A stretch of 63,943 nucleotides of DNA, filler included, from Folioceros fuciformis (Eukaryota), in NCBI GenBank assembly GCA_049999805.1. It is 5 parts of 5 records of this genome, joined end to end, with 100 filler letters (N's around TTAATTAATTAA, not from the genome) between each part and the next. Parts side by side here need not be neighbours in the genome. Positions count along the whole stretch, not along the records: positions 1 to 28,286 come from JBNGIO010006038.1; 4 more parts are not named here. One strand, 5' to 3'. The notes below the pieces were generated by a model. It saw nothing but the letters and a program-made list of their open reading frames with translations. It had not been told where the DNA came from and did not search any database. Positions 1-63,943 of this stretch are shown here, piece after piece (the first letter of the stretch is position 1; each line of letters starts with the position of its first letter). Position numbers and translations under genes: made by a program.

Positions 1-2150
1 ATATTCACCAAGCTTGCTTAGTATTTGTATTTGTGTTTAATCCTTTTCAATTAACAAAGTTTTTAAATAATATTAATATTAATATACAATTTCAAAAATA
101 ATTTAATTATTGATTAAAATTTATTTCATCTAATATGCAAGAAAGGAGCAAGAAAAATCAAAATTAGTAGTAATCATCAGTCATCTAGGTAAGTTTGAAA
201 AAAAGAAAAAAACCGTTCACACTATTGTATTAGAAGAATTTACTAAACTAAAAAATATATATAATAAATTTATTAGTTTTTCTTTGGAAATACATATGAT
301 AAATACTCTTTCTACAATAGATATAGAAAGTATATGGGCATATATCTCAGAAACACTAAAACACTTGTGTGAAGAAGGGATTAAAGTGCCGAAAGTATAT
401 GAGAAAGTAACTAGTGCCTTGATAAAGTGGACATTCCAAAACCAATCTCAACCTTTCATGACCAAAGCTGAGTTTACAAGCTTTTGTATGTCCACGTGTG
501 AAGAATTAACTAGCTTAGAGTGTGCTGACCAAGTCAACATTATAAAGGCTATTTCATCTTATCTACATGATAGTGGAAATATTTTTTATTTTAAAAAGTA
601 TAATATCAAAATAGTAAATCCAAATTGGATGACTGAGCACTTCTTAGGTCAACTTATACAAACACATAGTCCTTTACGCAAAGAAGCATGAATAAGGATT
701 TGTTAGACCATCCCATCTCGAACATAGAATTGAGTGGTGGAGACATGATTGGTGGTTATGTCGACGTACTCATCACATCAAAACAAAGTCCAAGTTTGGC
801 TAATGCATTTATGAAACATCACATCCTTGACAAGTTGAGAGCTTTTTGTGCTTCACCAAAAGGTTGCCCGGGAGTTACACTAGTGCAAGGCATCATAAAT
901 CTCTATTGTGTACGTAAGTTGATACCTTGTAATGATAGACATGGGCAAGCATGGTTTGAAAAGGATTATAGAGAGCGTCTTCTAGATGAAAAGCAAGCTT
1001 TGAAGTGCGGGAAAGGATACTTTACTATGCGCAACATATCGGATTGTGTTCATTATTGGCCTGAAATTCGTGGACATGGGCCACATTTGACATTCAATGT
1101 CATAGTAGACCTTTTGGACGTAGAAGACTTGAGCAGGATAAGTGTTGGAGAATGATAAGTTTCACAAGGATCAACGTCAAATGGTGGATGATCTTACATA
1201 TGGCAAGCAAAAAGGTGTGGGTGGAGACGATGGTTTGTTTATGACATCAAAAGAGACAAGTACAAGCTCCAAGTCAAAAGATCCTTTTGCAAGTGTGACT
1301 TCAACAAGTTCTCCTTTCGTAAGGTGTCATTTTGATCTTTTGGGTGCAACAAGATGGGAAAGCATGGAATGTGTGTTGAACAATATACATAAGGATGTGA
1401 AGAATATGCACAACGATGTGAAGAATATCAAGGACAACCAAGGCATGCATCATGAGGAGGCAATGAGACAACATATGGAGATAATGAGAAAATTAGATGG
1501 CAATAAAGAGAAGATGTTGAGGGCCATCAAGTTCATTGATGAGGAGCTAACAAAATTCAAAAGGGAAACTTTGGGCTTATTGGAGTCGCTCATGAGTGAC
1601 ATTATTGGGTATCATAGTTCCTCTACCTTACCTTGTCGTCCTTACATTTCTCGTGATAATTTATCTGTTGTAGAAATGCTAAAAGCTTTGGTTCAAGTTG
1701 GTGTGGCGGTTCGTCTATGCCTCATGTGTAAAGAGAGGGGCGGGAATCACGTCGTACAAGGACAGCCTGGTTATGCTATGGTTGTAGAGGAGAAAATTGT
1801 AAGTGGATTCGCAAGCTTTCGGTGAATGCTGCCAAGATGTTCTTTTGTTTAGTCAAAGCAGGGCTTCATGTGGCTGCTGGGATAGACATACCAAATGATA
1901 TGAAAGGACTTGCATTAGGAACAAAATCCATCTTGGCCAATAGTGAATGGGTGCTAATGCAAGCCATAGATAAGGATGATGGGGAAGTGGCCATGGATGG
2001 AGGGTTGAAAGAGTTTCTTGAGACCCTTCGATCTCAATGCCATGCTGAATGTGGAAGTTATCTGGGTTGACACAAGTGAGATACTTGGAAGACAAGAAAA
2101 CAGCATGACTTTGGAAGCATCTATGTGCACTATTGCAAGAATATACGCCT
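1..2150 (+). pseudogene. TORNADO1-like ROCO (ROC-COR) protein, C-terminal half, frameshifted and internally deleted
   Basis: ROC remnants Y*LKFISSN and KLVVIISHLGK before 200. COR-like AISSYLHDSGNIFYF..IVNPNW (284-691), FCASPKGCPGVTLVQGII (688-1155), a coiled coil, and LPCRPY..VRLCLMCKERGGNHVVQGQPG (1142-1825) resemble TRN1 C-terminal motifs. Split over four frames. Confidence 0.75.
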
Positions 2151-3039
2151 GTATGAATATAGGGGTTGGCAACTCCATATACAAATGAATATAAGTATAT
2201 GTAAGTATATATATAAAGTTTAGATAGTCTTAGGGATTGAAAAGATTCACATGTTGAAAGGCAAGATATCTTGGAGCACAACAATAACTGAGCACTTAAG
2301 AGTTTCCTAAAACCCCTAGGCACCTTATGATCTATAAATTTTGTAATCAAATTCAAAAGTGTTGGAGTATGTTAAAATAAAAATATTATTCTTTATTATT
2401 GAAAATATAAAAAAAATCTTAACCTACTCTAAAGATGAGGAGGATAACCCAAAGAGGGGGATAACCCAAAGAGGGCCAAAGGCGAAAAAGGTACTATCCC
2501 CTCAGAAATGTCATTCCCAAAGCTACCTCTCAAAATGTGGTGATTGTTCTAATAAAGTACATGTATCTTTCTCTCGGATGGAGATCAAACGGTTTAGAGT
2601 ATGTTCACCATTTAACATACTTATTAAGTCATGGCATGCCATGGACAAAATAAATGAATGACATACTACATATGTGTGTTACGCATGATTTTATTTACTA
2701 ATGCAAGTTTACATTCACGTTATTTTGCAAGCTCACAACTAAGTCTATGATCTTGATGTCTTCTTAAGATTACATACATATAGATTGTGAATCTAGCTAC
2801 CTCTATTGTTAGCTTCGAGAATGGCAAAGAGCAATGCCTTTCGAGAGGATATTGCTTAGTTTCTCTTCATAATCTTCCTAATTAATCTCTAGAATTGAGC
2901 TTTTTTAATTCAAAATGGAGCACAATCTTGGGAAAAACAAATTGGTGAGTGAAATCCATAACTAACCCAATGAAGCGAAGTGGAGTGAGACTTGGGAAGA
3001 TGCCAATCATGAAGCACCATCCAACACGATCCGTGAAGA

Positions 3040-3325
3040 AACTGTGCATGACAAACCACATAAAAGTGAAATAGATGAACAACCATGGAGTGTAACTCAT
3101 AAGAAGCTATTGTACCATACATACAACCATGTTCTATAGAACCTTATGTACAAATTAGAGGTGATCAATCATGGACTAGAACAAGTAAACAACCATGGAG
3201 TGATTCACACTAGACTGGTGTAAGTGAAGAGCCGCTGATCATGAACAACGATGGACTAGTAGAAGTGAAGAACCATGGACCGATGATCATGAACAACCAT
3301 GGACCAGTGCAAATGAATAACCATG
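3040..3325. repeat. Degenerate short direct repeats, core ATGAACAACCATGGA
   Basis: (G)AACAACCATGGA-like unit recurs about 6 times at irregular spacing. Confidence 0.55.
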
Positions 3326-3574
3326 CCTATAATAATTGATGAAGGTTCAAGTCTTCATAAATGAAGAATGTACAAATGGAAGTACAACCCTTGTGATGCA
3401 TGTTGGATTGGCGTGGCGGTGGTGCAATAGTGGACCTCATAGCGATGGCGTCTATGAGCCCCTCGAGGGCGGCTCAGTTGCAAACACATGGCAGAAGTGG
3501 TCACTGAGGGCAAGTACAGCAGTAATGCTAGTACCCGCAGGTGAAATGATGGCAATAGGTGGCAAGGGGATTCT

Positions 3575-4330
3575 ATGAAGAAAGCTGTAGTGGGGAGTGT
3601 GCCTCTACCCGTACGGACTCCCTTAGCTGACTTTTCATCGTACTCTAAGGGAAACGACATCCGGCAAGGGAAGGGATCCTCGTTTGGGAGCGGGGTTGAG
3701 AACTTACAGCTCGGGCCGCCTGCAAATATTTTCACTGAAGAGAAGTTCTTTGAACAAGAAGAAAAGCGTCTGTCCTGTAACTCTGTGGTGGGGCGACTTA
3801 GTTCAGGGAGCTCGCCATCGGTGTAGGAGCTTGAGGTGTGGGTTGAGGAAGTCACGGGTGGACCTCCTGCCTATGTCCTGAAGGAGGACAACTCCTTCCA
3901 AACAAAATGGGACGATGTGGGTGCGGCAAAAGCACTTTTGCAGACTTCCGTGCTTTTCAGGGAAGTGACTGCAGCGCTGGTGGAAACGTGGACGCCAGGT
4001 AACACCTTCAGACATTCGTGAATAAAGCAACATTTTCTTTGGGTTAGGCTTCCAGCCCTCCCAGTGCAGTTTGTGCCCTTACTCAGAAAAATCTTGGAAT
4101 CGGTGGGGAAAGTGGTGGTGCTCCCCAAGGTCGACTCTATGTTCTTTGATGTTTCCAAACCACCAAAGTTTGGAGTTCGAGTGGACAGTCGATCAGCTCT
4201 TCCAGCTGGAGTGATTATCAAGGATCCTGAAGATCCGTCTAAGTGTTTTATGCAGCTTATCGACTATCCAGATCTCCCACTCAGGTGCAGTTTGTGTGGC
4301 TTTCACACTCATTCAAAATAGCGGTGTCTC
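3575..4330 (+). pseudogene. LINE ORF1 N-terminal region (DUF4283-like plus CCHC zinc knuckle)
   Basis: One frame with in-frame stops: VVGRL..ETWTP..FLWVRLPALP..GKVV..IDYPDLPLRCSLCGFHTHSK*RC. Confidence 0.85.
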
Positions 4331-6081
4331 TTACGAACGGGTGCCGGAGGGAAACAGGAGGAGTCAAATTCACTGCAATAGGGACCTTTGCCTAGATTTC
4401 ACGGTGTCCCAAAAGCAAGGTGGAAACAAAACTCTGAGTCTCATCATTGGGCAAGCAAGATACAGGGTTCTTTATTCCCCGACCTCACCAGCACCTTAGT
4501 TTTCAAGTCAAAGTGTGTTTGATAATGAGGAAGGTCATAGGTCAGGCCAGGTACTAATGGTTGCCAAGGAACAGCAAGCTTCGAGCTCTTTCGACACGGC
4601 CTTTAACCTCGGACGCCTCCACTGGAGACGACCTAGCTTCACTGTGAAAGGCAGCTAAGGGTAAATTCAAAGGGATTCTAAAGAACAGATTAGCCATGGA
4701 CGAGCAGGCGATTACTTCTTGCATTAGTGTGGCTCGGCAAAGCATCATATGCCACAGATATGATGAACACTTATCCTTTGTGTATGTGAATGCGTTTGTG
4801 GAAGTGGGAGAAGACTGCAGGGTCCCAGAAGCCAACCTAGCACAATGGATCACGGAAACTCAGGCAAAGACCCAGATCAGAGACACAAAATTTGGGAGAG
4901 GGAAGGGGACTCTAGCCACTCGAGTGATTTTCAAGGCCCACCTGGATGTGCTAGGGTGGCTTACCTCCCCGATCAGCATCTCCATACCCGGCTCTTGGGA
5001 CCTTAAGTGGCAGGACTTAATGGATTGGGACACACGTAGTCCGGTGAATGAGAACGAGAGGGGGGAGAAGGCAACATCCTTGTGCATCATTGCGCAGGAA
5101 AAGGAAGCTCCCAAAGTGGGGGGGACAAATACCTCGGACCTTCTACAGGAGAAATGGCAGGTCATGGAGAAGAGAGGAAGAAGTGGCTCCCAGCAGCCAA
5201 TCTTTCATAGTATCTCCCGCTATGGAGCACCTTTCATCTACAACACCGTCAGAGCTGCAAAGGCGAGTAAACGATGCCGAGGCAACACATCCTGAGCGGG
5301 CTGCGACTTTGATCAAAAGCGAGAAGGGTGAATTAGTCTGAAGCACGGTGAGGGGAAGGAGTTTCTTCCACCTACGCCTCTGGATGCATCAGGAAGGGAC
5401 GGCATACTTCCCTTTAGACTTTTTGCCCCAAGCCTAGGGACCAACGCAGAAGGCAATGATGGAGAGCCATCAGGGACGATACAACTGTCTCCGTCAAGCA
5501 CCTTCACACAAACGGGGGCCTCAGCTGCGGAGGAGGAACCTCATCCCCTTGGTCTACCGACAGATTGTGATGGTCTCAAGCAGGCGACAAGTGCTGCACG
5601 GATGTTAGATGCTGGTGGGCTTTGTTTCTCCTGACCAACCAGGGGCTCGTGCAAAATTTCTTCCTCCCCCCAAAATCCATGGGCGAGGACAACACACCCT
5701 CCCAAGCCCAGCAGCCAGGGGCCGAGGGTCGAGGTGCGGGCACTCCGGCTGAAGGGGAGTCCATTCCGTCTGTCCAAGCCAAGCTTTCCAACAGTCGTAG
5801 AACGAAACATCAGGCCTTAGGGGACAATTGGGATCGGGATATGATGGCCGCAATGCAAGTAGCGGGACTCTCAAACTACGAAGGCAGTTTCTTGCACTGA
5901 GACGATGCAACTAAGATCAGAGAGGGAACTCATGCAAGGGAGAGACATTGGTGCAAGGGAGAGACATTGGTGCAAGGGAGAGACCAAGCATGTTGACCAG
6001 ATATCCTCAAAGATCGAACAAGCAACTGGTCACGTGTTCTCAGACCCAATGTGAGGTTGGGTCTGTGCAGACCCAACCTCA

Positions 6082-6573
6082 TGCTTGGTCTTCGCAAGCG
6101 ATACCTCCTGACACACAATTAGCCCTATCCTTGCCTTTCCTCGGATCACAGGAACTGAGGGTAAGTGCCACGTCTGGAGGCACGTCCTTGCTAGAAAACT
6201 GCCTGATTTGCACGTCCTTACTAGAAAACTGCCTGATTTGCGAGTCCTTGCAGAAAATACCCATCACATGCCTGATTTGCGAGTCCTTGCAGCTCATACC
6301 CATCACATGAGGTCGCGTGATCGAACAAGCAACTGGTCACGTGTTCTCATGGCGACCTCATGTGATGGGTATGAGCTACAAGGACTCACAAATCAGGCAG
6401 TTTTCTAACAAGGACGTGCCTCCAAAGGTGGCACTTACCCTCAGTTCCTGTGATCCGAGGAAAGGCAAGGATAGAGGGTAAGGCAAGGATAGAGGGTAAG
6501 TTCCTGTGATCCGAGGAAAGGCAAGGATAGGGCTAATTGTGTGTCAGGAGGCATCGCTTGCGAAGACCAAGCA
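6082..6573. repeat. Inverted duplication (foldback) with internal micro-duplications inside the LINE
   Basis: 6082-6312 is the reverse complement of 6356-6573, apart from small tandem duplications in each arm. Confidence 0.85.
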
Positions 6574-9067
6574 ACCTCAAATCCTGATTCTGATGTTGTC
6601 TCGCCCACGATAATCCGTCCCTATGGCCACTTGGACCAGATTTACTCTCTGTCTCCAGCTTGCGAAGAGGAACAGTATACACGCCCTTCAGTAGACCACC
6701 TCACAACCGGCCAGGAAGCCCTGTGCGTGGTAACGGAGGACAACTTGCACGCCAATCAGGTAGGTGTCTGGAATCCGCCTCGACAGAACTAGGAGGATAG
6801 ACAATCGGAGGCGAGAACCCAGCTGGATGAGCTAGCGCGATCAGGAGTCAATGGAATTAGCAAGTCAGATCCAGAGCCACGAGGGATCGGCCACATGCTT
6901 GGGGGTGCATCGGAGACAGGCTTTGCCAAAGACAGCAAGGAGCACGGAATCGATACGGCGTGTACGATGGCACTAAGTGACAGGACCCAGGTTCACACTC
7001 TGCCTCCATTTCACTGCCAAGAGGGGGATCACTCGGATCCTACTCCCATTTCAGCGACAACTCTTGGCACCTTGGAAAACCACACCAAGGTTCATCTCCC
7101 AGATAAAAGCCCCCACCTTTCGGCGTAAATACCTCAGATGCTTTACGCTTTCTCGATTCCAGCACCAGCTCCTGCTCAAGCCTGCCTTAGTCCCGGGATA
7201 GGGGCAACGTAAACCCATCGAAGGAAATCTTTCTCCGAGCAGTGTTGCACTGGCCAATGCTCACCAAGAAACTTTGGACTCACACATCAAGGGGAAGGAA
7301 AAGCATCCCTTGGATGACGAGTGTGATGCAAAAGCGAGTCCTTCTCCCCTAATTCTACAATCAAGCTACCCATCCTTCACAGAAGACTTTAACATGCAGC
7401 AAAGTCTTGTTGGCCTCATAAGGGTGGAAGAGCAGGTAGATGTGGAAGCTTCCCCCACGGAAAAAGTTTCAACACCCTCTCTAGCAGCCGATGAGCAAGC
7501 CTGAATCTCGATGGGCACTTCCCACGAGGGTGCACAAACTTCTCCAGAGCAGTTCCTTCATATATCAGGCTCTTTGGTACCACTTGCCCTCGAAGATGTT
7601 AGTGGCAGGTCCGTGTCTGAGACACGAGGAATTTATTTAGCCACACCTAGGGGACAGCAAGCAGCCGTGTTTAAAGGAAAACGTGCTCGCAACCCCGAGA
7701 CGCACTCTTCCCTTGCCAAGAGACGATCATATTGACGTTGCTCAGGCTAGGAGAGCACTGAACAAAAGTGTTCAACGCATGACCCCTCAGGCGGATATCA
7801 GCTAGAATTCCCTATAACCCCGGAATGGTGGTGGGTGTCTGATGCCCCCTGGGCAAGAAATTTCGGACAAACTCTTGTCAACGATGAGATGAAGATGGTT
7901 AGTCCTGGTGCTGACCGGCAGGCAAACCTCGTCCCAGTGAAAAGGAAGTCGGAGCGAATTCTCGAAGCGGCGCAAAAACAAAAGGTTGATGACACAGCAG
8001 GTCCAATTCGAGGTGCTACTCACTCACGCTCATCCTCGCATACAGGTTCGAGCAGGAGTCTCTTGGACAGGTCTAGTTAAATGCCCGTAGATCACGTAAG
8101 AAACTATGTGCGCGGCCCACATCTACGAATCCTCTCGTGGAATGTGAGAGGGCTCGGGGGCTGGTCAGAAATGGCCTCCAAATGCAGACGACTCACCCAC
8201 CTCCTTCAAGATGACGTTTCTTGGGATGTGCTTTGTCTACAGGAACATAAATTGTTGGCTAATCAGGTTCAGAGAGTGAAGAAAAATTTCCTCCCAGGCA
8301 GAACGTTGTGGGTTCCGGCCAGACCTGCACCTGAAGAAGGTTCCCTATCCATTGTCAACCGAGAGTTGGCAACCAGATGGGGAGTTTCCATTACGGTGCC
8401 TCCGGACTTCACTCACAAAATTTTGGAAGCGGGACAAGATGAAGAGGGACGGTTTGCATGGGTTGTACTCCTTGCTCCGCAAGGTCCGCTGGGAATATGT
8501 AACCTTTACGCGCCAAATGCAGCCAGGGAAAGAAGCAAATTGTGGGAAAGACTGGGTCGGCATTTGGATGAACAGGTGCCATAGGACCTCACTGGTGATT
8601 CCAACTTTGTAGAACGACGGGAAGATGTCCGAGGGGATAGCACTCGGGACGTACGAATGGTCCCCCTATCTTGGCAAGAACTAAGGGACACCATACTCAA
8701 CGTTCAAGACCCTTGGCTATCTCTACCTGTTCATCGATCCCCCCATTCTTTACTGTACAGCTGGTCTAACCAACAGCAGAGGAATTTGGCGGCGAGAAGA
8801 TTGGACAGATTTTACGTACACTCCAGTTGGTTGCCATACGTGCAAGAATATGGGATTCTAGCAGGAACTATCCTCTCGGATCATCATCCTGTGAGTTTGT
8901 TCATGACCTTTGACCTTTCGGATGAATACCTCTATTCTTGCTCAGGAGGGTGTATACATTTGTGGCAAGTGGCTGAACCGGGGCAGAGTCAGCGAGTCAG
9001 AGGCTAATGGATGCCAACTCGGAGGCCACTCATTTCCCAAAGGGGGTACGAAAGCAGAGCAGTGACA

Positions 9068-9290
9068 GCACGAGGATTTTCTACGAGATGAATTGAAGTA
9101 CTTACAATGCTTGAGTGAAGAGCGAGAACTAACCTCGATGGAAGTGCACGAGGATTTTCTAATTGAAGTACTTACAATGCTTGAGTGAAGAGCGAGAACT
9201 TACCTCCGTGGAAGTGCACGACGATTTTCTAGGAGATGAATTGAAGTACTTACAATGCTTGAGTGAAGAGTGAGAACCGACCTGTGTGGA
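9068..9290. repeat. Triplicated segment within LINE ORF2
   Basis: GCACGAGGATTTTCTA..AATTGAAGTACTTACAATGCTTGAGTGAAGAG occurs 3 times. Confidence 0.8.
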
Positions 9291-9843
9291 AATGCAGCGA
9301 AATATGGAGATCCAGTGCTCCATAGCAAAACTGCAAGAAGATAGGGCCAGGGGCGGGTTTCATAGAGCCAAGGTCAAAGTGGGTCAAAGAAGGGGATTGC
9401 CCATCTAAGTTCTTTTTTGACAAGGTGGCTGCCAATCGACACAGAGCAAGGANNNNNNNNNNNNNNNNNNNNNNNNNNNNNNNNNNNNNNNNNNNNNNNN
9501 NNNNNNNNNNNNNNNNNNNNNNNNNNNNNNNNNNNNNNNNNNNNNNNNNNNNGAGCAAGGATTCCTGCTCTCCACGACGCCCAAGGCATCCTTCACGACT
9601 CCTTGGCAAGTTTGAAGAAGTTGATTGTTTGTTTCTATGTTGGTATCTTTACTAGTTTGGGTAAGGGCGTAGGTTGAGAATCACTCTGGGCCTCTACGTA
9701 TGGCCGGTTTACAGCAAAGGTTTCTAGGGACCAAAGAGTGTTACTGGACGCCCCAATTACAGCCATTGAAGTCCTCCAAGCAATCAAGGACATACCGCGA
9801 CATAAATCTCCAAGCCATGATGGTATTCCTCCCGAATTTTTGC

Positions 9844-9982
9844 TATGGGGTTGGGAGTTTATGGGGCCACTATTTATGGAGGCCCTAGAAGCAATCTGGG
9901 AAGAAGGTAGTATGGGGTTGGGAGTTTATGGGGCCACTATTTATGGAGGCCCTAGAAGCAATCTGGGAAGAAGGTAGTATGG
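9844..9982. repeat. Perfect 67-bp tandem duplication in LINE RT
   Basis: TATGGGGTTGGGAGTTT...GAAGAAGGTAG at 9844 and 9911. Confidence 0.9.
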
Positions 9983-12977
9983 AGCTAGTTCAACATGGGG
10001 GTTATCACCTTGCTACCGAAGCAAGATGCCAGTGTCTCCATCTCCAGTTGGTGTTCGATCACTTTACTAACTAGCACCTATAAGGTGACAAGGTGCAAAG
10101 GTCTTGGCTAATCGACTCAAACCTCTCTTGGACGAGTGGATCAAGCGAGAGCAAAGGGAATCATCCAAAACAGGTGCATCCTTGACAACTTGCTCCTCTT
10201 GCGTGACGTGAAGCATGATGCATTGAAGCAAAATGATGGATTCATCTCCCTAGACTTCTTCAAGGCCTACGACTTGGTGGAATGGCATTTTCTTTGGCGT
10301 TGTCTCCGCAACTTCGGGTTGGACAATAATTTCTATCGCTGGGTTAACATCCTATGCGAGAAGGTTGGAGCCAAGGTTGCAGTTAATGGTTCGTTTACGC
10401 AGTGCTTTCAGATCACTCGCTCTGTCAGGCATGGCTGCCCTCTTGCTCCCTCCTTGTTTATTATTGTGGCTGATTTCTTCCATAGGGTTGTTAAACAAGA
10501 TCCACACATTGAAGGCATCTAGGCTCCAGATGGCTCACAACTACGCATCTCGGCCTTTGTGGATGACACAATGCTTTTCTCCTTTGCTTCAGAATCCTCC
10601 TTGCATGCTTTGATGGATCACGTTCAAATATTTGGTCATCTTTCAGGATGCAAGGTCAATTGGGGAAAGACACGTATGATATGTTTAAATATGGGGAGTG
10701 AGATACCTCATTGTATTAGTCACATTACTCAAGTTCGCCAAGGTTCTTCCCACAAATATCAGGGTCTACCTTTTCAGGATATTGAGGAAAATGGGGAGAT
10801 TGGTGAATTCGTGCTTCGACGGTTCATTCAAAAAGCTGCAGGTCTATGCCTAATTAAGCTTAACCTTGCAGGTAGATTGGTTGTGTTAAACCACATTCTG
10901 ATTGCCTCCTTGTGGTACCATGTCTTCTTGTGGGCTCCCTCCAAGGTGGAATATAAACGTTTGCAGTAGGTCTTGTCCATTTCTTGTGGAATCGAGGTGG
11001 GGAGGGATCTGGTGCATTGCGAAAAGTTGCATGGCACCACATGACCCAGCCTCGGTGGATGGGGGGATTAGGGCTTGTGGGCCCAATGAGCAAGGCTAAG
11101 ACCTTATATGTGCAATGGGTAGTCAGAGCTGTTGACCTGTCTCCATACACATGGAAGGGTTACCTTACTCAACATTTGGAACACAAAAAAGCTGTTCCAC
11201 AAGGGTGAAGAAGCGTGGACAACATCTTAGTGGATAAGCCTATACTGAATACGAGTGACTGCTCCCCGCTCTTCAAGGCAATCTAGTTTAGCTTTCTGGA
11301 GGTAAAGCATCTCCTTCACATTGCTCAACCACTTTGCTCGGATAACGTGCTTGAGCTTCCCCTTCAAGGTTTTCAGAAGTTATGGAGCCAACAATATATC
11401 TCGCGGGTATATAGGTCTCAAATTTTCAGCAAGGTTGGTAGACACAGTATGTCACACTTGGGTCACCTGTGGAGTAGGACAAAGAAAGCTTGGAAGGAGA
11501 TGGAAGTGCTTAAAGCAGAGTTTGCTCTTCCTATGCGACATCTAAGGATCATTTTAGGTAGCTGCAAAATGACATGTCTAAAAGTAGCAAGCAGGCGCTA
11601 CATGTGCAACCGGAGGTGGGAACGGACGCATGGGGAGCCTATTCAATGGAAGGCAGGGAAGAAGAGGAGGATTTGGAGGGGGAGTTGGTCCTACCGGAGC
11701 TTGATCGGGCAATATACATCTCCAAGCTAGGCCAACTTCTAGTTGTTCTGTCCTATAGAGTAACCTCTCCTTGTGGGCTTCTACAAGAGCAGGGAAGAGA
11801 GGAGGGAGAGATTGGTAATGGGGCCTTACGCCCAATCACTGTATTGGCCCGTTCAAAGCGAGCGGAAAGGTGGCTCACCTCAGCTGAGATCCCAAGGCAC
11901 CAACACTTTACAACCGCATCGAGGAGGTTGTGTTGGTTCTGCTTGGCAAAGAATTGGGAACTCACCATGTGGCCGGACCTCTTTCGGTGGGCCAATCGTC
12001 CAGGGGCCAACAGAGAGAGCTCGCACTCCCTCTTTTAACGTGTGCACTGCAGATCTTTATCATTGGCTAATCAGGAAGCAAAGGAGTAATAAACGTGACC
12101 CAATGGCCCCGAGGATGAGGTTGCCCATTCTATGCCAACGTGGGGCCATCAAACTCCTATGGACGTCAATTGGCATCCCTCCTAAGGTCAGGCTACTGAT
12201 AGGGTGCTTGTTTCAAGCTTCCTTGTCCACGGCAAATAGGTGGGATGGATTGCTGGTTGCCGTAGGGGAGGAAGCATGCAGGATGTGTGCCATTGGTGCT
12301 CCAAACAAAAGCCAACATCTGTTCTAGCGATGTGCTTTTGCCCAAGCAGTTTGGGGGGTAAGTTAGCAATTGGTTGCAATGGCTTTTTCCAGCAGTTAAT
12401 GTTGCCATTATGGAACAGACAACGCTTTTTGGCTCAGGGAATCATTCGGTAAGCCGCTATTACAATTTCAATGGTGGGGCCTACTATGGAGCTCATGTCT
12501 CTCTGGATTATAGTTCAACTTGACGACAGTGGTCTACGGCGGGCAACAACCACTATCGTGTAAATCCCTACTATGGAAGATATGGGGGCAAGTGTTAATT
12601 GCCGCAGAAGGCATAAGGTTAACATCCCCGAGAAAATTCAAGTGTAGAGAATGGTATCGAGGGGGCTTTCTACGTACAGGGAGTGAGATGAGGTGGAACC
12701 ACTCATGCCCTTGGAGAGGGTAATGTGGGCTTGGCGGCTCGGACCTCAACTTAAATGTCCCTACATACTGTTCAACTCCTCTCGATTGGCGACCCGAGGG
12801 AACTAGGCAAATATATCTGACTAGCATTTGCTCTCTATCGGGCACTTGCCCCTTCCTTTTTACTTAGGATCTTGTATCCTTACAAACAGTGTAAGTTGCC
12901 ATAATCCAATTTTTCTCCACGAAAAATAAAGTACAAATGGACAGCCATGGTTTCAAAGCTATAAAAAAACAAGTATC

Positions 12978-13227
12978 TAATGGAAGATAGTGTATTGAAT
13001 CATTGCTTAGGGTTTCGTTTCATATGTAGCTAGTGTGAATAGGGATATGGTTTTCATTTTAGCTACTTGTCGCTTCGCTAGGGTTGTGTCTCTAGCTAAA
13101 GGTCATGTCCTTTCAACAGCTAGTTTAAGTCTAGTTGGTTTCTTAATTAACTTACTTCTTCTTGATAATAAATAATGATGTAATTACTTAAATGTAATTG
13201 ATTTACACCTTCTTATTAATTTTGTCA
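12978..13227 (+). repeat. 5' LTR of copia A (250 bp, TA...CA)
   Basis: Start and end match the sequenced ends of the 3' LTR. Confidence 0.93.
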
Positions 13228-13241
13228 TGGTATCAGAGCCA
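13228..13241 (+). promoter_or_regulatory. PBS, tRNA-iMet
   Basis: TGGTATCAGAGCCA directly after the LTR-terminal CA. Confidence 0.95.
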
Positions 13242-13597
13242 TGTTAGGTGTAAGTTGCATTCTCAGGAATGCACATTAAAATTGTGCACATTCTGATGTG
13301 CATAAATCTATGGTTTATGTTTGCTTTCTTTATTAGAAAATGGTTTCTAATAAGAAAATACATAGGCTTTTCAAGAAACCGTTTTATACTTTTCTTTCTT
13401 GATTCGTGTTTATAATTAGTGTCTTTTCTTGAAGATGTGTTTGATGTTTCTGTTGTTACATTGCTTCAATGCAATTTAATACCAGTTGCATTAGAACATT
13501 TGATAGAAATGCTCACAATTTATACACAAAGTCAAGATGTGAATTATAAAATGTTTTTTTTGAAAACTATGTAAATACAAAACTTCTGGCCAAATGA

Positions 13598-14176
13598 ATG
13601 GCCAATCTTCTGGAAAGGCAACAATTGCCAGAATTTCCATTTCCCTTTGAGGAACCTCTACAGAATCAACGGCATCGGCGAAGAGCTCCTGGTGCGCAAC
13701 TGAATGCAGCCAGAAGACTAGCGGCAGATCACGGCTTTGGTGGAAATGCTAACCCTAGGGGGTTTCTGACCACAAACCCTGCACCGCACACAAGCGCAGC
13801 ACAATTAGCTTCTAGACTGGAGGCACATCAGCAATATGTTGATAGGCGCTTTCAAAATATAAGTCAGAAGCTTGCTGCGATTGCGGTTGACTTACGGAGT
13901 CTTCTTGAGCACATAGGACACTTGGATTTTAAACTACTTGCCTTGCTAAAGCCTGCTCTCCTTGCTAACCCTGCCACAAGAGGCACAGCATGTAAGCCAG
14001 CAGGCAAACGCAACAAGCACTATAAGTTTGATTACCCAAACTCATGTCCGTCATGCTCAACCTATGCCTTCAATCGCTGGGAAATTAGAGACCAGAACAT
14101 AAGGAACATTACAGAAAGACAGTTGGTCAATCTACATGTTGCTGATCAGCAGCTTGACCCTGTCCTACCTCTGTAA
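13598..14176 (+). CDS. Extra ORF upstream of gag in copia A (192 aa; coiled-coil segment, CPSC)
   Basis: Intact ATG-to-stop ORF between PBS and gag. Equivalent ORFs in copia B and C. Confidence 0.6.
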   Translation: MANLLERQQLPEFPFPFEEPLQNQRHRRRAPGAQLNAARRLAADHGFGGNANPRGFLTTNPAPHTSAAQLASRLEAHQQYVDRRFQNISQKLAAIAVDLRSLLEHIGHLDFKLLALLKPALLANPATRGTACKPAGKRNKHYKFDYPNSCPSCSTYAFNRWEIRDQNIRNITERQLVNLHVADQQLDPVLPL

Positions 14177-14329
14177 TGTGGAAGCTGCAGTTTGCAGCTT
14201 TATGCTGGTGTATTCTGAACAACCCTAGATCCTTCAGCCTGTTAATCTGCACAGGGCAGGTTAGACAGGTGCATTAACACTTTACCCATAAAATCCTCAC
14301 AGTGAGGAGGGCTAACAACAGCTTCACAC

Positions 14330-17300
14330 ATGGGTGACGCTGCTAATCTAGCGGGTGAGGGGTTTAGGGAAAAGGACAGGTTTGGGGGGTCTGACTATGA
14401 CATTTGGGTCATTAGAATGAGAGGAGCATTACAAAACAAACTATTATGGAAATGGGCAACTGGGGACATTAAGTTTCCAGCTATAGTGCCTCCTGGAACC
14501 ATGCCTTCATCTGACGAGAAAAAGGCACAGGACGCTTGGGTCGTTAAAGATGAAGCAGCACAGTACCTTATCCGGAGTGGTCTGACGACTGATATGTTGA
14601 GACAGACTGCTGGTTGCAAAACCTCTGCCGAGATATGGATGCGGCTTCAAGACCTGTATGCTGGAACGGATGAAACATCTCAGCTGACTGCCCTCCGTAA
14701 TATTCAGACCTTGCGCATGAGAGAAGGAGATTCAATTGAGAAACATCTAACTGTTTTCAGATCTCTTGTCTCTAAACTGGAAAGTGCAGCACAAGAAAGT
14801 TTGAATGACTCAGCTTTGATTTTGCACTTTATGATGACTTTGCCAGAGTCATGGCAACATTTTGTTACCTCCTACAACACTTCACAGCTTCAGGGTCGCA
14901 AGATTGCAAAGGCTGCTGGAGTTGACCTCCCCAAGACCTCCTTCTCAGAGTTTTTAAGTGCACTTCTTCAAGAGGAAGTCACTAGGGGACAGTTTAAACG
15001 CCCTGGAAAACAGCAAGCCCTATACATTAACAACAACAAAGGCAAGAAGAAGCCAAATTTCAGAGGTAGGCAAAATACCTCTTTTGGTGCTGGCAGCTCA
15101 CAGGGAGCTACTGCACCAAAGAAGCCCAAAAAGGCAGGGAAGTGCCATTGGTGCCAGACTCCCGGCCATTGGGAGAATGAGTGTCGTAAGAAGATGGCTG
15201 GAGTTCCTCGCAAGGAGGTTAACTCAGCATCCCAGACACATATTGTTGTTACAAAGCACGGCTCGCCGTCAGCCCTTACTGTTCTTACCAGGAAGTTTAC
15301 TCCTCCCCTTATCAATCCCACTTGTCTATCTATGAATACACAAGGCAAACCAGTTAGTGAATGGTACCTTGATACTGGTGCAACTGCGCACATTAGCATA
15401 GATAGAAATGCCTTCATCACATACAAACCAGTAACAGATCGTTTTGTCTACCTGGGTGATGATAGCAAACTTGTGTGTCCAGGCATTGGGACAGTCAAGC
15501 TTCCTGTTCCCTCTGGAGGCACACTTGTGCTCACAGATGTGTATCACGTTCCTGAAATGACCACAAACCTCATTTCTGTTAGAAAACTCAATCAGGATAA
15601 CAATACACACATCTTGTTTACCCCAACAGAATGTAGGATCATTGATGCCTTTGACCCTCGTAAGGTTTTGGCATATGGTTCTTCAGATAGTGACCTGTTC
15701 AGGTTACATACTCATATTAGTGATGCTAAGGCTACACTTGCTTCACAATCTCCAGAGACAGTTGCTAAGCAAGAAGCCAAAGCTGTACTATGGCACAATA
15801 GGTTAGGTCACCCTCACAGCGCAAAGTTGCAGAAACTTGCTCTTAGTGATCTGTATGCTGATGGCCAGATTGGTAGGTTGCCACTCTTACCGTTATGTGA
15901 GGCATGTGTCCTCTCTAAACGCCATCAAGCAGCTTTCAAGAACAAGACTCCTCATAGGGCTTCGGATGTTCTTGAACTTGTTCACACTGACATATGTGGG
16001 CCTCTCTCTCAGCCCTCCATTGGAGGAGGCAAATACTTTCTCACCTTCACAGATGACAAAACAAGATTTGTTATGAAGCCGCTTACATTCTGAAAGCTAA
16101 GAATGAATGCTTTTCTCTGTTTAAGGATTACCTGAAACTTGTAGAACGTTGGACTGGAAAACAACTTAAAACCCTCCGTTCTGATAATGGTGGAGAGTTT
16201 ACCTCTGGGGAGTTTCAGGCATATTGTAGAGATGAAGGTATTGGAAGACAACTTACAGTTGTTTACACACCTCAGCAAAATGGAGTTGCTGAGCACCAAA
16301 ACTTCGTTCTTCAGGAGATGGTCTCCTCCCTCCTTCATCAAGCCTCCTTACCTCTATGTTACTGGGCTGAAGCCCTTATGACAGCTGTGTATCTTCGCAA
16401 CAGATTACCTACCACTGCTGTAATTGGCCAAACACCTTATGAAGCCTTCTATGGACGGAAGCCAGCCATTCTTCATCTTCGTACCTTTGGCTGCATTGCT
16501 TATGCCTTCATCCCTAATTAGAAAAGAACCAAGTTAGCTGCTAAAGCCCTCAAGCTTCTTATGCTTGGGTACACTGAGGGTATTAAGGCATACAAGCTAT
16601 ATGACGTACCTCGTAATCAAGTTATCTATGCTCGCAGCGTCACTTTTGATGAAGATCACTTTTGGCAGCCAGTGGGAGCAGTTCCTCCTGAGGGGGGGTC
16701 TCCTTCGAACATTGATTTTTCCTTGTTACCTGCTGTTACCACATTCCCTGATCATGATCCTGAGGAGATTGCTCCTGCAGGGGGGGAAGCACAGCATGAA
16801 CTTAACAATCCTGAACAAGCTCCTGAACAGCAAGACCTGCCACAATTACCTGACCAGGTCTTGGCTCCTCTAGATGTTCCTGCTGATTTGCAGCAACAAC
16901 CTCCTGCTGCAGATCCTCCAGCTCCTATTCCTGTGCCGCCAGATTTGTCTGATGCTTCAGATGACGATGCTGATCATGCTGATTCTGCTAGTGATGAAGA
17001 TGCCATCTTTGACCAGCCTTCGCCACCTATACAGCCTCCACAGCCTGCACTTCGTTATCCTGCCAGAGAGCGACGAGCACCAGATTTCTATCAGTCCGAG
17101 GATTTTCGACATCCTACGGCTAATGCAGCTATACCCTTGGACCCTATTGAACCTCAGTCCTATGAAGAAGCCATTAGCCGACCTGATGCTGCTGAATGGA
17201 GAAAAGCTATCCAATCTGAGTATGATTCCTTAATCAAAAATGGCACATGGGAGCTTGCAAAGTTACCTCCTGGACGAAAAGTTGTATCCTGCAAATGGGT

Positions 17301-18750
17301 CTTCAAGCTGAAAGTCAAAGCTGATGGCTCATTTGATCGATACAAGGCACGGCTTGTTGCTCGTGGGTTTTCACAAGTGCCAGGACTTGACTATTTCGAA
17401 ACATATGCTCTAGTCATGAAGCTTGCTACTTTCCGCATTATCTGTGCCCTAGCAGCATACCATGATCATGAGTTAGACATGTTTGACGTCAAAACAGCTT
17501 TTCTACATGGGAAACTAGACACTGAAATCTATATGCAACAACCTACAGGCTATGAAGTAAAGGGAAAAGAAGACCATGTCTTACTTCTCAAGAAAACCTT
17601 GTATGGGCTGAAGCAATCAGCTCTGGAATGGAACGCAGTCCTTGATGAAGAACTGCGTGCTTTAGGTTTCATTAAATGTATCTCTGACAACAGCCTGTAC
17701 GTGTACAGATCCGGAGGTGTGGTGTGCTACCTTGCAGTTTATGTTGACGACTTGATTCTCTCCTGTAACAGCCCTACATTCATCACAAAGATCAACAAGT
17801 TGTTAGCCTCCAAGTTTGAAATGACAAATCTTGGAGCACTTGAGAGCTGTTTAGGAGTGCTAATCAAACGTGACAGGAAACAGAAATCTATTTCACTTAC
17901 TCAGCCTAGGTATCTGCTTGAGTGTGCTGAACAGCTTGGCTTAAAGGATGCTAAGCCAGCTGCCACTCCGTTACCATCTGGACTCAAGTACAGCAAGTCT
18001 ATGTGTCCTGAAACACAGAAAGAAAAGGATCAGATGGCAGCAGTCCCTTACAGGAAGGGTGTTGGTAAGCTTATTTACGCAGCCAATACTACCAGACCTG
18101 ACATAACGTTCGCCACCAACGTGCTTTCACAGTACCTGGAAAACCCTGGACAGTTGCACAGGACAGGGGTTAAACGGGTTGTTAGGTATCTCAAAGGCAC
18201 AGCAGATGTGGGAATCAATTTTAGATATGTACCTGGGTCATCTCTACAACTTGATGTGTACACTGACTCTGATTACGCTGGAGATGTGGATACCAGGCGG
18301 TCAGTGTCTGGGTACGTGGTGATGATTGCAGGAGGTCCTATCTGCTGGTACAGTAAAAAGCAACCAACAGTTGCTACATCAAGCACGGAGGCAGAGTATC
18401 GAGTGCTTACCGCCGCAGCAAAGGAAATTGCTTGGTGCAGATCAGTCTTCAAGGAACTTGGTTTGCCACTCCCTACCTGCACAACCATAAAGACTGACAA
18501 CCAGGGCTCGATGAATTTAGCACAGAACCCTGTTTTCCACTCTCGCACGAAGCATGTGGAGGTGGAATATCATTTCATCAGAGACCTTGTGAAATCTGAC
18601 CAGATAGCGTTGGAGTACGTGCCAACTGCAGACAACCCCGCTGACATCTTTACTAAATCCCTCACTAGGGATATACATGTGAGGCACATGAGAAGTTTAG
18701 GTATGGGCAGCTCCGAGAGCAGTCCAGAAACCCTATCTACATCAGCTTAG
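14330..18750 (+). pseudogene. Copia A gag-pol polyprotein (one frameshift near 16070, one stop at 16519)
   Basis: CHWC..GHWENEC knuckle, WYLDTGAT protease, WHNRLGHP/CEAC/VHTDICGP integrase, YKARLVARGF and YVDDL RT, YTDSDYAG/ADIFTK RNase H. Confidence 0.95.
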
Positions 18751-18937
18751 CCTAATGCCTAATGAGTGGGAGCACAAGAGTCTCCAGACCCTTACAGAAT
18801 TCATCTACTGCTGGAGCTCGGGTTGTGACCATCAGAAATCACAGGGCTAGCCGTAAAAATCAGACATGAAGGAACTGTTCAGTGGATGAAGCTTACAGCT
18901 ATATGTAATCGTGAACAGCTCCTACAGGTTACCGAAA

Positions 18938-19531
18938 TTAGCAAACAGCAGCAATTTCGAGGGACTTACGAGTTCTATCGGGAGGGAAGGGATCGTAGGT
19001 GGTGCCGATTCCCAGATCATCACTGTCAGATCCCACAAATCCAAATTTGACGAGCTCCCTCACCAGCTGCCTGACCTCATCGACTTCTAAAGGAAACATT
19101 CGAGGACTCCTTGGGGGCACGTTTGCCATCATATCTCGCAGCTCCAGGACTTTGCTGCGCGTCATCTTCAGTAGTTCTTCGACTTCCTCACACTTCCTCT
19201 TCGTGTTAGCCAGGTGAACCAGGAGATTGCGATCTGCCTGCGTAGGCCAGCCCTCTGGTTTCTTCGCCCTCTCTACAGCACAGAGGGGCGATGGGTCAAT
19301 CATCGCAGGTCGTTCCTCCCGCGGTGACTCCCGCAGTCTCTTGTTATCTCTGCCACCGACACCGCTGCTTCTTGAAGACATGATGCCAAAGACCAGCGCA
19401 CCTGAAGTCGCAGCAGTGCACAGGATGGCAAAGGCCAACAGTCTGTTTAGATCGGAAACTGTGAAGAGGGCGCACTCCACTGGTTCTTGTACGCGCGCTT
19501 TAAAGAGGGAACTCGAAGCGCCTGATTCCAT
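18938..19531 (-). CDS. Antisense ORF in the 3' internal region of copia A (197 aa; alternative ATG at 19381)
   Basis: Intact ORF with helical, charged segments between pol and PPT. Same position as a disrupted ORF in copia B. Confidence 0.55.
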   Translation of the reverse strand: MESGASSSLFKARVQEPVECALFTVSDLNRLLAFAILCTAATSGALVFGIMSSRSSGVGGRDNKRLRESPREERPAMIDPSPLCAVERAKKPEGWPTQADRNLLVHLANTKRKCEEVEELLKMTRSKVLELRDMMANVPPRSPRMFPLEVDEVRQLVRELVKFGFVGSDSDDLGIGTTYDPFPPDRTRKSLEIAAVC

Positions 19532-19681
19532 TACGCCCCGTTGTGCTCCAGCTACTCATGTCTGTACAAAGGCGATGGGGAGTAACGCAGCAGACCTCGA
19601 GTCCATGGCTGAGGCAGCTAGAACACGTTCCCCTCGGCGAACTTAAGACAGTCCTTTTTTGCAATGATCAATAAGTGGGAG

Positions 19682-19853
19682 TAATGGAAGATAGTGTATT
19701 GAATCATTGCTTAGGGTTTCGTTTNNNNNNNNNNNNNNNNNNNNNNNNNNNNNNNNNNNNNNNNNNNNNNNNNNNNNNNNNNNNNNNNNNNNNNNNNNNN
19801 NNNNNNNNNNNNNNNNNNNNNNNNTGATTTACACCTTCTTATTAATTTTGTCA
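19682..19853 (+). repeat. 3' LTR of copia A (internal N100 gap)
   Basis: Both sequenced ends match the 5' LTR; followed by the TSD. Confidence 0.92.
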
Positions 19854-22323
19854 GTATCAACCATGGCTTCATGTCTTTGTCTATGCAATCTTATTGGGGA
19901 AATTTGCATGATGCAAAGTTGGAGGCATTAAGGATGAACAAGTGACTCCTAGCCTACGTCCATGGAGACGAGATCACAGCATTTCCAAAAATTGCAGCAA
20001 TGAGATTTTGAAGGATCTCATCATACAATCTTTCCGTAAGTGGAAAGTCCCAACCAGCACCACAAAGACCTTAAAAGTGAAGACCTTTTACAATATAGGT
20101 GAGAGCACTTTCTGTACACTTATGATTGACTCACTTATTGGGCAAAAGTTGAAACAATGTGATGCAAGTGACACAAGCTCGGACGGATTGGTATAGCAAT
20201 GGCTTCCATTCACTTACAAAAGACCTATCACAAGGGATGTCATAGATGAAATACTACCATTAGGGATTATATTTGAAGAAGGCCACAAAGTGGAACCCTG
20301 GGCTCTTCTAGCTGGTGTTATCATCAAAGATACACATTACAATGCTACTATCCTTGGTTTGAAACAACCAATGTTCTAGAGGAGCCTAGAGAGGAATCGT
20401 GCATTGCATCACGAGCGACTTGTCAAGTTGCATTTTGACTCTTGCATCGAACTATTTGACCGTTGTCAACAACATCATGTCGTTTTTTATTGTTTGATTC
20501 TTTTTCCTATTTGTGGTTCTTTTGTTTGAAGCAACTACAAGAGACCTGGTTATTTCACACGTCCAATGAGCAGTTTAATTACTTTGTTGTACCACATAGA
20601 CCTGGTGTTGCAACTAGCTATGCCTTGGATGCACTATGCTCGAAAACCCTAGGAGAGGTTGCTGGCGTAATAGATTGTGTGCTAACCATGGTGTACAAAA
20701 AGCAAAAGTAATGAAAGTAAAGTGTTTCAATGAAGTGTGCACAAAGTTGCAAGTTTTCTAAAAGTGGAAGTGTGTCATTTGTATTATAAAGGTATAATAA
20801 TACAATATCAATTTTTTTTGGATTTTTTCTCATGACTTGGGGAAATAGAGGAAGCACATTCATGAAGGCTTTGTCTTCACATTTGCATTTTCCATATCTT
20901 TCTTTGGCCAGCCTTTGGCCCTAAATGAAGAAAGCTCTTTTTTGTGTTTAAAAAGAGGACTATATGTGATTTTTGGCTATTAAGCTCCCCTTCTAATTGA
21001 GGGATCAACAATTAACTTTCGGTTTTCTAATGTCTTATCTTTCATGTCATCCAATCTACCTCCTTTGTACTAAAACCTAAAAAATCAAACCAAAAATACA
21101 AACTACAAAGTTATATATATGTAATTACTATATAATTGTAAGGACTACGAGTCTAGAGTGGATGGTAAAGAAATGTGACTTCGTAAATGGGTTTTCTAAA
21201 ATTAACTAAAAGTAAAAGAAATTTATGCTGCATAGTAGAAGACAAGGAAGAGGATATTCTGAGCAACACTTATGACGTTTGACAGGATGCTATGTTTGGC
21301 AAGATGGGACTCAGTAACGGAATAGCTCGGGATACATATCCCTCGTTTACCAAGGTGAGTTAAGGATTTGCGACCAGCAAGGAAGGGTGACCATGTATCC
21401 TGAGCTTTTTTTTCCAGTTCAAGAAATAGGCGTCTGTCTAATTTTGACAATCGCGGAGCTAATCCCACTTAACCTGACGTGCGCTAGAGGGCTCTTTTCC
21501 CGCCTCTCTTAGAGACCTTCCTTCTTTGCAAAGTCCGGAAGACACCAGTCTGGTTCATGAATCCCCTGGTTGTGTCGGTCCACAATTACCATGACACGCG
21601 GTACCCGATTGACAGCGTCAAGAATTCCAAATACATGTGACGCTTCCGCAAATAACCGTGTTGAGAACAGTAGGCAACTTGTGAGCACAATGGGCAACTT
21701 GTCTCCCCGGGAAGCACCTCCCTGGGTTGCGCGTCCTGGCTCATCTGCTGCCAAACACCGTGGCGTGTCAGGACAGAGAAGTGGCAGAGATTGCGCAAGC
21801 GTCACGGGACATGGATTCCTCTGAGCGTCCACCACCTTGCGCGTAGTCTCGTCTTCCCTAGGTAGGACCTGAGAAAGGAGTTCAGTCGTCCCACGCTGCG
21901 GTCCTTGTCACTCATGCTGGATGCACTCGCATCTCTGCCACGGCTACTCTCCGCCAGGAGTGTCCTGCAAGCTACTCCGCAACGGCTGTTTGGAGCTAAA
22001 TTCTCACAGATCTGGCAAGCCGCAAGCTGGATTGCGCACGGACAGTGGACCCTGCTCTATGGTTCTCCATGCTCGTCAGGTGGTTGATCTTTTGTGCTTC
22101 AGCGAGGCCGGTGGGATGTGAATTAACCTGAACTTGCTATGATCGGTAGCGTCTGTTTCGTCGCGCTGTCTCGGACAGGGAGCGGACGTGGACCGGCGGT
22201 TTCACCTATAAGTAGGCTGAATGCGTAGCTTGCACTCGGAATTGTGTGCCTCCGTTTGAGATCTAGTGACTGTTGAAGGATTGTGGTTTTTCCGGCTCGT
22301 CACAGGAGCTTCCAGTGTGTAAA

Positions 22324-23217
22324 ATGGCTCTGGAGACGCCACAGCGGAAATGTCCAAGCGTGAGTGAATGCTCGCAGAGTAGACAACGTTTGGTAGTGGT
22401 TGAGGATACTGGTGTAGATCTGGGTTTGAGTAAGTGCAAAACAAGCGTGGATTTGCCTTCCATCAGTGATTTGGATTCTGAGGAGTACAATTGCCAAGGG
22501 AATACGGCAAACGTTGGAGCGCGCCCTGGTGTTTCCCTGCTGAAAAGGGGAGAATCGGAGAGGTCAATTCGTGTATCCCCGCTTGCTCAATTGTTCCGTG
22601 ACAGCAACCAGGTAAGTTAGATTCCGTCTTCCTTTCCGCATTGGTTCTTCATTCAATTTGTTCCCTTGATTGGCCTCCATGATCTTGTGCTGCATCTTTT
22701 TTTTTTTGTGCTTGAATTGAAGGTATATGGTGCTCTCGTGCAGAGGAAAGCAGGATCACGGATACTCGTAAACGTCACCATTAGGAGGAGCCCTGGTCCC
22801 TTGAGAGTCATCGTGGACGCAGATGACAATGTGAAACAAGTAATACAACAGGCTTTGACAGTGTACGCAAGAGAAGGTCGGTTACCAGTCCTCCAATCTA
22901 ACAGTGATGCTTTCGAGCTCTACTGCGGGCAGGACATGTGTCAAGGTGCTTCTCGATCCCTTACTGGTGCACCATGCTCAGGATGCCTCTAAATTGATGC
23001 AACAGTTTAGTCTTGTTCTTGTGCTAACTTTTCTTTTTCAACTTCCTCTGCAGCCGTTCCTACGGAGCAGCGAATAGGAAGTCTAGGAGTGCGACATTTT
23101 TTGATGTGTCCAAGGGCAATTGCAACCTCCAGTGCTTGCAACCCCAGCAGCAATGAGCAACGTAGCGATTGGAACACGTGGTGGAAGAAAATGGTTGCCT
23201 GGCAAATTGTGTGGTAA
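22324..23217 (+). CDS. At4g22758/DUF7054-like plant protein; exons 22324-22611, 22723-22945, 23054-23217 (224 aa)
   Basis: RILVNVTIRRSPGPLRVIV..ALTVYAREGRLPVL..FELYC, then IGSLGVRHFLMC in exon 3. GT-AG introns in phases 0 and 1 give an open frame to TAA at 23215. Start codon uncertain. Confidence 0.85.
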
Positions 23218-25081
23218 CAAAAATCTCGCCTGATACTGAGGCTTGAACCATGCCCACCTCAGATTCAGTACTTTGATGTGACTCATGTACGAGGTTCGGA
23301 ATCCAAAGTAGGTGTCAACAGCAGCATAGTACCGTCCAGGTGCATGCCGTGTGGATGTCAGAGTTGTGATCTGTACACTATTCTTGCAGGTACGTTAGGA
23401 CGAATACATGTGTTTACGTTGCTCTAAAATTTATATTCATTGAGGATCCAAGGGCTGCATCCTTCCACACCTTCTGGTTGGAGATCAAAGCAGGTCGAAC
23501 CGGATCGCATGCCAAACCCCGTCCGTACCCCATCATGAAATAGAAGAGAGTAACTCTGCCCAGGCCACCCGCATTGGTGTATCTGGTAACTGAAAGAAAG
23601 TTTAATATTTTCACATTCGACAAGATGCTACCTATGCCACAGGTAATAAAGTAGTTGTGTGGCTCTATTACAGCCCCAAAACTATGTACGTTCCATGTGG
23701 CTGAAACAAAACTAAAACTACTTCCATGTGGGCTGAAACAAAATCAAAAGTACTAAAAATAGGGAAGTCCCCTTTAAGAGGGAGAAAAATTCCCCATTTA
23801 GTTTTGGCCCTCCCCAACCCTCCTTTCCCCCCAACCCTCCTTTCCGTTTTTCGCGCCAACATTTGGCGCCCTTACCGGCTATGGGCAATGCCTTTCACCA
23901 GTACATCCTCTCACTTTGTAGAGTAGCCACATTGTTTGTTCTCTATTGCAAAGATTGTCATGGTGTCATGTAGCATACCAGAGGTACAGAATCAACAATG
24001 GCATTCAATCAGCCCATTCAATCATACCTTGAAAGAATCTCTAGTCCCCAATCTTGTGAGAACCATAGCTACTTGTTTTACAACATGCAACTTACGGTTG
24101 GCAAGGTAATGAGACCTGGAGGAGGATGTCTGGTCAAGTCAAGAGCAACAACACTACAGATGTAATTGAATGTGGTTGGGGAGACTTTGATCATCTCTCT
24201 CCAATGGTCAGGATCTCCAGTTGGAACAATTATCATAAACAATTGTCATGAACTTTGCCCACCAATGAAGTGATCGTGGTTTGATGTAGTTTCTGAGATG
24301 CTCACGATGGCAAAGAACTAGTTCTGAGGTGCACCACCGGGAGCAGCGTTTCATCCCGTGAGTGCCCTTAAAATCCGGCACTTTTTGGCCATATACATGG
24401 TGTTATGGAACATGGAAAGTGCCCTAAAACTTATTTATCCAAATGGATTTGGGTGCACATGGAAAGTGACCCTTAGTGTAACATTTTGATAATGTGAACA
24501 AAAGTCGGATGGTTACACATTTCAAATTAGAAGAAGAATCCCTAAATACACTACAAATCACATAGATATTAGAAAACCATGGGAGTTGATGCTTTAGAAA
24601 AACCATGTCCTACACAACAATAAGATGTTTCTATTAAAAGATGACTTACTAAAATAAATATGTATTCACTTGTTGGACATTCTACATTTGCATAACAACT
24701 CAATTGCTATTTAAACATTTATATGCTCAAATTGGAGAACTTGTGCCCACCTTTTGGCCAATCTACAAACAAAAGTGATGCAACCACTTTATAAAATTGT
24801 TTGCACTCATGAAATAACTAGGTTGTCATAAATACAAGCGGGGTGACATTTTGACCCTACTGAGCTTGGCTCCGGTCTCCACAATTGTTAAATAAAATTG
24901 GGGTCACTAAAGGTTGGTAATAGGCCCAAAACTCAATCTTAGTTCTTTTGTTTTCCTGGGTAATCAGGGTTCAAAAATGATAGGGCCATCTAATCATATA
25001 TCCATTGGTTTATAATTGTTATAAGAGAAGCTTATTGTTATAGGGGAATTTTATATTGTTCAAGTTCACTTACTTAACTAG

Positions 25082-25745
25082 CAAAAGGGATTTAAGTTTT
25101 GATATATATGAGAACCTTTTATGAGTTATAGAGATATTGCGATGGAAGGCTTTCCGAAAGTGAAGATGTATGATACATATGTTACAAAGAGTACTTGCAA
25201 GAAGCATATGATTCTTATAGCCAATGTTTCACATGAACAACAACAAGAAAGGTTGCATACAAGTCCATGGTTTGGGATATTCATAGACAAGGGAATGGAC
25301 AAGACAATAGTGTAATTCACAATTATTTATTTTATTATTTACATAATACAACAATATAAACAAAGTTTTTAAAGCTTGCCAATATTGCAAGTGCACCTAT
25401 AGAAGGAATCTTCAATACTTTGGTTGAGCAATAGCAACTCTTTGATTTGAATATCAAAAAAATGAGTGGATGTGCGAGTGATGGAACATTAATCATAGTT
25501 TGCAAGGTCAAAAGCCAAAGAGATTACAATGTTGTGAAGTTTCTACGTGATATGAATTTGTATTTTGCTCAAAATGATTACGTTGCTCACAATACGGTGC
25601 TTGCAACTTCAAAGACAACGTCCAAGGTTCTCGACTTTGAGATGGCAAATAAGATAAGATTGTGAGGCAATTGTACGTTGCTCTTCATCATTTAAGTAAG
25701 AAGACTATGACTTTGCATGAATTGCAAGTGCATTTAGAAATGCAT
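25082..25745 (+). pseudogene. hAT (ZNF862/DUF4371-like) transposase remnant
   Basis: SPWFGIFIDKGMDKT (cf. SxxFxxxxDESTD), GCASDGT (cf. xSDGA), DYVAHNTVLA (cf. HCxAHxLxL). Many stops and frameshifts. Confidence 0.7.
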
Positions 25746-26563
25746 GAGTGCATTTGAGTGCTATCACTACTTAATTGCTTTCCTTGCTTATTTGCACATT
25801 TGTATTATCACAAATCCAAATTTGTTGGGACTCAGTAGACCCTTATTGGCCATAACTTCTATGCTTAGCTTAGAAAACTTTCTAGTTACCCAAGGTCTCA
25901 CTATCTCAATCCATGTTGGTTTAATTGCTACATTGCTATGGATCACCAAGTATTGCTATGGGGCAATCGGACTAGCCTTATGGACCCGTATTTTTGAGTC
26001 TTTGTGTATTTTAGATTAGATTTGTATGTGAATGCAAGACATGAGAAGTTAAATAAGGCTTACTAGGTAAAGTAAAATTAAAATCATATTATCATGTAAG
26101 GGAATAATTGTACCAAGGATAAAGTGAAGTATACATAGGATATGACGAACTTAGGTTTGGAGAACCGGAAGTGCATTAGACTTACCATGGGCTAACTAGG
26201 GGTATGATGGGAAACAACATATCTAATGGTGCTTCACGATCCATGGAATTGCTAAGAGCATAAAACATGGTATGCACCAAATGGGTGGATTCTTGAAAGC
26301 CTGTTTGGTGCCAATGACAAAAAGTGAAAGACTAACTCCATATTTGTTTAAGATCATTAGGGTTCACGGAATGGTGCTGCACATATGTGTGCCATAATAT
26401 TGTATTTGAAAAAACCTAAGTACACGCAAGTAAGCTTGCATTACTTAAGCCATGGAGAAACTCTAACAGCTAAAGTTGTAAGTCCAAAAAGTAGTGCACC
26501 AGTATACCAGCGCACCTAAGCTTAAACATTCTGGCTTTCCCAAAAGCAAAAGCTCTTGAAATC

Positions 26564-27768
26564 TCAAGAAAATTCTTCATGGTTAGCTTCTGAGCCCTGT
26601 ACTACGTCTAGGGACCTAAGTCGTTGCTCCTCTGTGCCAGCCAAATCATCAACCTCCACCTCGAGGACAGAAAATTCCGGTGCCTCCACAGTTTGGGGTG
26701 GAAGTGTGCCATTTTCATCCCATATTGTTATAGTAAGAGGATGTTCCTCAACCCGTTTGACATTCTGGGAACCTTTCTCACCCTTTTTCCCAAGTAGGTT
26801 GAAGACTTGCATCTTCCTATCAATATTCCCATCGGTGCAAACTTCTTTGCTCAAATTTTCGAGGGGCCTCTAATGAATGATGAAATAGAAATCTGTTCTT
26901 CAACATCCAACAAGTTTTCTATTCCTAGAATCCTTTGCGTTATGTATAAGGTGCGCTTGAGGTCGATTTCAATGGCCGTTGCATGCTGCCAATGCTGGAC
27001 AGCTACTTGTGAAAAACTTCTAGAACTTACGAATGCATCTACCACCTAGTAGCCTTCACATGAGACCATCTGCAATAGCATACCTAGCAATCCAAGGTGT
27101 TTTTGATATGGTGAGAAGACCATAGAGTCTGCAATTGGAAGTAGATGCGTTTTTACCATGGCTCCGTGATGAATAACTTGAGGAAGAAGGTTTATGCCCA
27201 GGGAAAATAGTGGTGCCCTTGGTTTAGTTGTCTCCACCTTCACAGCATTGCCATTGATTAGATACTCCACTATCTCCACTATTGCAGAGTTTGGTGGAAT
27301 ATTTGTCTTCTTTCGGATGAGGGTTTGTATGGTACCCTTTTTACACCATGGACGTAAAGCCTCTCTTGCATGCATCACTCTATCCACACAGTGCATGAAG
27401 TTAATCCCGTAGACATTACAACTAGTTCACTCATTGAATCCACTCAACAACTCTTCTAGCTCAGTTTCAGTCACCTGCTGGTCATTCTGATGCCTTTGTA
27501 GCCCAAGTGGTAAATCTGCGAAAAACAAAGAATACAAGCGTTTTATCATAAAAGCCTTCATCTCAAGTATATTTCTATGAAATACCTCGTATTTGACTTT
27601 TTCTTTTGAGTTTAGAATCCTATATTCAGACAATCCTGCATCCATATATGCATTTGCCAATTCCTGCTTCCCCTCCTCAATCTGCTTCCAATTCCGGGCA
27701 AAGTAAATATAGTCCTAGTCTTGAAATTACTTTGGAAGAGATAGGTTGCTGATGTACTTTGGCTTCTG
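26564..27768 (-). pseudogene. Beta-class N4-cytosine/N6-adenine DNA methyltransferase homolog, decayed
   Basis: One frame 27768-26851 with point stops: YEVFHRNILE..YSLFFADLPLG (motif IV), TLIRKK..VEYLI, FSPYQKHLGLL (motif X), EGY*VVDAFVSSRS (motif I), ATAIEID. Probable frameshifted acidic tail to 26564. Confidence 0.75.
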
Positions 27769-27782
27769 CAGAACCCAAAGTA

Positions 27783-27874
27783 CATCACCTAAACATTACA
27801 ACATCAGATGAGGTAGTGACATTGGCATCACCTAAACATTACAACATCAAATGAGGTATTGACATTGGCATCAC
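27783..27874. repeat. 43-bp tandem duplication
   Basis: CATCACCTAAACATTACAACATCARATGAGGTAKTGACATTGG twice. Confidence 0.9.
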
Positions 27875-28286
27875 TGTCCTTGTTGTGCTAGTATGCTAGT
27901 GCATCAAGCATCTTCCCTGTGCTGGTGCGCGGGTATACTGGTGCATCCTCGTCTGGTCCTTGCTGGATGTGCTAGTATATTAACACACGTATGAAAACTC
28001 TATGCAAGTGCAGCCACAAACTCGGTGGATCTACTAAGTCTCTAGGAGCCAAATCTCTGCGCGGGTGCATTGGTGTATGGGCGCATCTGCGAAATCTTTG
28101 CACACCCCTGAAATCTCTAAGTCCTGTTTCAAAAAAAATATATCCTAGCATGTAATTTTGCATCGCAAGACTCTTCAAAGCACCATGATAAAACGATAAA
28201 ATATTTTTATGAAACAAAGTTTATGAATACAATATATTACTTAAAAATATATTATGTATAAATTTAATCCATATACTTGATCATTA

Positions 28287-28386
28287 NNNNNNNNNNNNNN
28301 NNNNNNNNNNNNNNNNNNNNNNNNNNNNNNTTAATTAATTAANNNNNNNNNNNNNNNNNNNNNNNNNNNNNNNNNNNNNNNNNNNN
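28287..28386. other. Artificial scaffold linker N44-TTAATTAATTAA-N44
   Basis: Six-frame stop linker; identical structure at four places in the window. Confidence 0.97.
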
Positions 28387-29330
28387 GATCTGCTGCCTGG
28401 TTTTGCTAGCACCCTACCGACCAGCCTGGATGGCTCTTGCTTCGATCCACCTGCCTAGCTGCAAGCTTAGATCCGTTGCCAGGCCGCCCCGCTGATCCAG
28501 CTAGGATCTGGCCTGTCGATCTGGCCTCCTAGCTAATTGGATCCGCCAGCCCATCTTCCCTCCATCCTGCTAGCCAGCTGCCGCAGCCCATCTTGCCGGC
28601 GCCTGATCTTGCTAGGCCTCCTGGAGCCTGCCAGCCAGGCGCCCTCCAGCCCTGACTCGCGCCTGCCAGGAGCCTGCCACCGACCCGCCTGGCTGCTACC
28701 CACCCGGAGCTGCCATCGCCAGCCGGCCTACCTAATCTCCAACAGCTGCGCTTGGCCTGGATTAGGCCTCCCTGGATCCGCCAGCAACCAGCCTGCTTGG
28801 CCTGGCCATGCCGGGTTGGACTAGCCACAGCCAGCCCAGCTCCAGAGTCGGCCAGCCAGCCACACAGCCCCACTGCCATCACTGGTTGCCTGCCATCCTG
28901 GTCCATCCCGCTGCCAACAGGCCGGGCGATTGCTAGCCCCTTAATCCGCCTCGGACTCGCCCGCCGGCTAGTCGGGCCGTCATGGCTGGTCCACTTGTAG
29001 CCGGTTCGCCAGCCTACTATCGTTGCTTTTCCAGAGGCCACAAGCTGGCTCCTGCCTGCTGCCGGCGAGACCCCTCAGCCGGCCATCACCCGCTATCCGC
29101 CGGCATACTGGCAACTTGCCTGCCGACTAGGATCCGACCAAGCCTGGCCCTGCTCTTGGCCTATCCAGCTGCCTGCTCTCAGGATCCTCAGCCCTTCGGC
29201 GCACTTGGGCTAGGCCATAGCAAGTCTAAGCACGACACCCACACACCTATGCCCAACCCCTTTCGCACGCTCCTGAGGCCACAACTTGCCCTCACACACC
29301 CGACTTAGGGCTCCACACACGCCGGCATCC
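28387..29330. repeat. GC-rich low-complexity repeat (GCCAGCC/GATCC motifs)
   Basis: Very high GC with recurring short motifs; similar in character to 54915-55410. Confidence 0.6.
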
Positions 29331-29737
29331 CTCTCCACAGGCACACCCTACCCCCTACTTCACATTTTTCACGGCCACAGGTTAGCTAGACGATTGTTGA
29401 CTTTCTAAACTACACCACCACTATCTCTTGATCATCCTCTTTAATCTAGCCTTATCTAACATAGTTTCCTAATGACCTCTCCAAGGAATTCTATCAAAAC
29501 TCCAAAAAAAACAAATACCACCCATTTTCTAAGAGGCCTATCTACCATGTGGTCTCCACAGGACCAAAAATAAATTCATCTCCATTGTATTAATAGATGG
29601 GATATTTCATAGGTACCAAGATGTTTTTTTTTTCGTGAAAAAAATTCGGATTATAATTGGCAGATGCCTCCCACTACAAGGGGAGAATCCTGCTAATGTA
29701 TGTACAAAAATCAAGCACCAGAAGAGAGCACTGGGCA

Positions 29738-30480
29738 CTGGCCAGGGGCAGGCGATTGGATCGGCGGTTGGTGGGCTGGCGGATCTAGGCAAGGCGCCAA
29801 GATCTAGGCCAGTGGCGTGGCTGGTTGGTCGGCGGCGGCGCATCCAGGCCGACAGATAGGTGAGCCAGGCCGGGGGCCGAGGACTTAATGGGCGGGCTGG
29901 TTGGTAGCAGCTAGGCACAGGGGCTAGATGGGCAAGTTTGCTGGCGGGCTGGCATCTAGGCGCTGGCTGCAGGCAGCAGATCCAGGTAGGCTCATTGGCA
30001 TCTGAGCGCTGGCCGGGGGCAGGCGATTGGATCCGCGGTTGGTGGGCTAGCGGATTTAGGCAAGGTGCCAGGATCCAGTCCAGTGGCCTGGCTGGTTGGT
30101 CGGCGGCGGCGCATCTAGGCCAACAGATAGGTGAGCCAGGCCGGGGGCCGAGGACCAGACGGGCGGGCTGGTTGGTAGCAGCCAGGCACACGGGCTGGCT
30201 GGGCAAGTTTGCTGGCGAGCTAGCATCCAGGCGGTGGCTGCAGGAGACGGATCCATACAGGTCAGGAGGAGGCAAATCCAGCACTCGCCCAATCTTGGCA
30301 GGCTAGCTAGATCGTGGTTAGTCAGCGGGCTAGGTAACCAAGCAGCGGCAGCAGGCCGACGATAGGCAGGATGGCCAAATCGGCGGCTAGTAGGAGGGTG
30401 CTCCGGGCTCAACAGGCGGCGGGCAGATCAGTGGCTGGAGCCAAGATCCACGGCAATGGTCTGGCTGGCGAGGGCAGGGT
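29738..30480. repeat. GC-rich repeat in opposite orientation, with a 271-bp tandem duplication (29738 / 30009)
   Basis: CTGGCCRGGGGCAGGCGATTGGATC... is repeated at a 271-bp offset. Confidence 0.75.
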
Positions 30481-30499
30481 CAAATTCTGCCTCTCCTCG

Positions 30500-31220
30500 T
30501 CCATCCTGGCATACAGAATTTTTCCCCAATCAATCCTGGTCCCCTTCACTACCTCATGCACAAACACGAGCATCTAGTCAGACAGATAATCCTGTTTGCG
30601 AACCTGGAGAAAACTAAGAAACCACCCGGCCAGACCCATCAGCTGTGGGCTCGCCATGTCGCGAACCAACCATCCGTTAGCCTCCTTCTTCGTGCCTGGT
30701 TTGAGCAGTCCTTCAGCGTCTCCTGTACCCCCCCGTTTCCTCAGGGACTCCAGCACCAATCCTCCCTCTTCTCGCTGGTCACGGCCATACACCCTCCTCA
30801 CTAGCTCCAGGTTCCACCCTTGCGGTCTGCCTCTGATCCCCTTCTCATGGACAGGTTCCCTCAACCTCAGGGTGCACTCCCTGACCAACTGTGGCGCTGC
30901 GTGGTTCCACTTTTGGGTCATGAAACCCAGACCCAATTCATCCACCAGCCCTCCTGCTCTGACCCTCCAGTGCTTCATGTTGGGCCACAAGAGTAGGTCG
31001 ATCCAGGGAACAGGAGGTTCCCCCTCCTGCTCGGGTACTCCAGGCAGTAGTTCAGGGCGTGACCTCATCCTGCCAATCTCCTCCTCGTGCTCCGGCTTCT
31101 GCAGTCCCTCCTCTCTCTCGCTGAGCACTCGCTGCTTGCCTCGGCCCGTCCTGTTGCCTCAGCGTTTGCTTCCCTTCCAACCACCTTTACGCTCCCAGGT
31201 TACTGCCCTTCACGTTTTGA
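30500..31220 (-). pseudogene. Probable TE accessory-protein fragment
   Basis: 184-aa frame with coding-like composition (WIDLLLWPNMKHW..ELGLGFM..W.HAAPQLVRE), reminiscent of plant transposon accessory proteins. Family not determined. Confidence 0.35.
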
Positions 31221-31686
31221 AGACTAACTTAATTCCCCTCCAGACTTCCCTTTAGGGTTTTTATACTGGCTGGTTTCTTCTCTCACTACTGCCAGTTAGA
31301 CTACCACCAGTCGTCCTTTTCGCGATGGTTGCCCCACTGGCCACCGTTGCCCAGTCACCTCAACCCATCCTCTTTTCTAAATCCACAACTAGTTAGCCCC
31401 CTTCCCTACTCATTTCTATTCCTTATTTCCAAAATGGGGGGGGGGGGTATATATAACCTCCTAAATGCCCCCAAACCACCAAGGCCCGAGGACACCCTCA
31501 CTCACTCACTTCCAGATCGTGGTCTTCGGTATCCCAAACACACAAAGACCAAGGCCATTTTTGGGTATGAATACCCCCATCTTATTCACATACTAAGCCG
31601 ATTTGCTCGTTCCTTCACACAAAAAATCGCAGCCTACTCATTTTGTCACTCAAAATGGGAGTGTCGAAAGTTTTTTTCCACTATAT

Positions 31687-34600
31687 GCTGCAAACTCCTC
31701 AAGGTCCAGTTGGAATCTGCAATATTTATGCGCCTAACGCTGCCATTGACAAGAGTATCCTGTGGTGTAGGCTGGGGGATCAACTTGATGAGCAGATCCC
31801 GTGGATGCTGGCTGGCGACTTCAACTTTGTTGAACACCGTGAGGACATTCAAGGGGATACCCTAGTAGATTTACGGGCGGTGCCTATGTCTTGGCAGGAG
31901 CTGAGAGACACGGTCTTGGCTGTGCAGGATCCTTGGGTGGCCCTCCCGGCTCATCGCCAACCACAGTCCTTGATGTTCAGCTGGTCCAATCAACAACAAA
32001 AGAATTTGGGAGCGCGCAGGTTGGACAAGTTTTATTTACCTTCAGGGTGGTTGGCCTTCGTACAGTCGTACAGTATTCTCGCTGGTACGATCTTATCCGA
32101 CCACCACCCCATTAGCTTGCTCTTGAGGCTTGCTCCAGAGGGTGAGCGCCCAAGGAGGCATATGCAAAATTTTCGGATGAACACATCCTTACTGAAGGAA
32201 AAAGGTGTCTTTGAAAATATCAAAAACATTTGGCAGGGAGTTAAACAGGGGGAAGAAAATGCGGCGGTCAAATTGATGTGTGCTAACAATGAGGTGACTA
32301 GGTATTTAAGGAGGCTAGGGTTTCAACATGCACGAGAACAACGCTAGCAAGAATGTTTTTTGAGGGAGGAACTATGCTGGTTACAGAGGAGCTGTGAGGG
32401 TGGGGATCTCACAATTGCGGAAGAGGCCAGGAAAACGGAGGTGCAATGAGCTTTGGCCAAGTTGGAAGAAGACAGGGCCAGAGGTTGGTTCAAGCGTGCC
32501 AAAGTTAAGTGGGTGAGGGAGGGGGACGGCCTCTCTAAACTCTTCTTCGATAAGGTGGCCTCTAACCGGCATCGGACGCGAATTCTTGCCCTCCCAGACG
32601 CGTGAGGCATGGTGCAAGAATCACTGGAAGGTTTAAAAACTCTTATTACCCTCTTCTTTGTTGGCATATTTTCCAGCGTTGGGAAGGTGGCAGGGTGGGA
32701 ACGGCTTTGGTCTTCTTCATATGGCGCGCTTTCGGCTTAAGTGTCTGATGACCAGCGCAGAGCTATGGATAAGCCGATAACTGCTGACGAGGTGTTCCAG
32801 GCCCTGAAGGGGATGTCGAGGGATAAATCCCCGGGACATGATGGTATTCCTCCCGAGTTCCTGCTATGGGGGTGGGAATTTATGGAGCCGTTATTCATGG
32901 AAGCGGTTAGTATGTTTTGGGAAGAAGGTAGTATGGGGAGCTGGTTCAATATGGGGGTTATCTCCTTGCTCCCTAAGCAAGACGCCAGCTTATCAATCTC
33001 CAATTGGCGCCCGATTACCTTGCTCACTACCACGTACAAGGTGATTGCTAAGGTACTGGCTAATGGAATTACACTCTTTCTTGATGATTGGATTGAGAAA
33101 GAGCAGCGAGGGTTCATTCAAAATAGGTGCATCCTAGACAACCTACTACTCCTGAGGGAAGCTAATTACAACACTCAGGTACAGAAAAAAGCCATCGTTT
33201 TCATTTCCCTTGACTTTTACAAGGCTTGTGATTCTGTTGAGTGGCATTTCCTGTGGCGGTGTCTACGTAGCTTCGAATTTGGGAACAATTTTTGCAGATG
33301 GATAGCCATTCTGTGTGAAGATGCAGGAGCCAAGGTGGTTGTTAATGGGCCTTTTACGGAGCACTTTGGCATCTCTCGGTCGGTACGTCACGGTTGCCCC
33401 CTTGCTCCGTTCTTATTTATTATCGTCATTGACTTCTTTCTCAGAGCAGTCAAGCGAGACCCGGCAGTGGTGGGTATTCGGAACCCAGATGGAACGCAGC
33501 TAAGGGTCTCTGCATTTGCAGATGATACTCTCCTCTTCTCTTTGGCTGGGGAGGCCTCATTGAAAGAGTTGCTACAACATGTCAAGGTCTTTGGTGAACT
33601 ATCAGGCTGCAAGGTGAATTGGAGCAAGACGCGCATGATGTGTCTTCACATGGATGGGGAGCTTCCTCAGTGTATTAATCACATAAGGCGAGTGACTCTA
33701 GGTTCTACCCACAAGTATTTGGGGCTTCCTTTCCAAGAGGGGGATGAGAATGAGGAGATTGGGAAGTACGTCTGCCTCAGGTTCATTCGCAAAGCGGGTA
33801 GTCTACAGTCACTGGAGCTTAACCTGGTGGGTAGGCTGGTGGTGATTAATCATATCCTTACTGCCTCTTTATGGTATTATCTGTTTTTATGGGCCCCTTC
33901 CAAGATAGAAGCGAAGCGCTTACACTAGGTGCTGACCTCTTTCCTGTGGAAGCGTTCAGGGGACAGTATGGCTGGGTGCTCTAAAGTAGCTTGGCAGCAT
34001 ATTATTCAGGCATGTGGTTTGGGGGGGCTCGAGTTGGTAGACCCAGTTGCCAAGATGAAAGTGTTGCATGCTTAGTGGGTTGTCAGGGCAGGTGATCCGG
34101 CGTACTATCCTTGGAAGAGTCTGCTAACACAGCATCTGGACTACACCCAAGCTGTCCCCAGGGAAAGGAGATCTATTGACAACATTCTGGCTGACAAATC
34201 AATACTCGATATTGTAGAATGCTCCCCACTCTTCAAGTCCATCTGGAGCAGCTACTTGGAGGTTAAACAATACATTATCCTGGGGGACTTTTCTTGTGCG
34301 GATGATGTTCTTGGTATTCCTTTGCAGGGATTCTTGAGGTTATGGGTGCAGGAGTTCAGGTCAAGGGTTTATCAATCACAAATTTTCGGGTGGGCTTGTC
34401 GGAGAGGCGTTATCCAACTTGGTCATTTGTGGAATAGGTCAGAGGCTCATTGGAAGGAGATAGAGGAGGTCAAAGGGGAGTTTGGCTTAGGGGCCCGACA
34501 CGTCAGACTCATTTTCTCATGGATGCACGAGGGGCTAGAGGAAAAGGTGCAACAGTTCTTAAGGCAACAACCTACCATAGGAAGTGAAGGGTGGTATGCA

Positions 34601-34732
34601 TACTCCATGGACGGTAGGGGAGTCGACTCGGAGGAGGAGGATGATCAGGTGGAAGCATTAGAATTAGATAGAGCGGTTTGGCTTGAGAGAACGGATGGCA
34701 AAGAGACGTTGAAGTCGTTCAAGGTCTTGTCG
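31687..34732 (+). mobile_element. Second L1 LINE, related to the first; 5'-truncated ORF2, interrupted by copia B
   Basis: QGPVGICNIYAPN, AGDFNF, SDHHP, KSPGHDGIPPEF, NWRPITLL, FADDT. Colinear with ORF2 of the first LINE; stops abruptly at an LTR. Confidence 0.93.
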
Positions 34733-34946
34733 TGATGCGTTTGTGAATCGTTCCCATGCAGATCACACACGCTCGAGACACACTAGCAACGAATATCTTA
34801 TATGTCAGGCGAACTCAGCACAAAAGTGTCCGAGACCCATAAAAACGGTTACAACTAATAACTACCTCTAGGGTTACCTGTTGGGTGCCCTAATGTAAGT
34901 TCTACGTATATAACAATGTACTTATAATTACCTATTATTTCTAACA
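34733..34946 (-). repeat. 3' LTR of copia B
   Basis: TG...CA, adjacent to the PPT (reverse complement TGAGAGGGGG). Confidence 0.9.
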
Positions 34947-35128
34947 CCCCCTCTCATTGTATATACAGTCTAAATAGCAAACTAATTAAGCAAATCATCT
35001 GCTAAAAGTTGTTTAGGGTGTGAACGTGCCCGCGATAAACGCGTTTCACCAGTCTGTCTCGTACCACTCAGAAGCTCGGCCTCTACAGCAGAGACTGTCA
35101 CTTGTTCTGAGCAGCTCAACACCACACC

Positions 35129-35809
35129 ATGTCGGGTTCCAGGGCTGAGCCTATTGATCTCTCAGAGGCGGCGCCTGAGGTGCAGCCAGTCCTGGACGAG
35201 CTGCAGAAGGTGCTAGATGCCTTAAACGCGACGCCTCTTCCTCCAAAGGCGAAGGAGTCCCCTGGTATGGCTGTTCTCCGTCGCAAGCTTTGCAAGTGCC
35301 CTGATGACGCTTCTCTCTGTCCGAGGGACTGGACGCTGTTGTGATTCCGGAAAAATATCAGCCCAGAGTCTTCACCGTGCCGGTTGGACACCTACACAAG
35401 ATGCGACAGGTAGTGACAGATGGGGATGGAGCTAACAACCCTTTGACGCCTGAGGTCTACATCTGCCCTACTACAAAGGTGACCATGTATTGACAGAGTT
35501 GGTGGCGCTGGGGCGGACAAGACGGCAACTTCATATCATACTACAGTGAGTCCACAGCACAAGTCTGATCTACTGCACACAATTATTGTGGTTTGACTTG
35601 CTGTAGGTACTCACTCTAAAAACTGTTCAGTGTCCAAGGAAAGGATGGCTGAAGAGGCAGGCATTGACTGGATGGATGAGAATGAAGACACATCTGACGA
35701 CAACGACCCTGACTTTGATCCTAACTTTGTAGGGTTCCAGGGAATGAACAGGGAGGGGAAGTCAAGAGCCCTATCCCCCTCTTCCTCTGATGACTCTGAA
35801 GAGGTCTAA
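35129..35809 (+). pseudogene. Antisense ORF in the 3' internal region of copia B, disrupted
   Basis: Starts MSGSRAEPIDLSE..LDELQKVLDAL and ends in an acidic tail ..EDTSDDNDPDFDP..SDDSEEV*. Stops and frameshift in the middle. Confidence 0.5.
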
Positions 35810-35896
35810 ACATCCCTGGTGACCATCTCATAGGTAGGAAGTTAGTGTCAGATGAATTCCAGCATGCCTAACAGCTGACTCCTCAGACAGACTCTC

Positions 35897-38800
35897 TTAC
35901 TTGCTGTGGGACACGTTTGTTATGTGGAGGGGTCCTAGGACACCCAAGGACTCCTTAAACTGATAGTGCTTCATCCTAGGTAAGGCTTTCGTAAGCAAAT
36001 CCGCAGCATTAGCATCAGTCAGCACATACTCAAGCTTGACTTGTTTTGTCTCAACAGCATGTCGAATGAAGTGATGATGGACTTCAACATGCTTAGTTCT
36101 GGCATGAAATACTGGATTTTGTGCCAAAGCTAACGCTGATTGATTGTCGCAATATATAGTTGTTGGTTCTCGCTGTGGTTGTCCAAGATCTGATAACAAT
36201 CTTCTCAGCCAAATTGCCTCTTTAGACGCCTGTGTCAAGGCAGAGTATTCTGCCTCTGTTGACGAGAGTGACACAGTCGTTTGTTTCTTTGAGGACCATG
36301 TAACTGCTCCACCAGCTAGAAGAAAAGCATATGCTGAAACGGACTTCCTCGTATCAGGATCTGCTGCCCAGTCAGCATCGCAGTATCCTATCAGCATAAG
36401 CTCCTCTCCTTCAAAGGCTTGTTTGGAATAATGTATACCATGATCACTCGTGCCCTTCAAATATCGAAGAATCCGCTTAACAGCTGACCAGTGTACCTTT
36501 CCTGGATTCTTGAGGTGCTGAGAGACCATGCTTACTGGGAGAGCTACATCAGGCCTACTATTGTTTGAGCAGTATATGAGTGAACCTACTGCTTGGGCAT
36601 AGGGAACTGCCTCCATCTCGTGCTTATCAGCATCAGTCGCTGGAGACTGGGAGCTGGACAACTTGCAACCAGTTTCAAGAGGTGTAATTGCTACCTTAGC
36701 TTCCTCGAGCTTATACTTGAATAGCATATCCAGAATATACTTCTGCTGATGTATTACCAATGTGCCACTTGCAGAGTCACGAGACAGCTGAGTGCCGAGG
36801 CAGTAGGACAACTCCCCGACATCTACCATTTCAAAGCGACCAGACAGCAGACCTTTAACTCTGGTAATCCCCTCAAGATCAGTGCCTAGGAGTATGCAAT
36901 CATCTACGTACAAAGCTAGTATAACAAAACCTGTTTTGTCTTGCAGGAGATAAACATTCGAATCTGCTGAGCTTTTAAGAAAACCAAGTCCTAGCAGGAA
37001 CTCATCTATGACTTCATACCAAGCACGGGGACTCTGCTTCAAGCCGTAGATAGTTTTGAGTAACTGACAGACCCAGTCCTCTTTCCCTTCTACCTCGTAC
37101 CCCTCAGGCTGTTGCATAAAGATATCTTCCTCTAATTTCCCATGGAGAAAGGCGGTCTTAACATCCATCTGGTGGATGAAAAGGCCAAAAAACGCAGACA
37201 TGGAGAAGAGGACACGAAGAGACTGAGACTTAACTACAGGGCTAAAAGTATCATGGTAGTCTAAGCCAGGGACTTGAGAGAACCCACGAGCTACTAACCT
37301 GGCCTTGTATCTGGAGATAGAGCCATCCGCCTTATATTTCAACTTGAACACCCACTTCGAGGTGACAATTTTCCTCCCCTGAGGCGGAGGAACTATCTTC
37401 CAGGTTTGATTGTGGATCAATGAGTCATATTCAGACTGGATTGCTGCTTTCCAAAGCTTGGCCTCTGGCCCACTAACAGCCTCTTGATAACTTTGTGGTT
37501 CACAACCAGGTTCGAAAGCAAGGTTAATGAAATCAACCACCACTCCATCGGCAGCTGAACCAGGAGGTCGAGGGACTTTCCGAAAGTCTTCACTGCTGTA
37601 AGGTGCCTCCTTCCAATTCTCACGTGTTCTGTGCACTCGAGTAGACCGCCGAAGAGGGGCAGGCTGGGGAATGGGCATCACATATTCGACTGGATCATCT
37701 TCGAACCGCTCAGGATGTTGAATAACAGGCTGTGGAATAACTGGGGCTGGAGGTTCATCATCGTCTGACTGTACAAGTATAGGAAGCAAGACATCATCGA
37801 GATCAGCAGGTGGATCATCTAGATGTGTATCATCAGACTGGTCAGGGGGATCACCAAGGGCTTGTGGGGGAGGCACCACAGGTAAAGGGTCAGGAGTTGT
37901 AAAGGAAGGATCTGAGTCAGGAAACGTGGCAGATTCAAAAGCACTAACATCATCCTCTGGCTCGACAGGTTGGTTATCAACTTCTACAACATCAGGATCT
38001 GTGAAATCATCAAAGGAATGAGCTGGCGGTTTAAGAACAGAACGCTCATCGAAAACAACTGTCCTGGCATGTGAAACCTTTCGAGTAACAGGGTCGAACA
38101 ACTTATAACCATGTATACCCGCTGTATAGCCAATGAAGATGTGATGTTTCGACTTATAGTCAAACTTGTGGCGAAGCTGATCAGGCACATGAGCATAGGC
38201 GGTACTCCCAAACACTCGGAGATGTGCCAGATCTGGTTTACACCCAGTCCACACTTCAAAGGGTGTACAGCTGCGAAGAGATGAAACAGCAGAACGATTT
38301 TGTAGGTATGTCGCAACTTGCACTGCTTCCGCCCAGAATTTAACTGACAGTCTTCCTTGATACAGAAGAGAGCGAGCAGCATCCTGGATGGTCCTGTGAC
38401 GACGCTCCGCACGTCCATTCATATCAGAGTGATACGGGATGGTGAGTTGTCTAGTTATCCCCCTCTCCTGACAATATTCCTGGAAGGCTAGGGATAAGTA
38501 CTCCTTGCCATTGTCACTTCTGATACACTTCAGCTGATGTCCAGTCTGCCTTTCTGCGTATGCAAGGTACCGCTTGAAGCTGGAGAATACTTCACTCTTG
38601 TGGCGTAAAAGCTCTGTCACTGTGAAGTGTGACTTATCGTCCTCGAACACAACAAAATATTTAGCGCCTCCCCAGGAGGGTACCGACATTGGGCCACATA
38701 TGTCGGTATGTACAAGGTCGAGAATATCTGTTGCCTTTCGTGGTTTACCACTACCAAAATGTGACTTGAATTGCTTTCCATATACGCAGGCAACACACAA

Positions 38801-40369
38801 CTCAAGATCAGAGAGTTCATGTTCACTGAATCCAGTTACCAGTTTTTCCCGAAGCATTCTTCTCATAGCTTATATGTTGGGGTGACCCAAACGGTAGTGC
38901 CACTTAAAGGCACTACTGGAATGTCCGTCCTTGATATTCTGAACAGCAACATTAGCTGTAGAAGGAGGAACATCGGAGAGAAAGTCTAACAAATATAGAT
39001 CAAACAGAGGAGTTCCCCTGGCAATAACCACTGTAGGATCTGATAGACGAGATATATGGCACTCAACACCCTCAAAGGTGATTCTGTACTGGTTCATCTT
39101 TCCTAGGGCCCTTGTACTAACCAAATTCTTTGCAAGAGCTGGAACGTGAAGAGCATTCACGAGGAGTAAATAGCTGCCATCCTGTAAAGTAATCTGAATT
39201 GTTCCAGCTCCCTTGATTGGTATTGTTGAGTTATCTCCTAACACAACTGCTGTTTGGTGACATGTAGGGGATTTCTCGTATGTGATGAAAGACTTCCTCT
39301 TTGAACACATATGGTTTGAGGCTCCACTATCTAGGAACCACTTCTGACAGCCTTCTTTTGAAGACGTGAGGCATGCCACCAACAATCCTGGTGTTGAAGC
39401 TCTAGCGGTATGAGCTTCTGATGATCTCCCCTTTACACTGTCATCTCTAGCTTTCTTTCTGCAATCCTTCACCCAATGTCCTGGCTTACCACAGTAGTTG
39501 CAGTTTCCAGGCTTTGAGGTGAAGTTAGAGGATGGCTGACTAGGAGATGAGGAGGGAGTCATGGGGTGACCACGACCCCTGCCTAAACCTCCTCTTCCTC
39601 GCCCCCTGCCACGTCCACGCCCTCTACCCCTTCCAAAGAACAGAGCTGTATCACTCTGTTTATGAGAGGTATGAGAAGAAGAGGGGTTACTCTTCATTTG
39701 TTTCCTGTTTGCTTCGAACTGCAACAGTGCTCCAACCACCTTTTGTACTGTAAGATTTGATGTAGCTGGAGTTGTGGCCGTGGCAGGTGTGACCGTCGTC
39801 GATGTTTGAAGGCTTGAGCTAAAGAATTCATAGCTTGGTGGAAGTGATAATAACAGCTGAACTGCTGCTCTTCATTCCGAGATGATTACTCCGCAAGATG
39901 CTAGTCTGGCTCTCGCAGCCCTAAACTTTGAGACATGGCTCTCCACTGAGTCACTCTCTTTCATGCGAAGTATCTGATACTGCAGTGTAGCTGCAGCCTC
40001 TGCTACCATATCCTTTGTATCATAGGTGTCTGATAGCAAGGACCAAACCTCGTTTGAAGTCTGCGTCATTTTTATATGTGGTATCATCTCTTGAGACACA
40101 GAAGCCACAAGAATATTTCTTGCCTTCCTGTCTTTGTGTTTCCACTCTAACTCATCCTTCTGTGTGTATCTAGGTATCGTGCCACCAGGTGTAGGGGGAC
40201 CAGAGGGCTGTCCATCAACTTTTCTAGGGGCAGTCCCATCAACGACATCCATCAAGAGCTTCTCATCTAAGATACACCGTATCCTGAAACTCCAGGCATC
40301 AAAATTATGTGAGGTCAGCCTATCTTTCTCTTGCAATCTATCAGAACCAGAATCATCCTTTGACCCCAT
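35897..40369 (-). pseudogene. Copia B gag-pol; single frame with two premature stops (39872, 38870)
   Basis: CNYCGKPGHWVKDC, WFLDSGAS, WHYRLGHP, HTDICGP, YVDDC, YCDADWA. Confidence 0.95.
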
Positions 40370-40395
40370 GATGCCTGTAAGTGAGAGTTCCTAAT

Positions 40396-40917
40396 TTAAA
40401 GTGGTGTAGCCGTTAGGCGAGCAAGCTGCTCCCTAAGGCTATCTATTTCCTTTTCTTGCTGTACCATTGTTCTTAGATCTGAGTTCCTCAGATTCTCAAG
40501 TCTCTCCTGTCTTGCCTGCAGATTATCAGCCTTAGTTGTGTACTCCAAAACAGTACTTCTTATGTTTAAGATAGAATTCAAAATAGCTTCGTGCTCTGTA
40601 ACTCTCTCTGGGTAGGGTTTTGAGGTGTATCTCGGAGCACAAGTCGCCTCAGAACTGAACTGTTGATTTCTACTGCTAGTCCTGTTAGTCTTGCTTCTCT
40701 GTGGAGGCACAAAGTCCGAATCTGAATCTTGGCTGTCAATTTCTGCAGGGGATTGTGAGCAAAGGAAAACGTTGAGGAAGCGCTCCCGCTCGATTTTTTC
40801 TGCAGGAGAGATTCCCCTCTTGAAATACTTCTTATCAAAAGCAGCCGATACAGACTGCCTGAATTTTCCTTTGTCAAAAGCTGGCACAGGCTGCCTCTGA
40901 GAATTCTTGCGAGGCAT
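40396..40917 (-). CDS. Extra ORF upstream of gag in copia B (173 aa, C-terminal coiled coil)
   Basis: Intact ORF between PBS and gag, ending 26 bp before the gag ATG. Confidence 0.62.
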   Translation of the reverse strand: MPRKNSQRQPVPAFDKGKFRQSVSAAFDKKYFKRGISPAEKIERERFLNVFLCSQSPAEIDSQDSDSDFVPPQRSKTNRTSSRNQQFSSEATCAPRYTSKPYPERVTEHEAILNSILNIRSTVLEYTTKADNLQARQERLENLRNSDLRTMVQQEKEIDSLREQLARLTATPL

Positions 40918-41032
40918 CCTGCCTGTCTAAAACTAGGGTTCCAGCAATCCAAAGTATGGCATTGCATCCATCTCTCAATTAACAGCAAATAATGATGGCA
41001 CAGCAACGGAATTCAGGGTACAGGCCCGCACA

Positions 41033-41046
41033 TGGCTCTGATACCA
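41033..41046 (-). promoter_or_regulatory. PBS, tRNA-iMet
   Basis: Reverse complement TGGTATCAGAGCCA abutting the LTR. Confidence 0.95.
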
Positions 41047-41260
41047 TGATGCATTTGTGAATCGTTCCCATGCAGATCACACACGCTCGAGACACACTAG
41101 CAACGAATATCTTATATGTCAGGCGAACTCAGCACAAAAGTGTCCGAGACCCATAAAAACGGTTACAACTAATAACTACCTCTAGGGTTACCCGTTGGGT
41201 GCCCTAATGTAAGTTCTACGTATATAACAATGTACTAATAATTACCTATTATTTCTAGCA
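41047..41260 (-). repeat. 5' LTR of copia B
   Basis: Near-identical to 34733-34946. Confidence 0.9.
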
Positions 41261-41305
41261 CCCCCTCTCATTGTATATACAGTCTAAATAGCAAACTAAT
41301 TAAGC

Positions 41306-41405
41306 NNNNNNNNNNNNNNNNNNNNNNNNNNNNNNNNNNNNNNNNNNNNTTAATTAATTAANNNNNNNNNNNNNNNNNNNNNNNNNNNNNNNNNNNNNNN
41401 NNNNN
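41306..41405. other. Artificial scaffold linker
   Basis: N44-TTAATTAATTAA-N44. Confidence 0.97.
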
Positions 41406-44400
41406 GTCCTCAAGTCCAAACTTGGCTAAACTTTTCTTTATATATTTTGTCTTAAGTAAGGAAATGGATTTGTTACCTCTATCCCTTATAATATTCATGC
41501 CAAGAGCATAATTGAGTTCTCCCAAGTCTGTCTTTTCATAGTGACTTCTTAACCAAGCCTTTCTTTCAGCCAGATGGGAGAGTGAGGATAATGTTAAAAA
41601 TAAGTCATCCACATAAAGTAAAAGATAAACTGTATATTGTTTTGTCTTTAATATATACAAGCTTGCATTAGCTTTGCTTTGTATAAATCCATACTTGATG
41701 AGTTTGTCATGTATATCCTTGTTCCATTCCTTTCCAGATTGTTTTAGGCCATATAGACCTTTTATTAATCTGCATACCATATTTTCCTTGCCTTTAATCT
41801 CATATCCCTCAAGTTCCTTCATGAATATTTCTTCTTGAATGCGTCCATGCAAATAAGCAGTTTTGACATCCATCGTATGAAGATGTAAATCATGTTGAGC
41901 AGTAGTTATAATTCTTAGAGAGGCAAACTTTGCTATTGGAGCATAGGTAGCCCACGGTATGTAATCTAAACCTGGTATCTGGGTAAAACCTCTGGCTACT
42001 AGTCTTGCCTTATATCTCTCAATGGAACCATCACCCTTGCGTTTAATTTTGAATATTCATTTACTCCCAACTATTTTTCTCCCTTTGGGTGGTTTGACTA
42101 ATTCCCATGTAGAGTTCTTAACTAGGGAGTCATACTCAGAGTCCACTGCAGCTTTCCATAAATCCTTCTCAGGAGAGGAAAAAGCTTGTTTAATGGTTAG
42201 TGGCTCTTCAAGATCAACTGTAGCTTTGTAAACAGATTGATGAAAATGGGAGATAGGTGAGGAGGGATCATCAAAGGTGGTAAGGTATCCTAATGGTGGT
42301 TCCTTCCATCCTGTGGGCCCTGAGACAGCAGGTCTAGTCCTTAGGTTGTACCTTGGTGCGGATTGTGCATCTTCGTTGACGACTGGTTCTAAAGAGTTTT
42401 CTTCTTCATTAGATGTTGTAGGAGCTAGTTCAACTATAGGGGGAACCAGCTGATCTGCATCCAGATATTCAGGCTCGGAAAAGTCATCATCCTGGATATC
42501 ATAAATATCGTCAAAGTGTTGAGGAATTTCTATGCTCGATCTGGAGTCGTGGGTCGTCGTGGAGAAGGTGGCTCCTCCTCCTCCTGCAACATAGGTTCAA
42601 CCAAAGGGGAGGAAGGAGAGTAATGAAGACTAATAAATTCATCATCATCAAAAGATGAGGATAGATGATTGTCGTCTGGAACAAAGACAGGAGATCTTGA
42701 ATTCATTGGAGATAATATGGGTGACTCATGAAAAGTAACGCTGCAGGTGTAAATGAGTCTCCTAATAGCTGGATCAAATAATTTGTATCCTTTGATACCT
42801 TCTGTAGAGCCAATAAAAGTATATTTGGCAGCCTTATCATCTAACTTCTTGCGTTGTGATTTAGGAATATAAACGTACGTCGTACAACCAAAAACCCGAA
42901 GGTGGTCAATGGAAGGCTTTCTTCCAGTGAATGCTTCATAAGGTGTCATACCTATAACCGCTAAGGTTGGTAGTCTATTAATGAGATATGTTGTTGTTAT
43001 TATTGCTTCTGCCCAATATGGTTTAATTAAACTAGCTTGGGAGAGCAAGCAACCTGTCATCTCTTGAAGGCGTAGGTTCTTATTTTCAGCTATGCCGTTT
43101 TGCTGAGGTGTATATACTACTGTAAGTTGTTGAGCAATACCTTGAGCTCGACAAAAATCAGTAAAAGCATTTGATATAAACTCGCCTCCATTATCGGAAC
43201 GGAGGGTCTTGAGTTTCTTCTCTGTAAGTCTTTCTGCCCACATCATATAATCCTTAAAGTACTTAAAAGCTTCACTTTTGTGCTTGAGGATATATGTTGT
43301 GGTAAAGCGGGAGAAATCGTCAATGAAAGTAATGAAGTATCTGCAACCGCTGAAGGATGGTGCAGAAATTGGGCCACAAATGTTGGTGTGAACTAACTCT
43401 AGGGGTGCCTTAGTCCGCTGGGGAGAGTTATTTTGGAAAGGTGCTTGATGTCTTTTAGTGAGGACACAAGCTTTACACCATGATAAGGGTTCTATCTTAG
43501 TAAGAGCAGGGTTTCTATAAAGGTGTCGCTTAGACATTTGTATAAGCTTTTGGCTATTAGGATGTTCTAATCTACAATGCCAAAGTACAGTTGTATTGGA
43601 GGTGACAAAATTCTGGGAAGCTACATTAATTCTATCATGTAAGGGTCCCACTTGGATGGAAAGTTTATATAACCCGTCCTCTACAGTGCCTGTGCAGATG
43701 TTGAAGGACTCACTAGGAGAGTAAGTAAGGATACAACTATCTACATCTAAAATAACCTGCATATTATGTTCTGTACATAAACTAGCAGCTGACACTAAAT
43801 TTTTACACATGGATGGTACATGAAGGACTCTGGAAAGAAGGAGAGTGTGACCTGAAGAACATCTGAGTTTAATTGAACCTACACCTAAAATAGGGAGGTT
43901 ATGGTCATCGCCTAGTAAGACAGTCTGGTGTCCTGTAGCTGGCGAATATGACTCATATAATTGTTTATTATGACAGATGTGTGAAGTGGCTCCACTATCC
44001 AAGTACCAATATGGATTTGTTGACTTTGATGAAGCCAAGCGTACAGTAAGAGCCGCAGGTATTGTGGAAGATGGCTTCTTCATAGCAACATGAGCTCCAG
44101 GTGTGGCCTCTTTTCTGGGCTCGCCATTCTTTTTCTTATAACAGTCCTTTTCCATGTGATTTGGGATCCTGCACCAATTACAAATGATGCCTTTCTTCTT
44201 GGTACCTCTTGCAGGTGTTGAAGAAGAAGTCTCTCGTCTCCGAGAGTTGTCATTGGAACTCTGGGGTTGTTGGGAAGTAGAACCTCGGCAGAGGTTTAGG
44301 GTTGCCTCGTCCTCTTCCGTTGCCCCTTCTAGTGAATATCACCTGTTGCTTATTGGTTCTAGAGTGTCGCTGACTTGATTCCTCTTGCATCAACGCTCCT

Positions 44401-46711
44401 ATTAGTTCGGCGATGCTGAGCTTAATGTCTACTTGTGGATTCTCGTCTGCCTCCCTTCTAGCATTGCACATGACAGCATTTTGAGTTGTGACAAAAGCTC
44501 TATATGACGGCGGCAAAGAAGATAGAAGGATGACATATGCTTCCAACTCATGGACAAGAAAGCCACTTGCAGCTTCAAGTTGAGATCTCGCCAGTCGAAA
44601 AGCACTTATATGGTGTTCAATGGAATCAGACTCCTTCATTTGAAGGCTGCGGAAATTACGGGAGGCAGCAACGATACTCATAACATCCATTGACGAGTAG
44701 GGTTGAGCAAGGTGAATCCACATGTCGTGGGAGGTCTTTGCATGACCTACTTGTATCACCATCTGCTTCGAAAGTCCACTGATTATAAGGTCTTGCGCCT
44801 TCTCGTCCCTGGCATCCCAGGAAGTTCGAAGGTGTGCTTCAAAAACTTCAGTAGGTCTGGGGAGTCTTCCTTCGACTATTTCCCAGAGATCTCGTTGTCG
44901 TAAAGCTCCTTTCATCCGTATAGCCCAAACATAATAATTCTTTCCATTGAACTTGACCTTCTCTTTAAAGTTGTCACCATAATGATTAATCAAAGTATGA
45001 TTAGTATTTCCAAGAGGATCCATCCTGGGAGTGTTTGGTGACGCTGAAACTTCTTCTTCATCGTTAAATACTCCAGCCATAGAAGGCGATTTAGAGGACT
45101 AAGCCTCGTCGGTACAGCTTTTCATCTTCTCTATTGCATGCTCGAAACTCCTCCCTTGGGTAATAACTTGCATTAGGAGATGACGACCTGCTAGGAAATT
45201 CCTGCACATCTATAAACTTAGAGAGAGTGGACACCTTTGTCCTTAGTTCAGTTAGTTCTCCCTTGAGATCAAGATGTTGGATTCTAAGAGATGATAGTTG
45301 TCTATCTAGGTCATCAATTTTATGAGTTTCTATGTCTTGGCTTGTAGACTATAAGAATTAGGAGTGTTAGTACCAGCTCTCAAATTTGGGATATGTTGGA
45401 TTGCAAGCTCTAATGCTTTGACGTGAATAGGGCTAAGAAATTCTAACAAATTACGTCTAGCTAGCTCAATCAACTTCCCTTGATTTCGTTTAGAAATTAG
45501 AATGGATGTAATGAAGTTAGCTATGCAGGAAGAGGTTTCATCAATCTCTGTTGCTATGATCTGTGAACTTCTATTGCTTCTAATATTCTTGCTCCTAACT
45601 TGTTCTTCTTGTCTTGTAGGGCAATCTCTTTTCTTTATTCTAGGCCTCCTCCTACTAAGGGAATACACTTCCATGGAAAGGGGGACAAGGAATTAGTGCA
45701 GAAAAGCATTATAAAAAAAGATATATACGCATGAGAAGAAAACATAAAAGAATAGCAATTCTAGAATGAACACAATTCATCTAGCAAGGTGCTAGATTGG
45801 AAAATGCCTCCAGGTGAGCTCCTTAGATGCTTGAAGCTACACTCGCATAATGGAGAGCAAGAAGCTCTGATAGTATGATGAAAATCATGCCTTGATCTTA
45901 GATGCAAAAGATAGAATGCAATGAATTAAAGAGTAAAGTACAAGCCTTTATATAGGCTAGGTGGTTGAGGTTGTTAGGTGGTTACAACTATAAGTACAAT
46001 CATACCCCTCTAATTGGGAACAATTGAGAGTAGCAAAAATCCTCCCATTAAGAGAGGTTCCCATTTAGGCATTTTTATTTTTTTAAAAATATTTAAAAAT
46101 ATTAAAAAAAATAAAAAATAAATCCTTTTAATAAAAAATTTGGAAGAGCCGAAAAGTTTTCAGAAAATCCAAAATTCTCCTTCATACTACATAGATACCT
46201 AATTCTATTTTGTTGTATTAAAATAATCATCAATCCTTGATTGATGACGAGTTGCTTTCATCCAATGACTAGCAATATGATGACTGTCTATGTTTTATGA
46301 TATAATCTCGATAGCCTTTAACTTAACATAATCTCAATAACTCATGATTTAATCTTGATAAAATTATTTCCTCAATTTTTTTATTTTTTAAAAATATTTT
46401 CCCTTTTACAGAGGTGTACTTACATTGAATGTTTGGGAGACATGTTCCCATATACAAATTAGAGAGTTTCCCATTTAGCATGTAGCACATTCAAGGGAGT
46501 AAGCTCGAGCGTTCCATTTAAGGGGGGTTTCCATTTATAGGGGTCCCAATTAGAAGGGTCTGACTAGTTATAACCATAAGTAGTTATAACTAATATAACA
46601 ACTAACTACATAGAAGTAAATAGATAGCTACCAAATGCCCTAGATGATAATATAATGTTTAAAGTGATGTGGCCCTAATGAATAGTGCTCTAACCTACAT
46701 ATATTTCATCA
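41406..46711 (-). mobile_element. Ty1/copia element C (5' LTR to RT, cut by scaffold end), degenerate
   Basis: Gag from 45080, WYLDSGAT, integrase, and RT (YVDDL) at 41406-42100. Degenerate PBS 45864-45875. Putative LTR 45876-46711 with TGATGAAA/TTTCATCA termini and a TATA box near 45947-45954. Confidence 0.88.
45091..45674 (-). pseudogene. Extra ORF upstream of gag in copia C, one frameshift
   Basis: MEVYSLSRRRPR.. continues in another frame as QDIETHKIDDLDRQLSSLRIQHLDLKGELTELRTKVSTL..GLVL*, ending 10 bp before the gag ATG. Confidence 0.55.
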
Positions 46712-46806
46712 TGCATCTCATGATTACAAAATAGGTGCTCAAATGTGATCACTAATTTCATCATGCATCTCATGATTACAAAATAGGTGCTCAATTGTGA
46801 TCACTA
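46703..46806. repeat. 53-bp tandem duplication at the LTR edge
   Basis: ATTTCATCATGCATCTCATGATTACAAAATAGGTGCTCAA.TGTGATCACTA twice. Confidence 0.85.
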
Positions 46807-46815
46807 GCCAAACTA

Positions 46816-47005
46816 GGTGATTACATTCAAATACAAGAAATGTCATTTTATAGGCATAGAATGCTATTTATATCTTTCGCAAGCCACGATTTGTTCATAC
46901 ATCATAACAATTGCTAACTACGCCACAAAGTGAATTGAAGCTTAAGTCTTACCATTATTGTCAAGATAGCTTATATGACATTTCTTGTATTTGAATGTGA
47001 TCACC
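46816..47005. mobile_element. MITE-like element with 31-bp terminal inverted repeats
   Basis: GGTGATTACATTCAAATACAAGAAATGTCAT (46816-46846) versus the reverse complement of 46975-47005, 30/31 identical. No TSD seen. Confidence 0.6.
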
Positions 47006-47119
47006 AGGTCTGATTCTATTGTAGAGATATTTAGCCATTGGTGATGGGAGTTTGTAAATAGCATGAACAATGGCATAAGAGACGGCATTAGTAACTCCAA
47101 TGGTAGGTAGATACTTCCG

Positions 47120-47560
47120 GACCATGATATCTTAGGTGTTATCGGTAGTGTTAGGGTTTTAGGGGGCTAGTAACAATTATTTTTGGTGATTTGTCTCTTT
47201 TTTCCTTCAAAAAAATGATATATTCGGTATCAGTNNNNNNNNNNNNNNNNNNNNNNNNNNNNNNNNNNNNNNNNNNNNNNNNNNNNNNNNNNNNNNNNNN
47301 NNNNNNNNNNNNNNNNNNNNNNNNNNNNNNNNNNGCTTTAGGGGGCTAATCATAATTGCCTTAGGTGTTATCTATAGCTTTTAACGTCTAGGTTTCAGGG
47401 AAATAGCAACAATTGCCTTTTTGGTGATTTGTGTCTCTATTCTTTCGGGCCATGATATTTTAGGTGTTATGAGTAAATTTTAACTTTTACAGCTTTAGAG
47501 AACTAATCATAACTGCTTTAAGTGATTTGTCCGACCTCTTTAGGATTGCTTTCGGTGATT
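47120..47560. repeat. Degenerate AT-rich tandem repeat (TTAGGTGTTAT/GGTGATTTGT units)
   Basis: Recurring motifs on both sides of an N100 gap. Confidence 0.55.
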
Positions 47561-48118
47561 TGTATGACCTCGTTGGGGTACGAAATACCGATACAATCAC
47601 GCTAGCTTTCACACAAAGTTTTGTGCGGTGGTATACAGTCCAAACTTTTGACTCTAGGGCGTCATTTAGGCGTCCTGATGGGGACAAACCCACACACATT
47701 TGGATCGTCTCTCACTCACAGTCATTCACTTTTGTTTTTGTTAGGGTTAGGGTTAATGGTTCAACATCCATCCTCCACATGCAAGTTTCACATCGGACCT
47801 CGCCGTTCAATGTTCACTATTCTGTCTTGTGTGCACACATCTCTCTTGTATGCACACCTCTCTCGCCTCCATGCACACCCCTCGCCGGCCTCTTGTGTGC
47901 AGAGCTATTTTATAGACCATGACGGCATGGCAGGCTCATCATGCGTGCAGAGCTCCTCCTCCTTCTCCTTCTTGATGTCTTACTCCTAACAGATCACCCT
48001 TGGATGCGACGTGCCCGTGACGAATCCTAAACCCTTGGTGATGCAAGAATGGCCGTGGTTTTTTTCTGTGTGTAACTTGTATTTAAAAACATGCCCATGT
48101 TGTGCATGAACCCTAAGC

Positions 48119-48260
48119 AAAACCTTATGTGTCCCCATCGGTCCACAAGGTGTGCAGAGAGAGGAAAAAATAATTTGGTGTACAAAACAAAACCTTGTGT
48201 GTCCCCATCAGTCCACAAGCTGTGCAGAGACGAAAAAATAATTTGGTGTACTAAATAATT
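48119..48260. repeat. Approx. 70-bp tandem duplication
   Basis: AAAACCTTRTGTGTCCCCATC.GTCCACAAG.TGTGCAGAGA..AAAAAATAATTTGGTGTAC twice. Confidence 0.8.
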
Positions 48261-49075
48261 TGGTGTACTATATTGAGGTGAGCCACGTGACATGGGTGTG
48301 TTCACGATCATATTAGATTCTGAGGTATATTTCGTATGAAGTATGTATTAAAAAAAAAAAAAGAAGTGTCCAGCCATTGTCCCTATCGGTATTCCATATT
48401 ACGGGTGGATGGGTTCCCATCTTATTTTTCTAAAAATAAATAAATGCCCAGCAGCTTCCTCGGTAGAAGAAAGTGCAGCGCCACCATCAGGCTGTACTCG
48501 CTCGAGCTGAGCACCTTGGTCGCCTCGGCGCGAGGAGAAATACACGCTTACCCCTGCACAGCGGCCAGCCCATAGCCAGCATCGCTATCGCCACTCCAAT
48601 TTCTAACAGCCGATATCACGACCTCGCTGCCCAGCTCTTCCAACAATGCCTAGTCCCAACTCAATTTCAAGGATGCAGTGCAGAGCTCTACAGTCCTTCC
48701 GAGTTCACTCAAGGCTCATCCACCAGCTATGTGTGTGAAGTGTAAATGCAAGTCCCAGGGGGCTGCACCAAATCTGTATGCCAATGTGCTGCTTTCTCTC
48801 TTGCGATGGATTCCTCCTTCTTGACATAATGGTGAACTTTACTTTACCAAGCACTTATCTCACAAACCAGCGTGCCCACGCATAGACAGTTGGCTGACGA
48901 CGGTGGATGTCCCCGCGGCTGCACTTTGGTGAAGTAGAGCACCCCGCAATATGAGATTGACGGCTACCCGGGAACCTTCTTCATGGCATTAGCAGGTAAT
49001 TAAACCTCTATCTGTCAAGACGTTGTGCCTATCTTTCATCCCGTTTGTGGCTTCTCACGTTGATGTTGCTTTCCG

Positions 49076-51910
49076 GTGGCTGACTTCAAGGAAGCGAGAA
49101 AGGTGGATGTGGACGTTGCCGGTGAGGATATGGGGATGGGGGTGACGGCTGCAACCGTGAGCAGGCTGTGTTACGATGACCATGTCGCCATGGCTGTGGA
49201 GGCTTTGGGAGTTCTGGTGCAGACAGAGCGTTGTGTTTCCAAGTCGTTGATTTATGCAGTGCTAAAGAAGTGTGTTGTGAGGAAGGATGTGGTACTGGGT
49301 AGTCGGGTGCATGCATTCACGGTGAAGACGGGGTACCAGTCAGACACGTTCCTGGGCTTCCACATCCTGCGAATGTACGCCTCTCACGGCAGGCTGGAAG
49401 ACGCGATGGATGTGTTTTCAGCGGTTGCGGAGCCAGATGCCTTCACCTGGTCTGCCATGATTTGCGCCTACGTGAAGCGAGGACGGGAAATTCAGGCCAT
49501 AGAACTGTATCATCGGATGCGCAGGTCAGGTGTGACGCCGGACAGCCATGTGTTCGTGGCTGCCATTCAGGCTTGTGCGAGGGCAGCAGACTTGAAATCT
49601 GGGCTGGAGGTGCATGCTGGAATGCTTGCTAGTGGCATTAAGCCTGATCTGTTTGTCTGTAATTGTTTGGTGAACATGTACGCAAAGTGTGGCAGCTTGG
49701 AGGATGCTCAGACAGTGTTTGAGGGAATGAGGCAGAAGGATGCGGTGACGTGGAATGCTCTTATTGCAGGATACTCTAAGCAGGGTAAGGGGCAGGAAGC
49801 CCTCCGGCTGTACAATGCTATGCAGGAAGAAGGCATTGCTGCACCTGATTCCGTAACCTTTGTGTGCCTGCTGCAGGCATGTGCAAGTGTGGGCGCGCCA
49901 GCTTTAGCACAAGGGAAGGAGCTTCATGGGCAGATCAGGGAACAGGGACATCAGGCTGATTTGTTCGTAGGCAGCAGTTTGGTGAACATGTACGCGAAGT
50001 GTGGGAGCTTGGGACATGCCCAGAGGGTGTTTGATGAACTGGTTCGAAAGGATCTGGTCACTTGGAATGCCCTGATAGCAGGGTATTCTCAGGCAGGCAT
50101 GGGCCATGAAGCCCTGCGTCTCTACAATTTTATGCTCAAAGACGGCGTGACTGTACCTGATTCTGTGACATTTCTGTGCCTCTTGCAGGCATGTGCAAGC
50201 GTGGGCACCCAAGCTTTGGAGACGGGGAAGCAACTTTATGAACAAATTAGAGAACGAGGACATCATGCTGATGTATCTGTGGCCAGCAGCTTGGTGAACA
50301 TGTTTGCAAAATGTGGCAGCTTGGTAGATGCTCGAAGAGTTTTTGACGGACTTGGTAAGACGAATATGGTTACATGGACTGCAATGATATCAGGGTATGC
50401 TCAGCAGGGAATGGGGCAAGAAGCCCTTTGTCTCTACAGTGCCATGCAAGTAAAAGGCATCACTGTACCTGATTCCGTGACATTTGTGTGCCTTCTGCAG
50501 GCATGTGCACGTGTGGGGTCGGCAGCTTTGGAGATGGGGAAGCAGCTTCATGCTCAAATCAGGGAACAAGGATATCACACTGATGTATTTGTAGGCAGCA
50601 GCTTGGTGAACATGTATGCAAAATGTGGCAGCTTGGAAGATGCTCAGCTTGTGTTTGACGGACTTGGTCAAAAAGATGTGGTGACATGGAATGCCTTGAT
50701 CGCAGGTTATTCCCAGCAGGGCATGGGCCAGGAAGCCCTTCATCTCTTCGGTGCTATGCAAGAAGAAGGCATCGCTGTACCTGATTCCGTGACGTTGGTT
50801 TGCCTCTTGCAGGCATGTGCGAGTGTGGGCATCCAAGCGTTGGAGGTAGGCAAGCAGCTCCATGACCAAATTAGACAGCAAGGACTCCCAGTCGATGCCC
50901 TTGTGGGCAGCAGTTTGATGAACATGTATGCAAAGTGCGGCAGCTTAGAAGATGCTCAGAGAGTGTTTGACGCTCTTGGTCAGAAAGATGTGGTGACATG
51001 GAGCACCATGATAGCAGGGTATTCCCAGCAAGGCATGGGGCAGGAAGCGCTGCGTCTCTACAGTGTTATGCAAAAGGAAGAAATTGCTGTACCCAATTCC
51101 GCGACATTTGTGTGCCTTTTGCAGGCTTGTGCAAATGTGGCAGCTTTGCATTTGGGAAGGCAGCTCCACGCACAGATTAAAGAGAAGGGACTCGAATCTG
51201 ACAAGTTTGTGGCCGGCAGTTTGATTAACATGTACGGGAAATGCGGGAGCATGGTAGATGCACAGGGGGCGTTTGATTCGCTGCACGAAAGAGAGATTGC
51301 TGCCTGGAACGCACTGATCGCAGGCTACAGCTGTCAAGGAGACAGTGAAGAGGTCTTCTCCTTGGTGGAGAGAATGAGAGAGGATGGAATACAGCCAGTT
51401 GGCATCACATTCGTTAGTGTTCTAACAGTGTGCAGTCATGCGGGTCTGGTGAACAAAGGTTGGGAGTACTTCGAGGCAATGAGCAAGCACTACGGCATCA
51501 CTCCGACCGAGGACCACTACTCATGCATGCTGGATCTCCTGGGTCGTGCAGGACAACTGAATGAAGCCCTAGCCCTTCTACGAGCGATGCCTGCACCTCC
51601 TAATGCTGCAATTTGGCATACTCTACTGAGTGCTTGTCGCAAGTGGTGCAATGTGGAGATCGGACGCCATGCTTTTGACCAAGCACTGAAGCTGGAAGAG
51701 AGAGACGCTGCAGCATATGTACTGATGTCCGCGATATATACTAGTGCTCAGATGTGGGAGCAGGCCCGATTGATGGACGATAAGAGAAAAAGAATCCTGG
51801 CATTGAAGCAGCCAGGTCAGAGCTGGTGGACGGACGACGATGGACTGGTGCACAGTTTTGTGGTTGGGGATGAGAAGCAGCCACAGGGGCCCACCGGACG
51901 AAACACGTAG
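49076..51910 (+). CDS. PLS-class PPR protein (organellar RNA-editing factor family) with E1/E2 and PG box; DYW domain truncated
   Basis: 944-aa ORF of P-L-S triplets (LVNMYAKCGSLEDA/TWNALIAGY/TFVCLLQAC), CSHAG, HYSCMLDLLGRAG, then KQPGQSWWTD..VHSFVVGD and a stop. True start or upstream exons uncertain. Confidence 0.93.
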   Translation: MADFKEARKVDVDVAGEDMGMGVTAATVSRLCYDDHVAMAVEALGVLVQTERCVSKSLIYAVLKKCVVRKDVVLGSRVHAFTVKTGYQSDTFLGFHILRMYASHGRLEDAMDVFSAVAEPDAFTWSAMICAYVKRGREIQAIELYHRMRRSGVTPDSHVFVAAIQACARAADLKSGLEVHAGMLASGIKPDLFVCNCLVNMYAKCGSLEDAQTVFEGMRQKDAVTWNALIAGYSKQGKGQEALRLYNAMQEEGIAAPDSVTFVCLLQACASVGAPALAQGKELHGQIREQGHQADLFVGSSLVNMYAKCGSLGHAQRVFDELVRKDLVTWNALIAGYSQAGMGHEALRLYNFMLKDGVTVPDSVTFLCLLQACASVGTQALETGKQLYEQIRERGHHADVSVASSLVNMFAKCGSLVDARRVFDGLGKTNMVTWTAMISGYAQQGMGQEALCLYSAMQVKGITVPDSVTFVCLLQACARVGSAALEMGKQLHAQIREQGYHTDVFVGSSLVNMYAKCGSLEDAQLVFDGLGQKDVVTWNALIAGYSQQGMGQEALHLFGAMQEEGIAVPDSVTLVCLLQACASVGIQALEVGKQLHDQIRQQGLPVDALVGSSLMNMYAKCGSLEDAQRVFDALGQKDVVTWSTMIAGYSQQGMGQEALRLYSVMQKEEIAVPNSATFVCLLQACANVAALHLGRQLHAQIKEKGLESDKFVAGSLINMYGKCGSMVDAQGAFDSLHEREIAAWNALIAGYSCQGDSEEVFSLVERMREDGIQPVGITFVSVLTVCSHAGLVNKGWEYFEAMSKHYGITPTEDHYSCMLDLLGRAGQLNEALALLRAMPAPPNAAIWHTLLSACRKWCNVEIGRHAFDQALKLEERDAAAYVLMSAIYTSAQMWEQARLMDDKRKRILALKQPGQSWWTDDDGLVHSFVVGDEKQPQGPTGRNT

Positions 51911-52648
51911 CTTTCAATCGTCAAAGTTAGTTCTCTCCTCAACACTCAACTGCAAGGCGGGTCCTTCGTAGATCGAAAACGAAATCAGTTTGCTAAACGA
52001 CAGGTTCGAATGTGTCCTACTTCGTCTTGAAGCACAACAACTCTCCCTCCAAATCTCTCTGTTCCCAGGCGAGGGGTGGAGATAGACACAAGAAAGGTGC
52101 AAGACATTTGATGAAGGACTTAGGCGTGGTGCCGACTGTGGAGGGTATGAGATCCACGACGATGACCAGGTATGCCACGGTGTCTGCCCGCTCCGGTATG
52201 AAGTTGCCTGGGACCTTATCAACCAGGGTTTCAGGAAATGTAGGCATACTGACGTCACAGCCAGTACTCTCCGTTCACGCCTGACAGTATTAAACCCCGG
52301 TATCTAAGCCCACCGCGACGCGGTAAGTGAGTCGCAGTGGTATGCACATCCAGTTGAGTCTTCGGCAAGCATGAGAGTTTGTATGTCACCCGATGATGTG
52401 CGAAAACGATGTGCCGGCAGGTGTACCAGGGTACTGCCAAGCTCAAAAAGTATCAGGTTTGTCAATGCAGTTGATGATCCTGAGGAGCAGCCAGCATTGT
52501 CCACATCAGTGCCAGCTTGCCCCGCTCTCACCACCGGGGGCTCCCAGGTCACGGATTGCTTCGGTAAGGCCACAGGTCTGGGCTTTCCAGTTGAGATGCT
52601 CCCAAGGAACTGAAGGAAGGAACTCTCCTGCAAAGATTCACGATGGAG

Positions 52649-54402
52649 TTATATCGACTGATCCACAGCGGGGCACTCGGCTGCCATGCTGTCAAGCTCC
52701 TTGAGACATCCAACAGCGCCCATAGTCTGCGTAAGCCAAGTGGTGAAAGCAACGAGGCGACCCAGAGAAGACGACACGTCCTCAGCTTGCACACAGCCTG
52801 AAAGGAGATGCTCCTTCAGGCGCAGGCTCTCCACAGTCACCTCCCACCTGCTGATAACCTCGCTCTTGCCAGTAGCCTGCATCCGCACCCTTTTGATGAC
52901 CACCTTGTGCTCCTTATTACAGAAAACCTCAACACCCTTGTATCGAACGACCGTCACGGCGTGGGAGTACTCGCCTCCTGCCTCAGGAATCTTCAGCAGG
53001 CCGTCAGTCTTAGCCTCAACAATAGCTCCTCTCACGATGTTCTCTATCTCCGCCGTTTCCTCACGGTCGAAGGGCTCAGACATGACATTCCCCGCCGGCC
53101 TCTTCTTCACCAGCATCCTAAAATCCCCGTCCGGGCACCGTCTCAGGAATGAGAAAAGGGCGTGCCGTTTATATAACGTTTTAAACTTAATTCGCTGCTC
53201 CTGCTTCCCCTGTTCCTTCGAAGCCGTAGCATCCTCATCTCCCTCCAGCTTGACAGATACCGTGTACTTGTTCCGGCTCTCGTTATGCTCCAGATGCAGC
53301 GTCACTGAATCGGCAACCCGAAGCTTCCCAAACCCTAAGTCCTCCAACGCAGCCCGAGCAAGCGTAATGCTCTCCTCGTTGTAGGGATTCGAGCTCTGCA
53401 GCGTCCAGTTCCCAGTGGCCAGCTTTTCCTGCATCTCCTCCACACTGGCAGACATGGAGGCCTGTAGCTGGCACTCGGACCTTGGCCCTCTAGAGGGCCG
53501 GAAGAAGATCTTAACGATCTGCGCCTGCACCTTCACGTGCGTGCCCTTCCTATAGCTGAACGTGGCGGCCTTGATCACCTCAGCGAACCCCGGCAGAACT
53601 TCCTCCGCCTTGCCCCCGACCCAATCCACGCACACCAGGCTCTTGTCGGATTTGCGCGCCACAGGTCCACCATTGGCCCCCTCGTTAGACTCGCCTCCTC
53701 CGGGCTGCGCTTCTTCCTCCGTCGCCTCCGTAGGCTCGGTCGATTGAAGCACATACACATCCCTTGACAGACTCACGAACTCCCGCAGGCAGCGGGGGAT
53801 GGCGTCTTTCGGGAGGCGGTGTAGCAACAGGCGGGACTCGCCACGGGAGGTCTGCAGGTANNNNNNNNNNNNNNNNNNNNNNNNNNNNNNNNNNNNNNNN
53901 NNNNNNNNNNNNNNNNNNNNNNNNNNNNNNNNNNNNNNNNNNNNNNNNNNNNNNNNNNNNGATACGGACACATCCGGGCGCCAATTCTTGGCGTCGGAAC
54001 GGGCCAGGAGTGTCTCGATCAGCATCTCCGCCTTCTCCACGCAGGCCACGTTGTCGGAGGTAAGCGTCACCTGGTCTCTTTCCTTGTTCAGCTGGATCTG
54101 CACATAGCCGGGAATACAATCCTGCAAGGCCCTGATGGTTGCCCCCTGCTTGCCGATTATCTTCCCCGTCGAGCCGGGCGGGATGTCAATTTTCCTATAC
54201 ACCACCTCGTCCGGACATCCCAGTTCCAGGAAGTCTGGCAGCTCCGATTCCCCTCCCTTCTCCCTCTCGCTTCGAGGCCGCTTAACATCCTTCCCGCCCC
54301 AATCAGGCCCGTCGAAGCCGCGCTTCCTCTGGTCCTTCCCCCACCCGCCTCCTCCCCCTCCGTCCTCTGATCCAATTGTCGCGCCCCAGCCTCCGTCTTC
54401 GT
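52649..54402 (-). CDS. KH-domain protein with WG/GW-containing N-terminus and an uncharacterised C-terminal domain; 5' end beyond the contig edge
   Basis: IDIPPGSTGKIIGKQGATIRALQ is a type I KH motif (GxxG). The frame stays open upstream of 54205 to 54402. N100 gap inside, so frame continuity across it is unverified. Confidence 0.8.
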
Positions 54403-54502
54403 NNNNNNNNNNNNNNNNNNNNNNNNNNNNNNNNNNNNNNNNNNNNTTAATTAATTAANNNNNNNNNNNNNNNNNNNNNNNNNNNNNNNNNNNNNNNNNN
54501 NN
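54403..54502. other. Artificial scaffold linker
   Basis: N44-TTAATTAATTAA-N44. Confidence 0.97.
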
Positions 54503-54812
54503 AATGGCAGCGTGTGAAGTGACTTGGATTTGTAAGTTACTCGGAGATTTTGGATTGCAGGTCAACGACAAGGTTGTTATCTACTGTGACAATCTTAGCA
54601 GCATACAGTTGGCGCGAAACCCAGTGTTTCATGCCAGGACAAAACACATTGAAATACATTATCATTTTCTTCGCGAAAGGATTTTATCTGGAGCTATTGA
54701 TCTTGTGTATGTCAACACAGACGAGCAGATAGCCGATATATTTACTAAGCCGATGGGAGCAGAGAAGCTGAAGAAATTCCGAGCTATGTTAGGCGTACAG
54801 ATGCTATGTTGA
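54503..54812 (+). mobile_element. Copia RNase H C-terminal fragment
   Basis: IYCDNLS..NPVFHARTKHIEIHYHF..QIADIFTK. Confidence 0.92.
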
Positions 54813-54914
54813 GCNNNNNNNNNNNNNNNNNNNNNNNNNNNNNNNNNNNNNNNNNNNNNNNNNNNNNNNNNNNNNNNNNNNNNNNNNNNNNNNNNNNNNN
54901 NNNNNNNNNNNNNN

Positions 54915-57900
54915 GCTGGCTGCCTTTCTAGCCAGCCGCCCTGACGGATGCGATCCAGGCCAGCCGGCCATGGCCTGGCCGACTGGCCACCGATTAGTCA
55001 CCTGTCCCGCTAGCCCCTGCTGGCTGTCTACCTGCGCCGGTGTCGGGCCACCTGCCTGGCCCAGGCCATTTCCCCAAGCCGCCAGCCGCCAGCCGTCAGG
55101 CGGCAGCCTGGTTGCCTAGCGATCCGACATCTGCCAGGCCGCCTACAAGCCGCCTGCAAGCCGGCCTACCTGCTAGCAGCCAGATCAGCCTGGGCTAGCC
55201 GTTGGCCGGGCTGCCTGCCGTTGCCTAGCTGATCTGCTACTACAGCCAGCCCGCCGTCGCCTGGCGATCCCGCCAATCTGGTCTCCATCGTAGCCGCCAA
55301 TTTGGCCTTGGGTGCCCTATCTTCGACCCTGGCAGGGCAACCACTTGTCTGGTCTACCCGGCTACCTGCCTGCAGCCCGCCTGGCTGGCCCCAGATTGGC
55401 CAGCCTGTTGAGTTATCGAGCTCTATATGAGCTAAACTCATGTGGTGTTAGTTATCCCAGTTGGGTTCATACTAGACTAGTTCTAGTTATTAGTGAACTT
55501 AGGATAGTGTAGATTATCCCATATTGAACCTGGAAGTTGTGTAGCCCTAAATGTACTACTTAAATGGAGACCTCGGACCTCCACAGTAAGACAGCGGTGA
55601 TGTGTATTGTTTTCATGGTTGTGATCACCAATACCACCCTCTCTTCTCTCCTCTCCTCTCCTACACTTGCACGTAGACTGGAGTCGATCCTATTGACATG
55701 GTATCAGAGCCCGGTGCAGGCAGTGCAAGATCGGCGTAGGAGGTGCTGCAAGAGGCAGCAAGAGTGCACACCAGAAGCTAGAGCAGCTACGAAAAGTTGG
55801 AGCAGCTTGGAGGGAGATCGGCAGCAAGCGTCCCGGCAGCTAACTCTCATATCGGTGTGTGCAGGAAGTGAGGAGAAGGGCGACAAGGCCCTGTCAGCTT
55901 ACTGGACTAGCTGTTGATCCCCAGAGCTCTGTGGAAGGGCTGACAAGTGGAGGCAACAGCTGCAATAGCCTCAGCAGCTGCAAGGAAGTGTGCTAACCCT
56001 AGCTTGGCAGCAGGGAAGGAATTGACAGGAAATCTCACGGGAGCTTTGTGGGCAGACAGTCAAGAGTCTGTAAGGACACGGAGCATGAGACAATCTGGTT
56101 CACGCAAGGCAACGTGATTCCGCACCAGATTGCTCTTAGGAAGAAGAGACTTAAGGTCTTGTGAGTAAAACTCCAGTCAGAAGTAGTCTGGTTCTTTCAG
56201 ACATTTATCAGGTGTGAGTACTCAAGAAAGGATTGAGTGTCAACCTTGAGTGGTGGCAAGAATGGCCAGTGATAGTATTAACCAGATCGTACAGGAGAAG
56301 CTGGACAAAAACAACTTCCATGCCTGGAAGTTTCGTTTTACAAACTTTCTTATGGGAAAGGGTTATTGGGACTACATTGAGGGGGAGCATGAAAAACCCC
56401 CTGTAGTACTTGAACGGAATGCAACAGCGGAGCAGATTAAGGCGCTGAAGGATTCGAGTCAAGGATCTCGGAAGGTCATGTATTGGCTGTCAATCAGCAT
56501 TCATGACACCATGATTGGGCACATACAGGATGCAGAGTCGCCCAAAGAAGCATGGGATGAGTTGGTAAAACTCTATGAGACTAACACGAAGGCGAGAAAA
56601 CTGCAGTTGAAGAATGACTTCAACACAGTTATGAAGAAGAACTTATCAATCAATGAGTACGCGTTAAAGATCAAAGGGATAGTGGAATCCCTTGCGTCCA
56701 TTGGTGTCAGTGTGGAAGATGATGACAAGGTCGAAGTTTGCTTGCGCGGGTTAACACCTGCCTACAAGTAGTTCAAGACTTCCATACAGACTCGGGAAAA
56801 CATTCCCAATTTCTCAGACCTGATTTCTATGTTGATCATAGAGGAGAAAAACCTAGGCGAGGAATCATCCTCTAAGCCTAAGGAAAACTCTGAGCAGGCC
56901 TTCTACTCTGGCAGAGGCAGAGGTAGAGCCCAAGGTGGCAGAGGGCAAAGAGGTGGTAGAGNNNNNNNNNNNNNNNNNNNNNNNNNNNNNNNNNNNNNNN
57001 NNNNNNNNNNNNNNNNNNNNNNNNNNNNNNNNNNNNNNNNNNNNNNNNNNNNNNNNNNNNNAACAAAATGATGCAAATGCAGACAATAGTGGTTGCTGGA
57101 CTTGTGGTAGGTTAGACCACTTCGAAAGAGACTATCCAAGGAGAAATCAAGGCAACAGGAGGCAGCAGAACAATTATGCCTCTAGCAGCAGTCAGAATGA
57201 CTCAGAAAACTTGTTTGTCATGTAGCATATGCTTAACTCTGTGTCTGCTAATGGATCCAACAATGGTGAGATTGTGTGGTATGTGGACTCAGAAGCTTCG
57301 AACCACATGACATGCCATGGGGAGTGGTTCAAAGAAATGCAAGTGCTTGACAAACCTGGATATGTAGAAACTGGAGATGACACAACACATGCAATTGTGC
57401 ATACAGGAACTGTACCTCTGAAGATGCAGGATGGCAAAGTGAAGTGCCTGGTAGATGTTCTTCACGTACCCAACATCACAAAGAACTTGGTGTCAGTTGG
57501 GCAGATGGTTGAGCAAGGACTGCAGGTTAGATTTACACCTGCAGGACTCTTTGTTGAAGAGTGCAAGAAAGGCGGTCGCCTGATTGCTCAAGGACAGAAG
57601 GTTGGACGGATGTTCACCTTGAACGTGGAGGTTCCTAAGCTGAAGTCAGCCATGTTTGCGAAGGGTACAAGGGTAGTGACAGACCTAGAGATGTGGCACA
57701 AACGCATTGGACATGTAAATGTGCAGAAGTTGAAGTCCATGCAGCATCAGAAGGTTGTCACAGGCATACCCAAGCTTACAGAAAATGGACTGCAAGGTAT
57801 ATGTGAAGCATGTCAACTTGGGAAACAGCCTAGGAATGCGTTCCCCCATGACAAACATGTCAGCAGATATGTGTTGGATGTTGTGCATTCAGATGTATGG

Positions 57901-58880
57901 GGTCCTACACAGACTGCATCAATCGGAGGCTGCAAGTACTATGTGACCTTCATTGACGACCACACAAGGAAGGTGTGGGTCTATTTCATGAAAGAAAAAA
58001 GTGAAGTGATCACTCATTTTCATACTTTCAAGGCGATGGTTGAGAAGCAGACAGGTAGGCACATCAAATGCCTAAGATCTGATGGAGGGGGAGAGTACTT
58101 CTCCAGAGAGTTAAGCAAATTCTTATCAGAACAGGGCATTCAACGGCAGTACTCATGTCGTTATACGCCACAACAAAATGGAGTTGCAGAGCGCAAGAAC
58201 AGGCACATAGCAGAAGTGGCGAGAGCATTGATGACAGAGAAGAAGATGCCTCACTACTATTGGGCTGAAGCTGTAAGCACAGCAGTGTACATCATGAACA
58301 GAACTCCCACAGCAGCGGTGCACAGTGTAACACCGGAGGAGAAGTTCACAGGGAAGAAACCTGACTTGTCACACTTAAAGGTATTTAGTTGCATTGCTTA
58401 TGTCCATATTCCGGATGAGTTGCGGACTAAGCTTGACCAAAAGCAGAAAAGTGTGTCTTCATTGGGTATTCTGTTACACAGGAAGGATACAGGTGCTACA
58501 ATCCCAGTACACGGACTATGAGAGTAAGCAGAGACGTAGTCTTTGATGAAATGGGTAGCTGGTACTTTGAAGTACAAGGAAGTAGTGTAGCTGATGTGCT
58601 TGAAACTGAGGTAACAAGCAATGCAGGTCAACAATCACAAGTGTTGAGTGGACTGCAAGCGTCATCAAACTCGACAAATGTTCAGAATCCATGGAGTGGC
58701 AGGTTGCGAGGTAGTGTGAGTCCTACGAGCTCCACAGCTGTGTCTCGCAAAGGGAAGGAAAAAGTCCAGGATTCAAAGATACCAGACCTAAGTGCAAGTG
58801 CGGATGATTCAAGCGACTCTGAGCAGAGCTTGGATGAGGAATTCGGTGTACCGAAAATCGAAACACTTGGTGCAAAAGAG
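54915..58880 (+). mobile_element. Ty1/copia element D (different family): LTR ending 55698, PBS 55699-55711, gag-PR-INT from 56262, truncated before RT
   Basis: TATTGACA-TGGTATCAGAGCC junction; EKLDKNNFHAWKF, CWTC..H, WYVDS.ASNH, WHKRIGH, VHSDVWGP, RSDGGGEY. Confidence 0.9.
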
Positions 58881-58984
58881 GTTCAATCAGCCCTCTTTTG
58901 GACCTGGAGAGCTCGCAATGGAAACGGAAACCTGAGGAGCTACTATGGGGTAGGAAGAGCACGCAACAAGGGGTACCTACTCCC

Positions 58985-59070
58985 GTAGGGAACCTACCTA
59001 CGAGAGGAGGGGTAGGGAACCTACCTACGAGAGGAGGCGTAGGGAACCTACGTACGAGAGGAGGGGTAGG
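58985..59070. repeat. 27-bp minisatellite, about 3.2 copies
   Basis: GTAGGGAACCTACCTACGAGAGGAGGS. Confidence 0.9.
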
Positions 59071-59087
59071 AATGGTAGGTACCCTAC

Positions 59088-59212
59088 TGTCAATAGGATC
59101 GACTCCAGTCTACGTGCAAGTGTAGGAGAGGAGAGGAGAGAAGAGAGGGTGGTATTGGTGATCATAACCATGAAAACAATACACATCACCACTGTCTTAC
59201 TATGGAGGTCCG
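59088..59212 (-). repeat. 3' end of a D-family LTR in inverted orientation
   Basis: Reverse complement of about 55573-55698, ending at the LTR-terminal CA. Confidence 0.9.
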
Positions 59213-59312
59213 NNNNNNNNNNNNNNNNNNNNNNNNNNNNNNNNNNNNNNNNNNNNTTAATTAATTAANNNNNNNNNNNNNNNNNNNNNNNNNNNNNNNN
59301 NNNNNNNNNNNN
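59213..59312. other. Artificial scaffold linker
   Basis: N44-TTAATTAATTAA-N44. Confidence 0.97.
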
Positions 59313-59315
59313 ATC

Positions 59316-59445
59316 AGTATTTAATTACGTATAAATATATGATGCATGAATACTTACCTGTACACCTCCCCAGCATCCCTCCCCTACATATTATGATTAG
59401 TATTTAATTACGTATAAATATATGATGCATGAATACTTACATGTA
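59316..59445. repeat. Direct repeat with 83-bp period
   Basis: AGTATTTAATTACGTATAAATATATGATGCATGAATACTTAC at 59316 and 59399. Confidence 0.85.
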
Positions 59446-59566
59446 CTGTTAAAGCCATAGCTCTCTATAGTCTGTTTAAGTGTTCATGTCCACTGCAGCA
59501 CATTTGAACGCACTCATAAACAATTTTCAGCAACTTACTTTACATCAAACCACTCAGCCCTCAGCC

Positions 59567-62500
59567 ATGGCAGCATCAGCATCCATGCCTTCTTTTACCT
59601 CAGAACTTAAAGAGAAAGATAGGTTTAAAGGATAGGGTTACTCAATATAAAGAGTCTGCATGAGAAGCATGCTTGTTGCTCGTGGTGTTTGAGCCGTTGT
59701 GGATGGAACTTGCAAGAAACCAGTATAGACAGCTAATCCTCCGCCCACTGCCAATGACATTGCCAAGTGGGATTTGCTCAATGGCATTGCCATGGCTCTC
59801 CTTATCGAAGGCTTAGACGCTGACCTTGTTCCTGAAGTCGAATTCTTCACTACTGCAGCTGAGATCTGGAACTAGCTTGAAAAGACATACCAAGTTCAGA
59901 ACATGATGACTCTCTACGCAGTTCGGCAAGAGTTCTATGCACTTAAAATGAGAGAAGGTGACAAGGTGGCAGCTCATACCAGCAGATTTCATCATCTGCG
60001 GGAACAGATGGCATCTATGACCGGAGAAAAAATGTCCGAAGTTGATGCTGTTGCCCAGTTGCTAACCAGTCTTCCCGTCTCTTACCAAGCATTTGTTACA
60101 AGCCAAAATGGACCCATTCGGACAGCACATACTACGACTTCCTCTGGTCAACCTGTGACCGTCACTCTAGAAGAAGTGATTGGTGCATTGTTCCAGGAGG
60201 AGCAAAGCCGCGCATTCTCTCCTGGTGTTCCTAAGAGCAAAGCAGAGAAGGTGTTAGCCGCAAATTTTCATTCATCTAATGGCAAGAACAAATTCAAAGG
60301 GGGACACAACACCTTTCGACAACAGAAAGGCGAATCCTCCGACACCAAACGGCTAGGTTCCTGCAATTGGTGTGGGACCCCTGGCCACTGGGCAAGAGAA
60401 TGCCGAAAGAGAAAGGCAGGTGAGCCTCAGAAGCAACCTAAACCTGCCGCGAGCGTGGCAGTCAAGGATAAGTCAAGCAATTCCAAGGCATCTGTGAGGA
60501 TCCTTACCATCTGCTTGTCAAGCTCTTTGCAAGATAAAGGCTGCTGGTACCTTGATTCTAGCGCCACCACTCACATTTGTAGAGATAGGAAGTTGTTTAC
60601 TTCCCTCAACCTTGTTCATGTCCATTACAAGGTTCTTCTTGGTGATGAATAGTCCAAGACAAGTCTGCAGATAGAAGGTCGAGGCACATGTGTGTTTATG
60701 CTGCATGATCACACACACCTCATGTTAGAAGATGTTCTCTTCGTACCAGGCATGGCCAAGAACCTCATGTCGTTGAGTCAAGTCATGAGATCACGTACCT
60801 TCCTAATGCATGCAGACTTTCAGACTTGCTGTTTTTACAGAAAACAGTCTCCTAATAGATGTGTCTTCAAAGGCATTTTAGAAAATGACCTGTACAGATT
60901 AGACATAACGTGTAACAAGCAACCTGTCCAGCATGCTGCACATTCAACAGGGACTAGATCACCTAGTTTCCAGTAAGAGGCCATGCTGTGGCATGCTCGC
61001 TTGGGGCATGTCAATCGCTCCAAGCTGATAGACATGTCTATCACAGAATGTCATCGTGAGCCCCTTCCCAAGTGTTTCAAAGATCTGCCCGTGTGCGAGT
61101 CCTGCATATTGGCGAAGCAGAAAGCGTCTCCCTTTTTTACTGCCCCTACACATAGGGCAGCACAAGTCCTTGGTTTAGTTCATGCCGACATCTCAGGGAA
61201 AATCCAGAAACCATCCTTAGGAGGTTCTCAATACTTTTTCACCTTGACAGATGATTATAGTAGATATACCTAGACATTCCCGATGCAGCTGAAGAGTGAC
61301 ACACTCTCTTTTTTCAAAGACTGGCTAATTACTGTATAGAGATAGTCTGGAATGCTACTCAAGGTGCTCAGAACTAACAACGGGACAAAATTTGTGAACC
61401 AAGCCTTCGACGAGTTGCTGCAAGAACATGGAGTTCTACGCCAACTCACTATCCCCTACACGCCACAACAAAAAGGCGTGTCAGAACGGAAAAACCAAAC
61501 TCTTCTGGCAATGACTCGAAGCATGCTCATTTGGGCTGGATTACCTCAAGGTTATTGGGCAGAGGCCATCATTACTGTAACGTACATCCTGAACAGGGTG
61601 CTGACAAGCTCCTTTCCACATATGACTCCTTACGAGGTTTTCTGGTCTCGCAAGCCAAGCCTGCTACATTTGAAGGTCTTTGGATCTCGAGCCTTTGCAC
61701 ACATCCCAATTGAAAAAAGGAAGAAGCTTGATCCTCGAGCACATATCCTTATTTTTGTTGGGTACAATGAAACAACAAAAGCGTATAAGCTGGTCAACGC
61801 AGATACTGGGTCCATTGTGCTCGCACGTAGTGTGACCTTCCTTGAACTCGCAGTTCCAGCATCTGTTATGGACAGCAACAGCTTACCCTAGATTTCTTCA
61901 GATGTGGATGCCCTTGCAGCCTTAGATCTTGATGCCTGTGATTGTCCTCTGGACGACATGGAGCAAGCTGTTCTTTTGCGTGACCACAGTTTACTTGCTC
62001 CAGATCCAAACGTAGGCCCTGCTCCAGTCCCTGTCAACCTTGGATTAGGACATCAGCCTGACCCCTTTTTGCCTGACGACGAGGGGGCCCTTCTAGATGC
62101 AGAGGGGGTGCCTAACCAGGGTGCAGCAGATGCTGCTGATGCTGTCGATCCACCTTATCCTGATGTTGAGCCTGATGACCCACAACTAGATGAGCCTACA
62201 CCCGAACCCAACCTAGGGCTCAGGAGGTCTACACGACGTCGGCCACCACCTTCAGAATGGAATGAACCCCACTATCAGTCAATGGATTTTAGAACACATC
62301 TTGTTCCAGGCCTTGCTGCGAGCACTGTTCTACCCGATGAGCCTACCAGCCTTTCCCAAGCCTTCAATGGCCCTGAACATGTGCAATGGAAGGCAGCAGT
62401 GGAGGATGAATATCAGTCGCTTGTGAAGAACAACATCTGGATTCTTGCCTACCTTCCACCAGGCCGCAAGGCCATATCCTGCAAGTGGGTGTTCAAGCTC

Positions 62501-63943
62501 AAGCTGAATGCAAAAGGGGAAGTTGCCTGTTTTAAAGCTCGACTTGTGGCCAGAGGGTTCACGCAAGTGGAGGGGCTCGACTACCAGGAGACATTCTCAC
62601 TTGTAGTTCGCAGTCAATCCATCCGGTTTATACTTGCCTATGCCACAGAATTTGATCTCCATCTTCAGCAGATGGACGTGTGCACGGCTTTTCTGTATGG
62701 AGCTCTTGATGAAGAATTATACATGCTCCAGCCAGAGGCCTATGAGGATTCTGCACATTCCCACAAGGTGTTAAAACTCTTGAAATGCATATATGGTTTG
62801 AAACAAAGCGGGAGAGTGTGGTATATCACCATGCATCTATATCTACTCAGCATAGATTTTGTTCAGAACACAGCTGATACCAATGTTTATAAGCTTTCCC
62901 AAGGATCCTCTATTGTGCTTCTGGCTCTGTATGTGGACGATGTTGTCCTTGCCACAAATGATCAAGCACAGTTGTCAATAGTCAAGCAAAAACTTAACGA
63001 CAAGTTTGACATGAAAGATATTGGTGAACTAAAGTTTTGTTTGGGTATACAGCTGCTACGAGTCAGGGATGCAGGCTTGATGTTCATACACCAGTACACG
63101 TATGTAAACGAGATACTTAAGAAGTTCAATCTCAATCAAGCACAGCCAGCGACCACACCCTATGCAATTGGTACCAAGCTAACATTTTCACAGTGCCCAC
63201 ATACATTGGATGAGATCAAAGACATGGAAGACACACCTTACAGGCACACAGTTGGCAGCCTACTCTTCGTTGCCAACTAGACCACGCCAGACATACAATA
63301 TGCAGTCAGTATAGTTTCGCAGTTTCTTGAGAATCCTAGGAGAGCGCACTGGACGGTTGTGAAAAGGATCTTCCGCTACCTCAAGGGCACACATAAATAT
63401 GGTCTCATGTATAAACGCAGTGGTGCATCCTAGCTTACTCTGTACGGATTTATAGATGCTGACTGGGCCTCGGACTCTGACTCTCGGCAAAGCTTGTCGA
63501 CATATTGTTTTCTCCTTGATTCAGCTGCCGTCAACTGGAGTAGTAAAAAACAGCCTTCCATGGCTCTGAGCTCCACTGAGGCAGAATACAAGTCTATGAC
63601 CGAGGCAGCCAAAGAAGCTGAGTGGGAGCATAGCTTCCTTGCTGATCTTGGCCAGGTTCAGCATCACCCTACTTTAATCCTCTGCGACAACATGTCGGCA
63701 CTTGAGTTAGTGGCCAAGCCTACCTTTCACGCCAGAACCAAACACATCGAGATATTGTATCTCGATGTTGTTGCTCGTGGTGTTATCAAGGTGGGATATA
63801 TTTGCACAGATGACAATACCGCTGACATCTTAACCAAAGGGCTACCCAAGCACAAGTATTATGTTCACATGCAAGGGTTAGGTGTTCACGATTTCTCTAC
63901 CCATATCGATCAATGAGGACACTTATTTGTTTTGGGGGGGAAG
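59567..63943 (+). mobile_element. Ty1/copia element E internal region (gag-pol 59567-63916 with many in-frame stops; PPT about 63933-63943)
   Basis: EKDRFKG, CNWCGTPGHWAREC, WYLDS.AT, WHARLGH, YVDDV, ADILTKGL; G-run right after the stop. Confidence 0.93.

Follow-up and report, generated by a model that had tools for sequence, protein, structure and literature searches.

We wanted to know what a broken reading frame on the minus strand of a Folioceros fuciformis scaffold once encoded, and whether it belonged to a plant gene. The window, that is, the whole stretch of DNA analysed (63,943 nucleotides), had been given a sequence-only reading, which proposed a decayed beta-class DNA amino-methyltransferase (MTase) at 26564-27768. 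Our analysis indicates that 26851-27783 of the minus strand, probably together with a tail reaching to 26564, is very likely a dead copy of a nuclear plant gene that contains introns and encodes a divergent beta-class amino-methyltransferase-like protein. The coordinates of the features are collected in Table 1.

Reading frame, stops and decay of the window copy

The minus-strand frame 27783-26851 comprises 310 codons and contains 4 internal stops, whereas each of the remaining five frames has 13-21 over this span. None of 5000 mononucleotide shuffles of the span was as open (4 stops or fewer); they had a mean of 20.6 stops and a minimum of 7. Yet among 1080 frames of the same size across the retrotransposon-rich window, 8.3% were equally open. 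An open frame by itself is therefore weak evidence, and the case rests on homology. The three minus-strand ORFs that had been read as one frame are indeed contiguous from stop to stop (27427-27714, 27046-27426 and 26851-27045); the ORF coordinates given earlier were those of the ATG-started versions of these frames. The frame had been followed up to about 27768, and homology reaches even 27783, but through two further stops, TAA at 27729-27727 and TAG at 27717-27715. The proposed range of 26564-27768 held for its upper part, which is the MTase frame, but not for 26564-26850, which lies in a different frame.

When reads from the same sample were assembled independently, 26802-28000 came out with 0 differences; errors in this assembly therefore do not explain the stops. 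Among the sequencing runs listed, those containing the stretch are DNA runs of the probable source sample, with no RNA run among them, and a run presumed to be RNA gave no contig on it. Rescue of the stops by U-to-C RNA editing was considered and rejected, since an A>G change would be needed to turn the TAG at 27048-27046 into a codon for the conserved Trp, and the scaffold looks nuclear. A functional gene is expected to have an uninterrupted reading frame; the window copy has four internal stops and, compared with its paralogs, a stop and a 1-base deletion at 26848-26853.

Table 1. Positions of the features discussed, counted along the whole window.
Feature	Position	Strand	Remarks
Plant DUF7054 exon	22621..22992		Same contig as the pseudogene
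Acidic tail, 95 codons open, next frame	26564..26848	-	Sequence and paralogous contigs
Frame-ending stop TGA	26851..26853	-	TGG in three paralogous contigs; some have one extra base behind 26848
Pseudogene body	26887..27783	-	Matches P0001 residues 8-318; single frame, no frameshift
Motif I remnant VVDAFVSSRS (AdoMet binding)	27016..27045	-	Relatives have D-x-[CF]-[SA]-G-[ST]-G-[ST]
In-frame stop TAG	27046..27048	-	Trp in 7/7 relatives; one G>A from TGG
SPYQKH	27097..27114	-	Corresponds to SPYQKP (relatives) and HPTQKP (bacterial); Pro lost
CGA (Arg) in W-x-K motif	27313..27315	-	Trp in 8/8 relatives; TGG in same-genome paralogous contigs
In-frame stop TGA	27427..27429	-	Relatives have I, L or V in this column
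DLPL, motif IV position	27505..27516	-	Relatives have DLPRG; one paralogous contig has DLPF
In-frame stop TAG	27715..27717	-	Sequence, alignment to relatives and frame count
In-frame stop TAA	27727..27729	-	Alignment to relatives and frame count
CTGCAG, 3' splice-acceptor-like site	27766..27771	-	Sequence; predicted first base of the MTase exon 27765
Two tandem 43-base copies, 95% identical	27783..27868		Just upstream of the acceptor-like site, presumed intron

By homology to P0001, the body of the pseudogene consists of a family-specific N-terminal helix followed by a beta-class methyltransferase domain. The F-x-G-x-G loop of motif I is absent from the window, which reads FVSSRS; both glycines are gone, each by G>A. 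Three of the reversions proposed earlier agree with the relatives: TAG to TGG restores a Trp kept in 7/7 of them, AGT to GGT a Gly kept in 6/7, and AGA to GGA a Gly kept in 7/7. Overall, 29 of 50 family-conserved columns are kept in the window. The 21 changed columns comprise 9 single C>T or G>A changes, 1 T>C or A>G, 7 transversions and 4 changes of more than one step. A bisulfite-like run indicated that the locus is likely to carry CG/CHG methylation. The many C>T and G>A transitions fit such cytosine methylation, and we infer that methylation drove the decay of this copy.

The claim of a decayed copy is thus borne out by the stops, the lost AdoMet-binding glycines, the 1-base deletion ahead of the acidic tail and the likely CG/CHG methylation. 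The copy cannot yield the protein of its intact relatives: it has four nonsense codons, lacks the two glycines of motif I as well as the Pro of QKP and the Trp of W-x-K, and has the stop and deletion at the tail junction. Judged from its sequence, it is a dead pseudogene without function.

The tail at 26564-26848 would join the MTase frame in a paralog-like state, and the junction is made only via an insertion of 1 base, present behind 26848 in paralogous contigs. We found no sequence similarity between 26564-26850 and the tails of the family; ORF 26567-26869 had no similarity to the tail of P0001 and no Pfam family. At the other end, the acceptor site suspected at about 27766 (actually 27771-27766) fits an exon boundary in the relatives P0011 and P0012, alternative gene models which diverge at the position aligned to CTGCAG, just before RVRSVGNL. 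In the metagenome sequences L010 and L012 a gap of 320-440 bases ahead of the methyltransferase ORF is compatible with an exon boundary. We suggest that 27771-27766 may be the splice site at which the MTase exon starts.

Homology, fold and phylogeny

A phmmer search of 1.84 billion proteins gave 9 matches at E<=1e-3, and 7 of them represent one family; P0001 matched with E 6.9e-12 over query residues 6-276. P0003 and P0009 were dropped as spurious, being long repeat proteins matched over 33-49 residues. With tblastn, the nearest relative, P0001, matched the locus at E 2.5e-16 with only 26% identity over 314 columns, and 4 of 10 family proteins (P0005, P0007, P0010 and P0012) had no match on the locus. 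Profile comparison with hhalign connected the window to the family (99.5%, E 1.5e-22, 288 columns). Compared with a bacterial/phage PF01555 profile, whose rows, like those of the tree and the fold alignments, were picked from matches to this family, the window alone gave 90.4% (E 1.4e-6, 107 columns) and the family 99.6% (E 1.8e-24, 213 columns, motif IV to motif I covered).

The window translation itself matched 0 Pfam families even at E<=10 and did not reach the 26.7 bits threshold of PF01555 (N6_N4_Mtase). It had no PDB sequence match, and a word-indexed search among proteins of near lengths returned nothing. Therefore the placement of the window in PF01555 rests mostly on its relatives. 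Five of the seven phmmer relatives scored above threshold (P0001 30.0, P0002 50.1, P0004 47.3, P0005 37.2 and P0008 47.6 bits), as did P0010 (47.6 bits), P0014 (56.4 bits) and all three metagenome ORFs scanned (L010, L011 and L012, 33.6-36.8 bits). When phages were searched with tblastn at E<=10, the match lay in an annotated DNA methylase gene in 18/18 matching records, and 4/4 of those checked were PF01555. The family profile had 13 matches among PDB sequences, 12 of them beta-class DNA amino-methyltransferases (CcrM 4.3e-10, M.MboIIA 1.8e-9, N4CMT 5e-6). The nearest sequences outside the family were 32 PF01555 proteins, 20 of which have an additional ParB domain. In support of the beta-class amino-methyltransferase identity proposed from the sequence, the window copy is homologous across 288 columns to a family in which intact members score above the cutoff of PF01555.

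The canonical motif IV of beta-class enzymes is (D/N/S)-P-P-(Y/F/W), with SPPY and DPPY among its reported forms. It is absent both from the window, where DLPL lies exactly at the 27516-27505 reported before, and from the intact relatives. The view of DLPL as a decayed DPPY did not hold, as the family's own conserved motif is DLPRG, present in P0001 (by eye), P0002, P0004, P0006, P0007 and P0012; DAPYG was found in P0005 and P0010, and DIPYG or DVPYG in P0008 and L010-L014. In the hhalign alignment DLPRGL of the family falls on bacterial DPPYG. The permuted motif order was correctly recognised: DLPL precedes the motif I remnant (27045-27016), as in bacterial enzymes. The encoded protein would be of the circularly permuted PF01555 type, with four parts in intact relatives: the N-terminal helix; a catalytic lobe whose motif IV, although conserved, is non-canonical, being DLPRG in the subgroup of the window and D[AIV]PYG in the other two subgroups; an AdoMet-binding lobe with SPYQKP ... 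D-x-C/F-S/A-G-S/T-G; and the acidic tail. Since motif IV is non-canonical even in intact relatives, the enzymatic activity of the family is only putative.

AlphaFold2 models, which leaned on alignments including bacterial members chosen from family matches, reached pLDDT 76.9 and pTM 0.78 for P0002, and pLDDT 77.5 and pTM 0.77 for the window translation. For both models a Foldseek search of the PDB placed CcrM, M.MboIIA, M1.HpyAVI, M.BceJIV, N4CMT, M.RsrI, M.PvuII and TTHA0409 on top, with CcrM at 9e-12 for the P0002 model and 5.9e-10 for the window model. The best fold matches were thus only beta-class DNA amino-methyltransferases, as the sequence-only reading would predict.

In a tree of 47 rows, which covered the family together with bacterial and phage enzymes, the 11 family rows including the window formed one clade (SH-aLRT 100), and the window fell within the DLPRG subgroup (SH-aLRT 84). 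The end branch of the window was 1.77 long (median 0.36). The family clade sits on a branch of length 1.97; on these sequences, it stands well apart from the bacterial and phage enzymes. We infer that the family goes back to the horizontal transfer of a prokaryotic or phage methyltransferase. Viral contigs contained just 5 distant relatives (23-33% identity) and thus no close donor.

Plant context, paralogs and possible mobility

The contig is plant DNA and not a bacterial contaminant, as indicated by the DUF7054 exon, copia elements in the same scaffold and the likely CG/CHG methylation; a PPR-E gene is also present in the window. We regard it as highly improbable that the frame and its motif order arose by chance in non-coding or repeat DNA, or that the contig is bacterial contamination. 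The lack of a direct Pfam or PDB sequence match, the share of equally open same-size frames and the make-up of the window, a chain of short unplaced scaffolds, would agree with such an explanation. It is opposed by the full-length homology (the phmmer match among 1.84 billion proteins and the hhalign result), the plant exon, the intron-like structure, the same-genome paralogs and the likely CG/CHG methylation.

The named family members come from the fern Adiantum nelumboides (n=2). Its two copies are >=90% identical and lie on different contigs; one gene model is fused to retrotransposon integrase-like sequence. In our own genome, 26 contigs of the same-sample read assembly fell on the region, 4 of them at >=99%, 3 at 90-95% and 19 at <90% identity. 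Paralogous contigs restore W (27315-27313), R (27408) and E (26895), and they read TGG at 26853-26851. The window gene is one of several diverged copies in the genome, some of which keep consensus residues that the window copy has lost. The Folioceros fuciformis paralogs are known as partial contigs, and we saw no complete intact one among them. In one metagenome sample there were six paralogous contigs, with 5/5 full-length MTase ORFs intact at 60-85% protein identity. All six share the order ORF-A, ORF-B, methyltransferase, and in 4/6 a convergent DUF7869-domain gene then follows the MTase.

Wherever the copy number of the family could be determined, it exceeded one. The family may therefore be carried by a mobile element and not be a host gene, in which case the window copy would be a dead, fragmentary insertion. 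We consider this possible, if somewhat doubtful. It agrees with the diverged copies in this genome, the Adiantum pair with its integrase-like fusion, the six metagenome contigs with their intact ORFs and shared gene order, and the likely CG/CHG methylation of the locus. DUF7869 clusters, as a lead only, are patchy in molluscs, streptophytes and cnidarians. However, six-frame Pfam analysis of 23500-28286 returned nothing, hence no domain of a transposase, reverse transcriptase or recombinase; searches around the locus showed no long terminal or inverted repeats; and the window yielded neither ORF-A nor ORF-B nor the DUF7869 gene. DUF7869 is a domain of unknown function for which we found no mention in the literature, and its ORF had no PDB sequence match. 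Multi-copy families also occur without mobility. A dead copy of a nuclear plant gene remains our preferred description of the locus.

ORF-B was considered as a ParB-like gene, but the idea found no support: HTH_ParB scored 19.9 bits against a threshold of 22.6, in 1/3 ORF-B pieces, hhalign against 20 ParB-methyltransferase fusions gave 0.4%, and Spo0J (PDB) E 0.56. A ParB-like upstream part, as in those fusions, was not confirmed for the family.

Comparison with known methyltransferases

The bacterial and phage PF01555 enzymes (CcrM, M.MboIIA, M.RsrI, M.PvuII and the ParB-methyltransferase fusions) have the same motif order as the family, the catalytic lobe being N-terminal to the AdoMet lobe, and share with it the QKP motif, a motif I of FxGSG type and the fold. 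They have (D/S/N)PP(Y/F/W) where the family has DLPRG or D[AIV]PYG. Unlike them, the family has its specific N-terminal helix, the acidic tail and intron-bearing genes in eukaryotic DNA.

Few amino-methyltransferases passed from prokaryotes to eukaryotes are cited in the literature consulted, namely N4CMT of rotifers, DN4MT1 of Marchantia and a 6mA enzyme of early-branching fungi. Bdelloid N4CMT is reported to be a PF01555 enzyme that a eukaryote has acquired, with an intron-bearing gene, SPPY and a C-terminal chromodomain (PMC8885841). SPPY and the chromodomain are absent from the window and the family. The N4CMT structures 8s9o, 8s9m and 8s9n were among the best fold matches of the predicted family models, and the family profile matched N4CMT (5e-6) more weakly than CcrM (4e-10). 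Marchantia DN4MT1a/b are described as sperm 4mC methyltransferases with a TSPPY motif (bioRxiv 10.1101/2021.02.12.428880). According to that description, they are like the family in being prokaryote-derived beta-class amino-methyltransferases in a land plant, and differ in TSPPY, which occurs neither in the window nor in any relative.

The family could also be a working host system that writes 6mA or 4mC, like DN4MT1 in Marchantia sperm, with the window copy as a dead paralog. Intact relatives keep the AdoMet-binding and QKP motifs at 25-50% mutual identity, the D[AIV]PYG subgroups retain the Asp, Pro and aromatic Tyr of motif IV, and the predicted fold is that of a DNA amino-methyltransferase. 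Further, the family is carried by the fern and by this plant, which a PPR comparison points to as non-flowering, and eukaryote acquisitions of prokaryotic methyltransferases are on record. However, the window subgroup, with DLPRG, has neither the first Pro nor the aromatic residue of the catalytic motif, and the TSPPY reported for DN4MT1 is missing, so that such a system would seem unlikely.

What the window copy as a dead plant gene points to is a further clade, intron-bearing and multi-copy, with a catalytic motif altered yet conserved, which occurs at least in a fern and in this non-flowering plant. In the main texts searched we found no earlier printed description of this small family or of a plant or fern PF01555 family. 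Active members would give plants a new way of acquiring 6mA or 4mC, or could mean a selfish element carrying its own DNA-modifying enzyme; inactive members would mean a methyltransferase fold kept for another purpose. Only with low confidence do we suggest that non-seed plants carry a multi-copy, possibly transposon-borne beta-class clade with a non-canonical motif (DLPRG or D-x-P-Y-G), whose intact members, including same-genome paralogs, might be active, writing 6mA or 4mC or modifying a new substrate on their own or host DNA.

DAM and PF01555 are separate Pfam families. Retrotransposons of the DIRS and LTR types that carry DAM, a prokaryote-like adenine methyltransferase, have been reported, and in a screen which used the DAM domain the DAM-LTRs were reported absent from Streptophyta; the text consulted makes no mention of PF01555 (bioRxiv 10.64898/2026.05.21.726589). 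Unlike these elements, the window gene has no reverse transcriptase or tyrosine recombinase beside it. They resemble the present family in being prokaryotic amino-methyltransferase genes that multiply in eukaryotic genomes.

Identity of the broken reading frame

The sequence-only reading had proposed a prokaryote-type methyltransferase on the minus strand, in one reading frame interrupted by stops. We found that such a frame exists, as the ORFs 27427-27714, 27046-27426 and 26851-27045 are contiguous and share the same frame; similarity to relatives reaches up to 27783, past two further stops. The frame contained 4 internal stops in 310 codons, compared with 13-21 in the other five frames, and none of 5000 shuffles had 4 stops or fewer. 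Equal openness was observed in 8.3% of 1080 same-size frames across the retrotransposon-rich window, therefore the case for a gene rests on homology. The region 26802-28000 was reproduced with 0 differences by a contig of an independent assembly of reads from the same sample.

The window translation alone gave no Pfam family at E ≤ 10, no match among PDB sequences and no match in a word-indexed protein search. Two more sensitive routes, tblastn against phages and exhaustive phmmer, were concordant. Among 50,697 phage records, 18 were matched by tblastn at E ≤ 10 (some five phage groups, judging from organism names), and all 18 matches lay inside annotated DNA methylase genes. PF01555 (N6_N4_Mtase) was present in 4/4 of these methylases that were checked. 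The best pairwise alignment (33% over 83 residues) spanned QKP and the AdoMet-binding motif I. Against 1.84 billion proteins, phmmer gave nine matches at E ≤ 1e-3, seven of them from one family (top match P0001, E 6.9e-12, query residues 6-276); the remaining two were long repeat proteins and were discarded. Membership in PF01555, as had been expected for this frame, was not seen with the window translation directly but with its relatives: five of the seven passed the threshold, the other two being N-terminal fragments, and the relatives P0010 and P0014 were likewise above it.

With bacterial alignment rows picked from matches to the family, hhalign gave 99.5% probability for window against family (E 1.5e-22, 288 columns), 99.6% for family against bacterial and phage PF01555 (E 1.8e-24, 213 columns; family DLPRGL aligned to bacterial DPPYG) and 90.4% for the window alone against the latter (E 1.4e-6, 107 columns). 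The family profile matched 13 PDB sequences, 12 of which were beta-class DNA amino-methyltransferases. AlphaFold2 models built on the same alignments had pLDDT of 76.9 (relative P0002) and 77.5 (window translation). The best PDB matches of both were CcrM, M.MboIIA, M1.HpyAVI, M.BceJIV, N4CMT, M.RsrI, M.PvuII and TTHA0409, and METTL3/14 chains ranked only beneath these beta-class enzymes. The ESM Atlas neighbours of P0001 were all PF01555 clusters, for the most part from phages. We conclude that the frame is a pseudogene belonging to a clade of PF01555-type proteins that is eukaryotic and carries introns; the ancestor of this clade was probably a methyltransferase of a prokaryote or phage.

Family tree and motif IV

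A tree of 47 rows grouped all 11 rows of the family, window included, into one clade (SH-aLRT 100, branch length 1.97). The clade comprised Adiantum (motif IV DAPYG), P0008 with metagenome copies (DIPYG and DVPYG) and a DLPRG group containing the window copy (SH-aLRT 84), whose end branch was 1.77 vs a median of 0.36. Two members, P0005 and P0010, belong to the fern Adiantum nelumboides, where they are annotated as hypothetical proteins, share ≥90% identity and lie on separate contigs; the other members come from assemblies or metagenomes. One metagenome contained six paralogous contigs, and 5/5 full-length methyltransferase ORFs there were intact (376-457 residues). In IMG/VR nothing was found beyond distant relatives (23-33% identity). 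In the gene model of P0010 (720 aa) the methyltransferase part is fused to a long acidic linker and to sequence resembling a retrotransposon integrase; this fusion is probably a chimeric gene prediction, and it shows the Adiantum copy beside retrotransposon debris.

By its catalytic motif IV the family is not a canonical PF01555 member. DLPRG is kept among relatives sharing only 35-56% identity, and this conservation argues that a changed active site is under constraint rather than in decay. Catalysis can be abolished by such motif changes, as METTL3/14 shows: its subunit with a degenerate motif is inactive. Marchantia DN4MT1 is reported to carry TSPPY (bioRxiv 10.1101/2021.02.12.428880), the structure paper of N4CMT describes SPPY, N4CMT is stated to have no eukaryotic homologues (PMC8885841) and a 2025 paper mentions independent acquisitions in Marchantia and Adineta. 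Retrotransposons that carry DAM are described in a 2026 preprint, according to which DAM-LTRs are absent from Streptophyta (bioRxiv 10.64898/2026.05.21.726589). Our literature search, confined to main texts, found no description of the family.

Decay of the window copy and its paralogs

The window kept 29 of 50 family-conserved columns. Of the 21 changed columns, 9 differ by one C>T or G>A step and 1 by a T>C or A>G step; transversions account for 7, and 4 need more than one step. The reversions proposed earlier fell where they should: TAG>TGG on a Trp present in 7/7 relatives, AGT>GGT and AGA>GGA on two motif I glycines (6/7 and 7/7). This copy has further lost the proline of QKP and the tryptophan of W-x-K.

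Sequencing run X3 of the source sample resembles a bisulfite-type library (G>A in 85 of 101 listed kinds of difference). One X3 contig spans 27333-27628, which contains 28 CHH sites, with 27 differences; all 19 listed were on minus-strand CHH cytosines, and none of the 12 sites in CG or CHG context was affected (P 5e-5, hypergeometric). From this one contig we infer that the locus is methylated at CG and CHG but not at minus-strand CHH sites, in keeping with the surplus of C>T and G>A changes.

Source-sample contigs were aligned to the region at 80% likeness. Run X1 gave 26, of which 4 were at ≥99% identity, 3 at 90-95% and 19 below 90%. Among the paralog differences listed, a minority with 202 further rows beyond the listing, the contigs shift toward the family consensus. 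Some have one additional base behind 26848, so the frame runs into an open 95-codon acidic tail (26848-26564), and in one motif IV is DLPFG. Therefore better-kept copies, which the sequence-only reading had suggested looking for, exist in the same genome, seen as partial contigs only.

Gene structure and surroundings

The CTGCAG at 27771-27766, earlier noted as acceptor-like, coincides with the divergence point of the gene models of relatives P0011 and P0012. A 43-base tandem duplication (27783-27868) lies immediately upstream.

In the metagenome loci L010-L015 the common gene order was ORF-A, ORF-B and an intact methyltransferase ORF, followed in 4/6 by a convergent DUF7869-domain gene; 320-440 bases separate ORF-B from the methyltransferase in L010 and L012. 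The N-terminal part of P0012 weakly matched ORF-B (56%, E 1.1e-4). ORF-B as a ParB-like protein was not supported. These loci may represent a eukaryotic mobile element of several genes that has not been described. It is quite possible, though we lean against it, that the family is cargo of a mobile element rather than a host enzyme. No relatives of ORF-A, ORF-B or DUF7869 were found in the window, whose sequence upstream of the frame stops at the scaffold join (28286). The spacers of L010-L015 are full of short repeats translating as ...ETSLAPGIP....

N44-TTAATTAATTAA-N44 linkers (28287-28386, 41306-41405, 54403-54502, 59213-59312) join separate short scaffolds, and features across a linker are not genomic neighbours; 100-N runs at 9453, 19725, 47235, 53861, 54815 and 56962 are ordinary gaps inside scaffolds. 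The pseudogene sits on contig 19825-28286 of the first scaffold, and copia-type retrotransposon genes occur in this scaffold and in the window. The DUF7054 domain on the same contig is, to our knowledge, plant-specific. The best named matches of the PPR protein by identity were to the lycophyte Diphasiastrum (46-47%), ahead of ferns, conifers, Ginkgo and liverworts (32-43%). This context identifies the host as a land plant, probably a non-flowering one, of which the database contains no close relative.

Table. Coordinates of stops, paralog substitutions and other features
Feature	Position	Strand	Remark
In-frame stop TAA	27729-27727	minus	within upstream extension of homology
In-frame stop TAG	27717-27715	minus	within upstream extension of homology
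In-frame stop TGA	27429-27427	minus	splits first and second ORF
In-frame stop TAG	27048-27046	minus	splits second and third ORF
Terminal stop TGA	26853-26851	minus	frame end
Gly to Arg	27408	minus	window to paralogous contigs
Asn to Ile	27401	minus	window to paralogous contigs
CGA to TGG (Trp)	27315-27313	minus	window to paralogous contigs
Gln to Glu	26895	minus	window to paralogous contigs
TGA to TGG	26853-26851	minus	window to paralogous contigs
DUF7054-domain exon	22621-22992	plus	E 3.4e-20; same contig, ~4 kb from pseudogene, opposite strand
Several gag/pol stretches of copia type (some broken); one ORF for an RVT_1 reverse transcriptase	14306-18750, 35897-44338, 57226-58521, 61892-63280, 32741-33928	plus, minus, plus, plus, plus	
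Direct repeat pair, 254 bases	29731-30255		89% identical; next scaffold
Intact PPR gene with E motif	49064-51910	plus	948 codons
ORF with KH domain	52649-54454	minus
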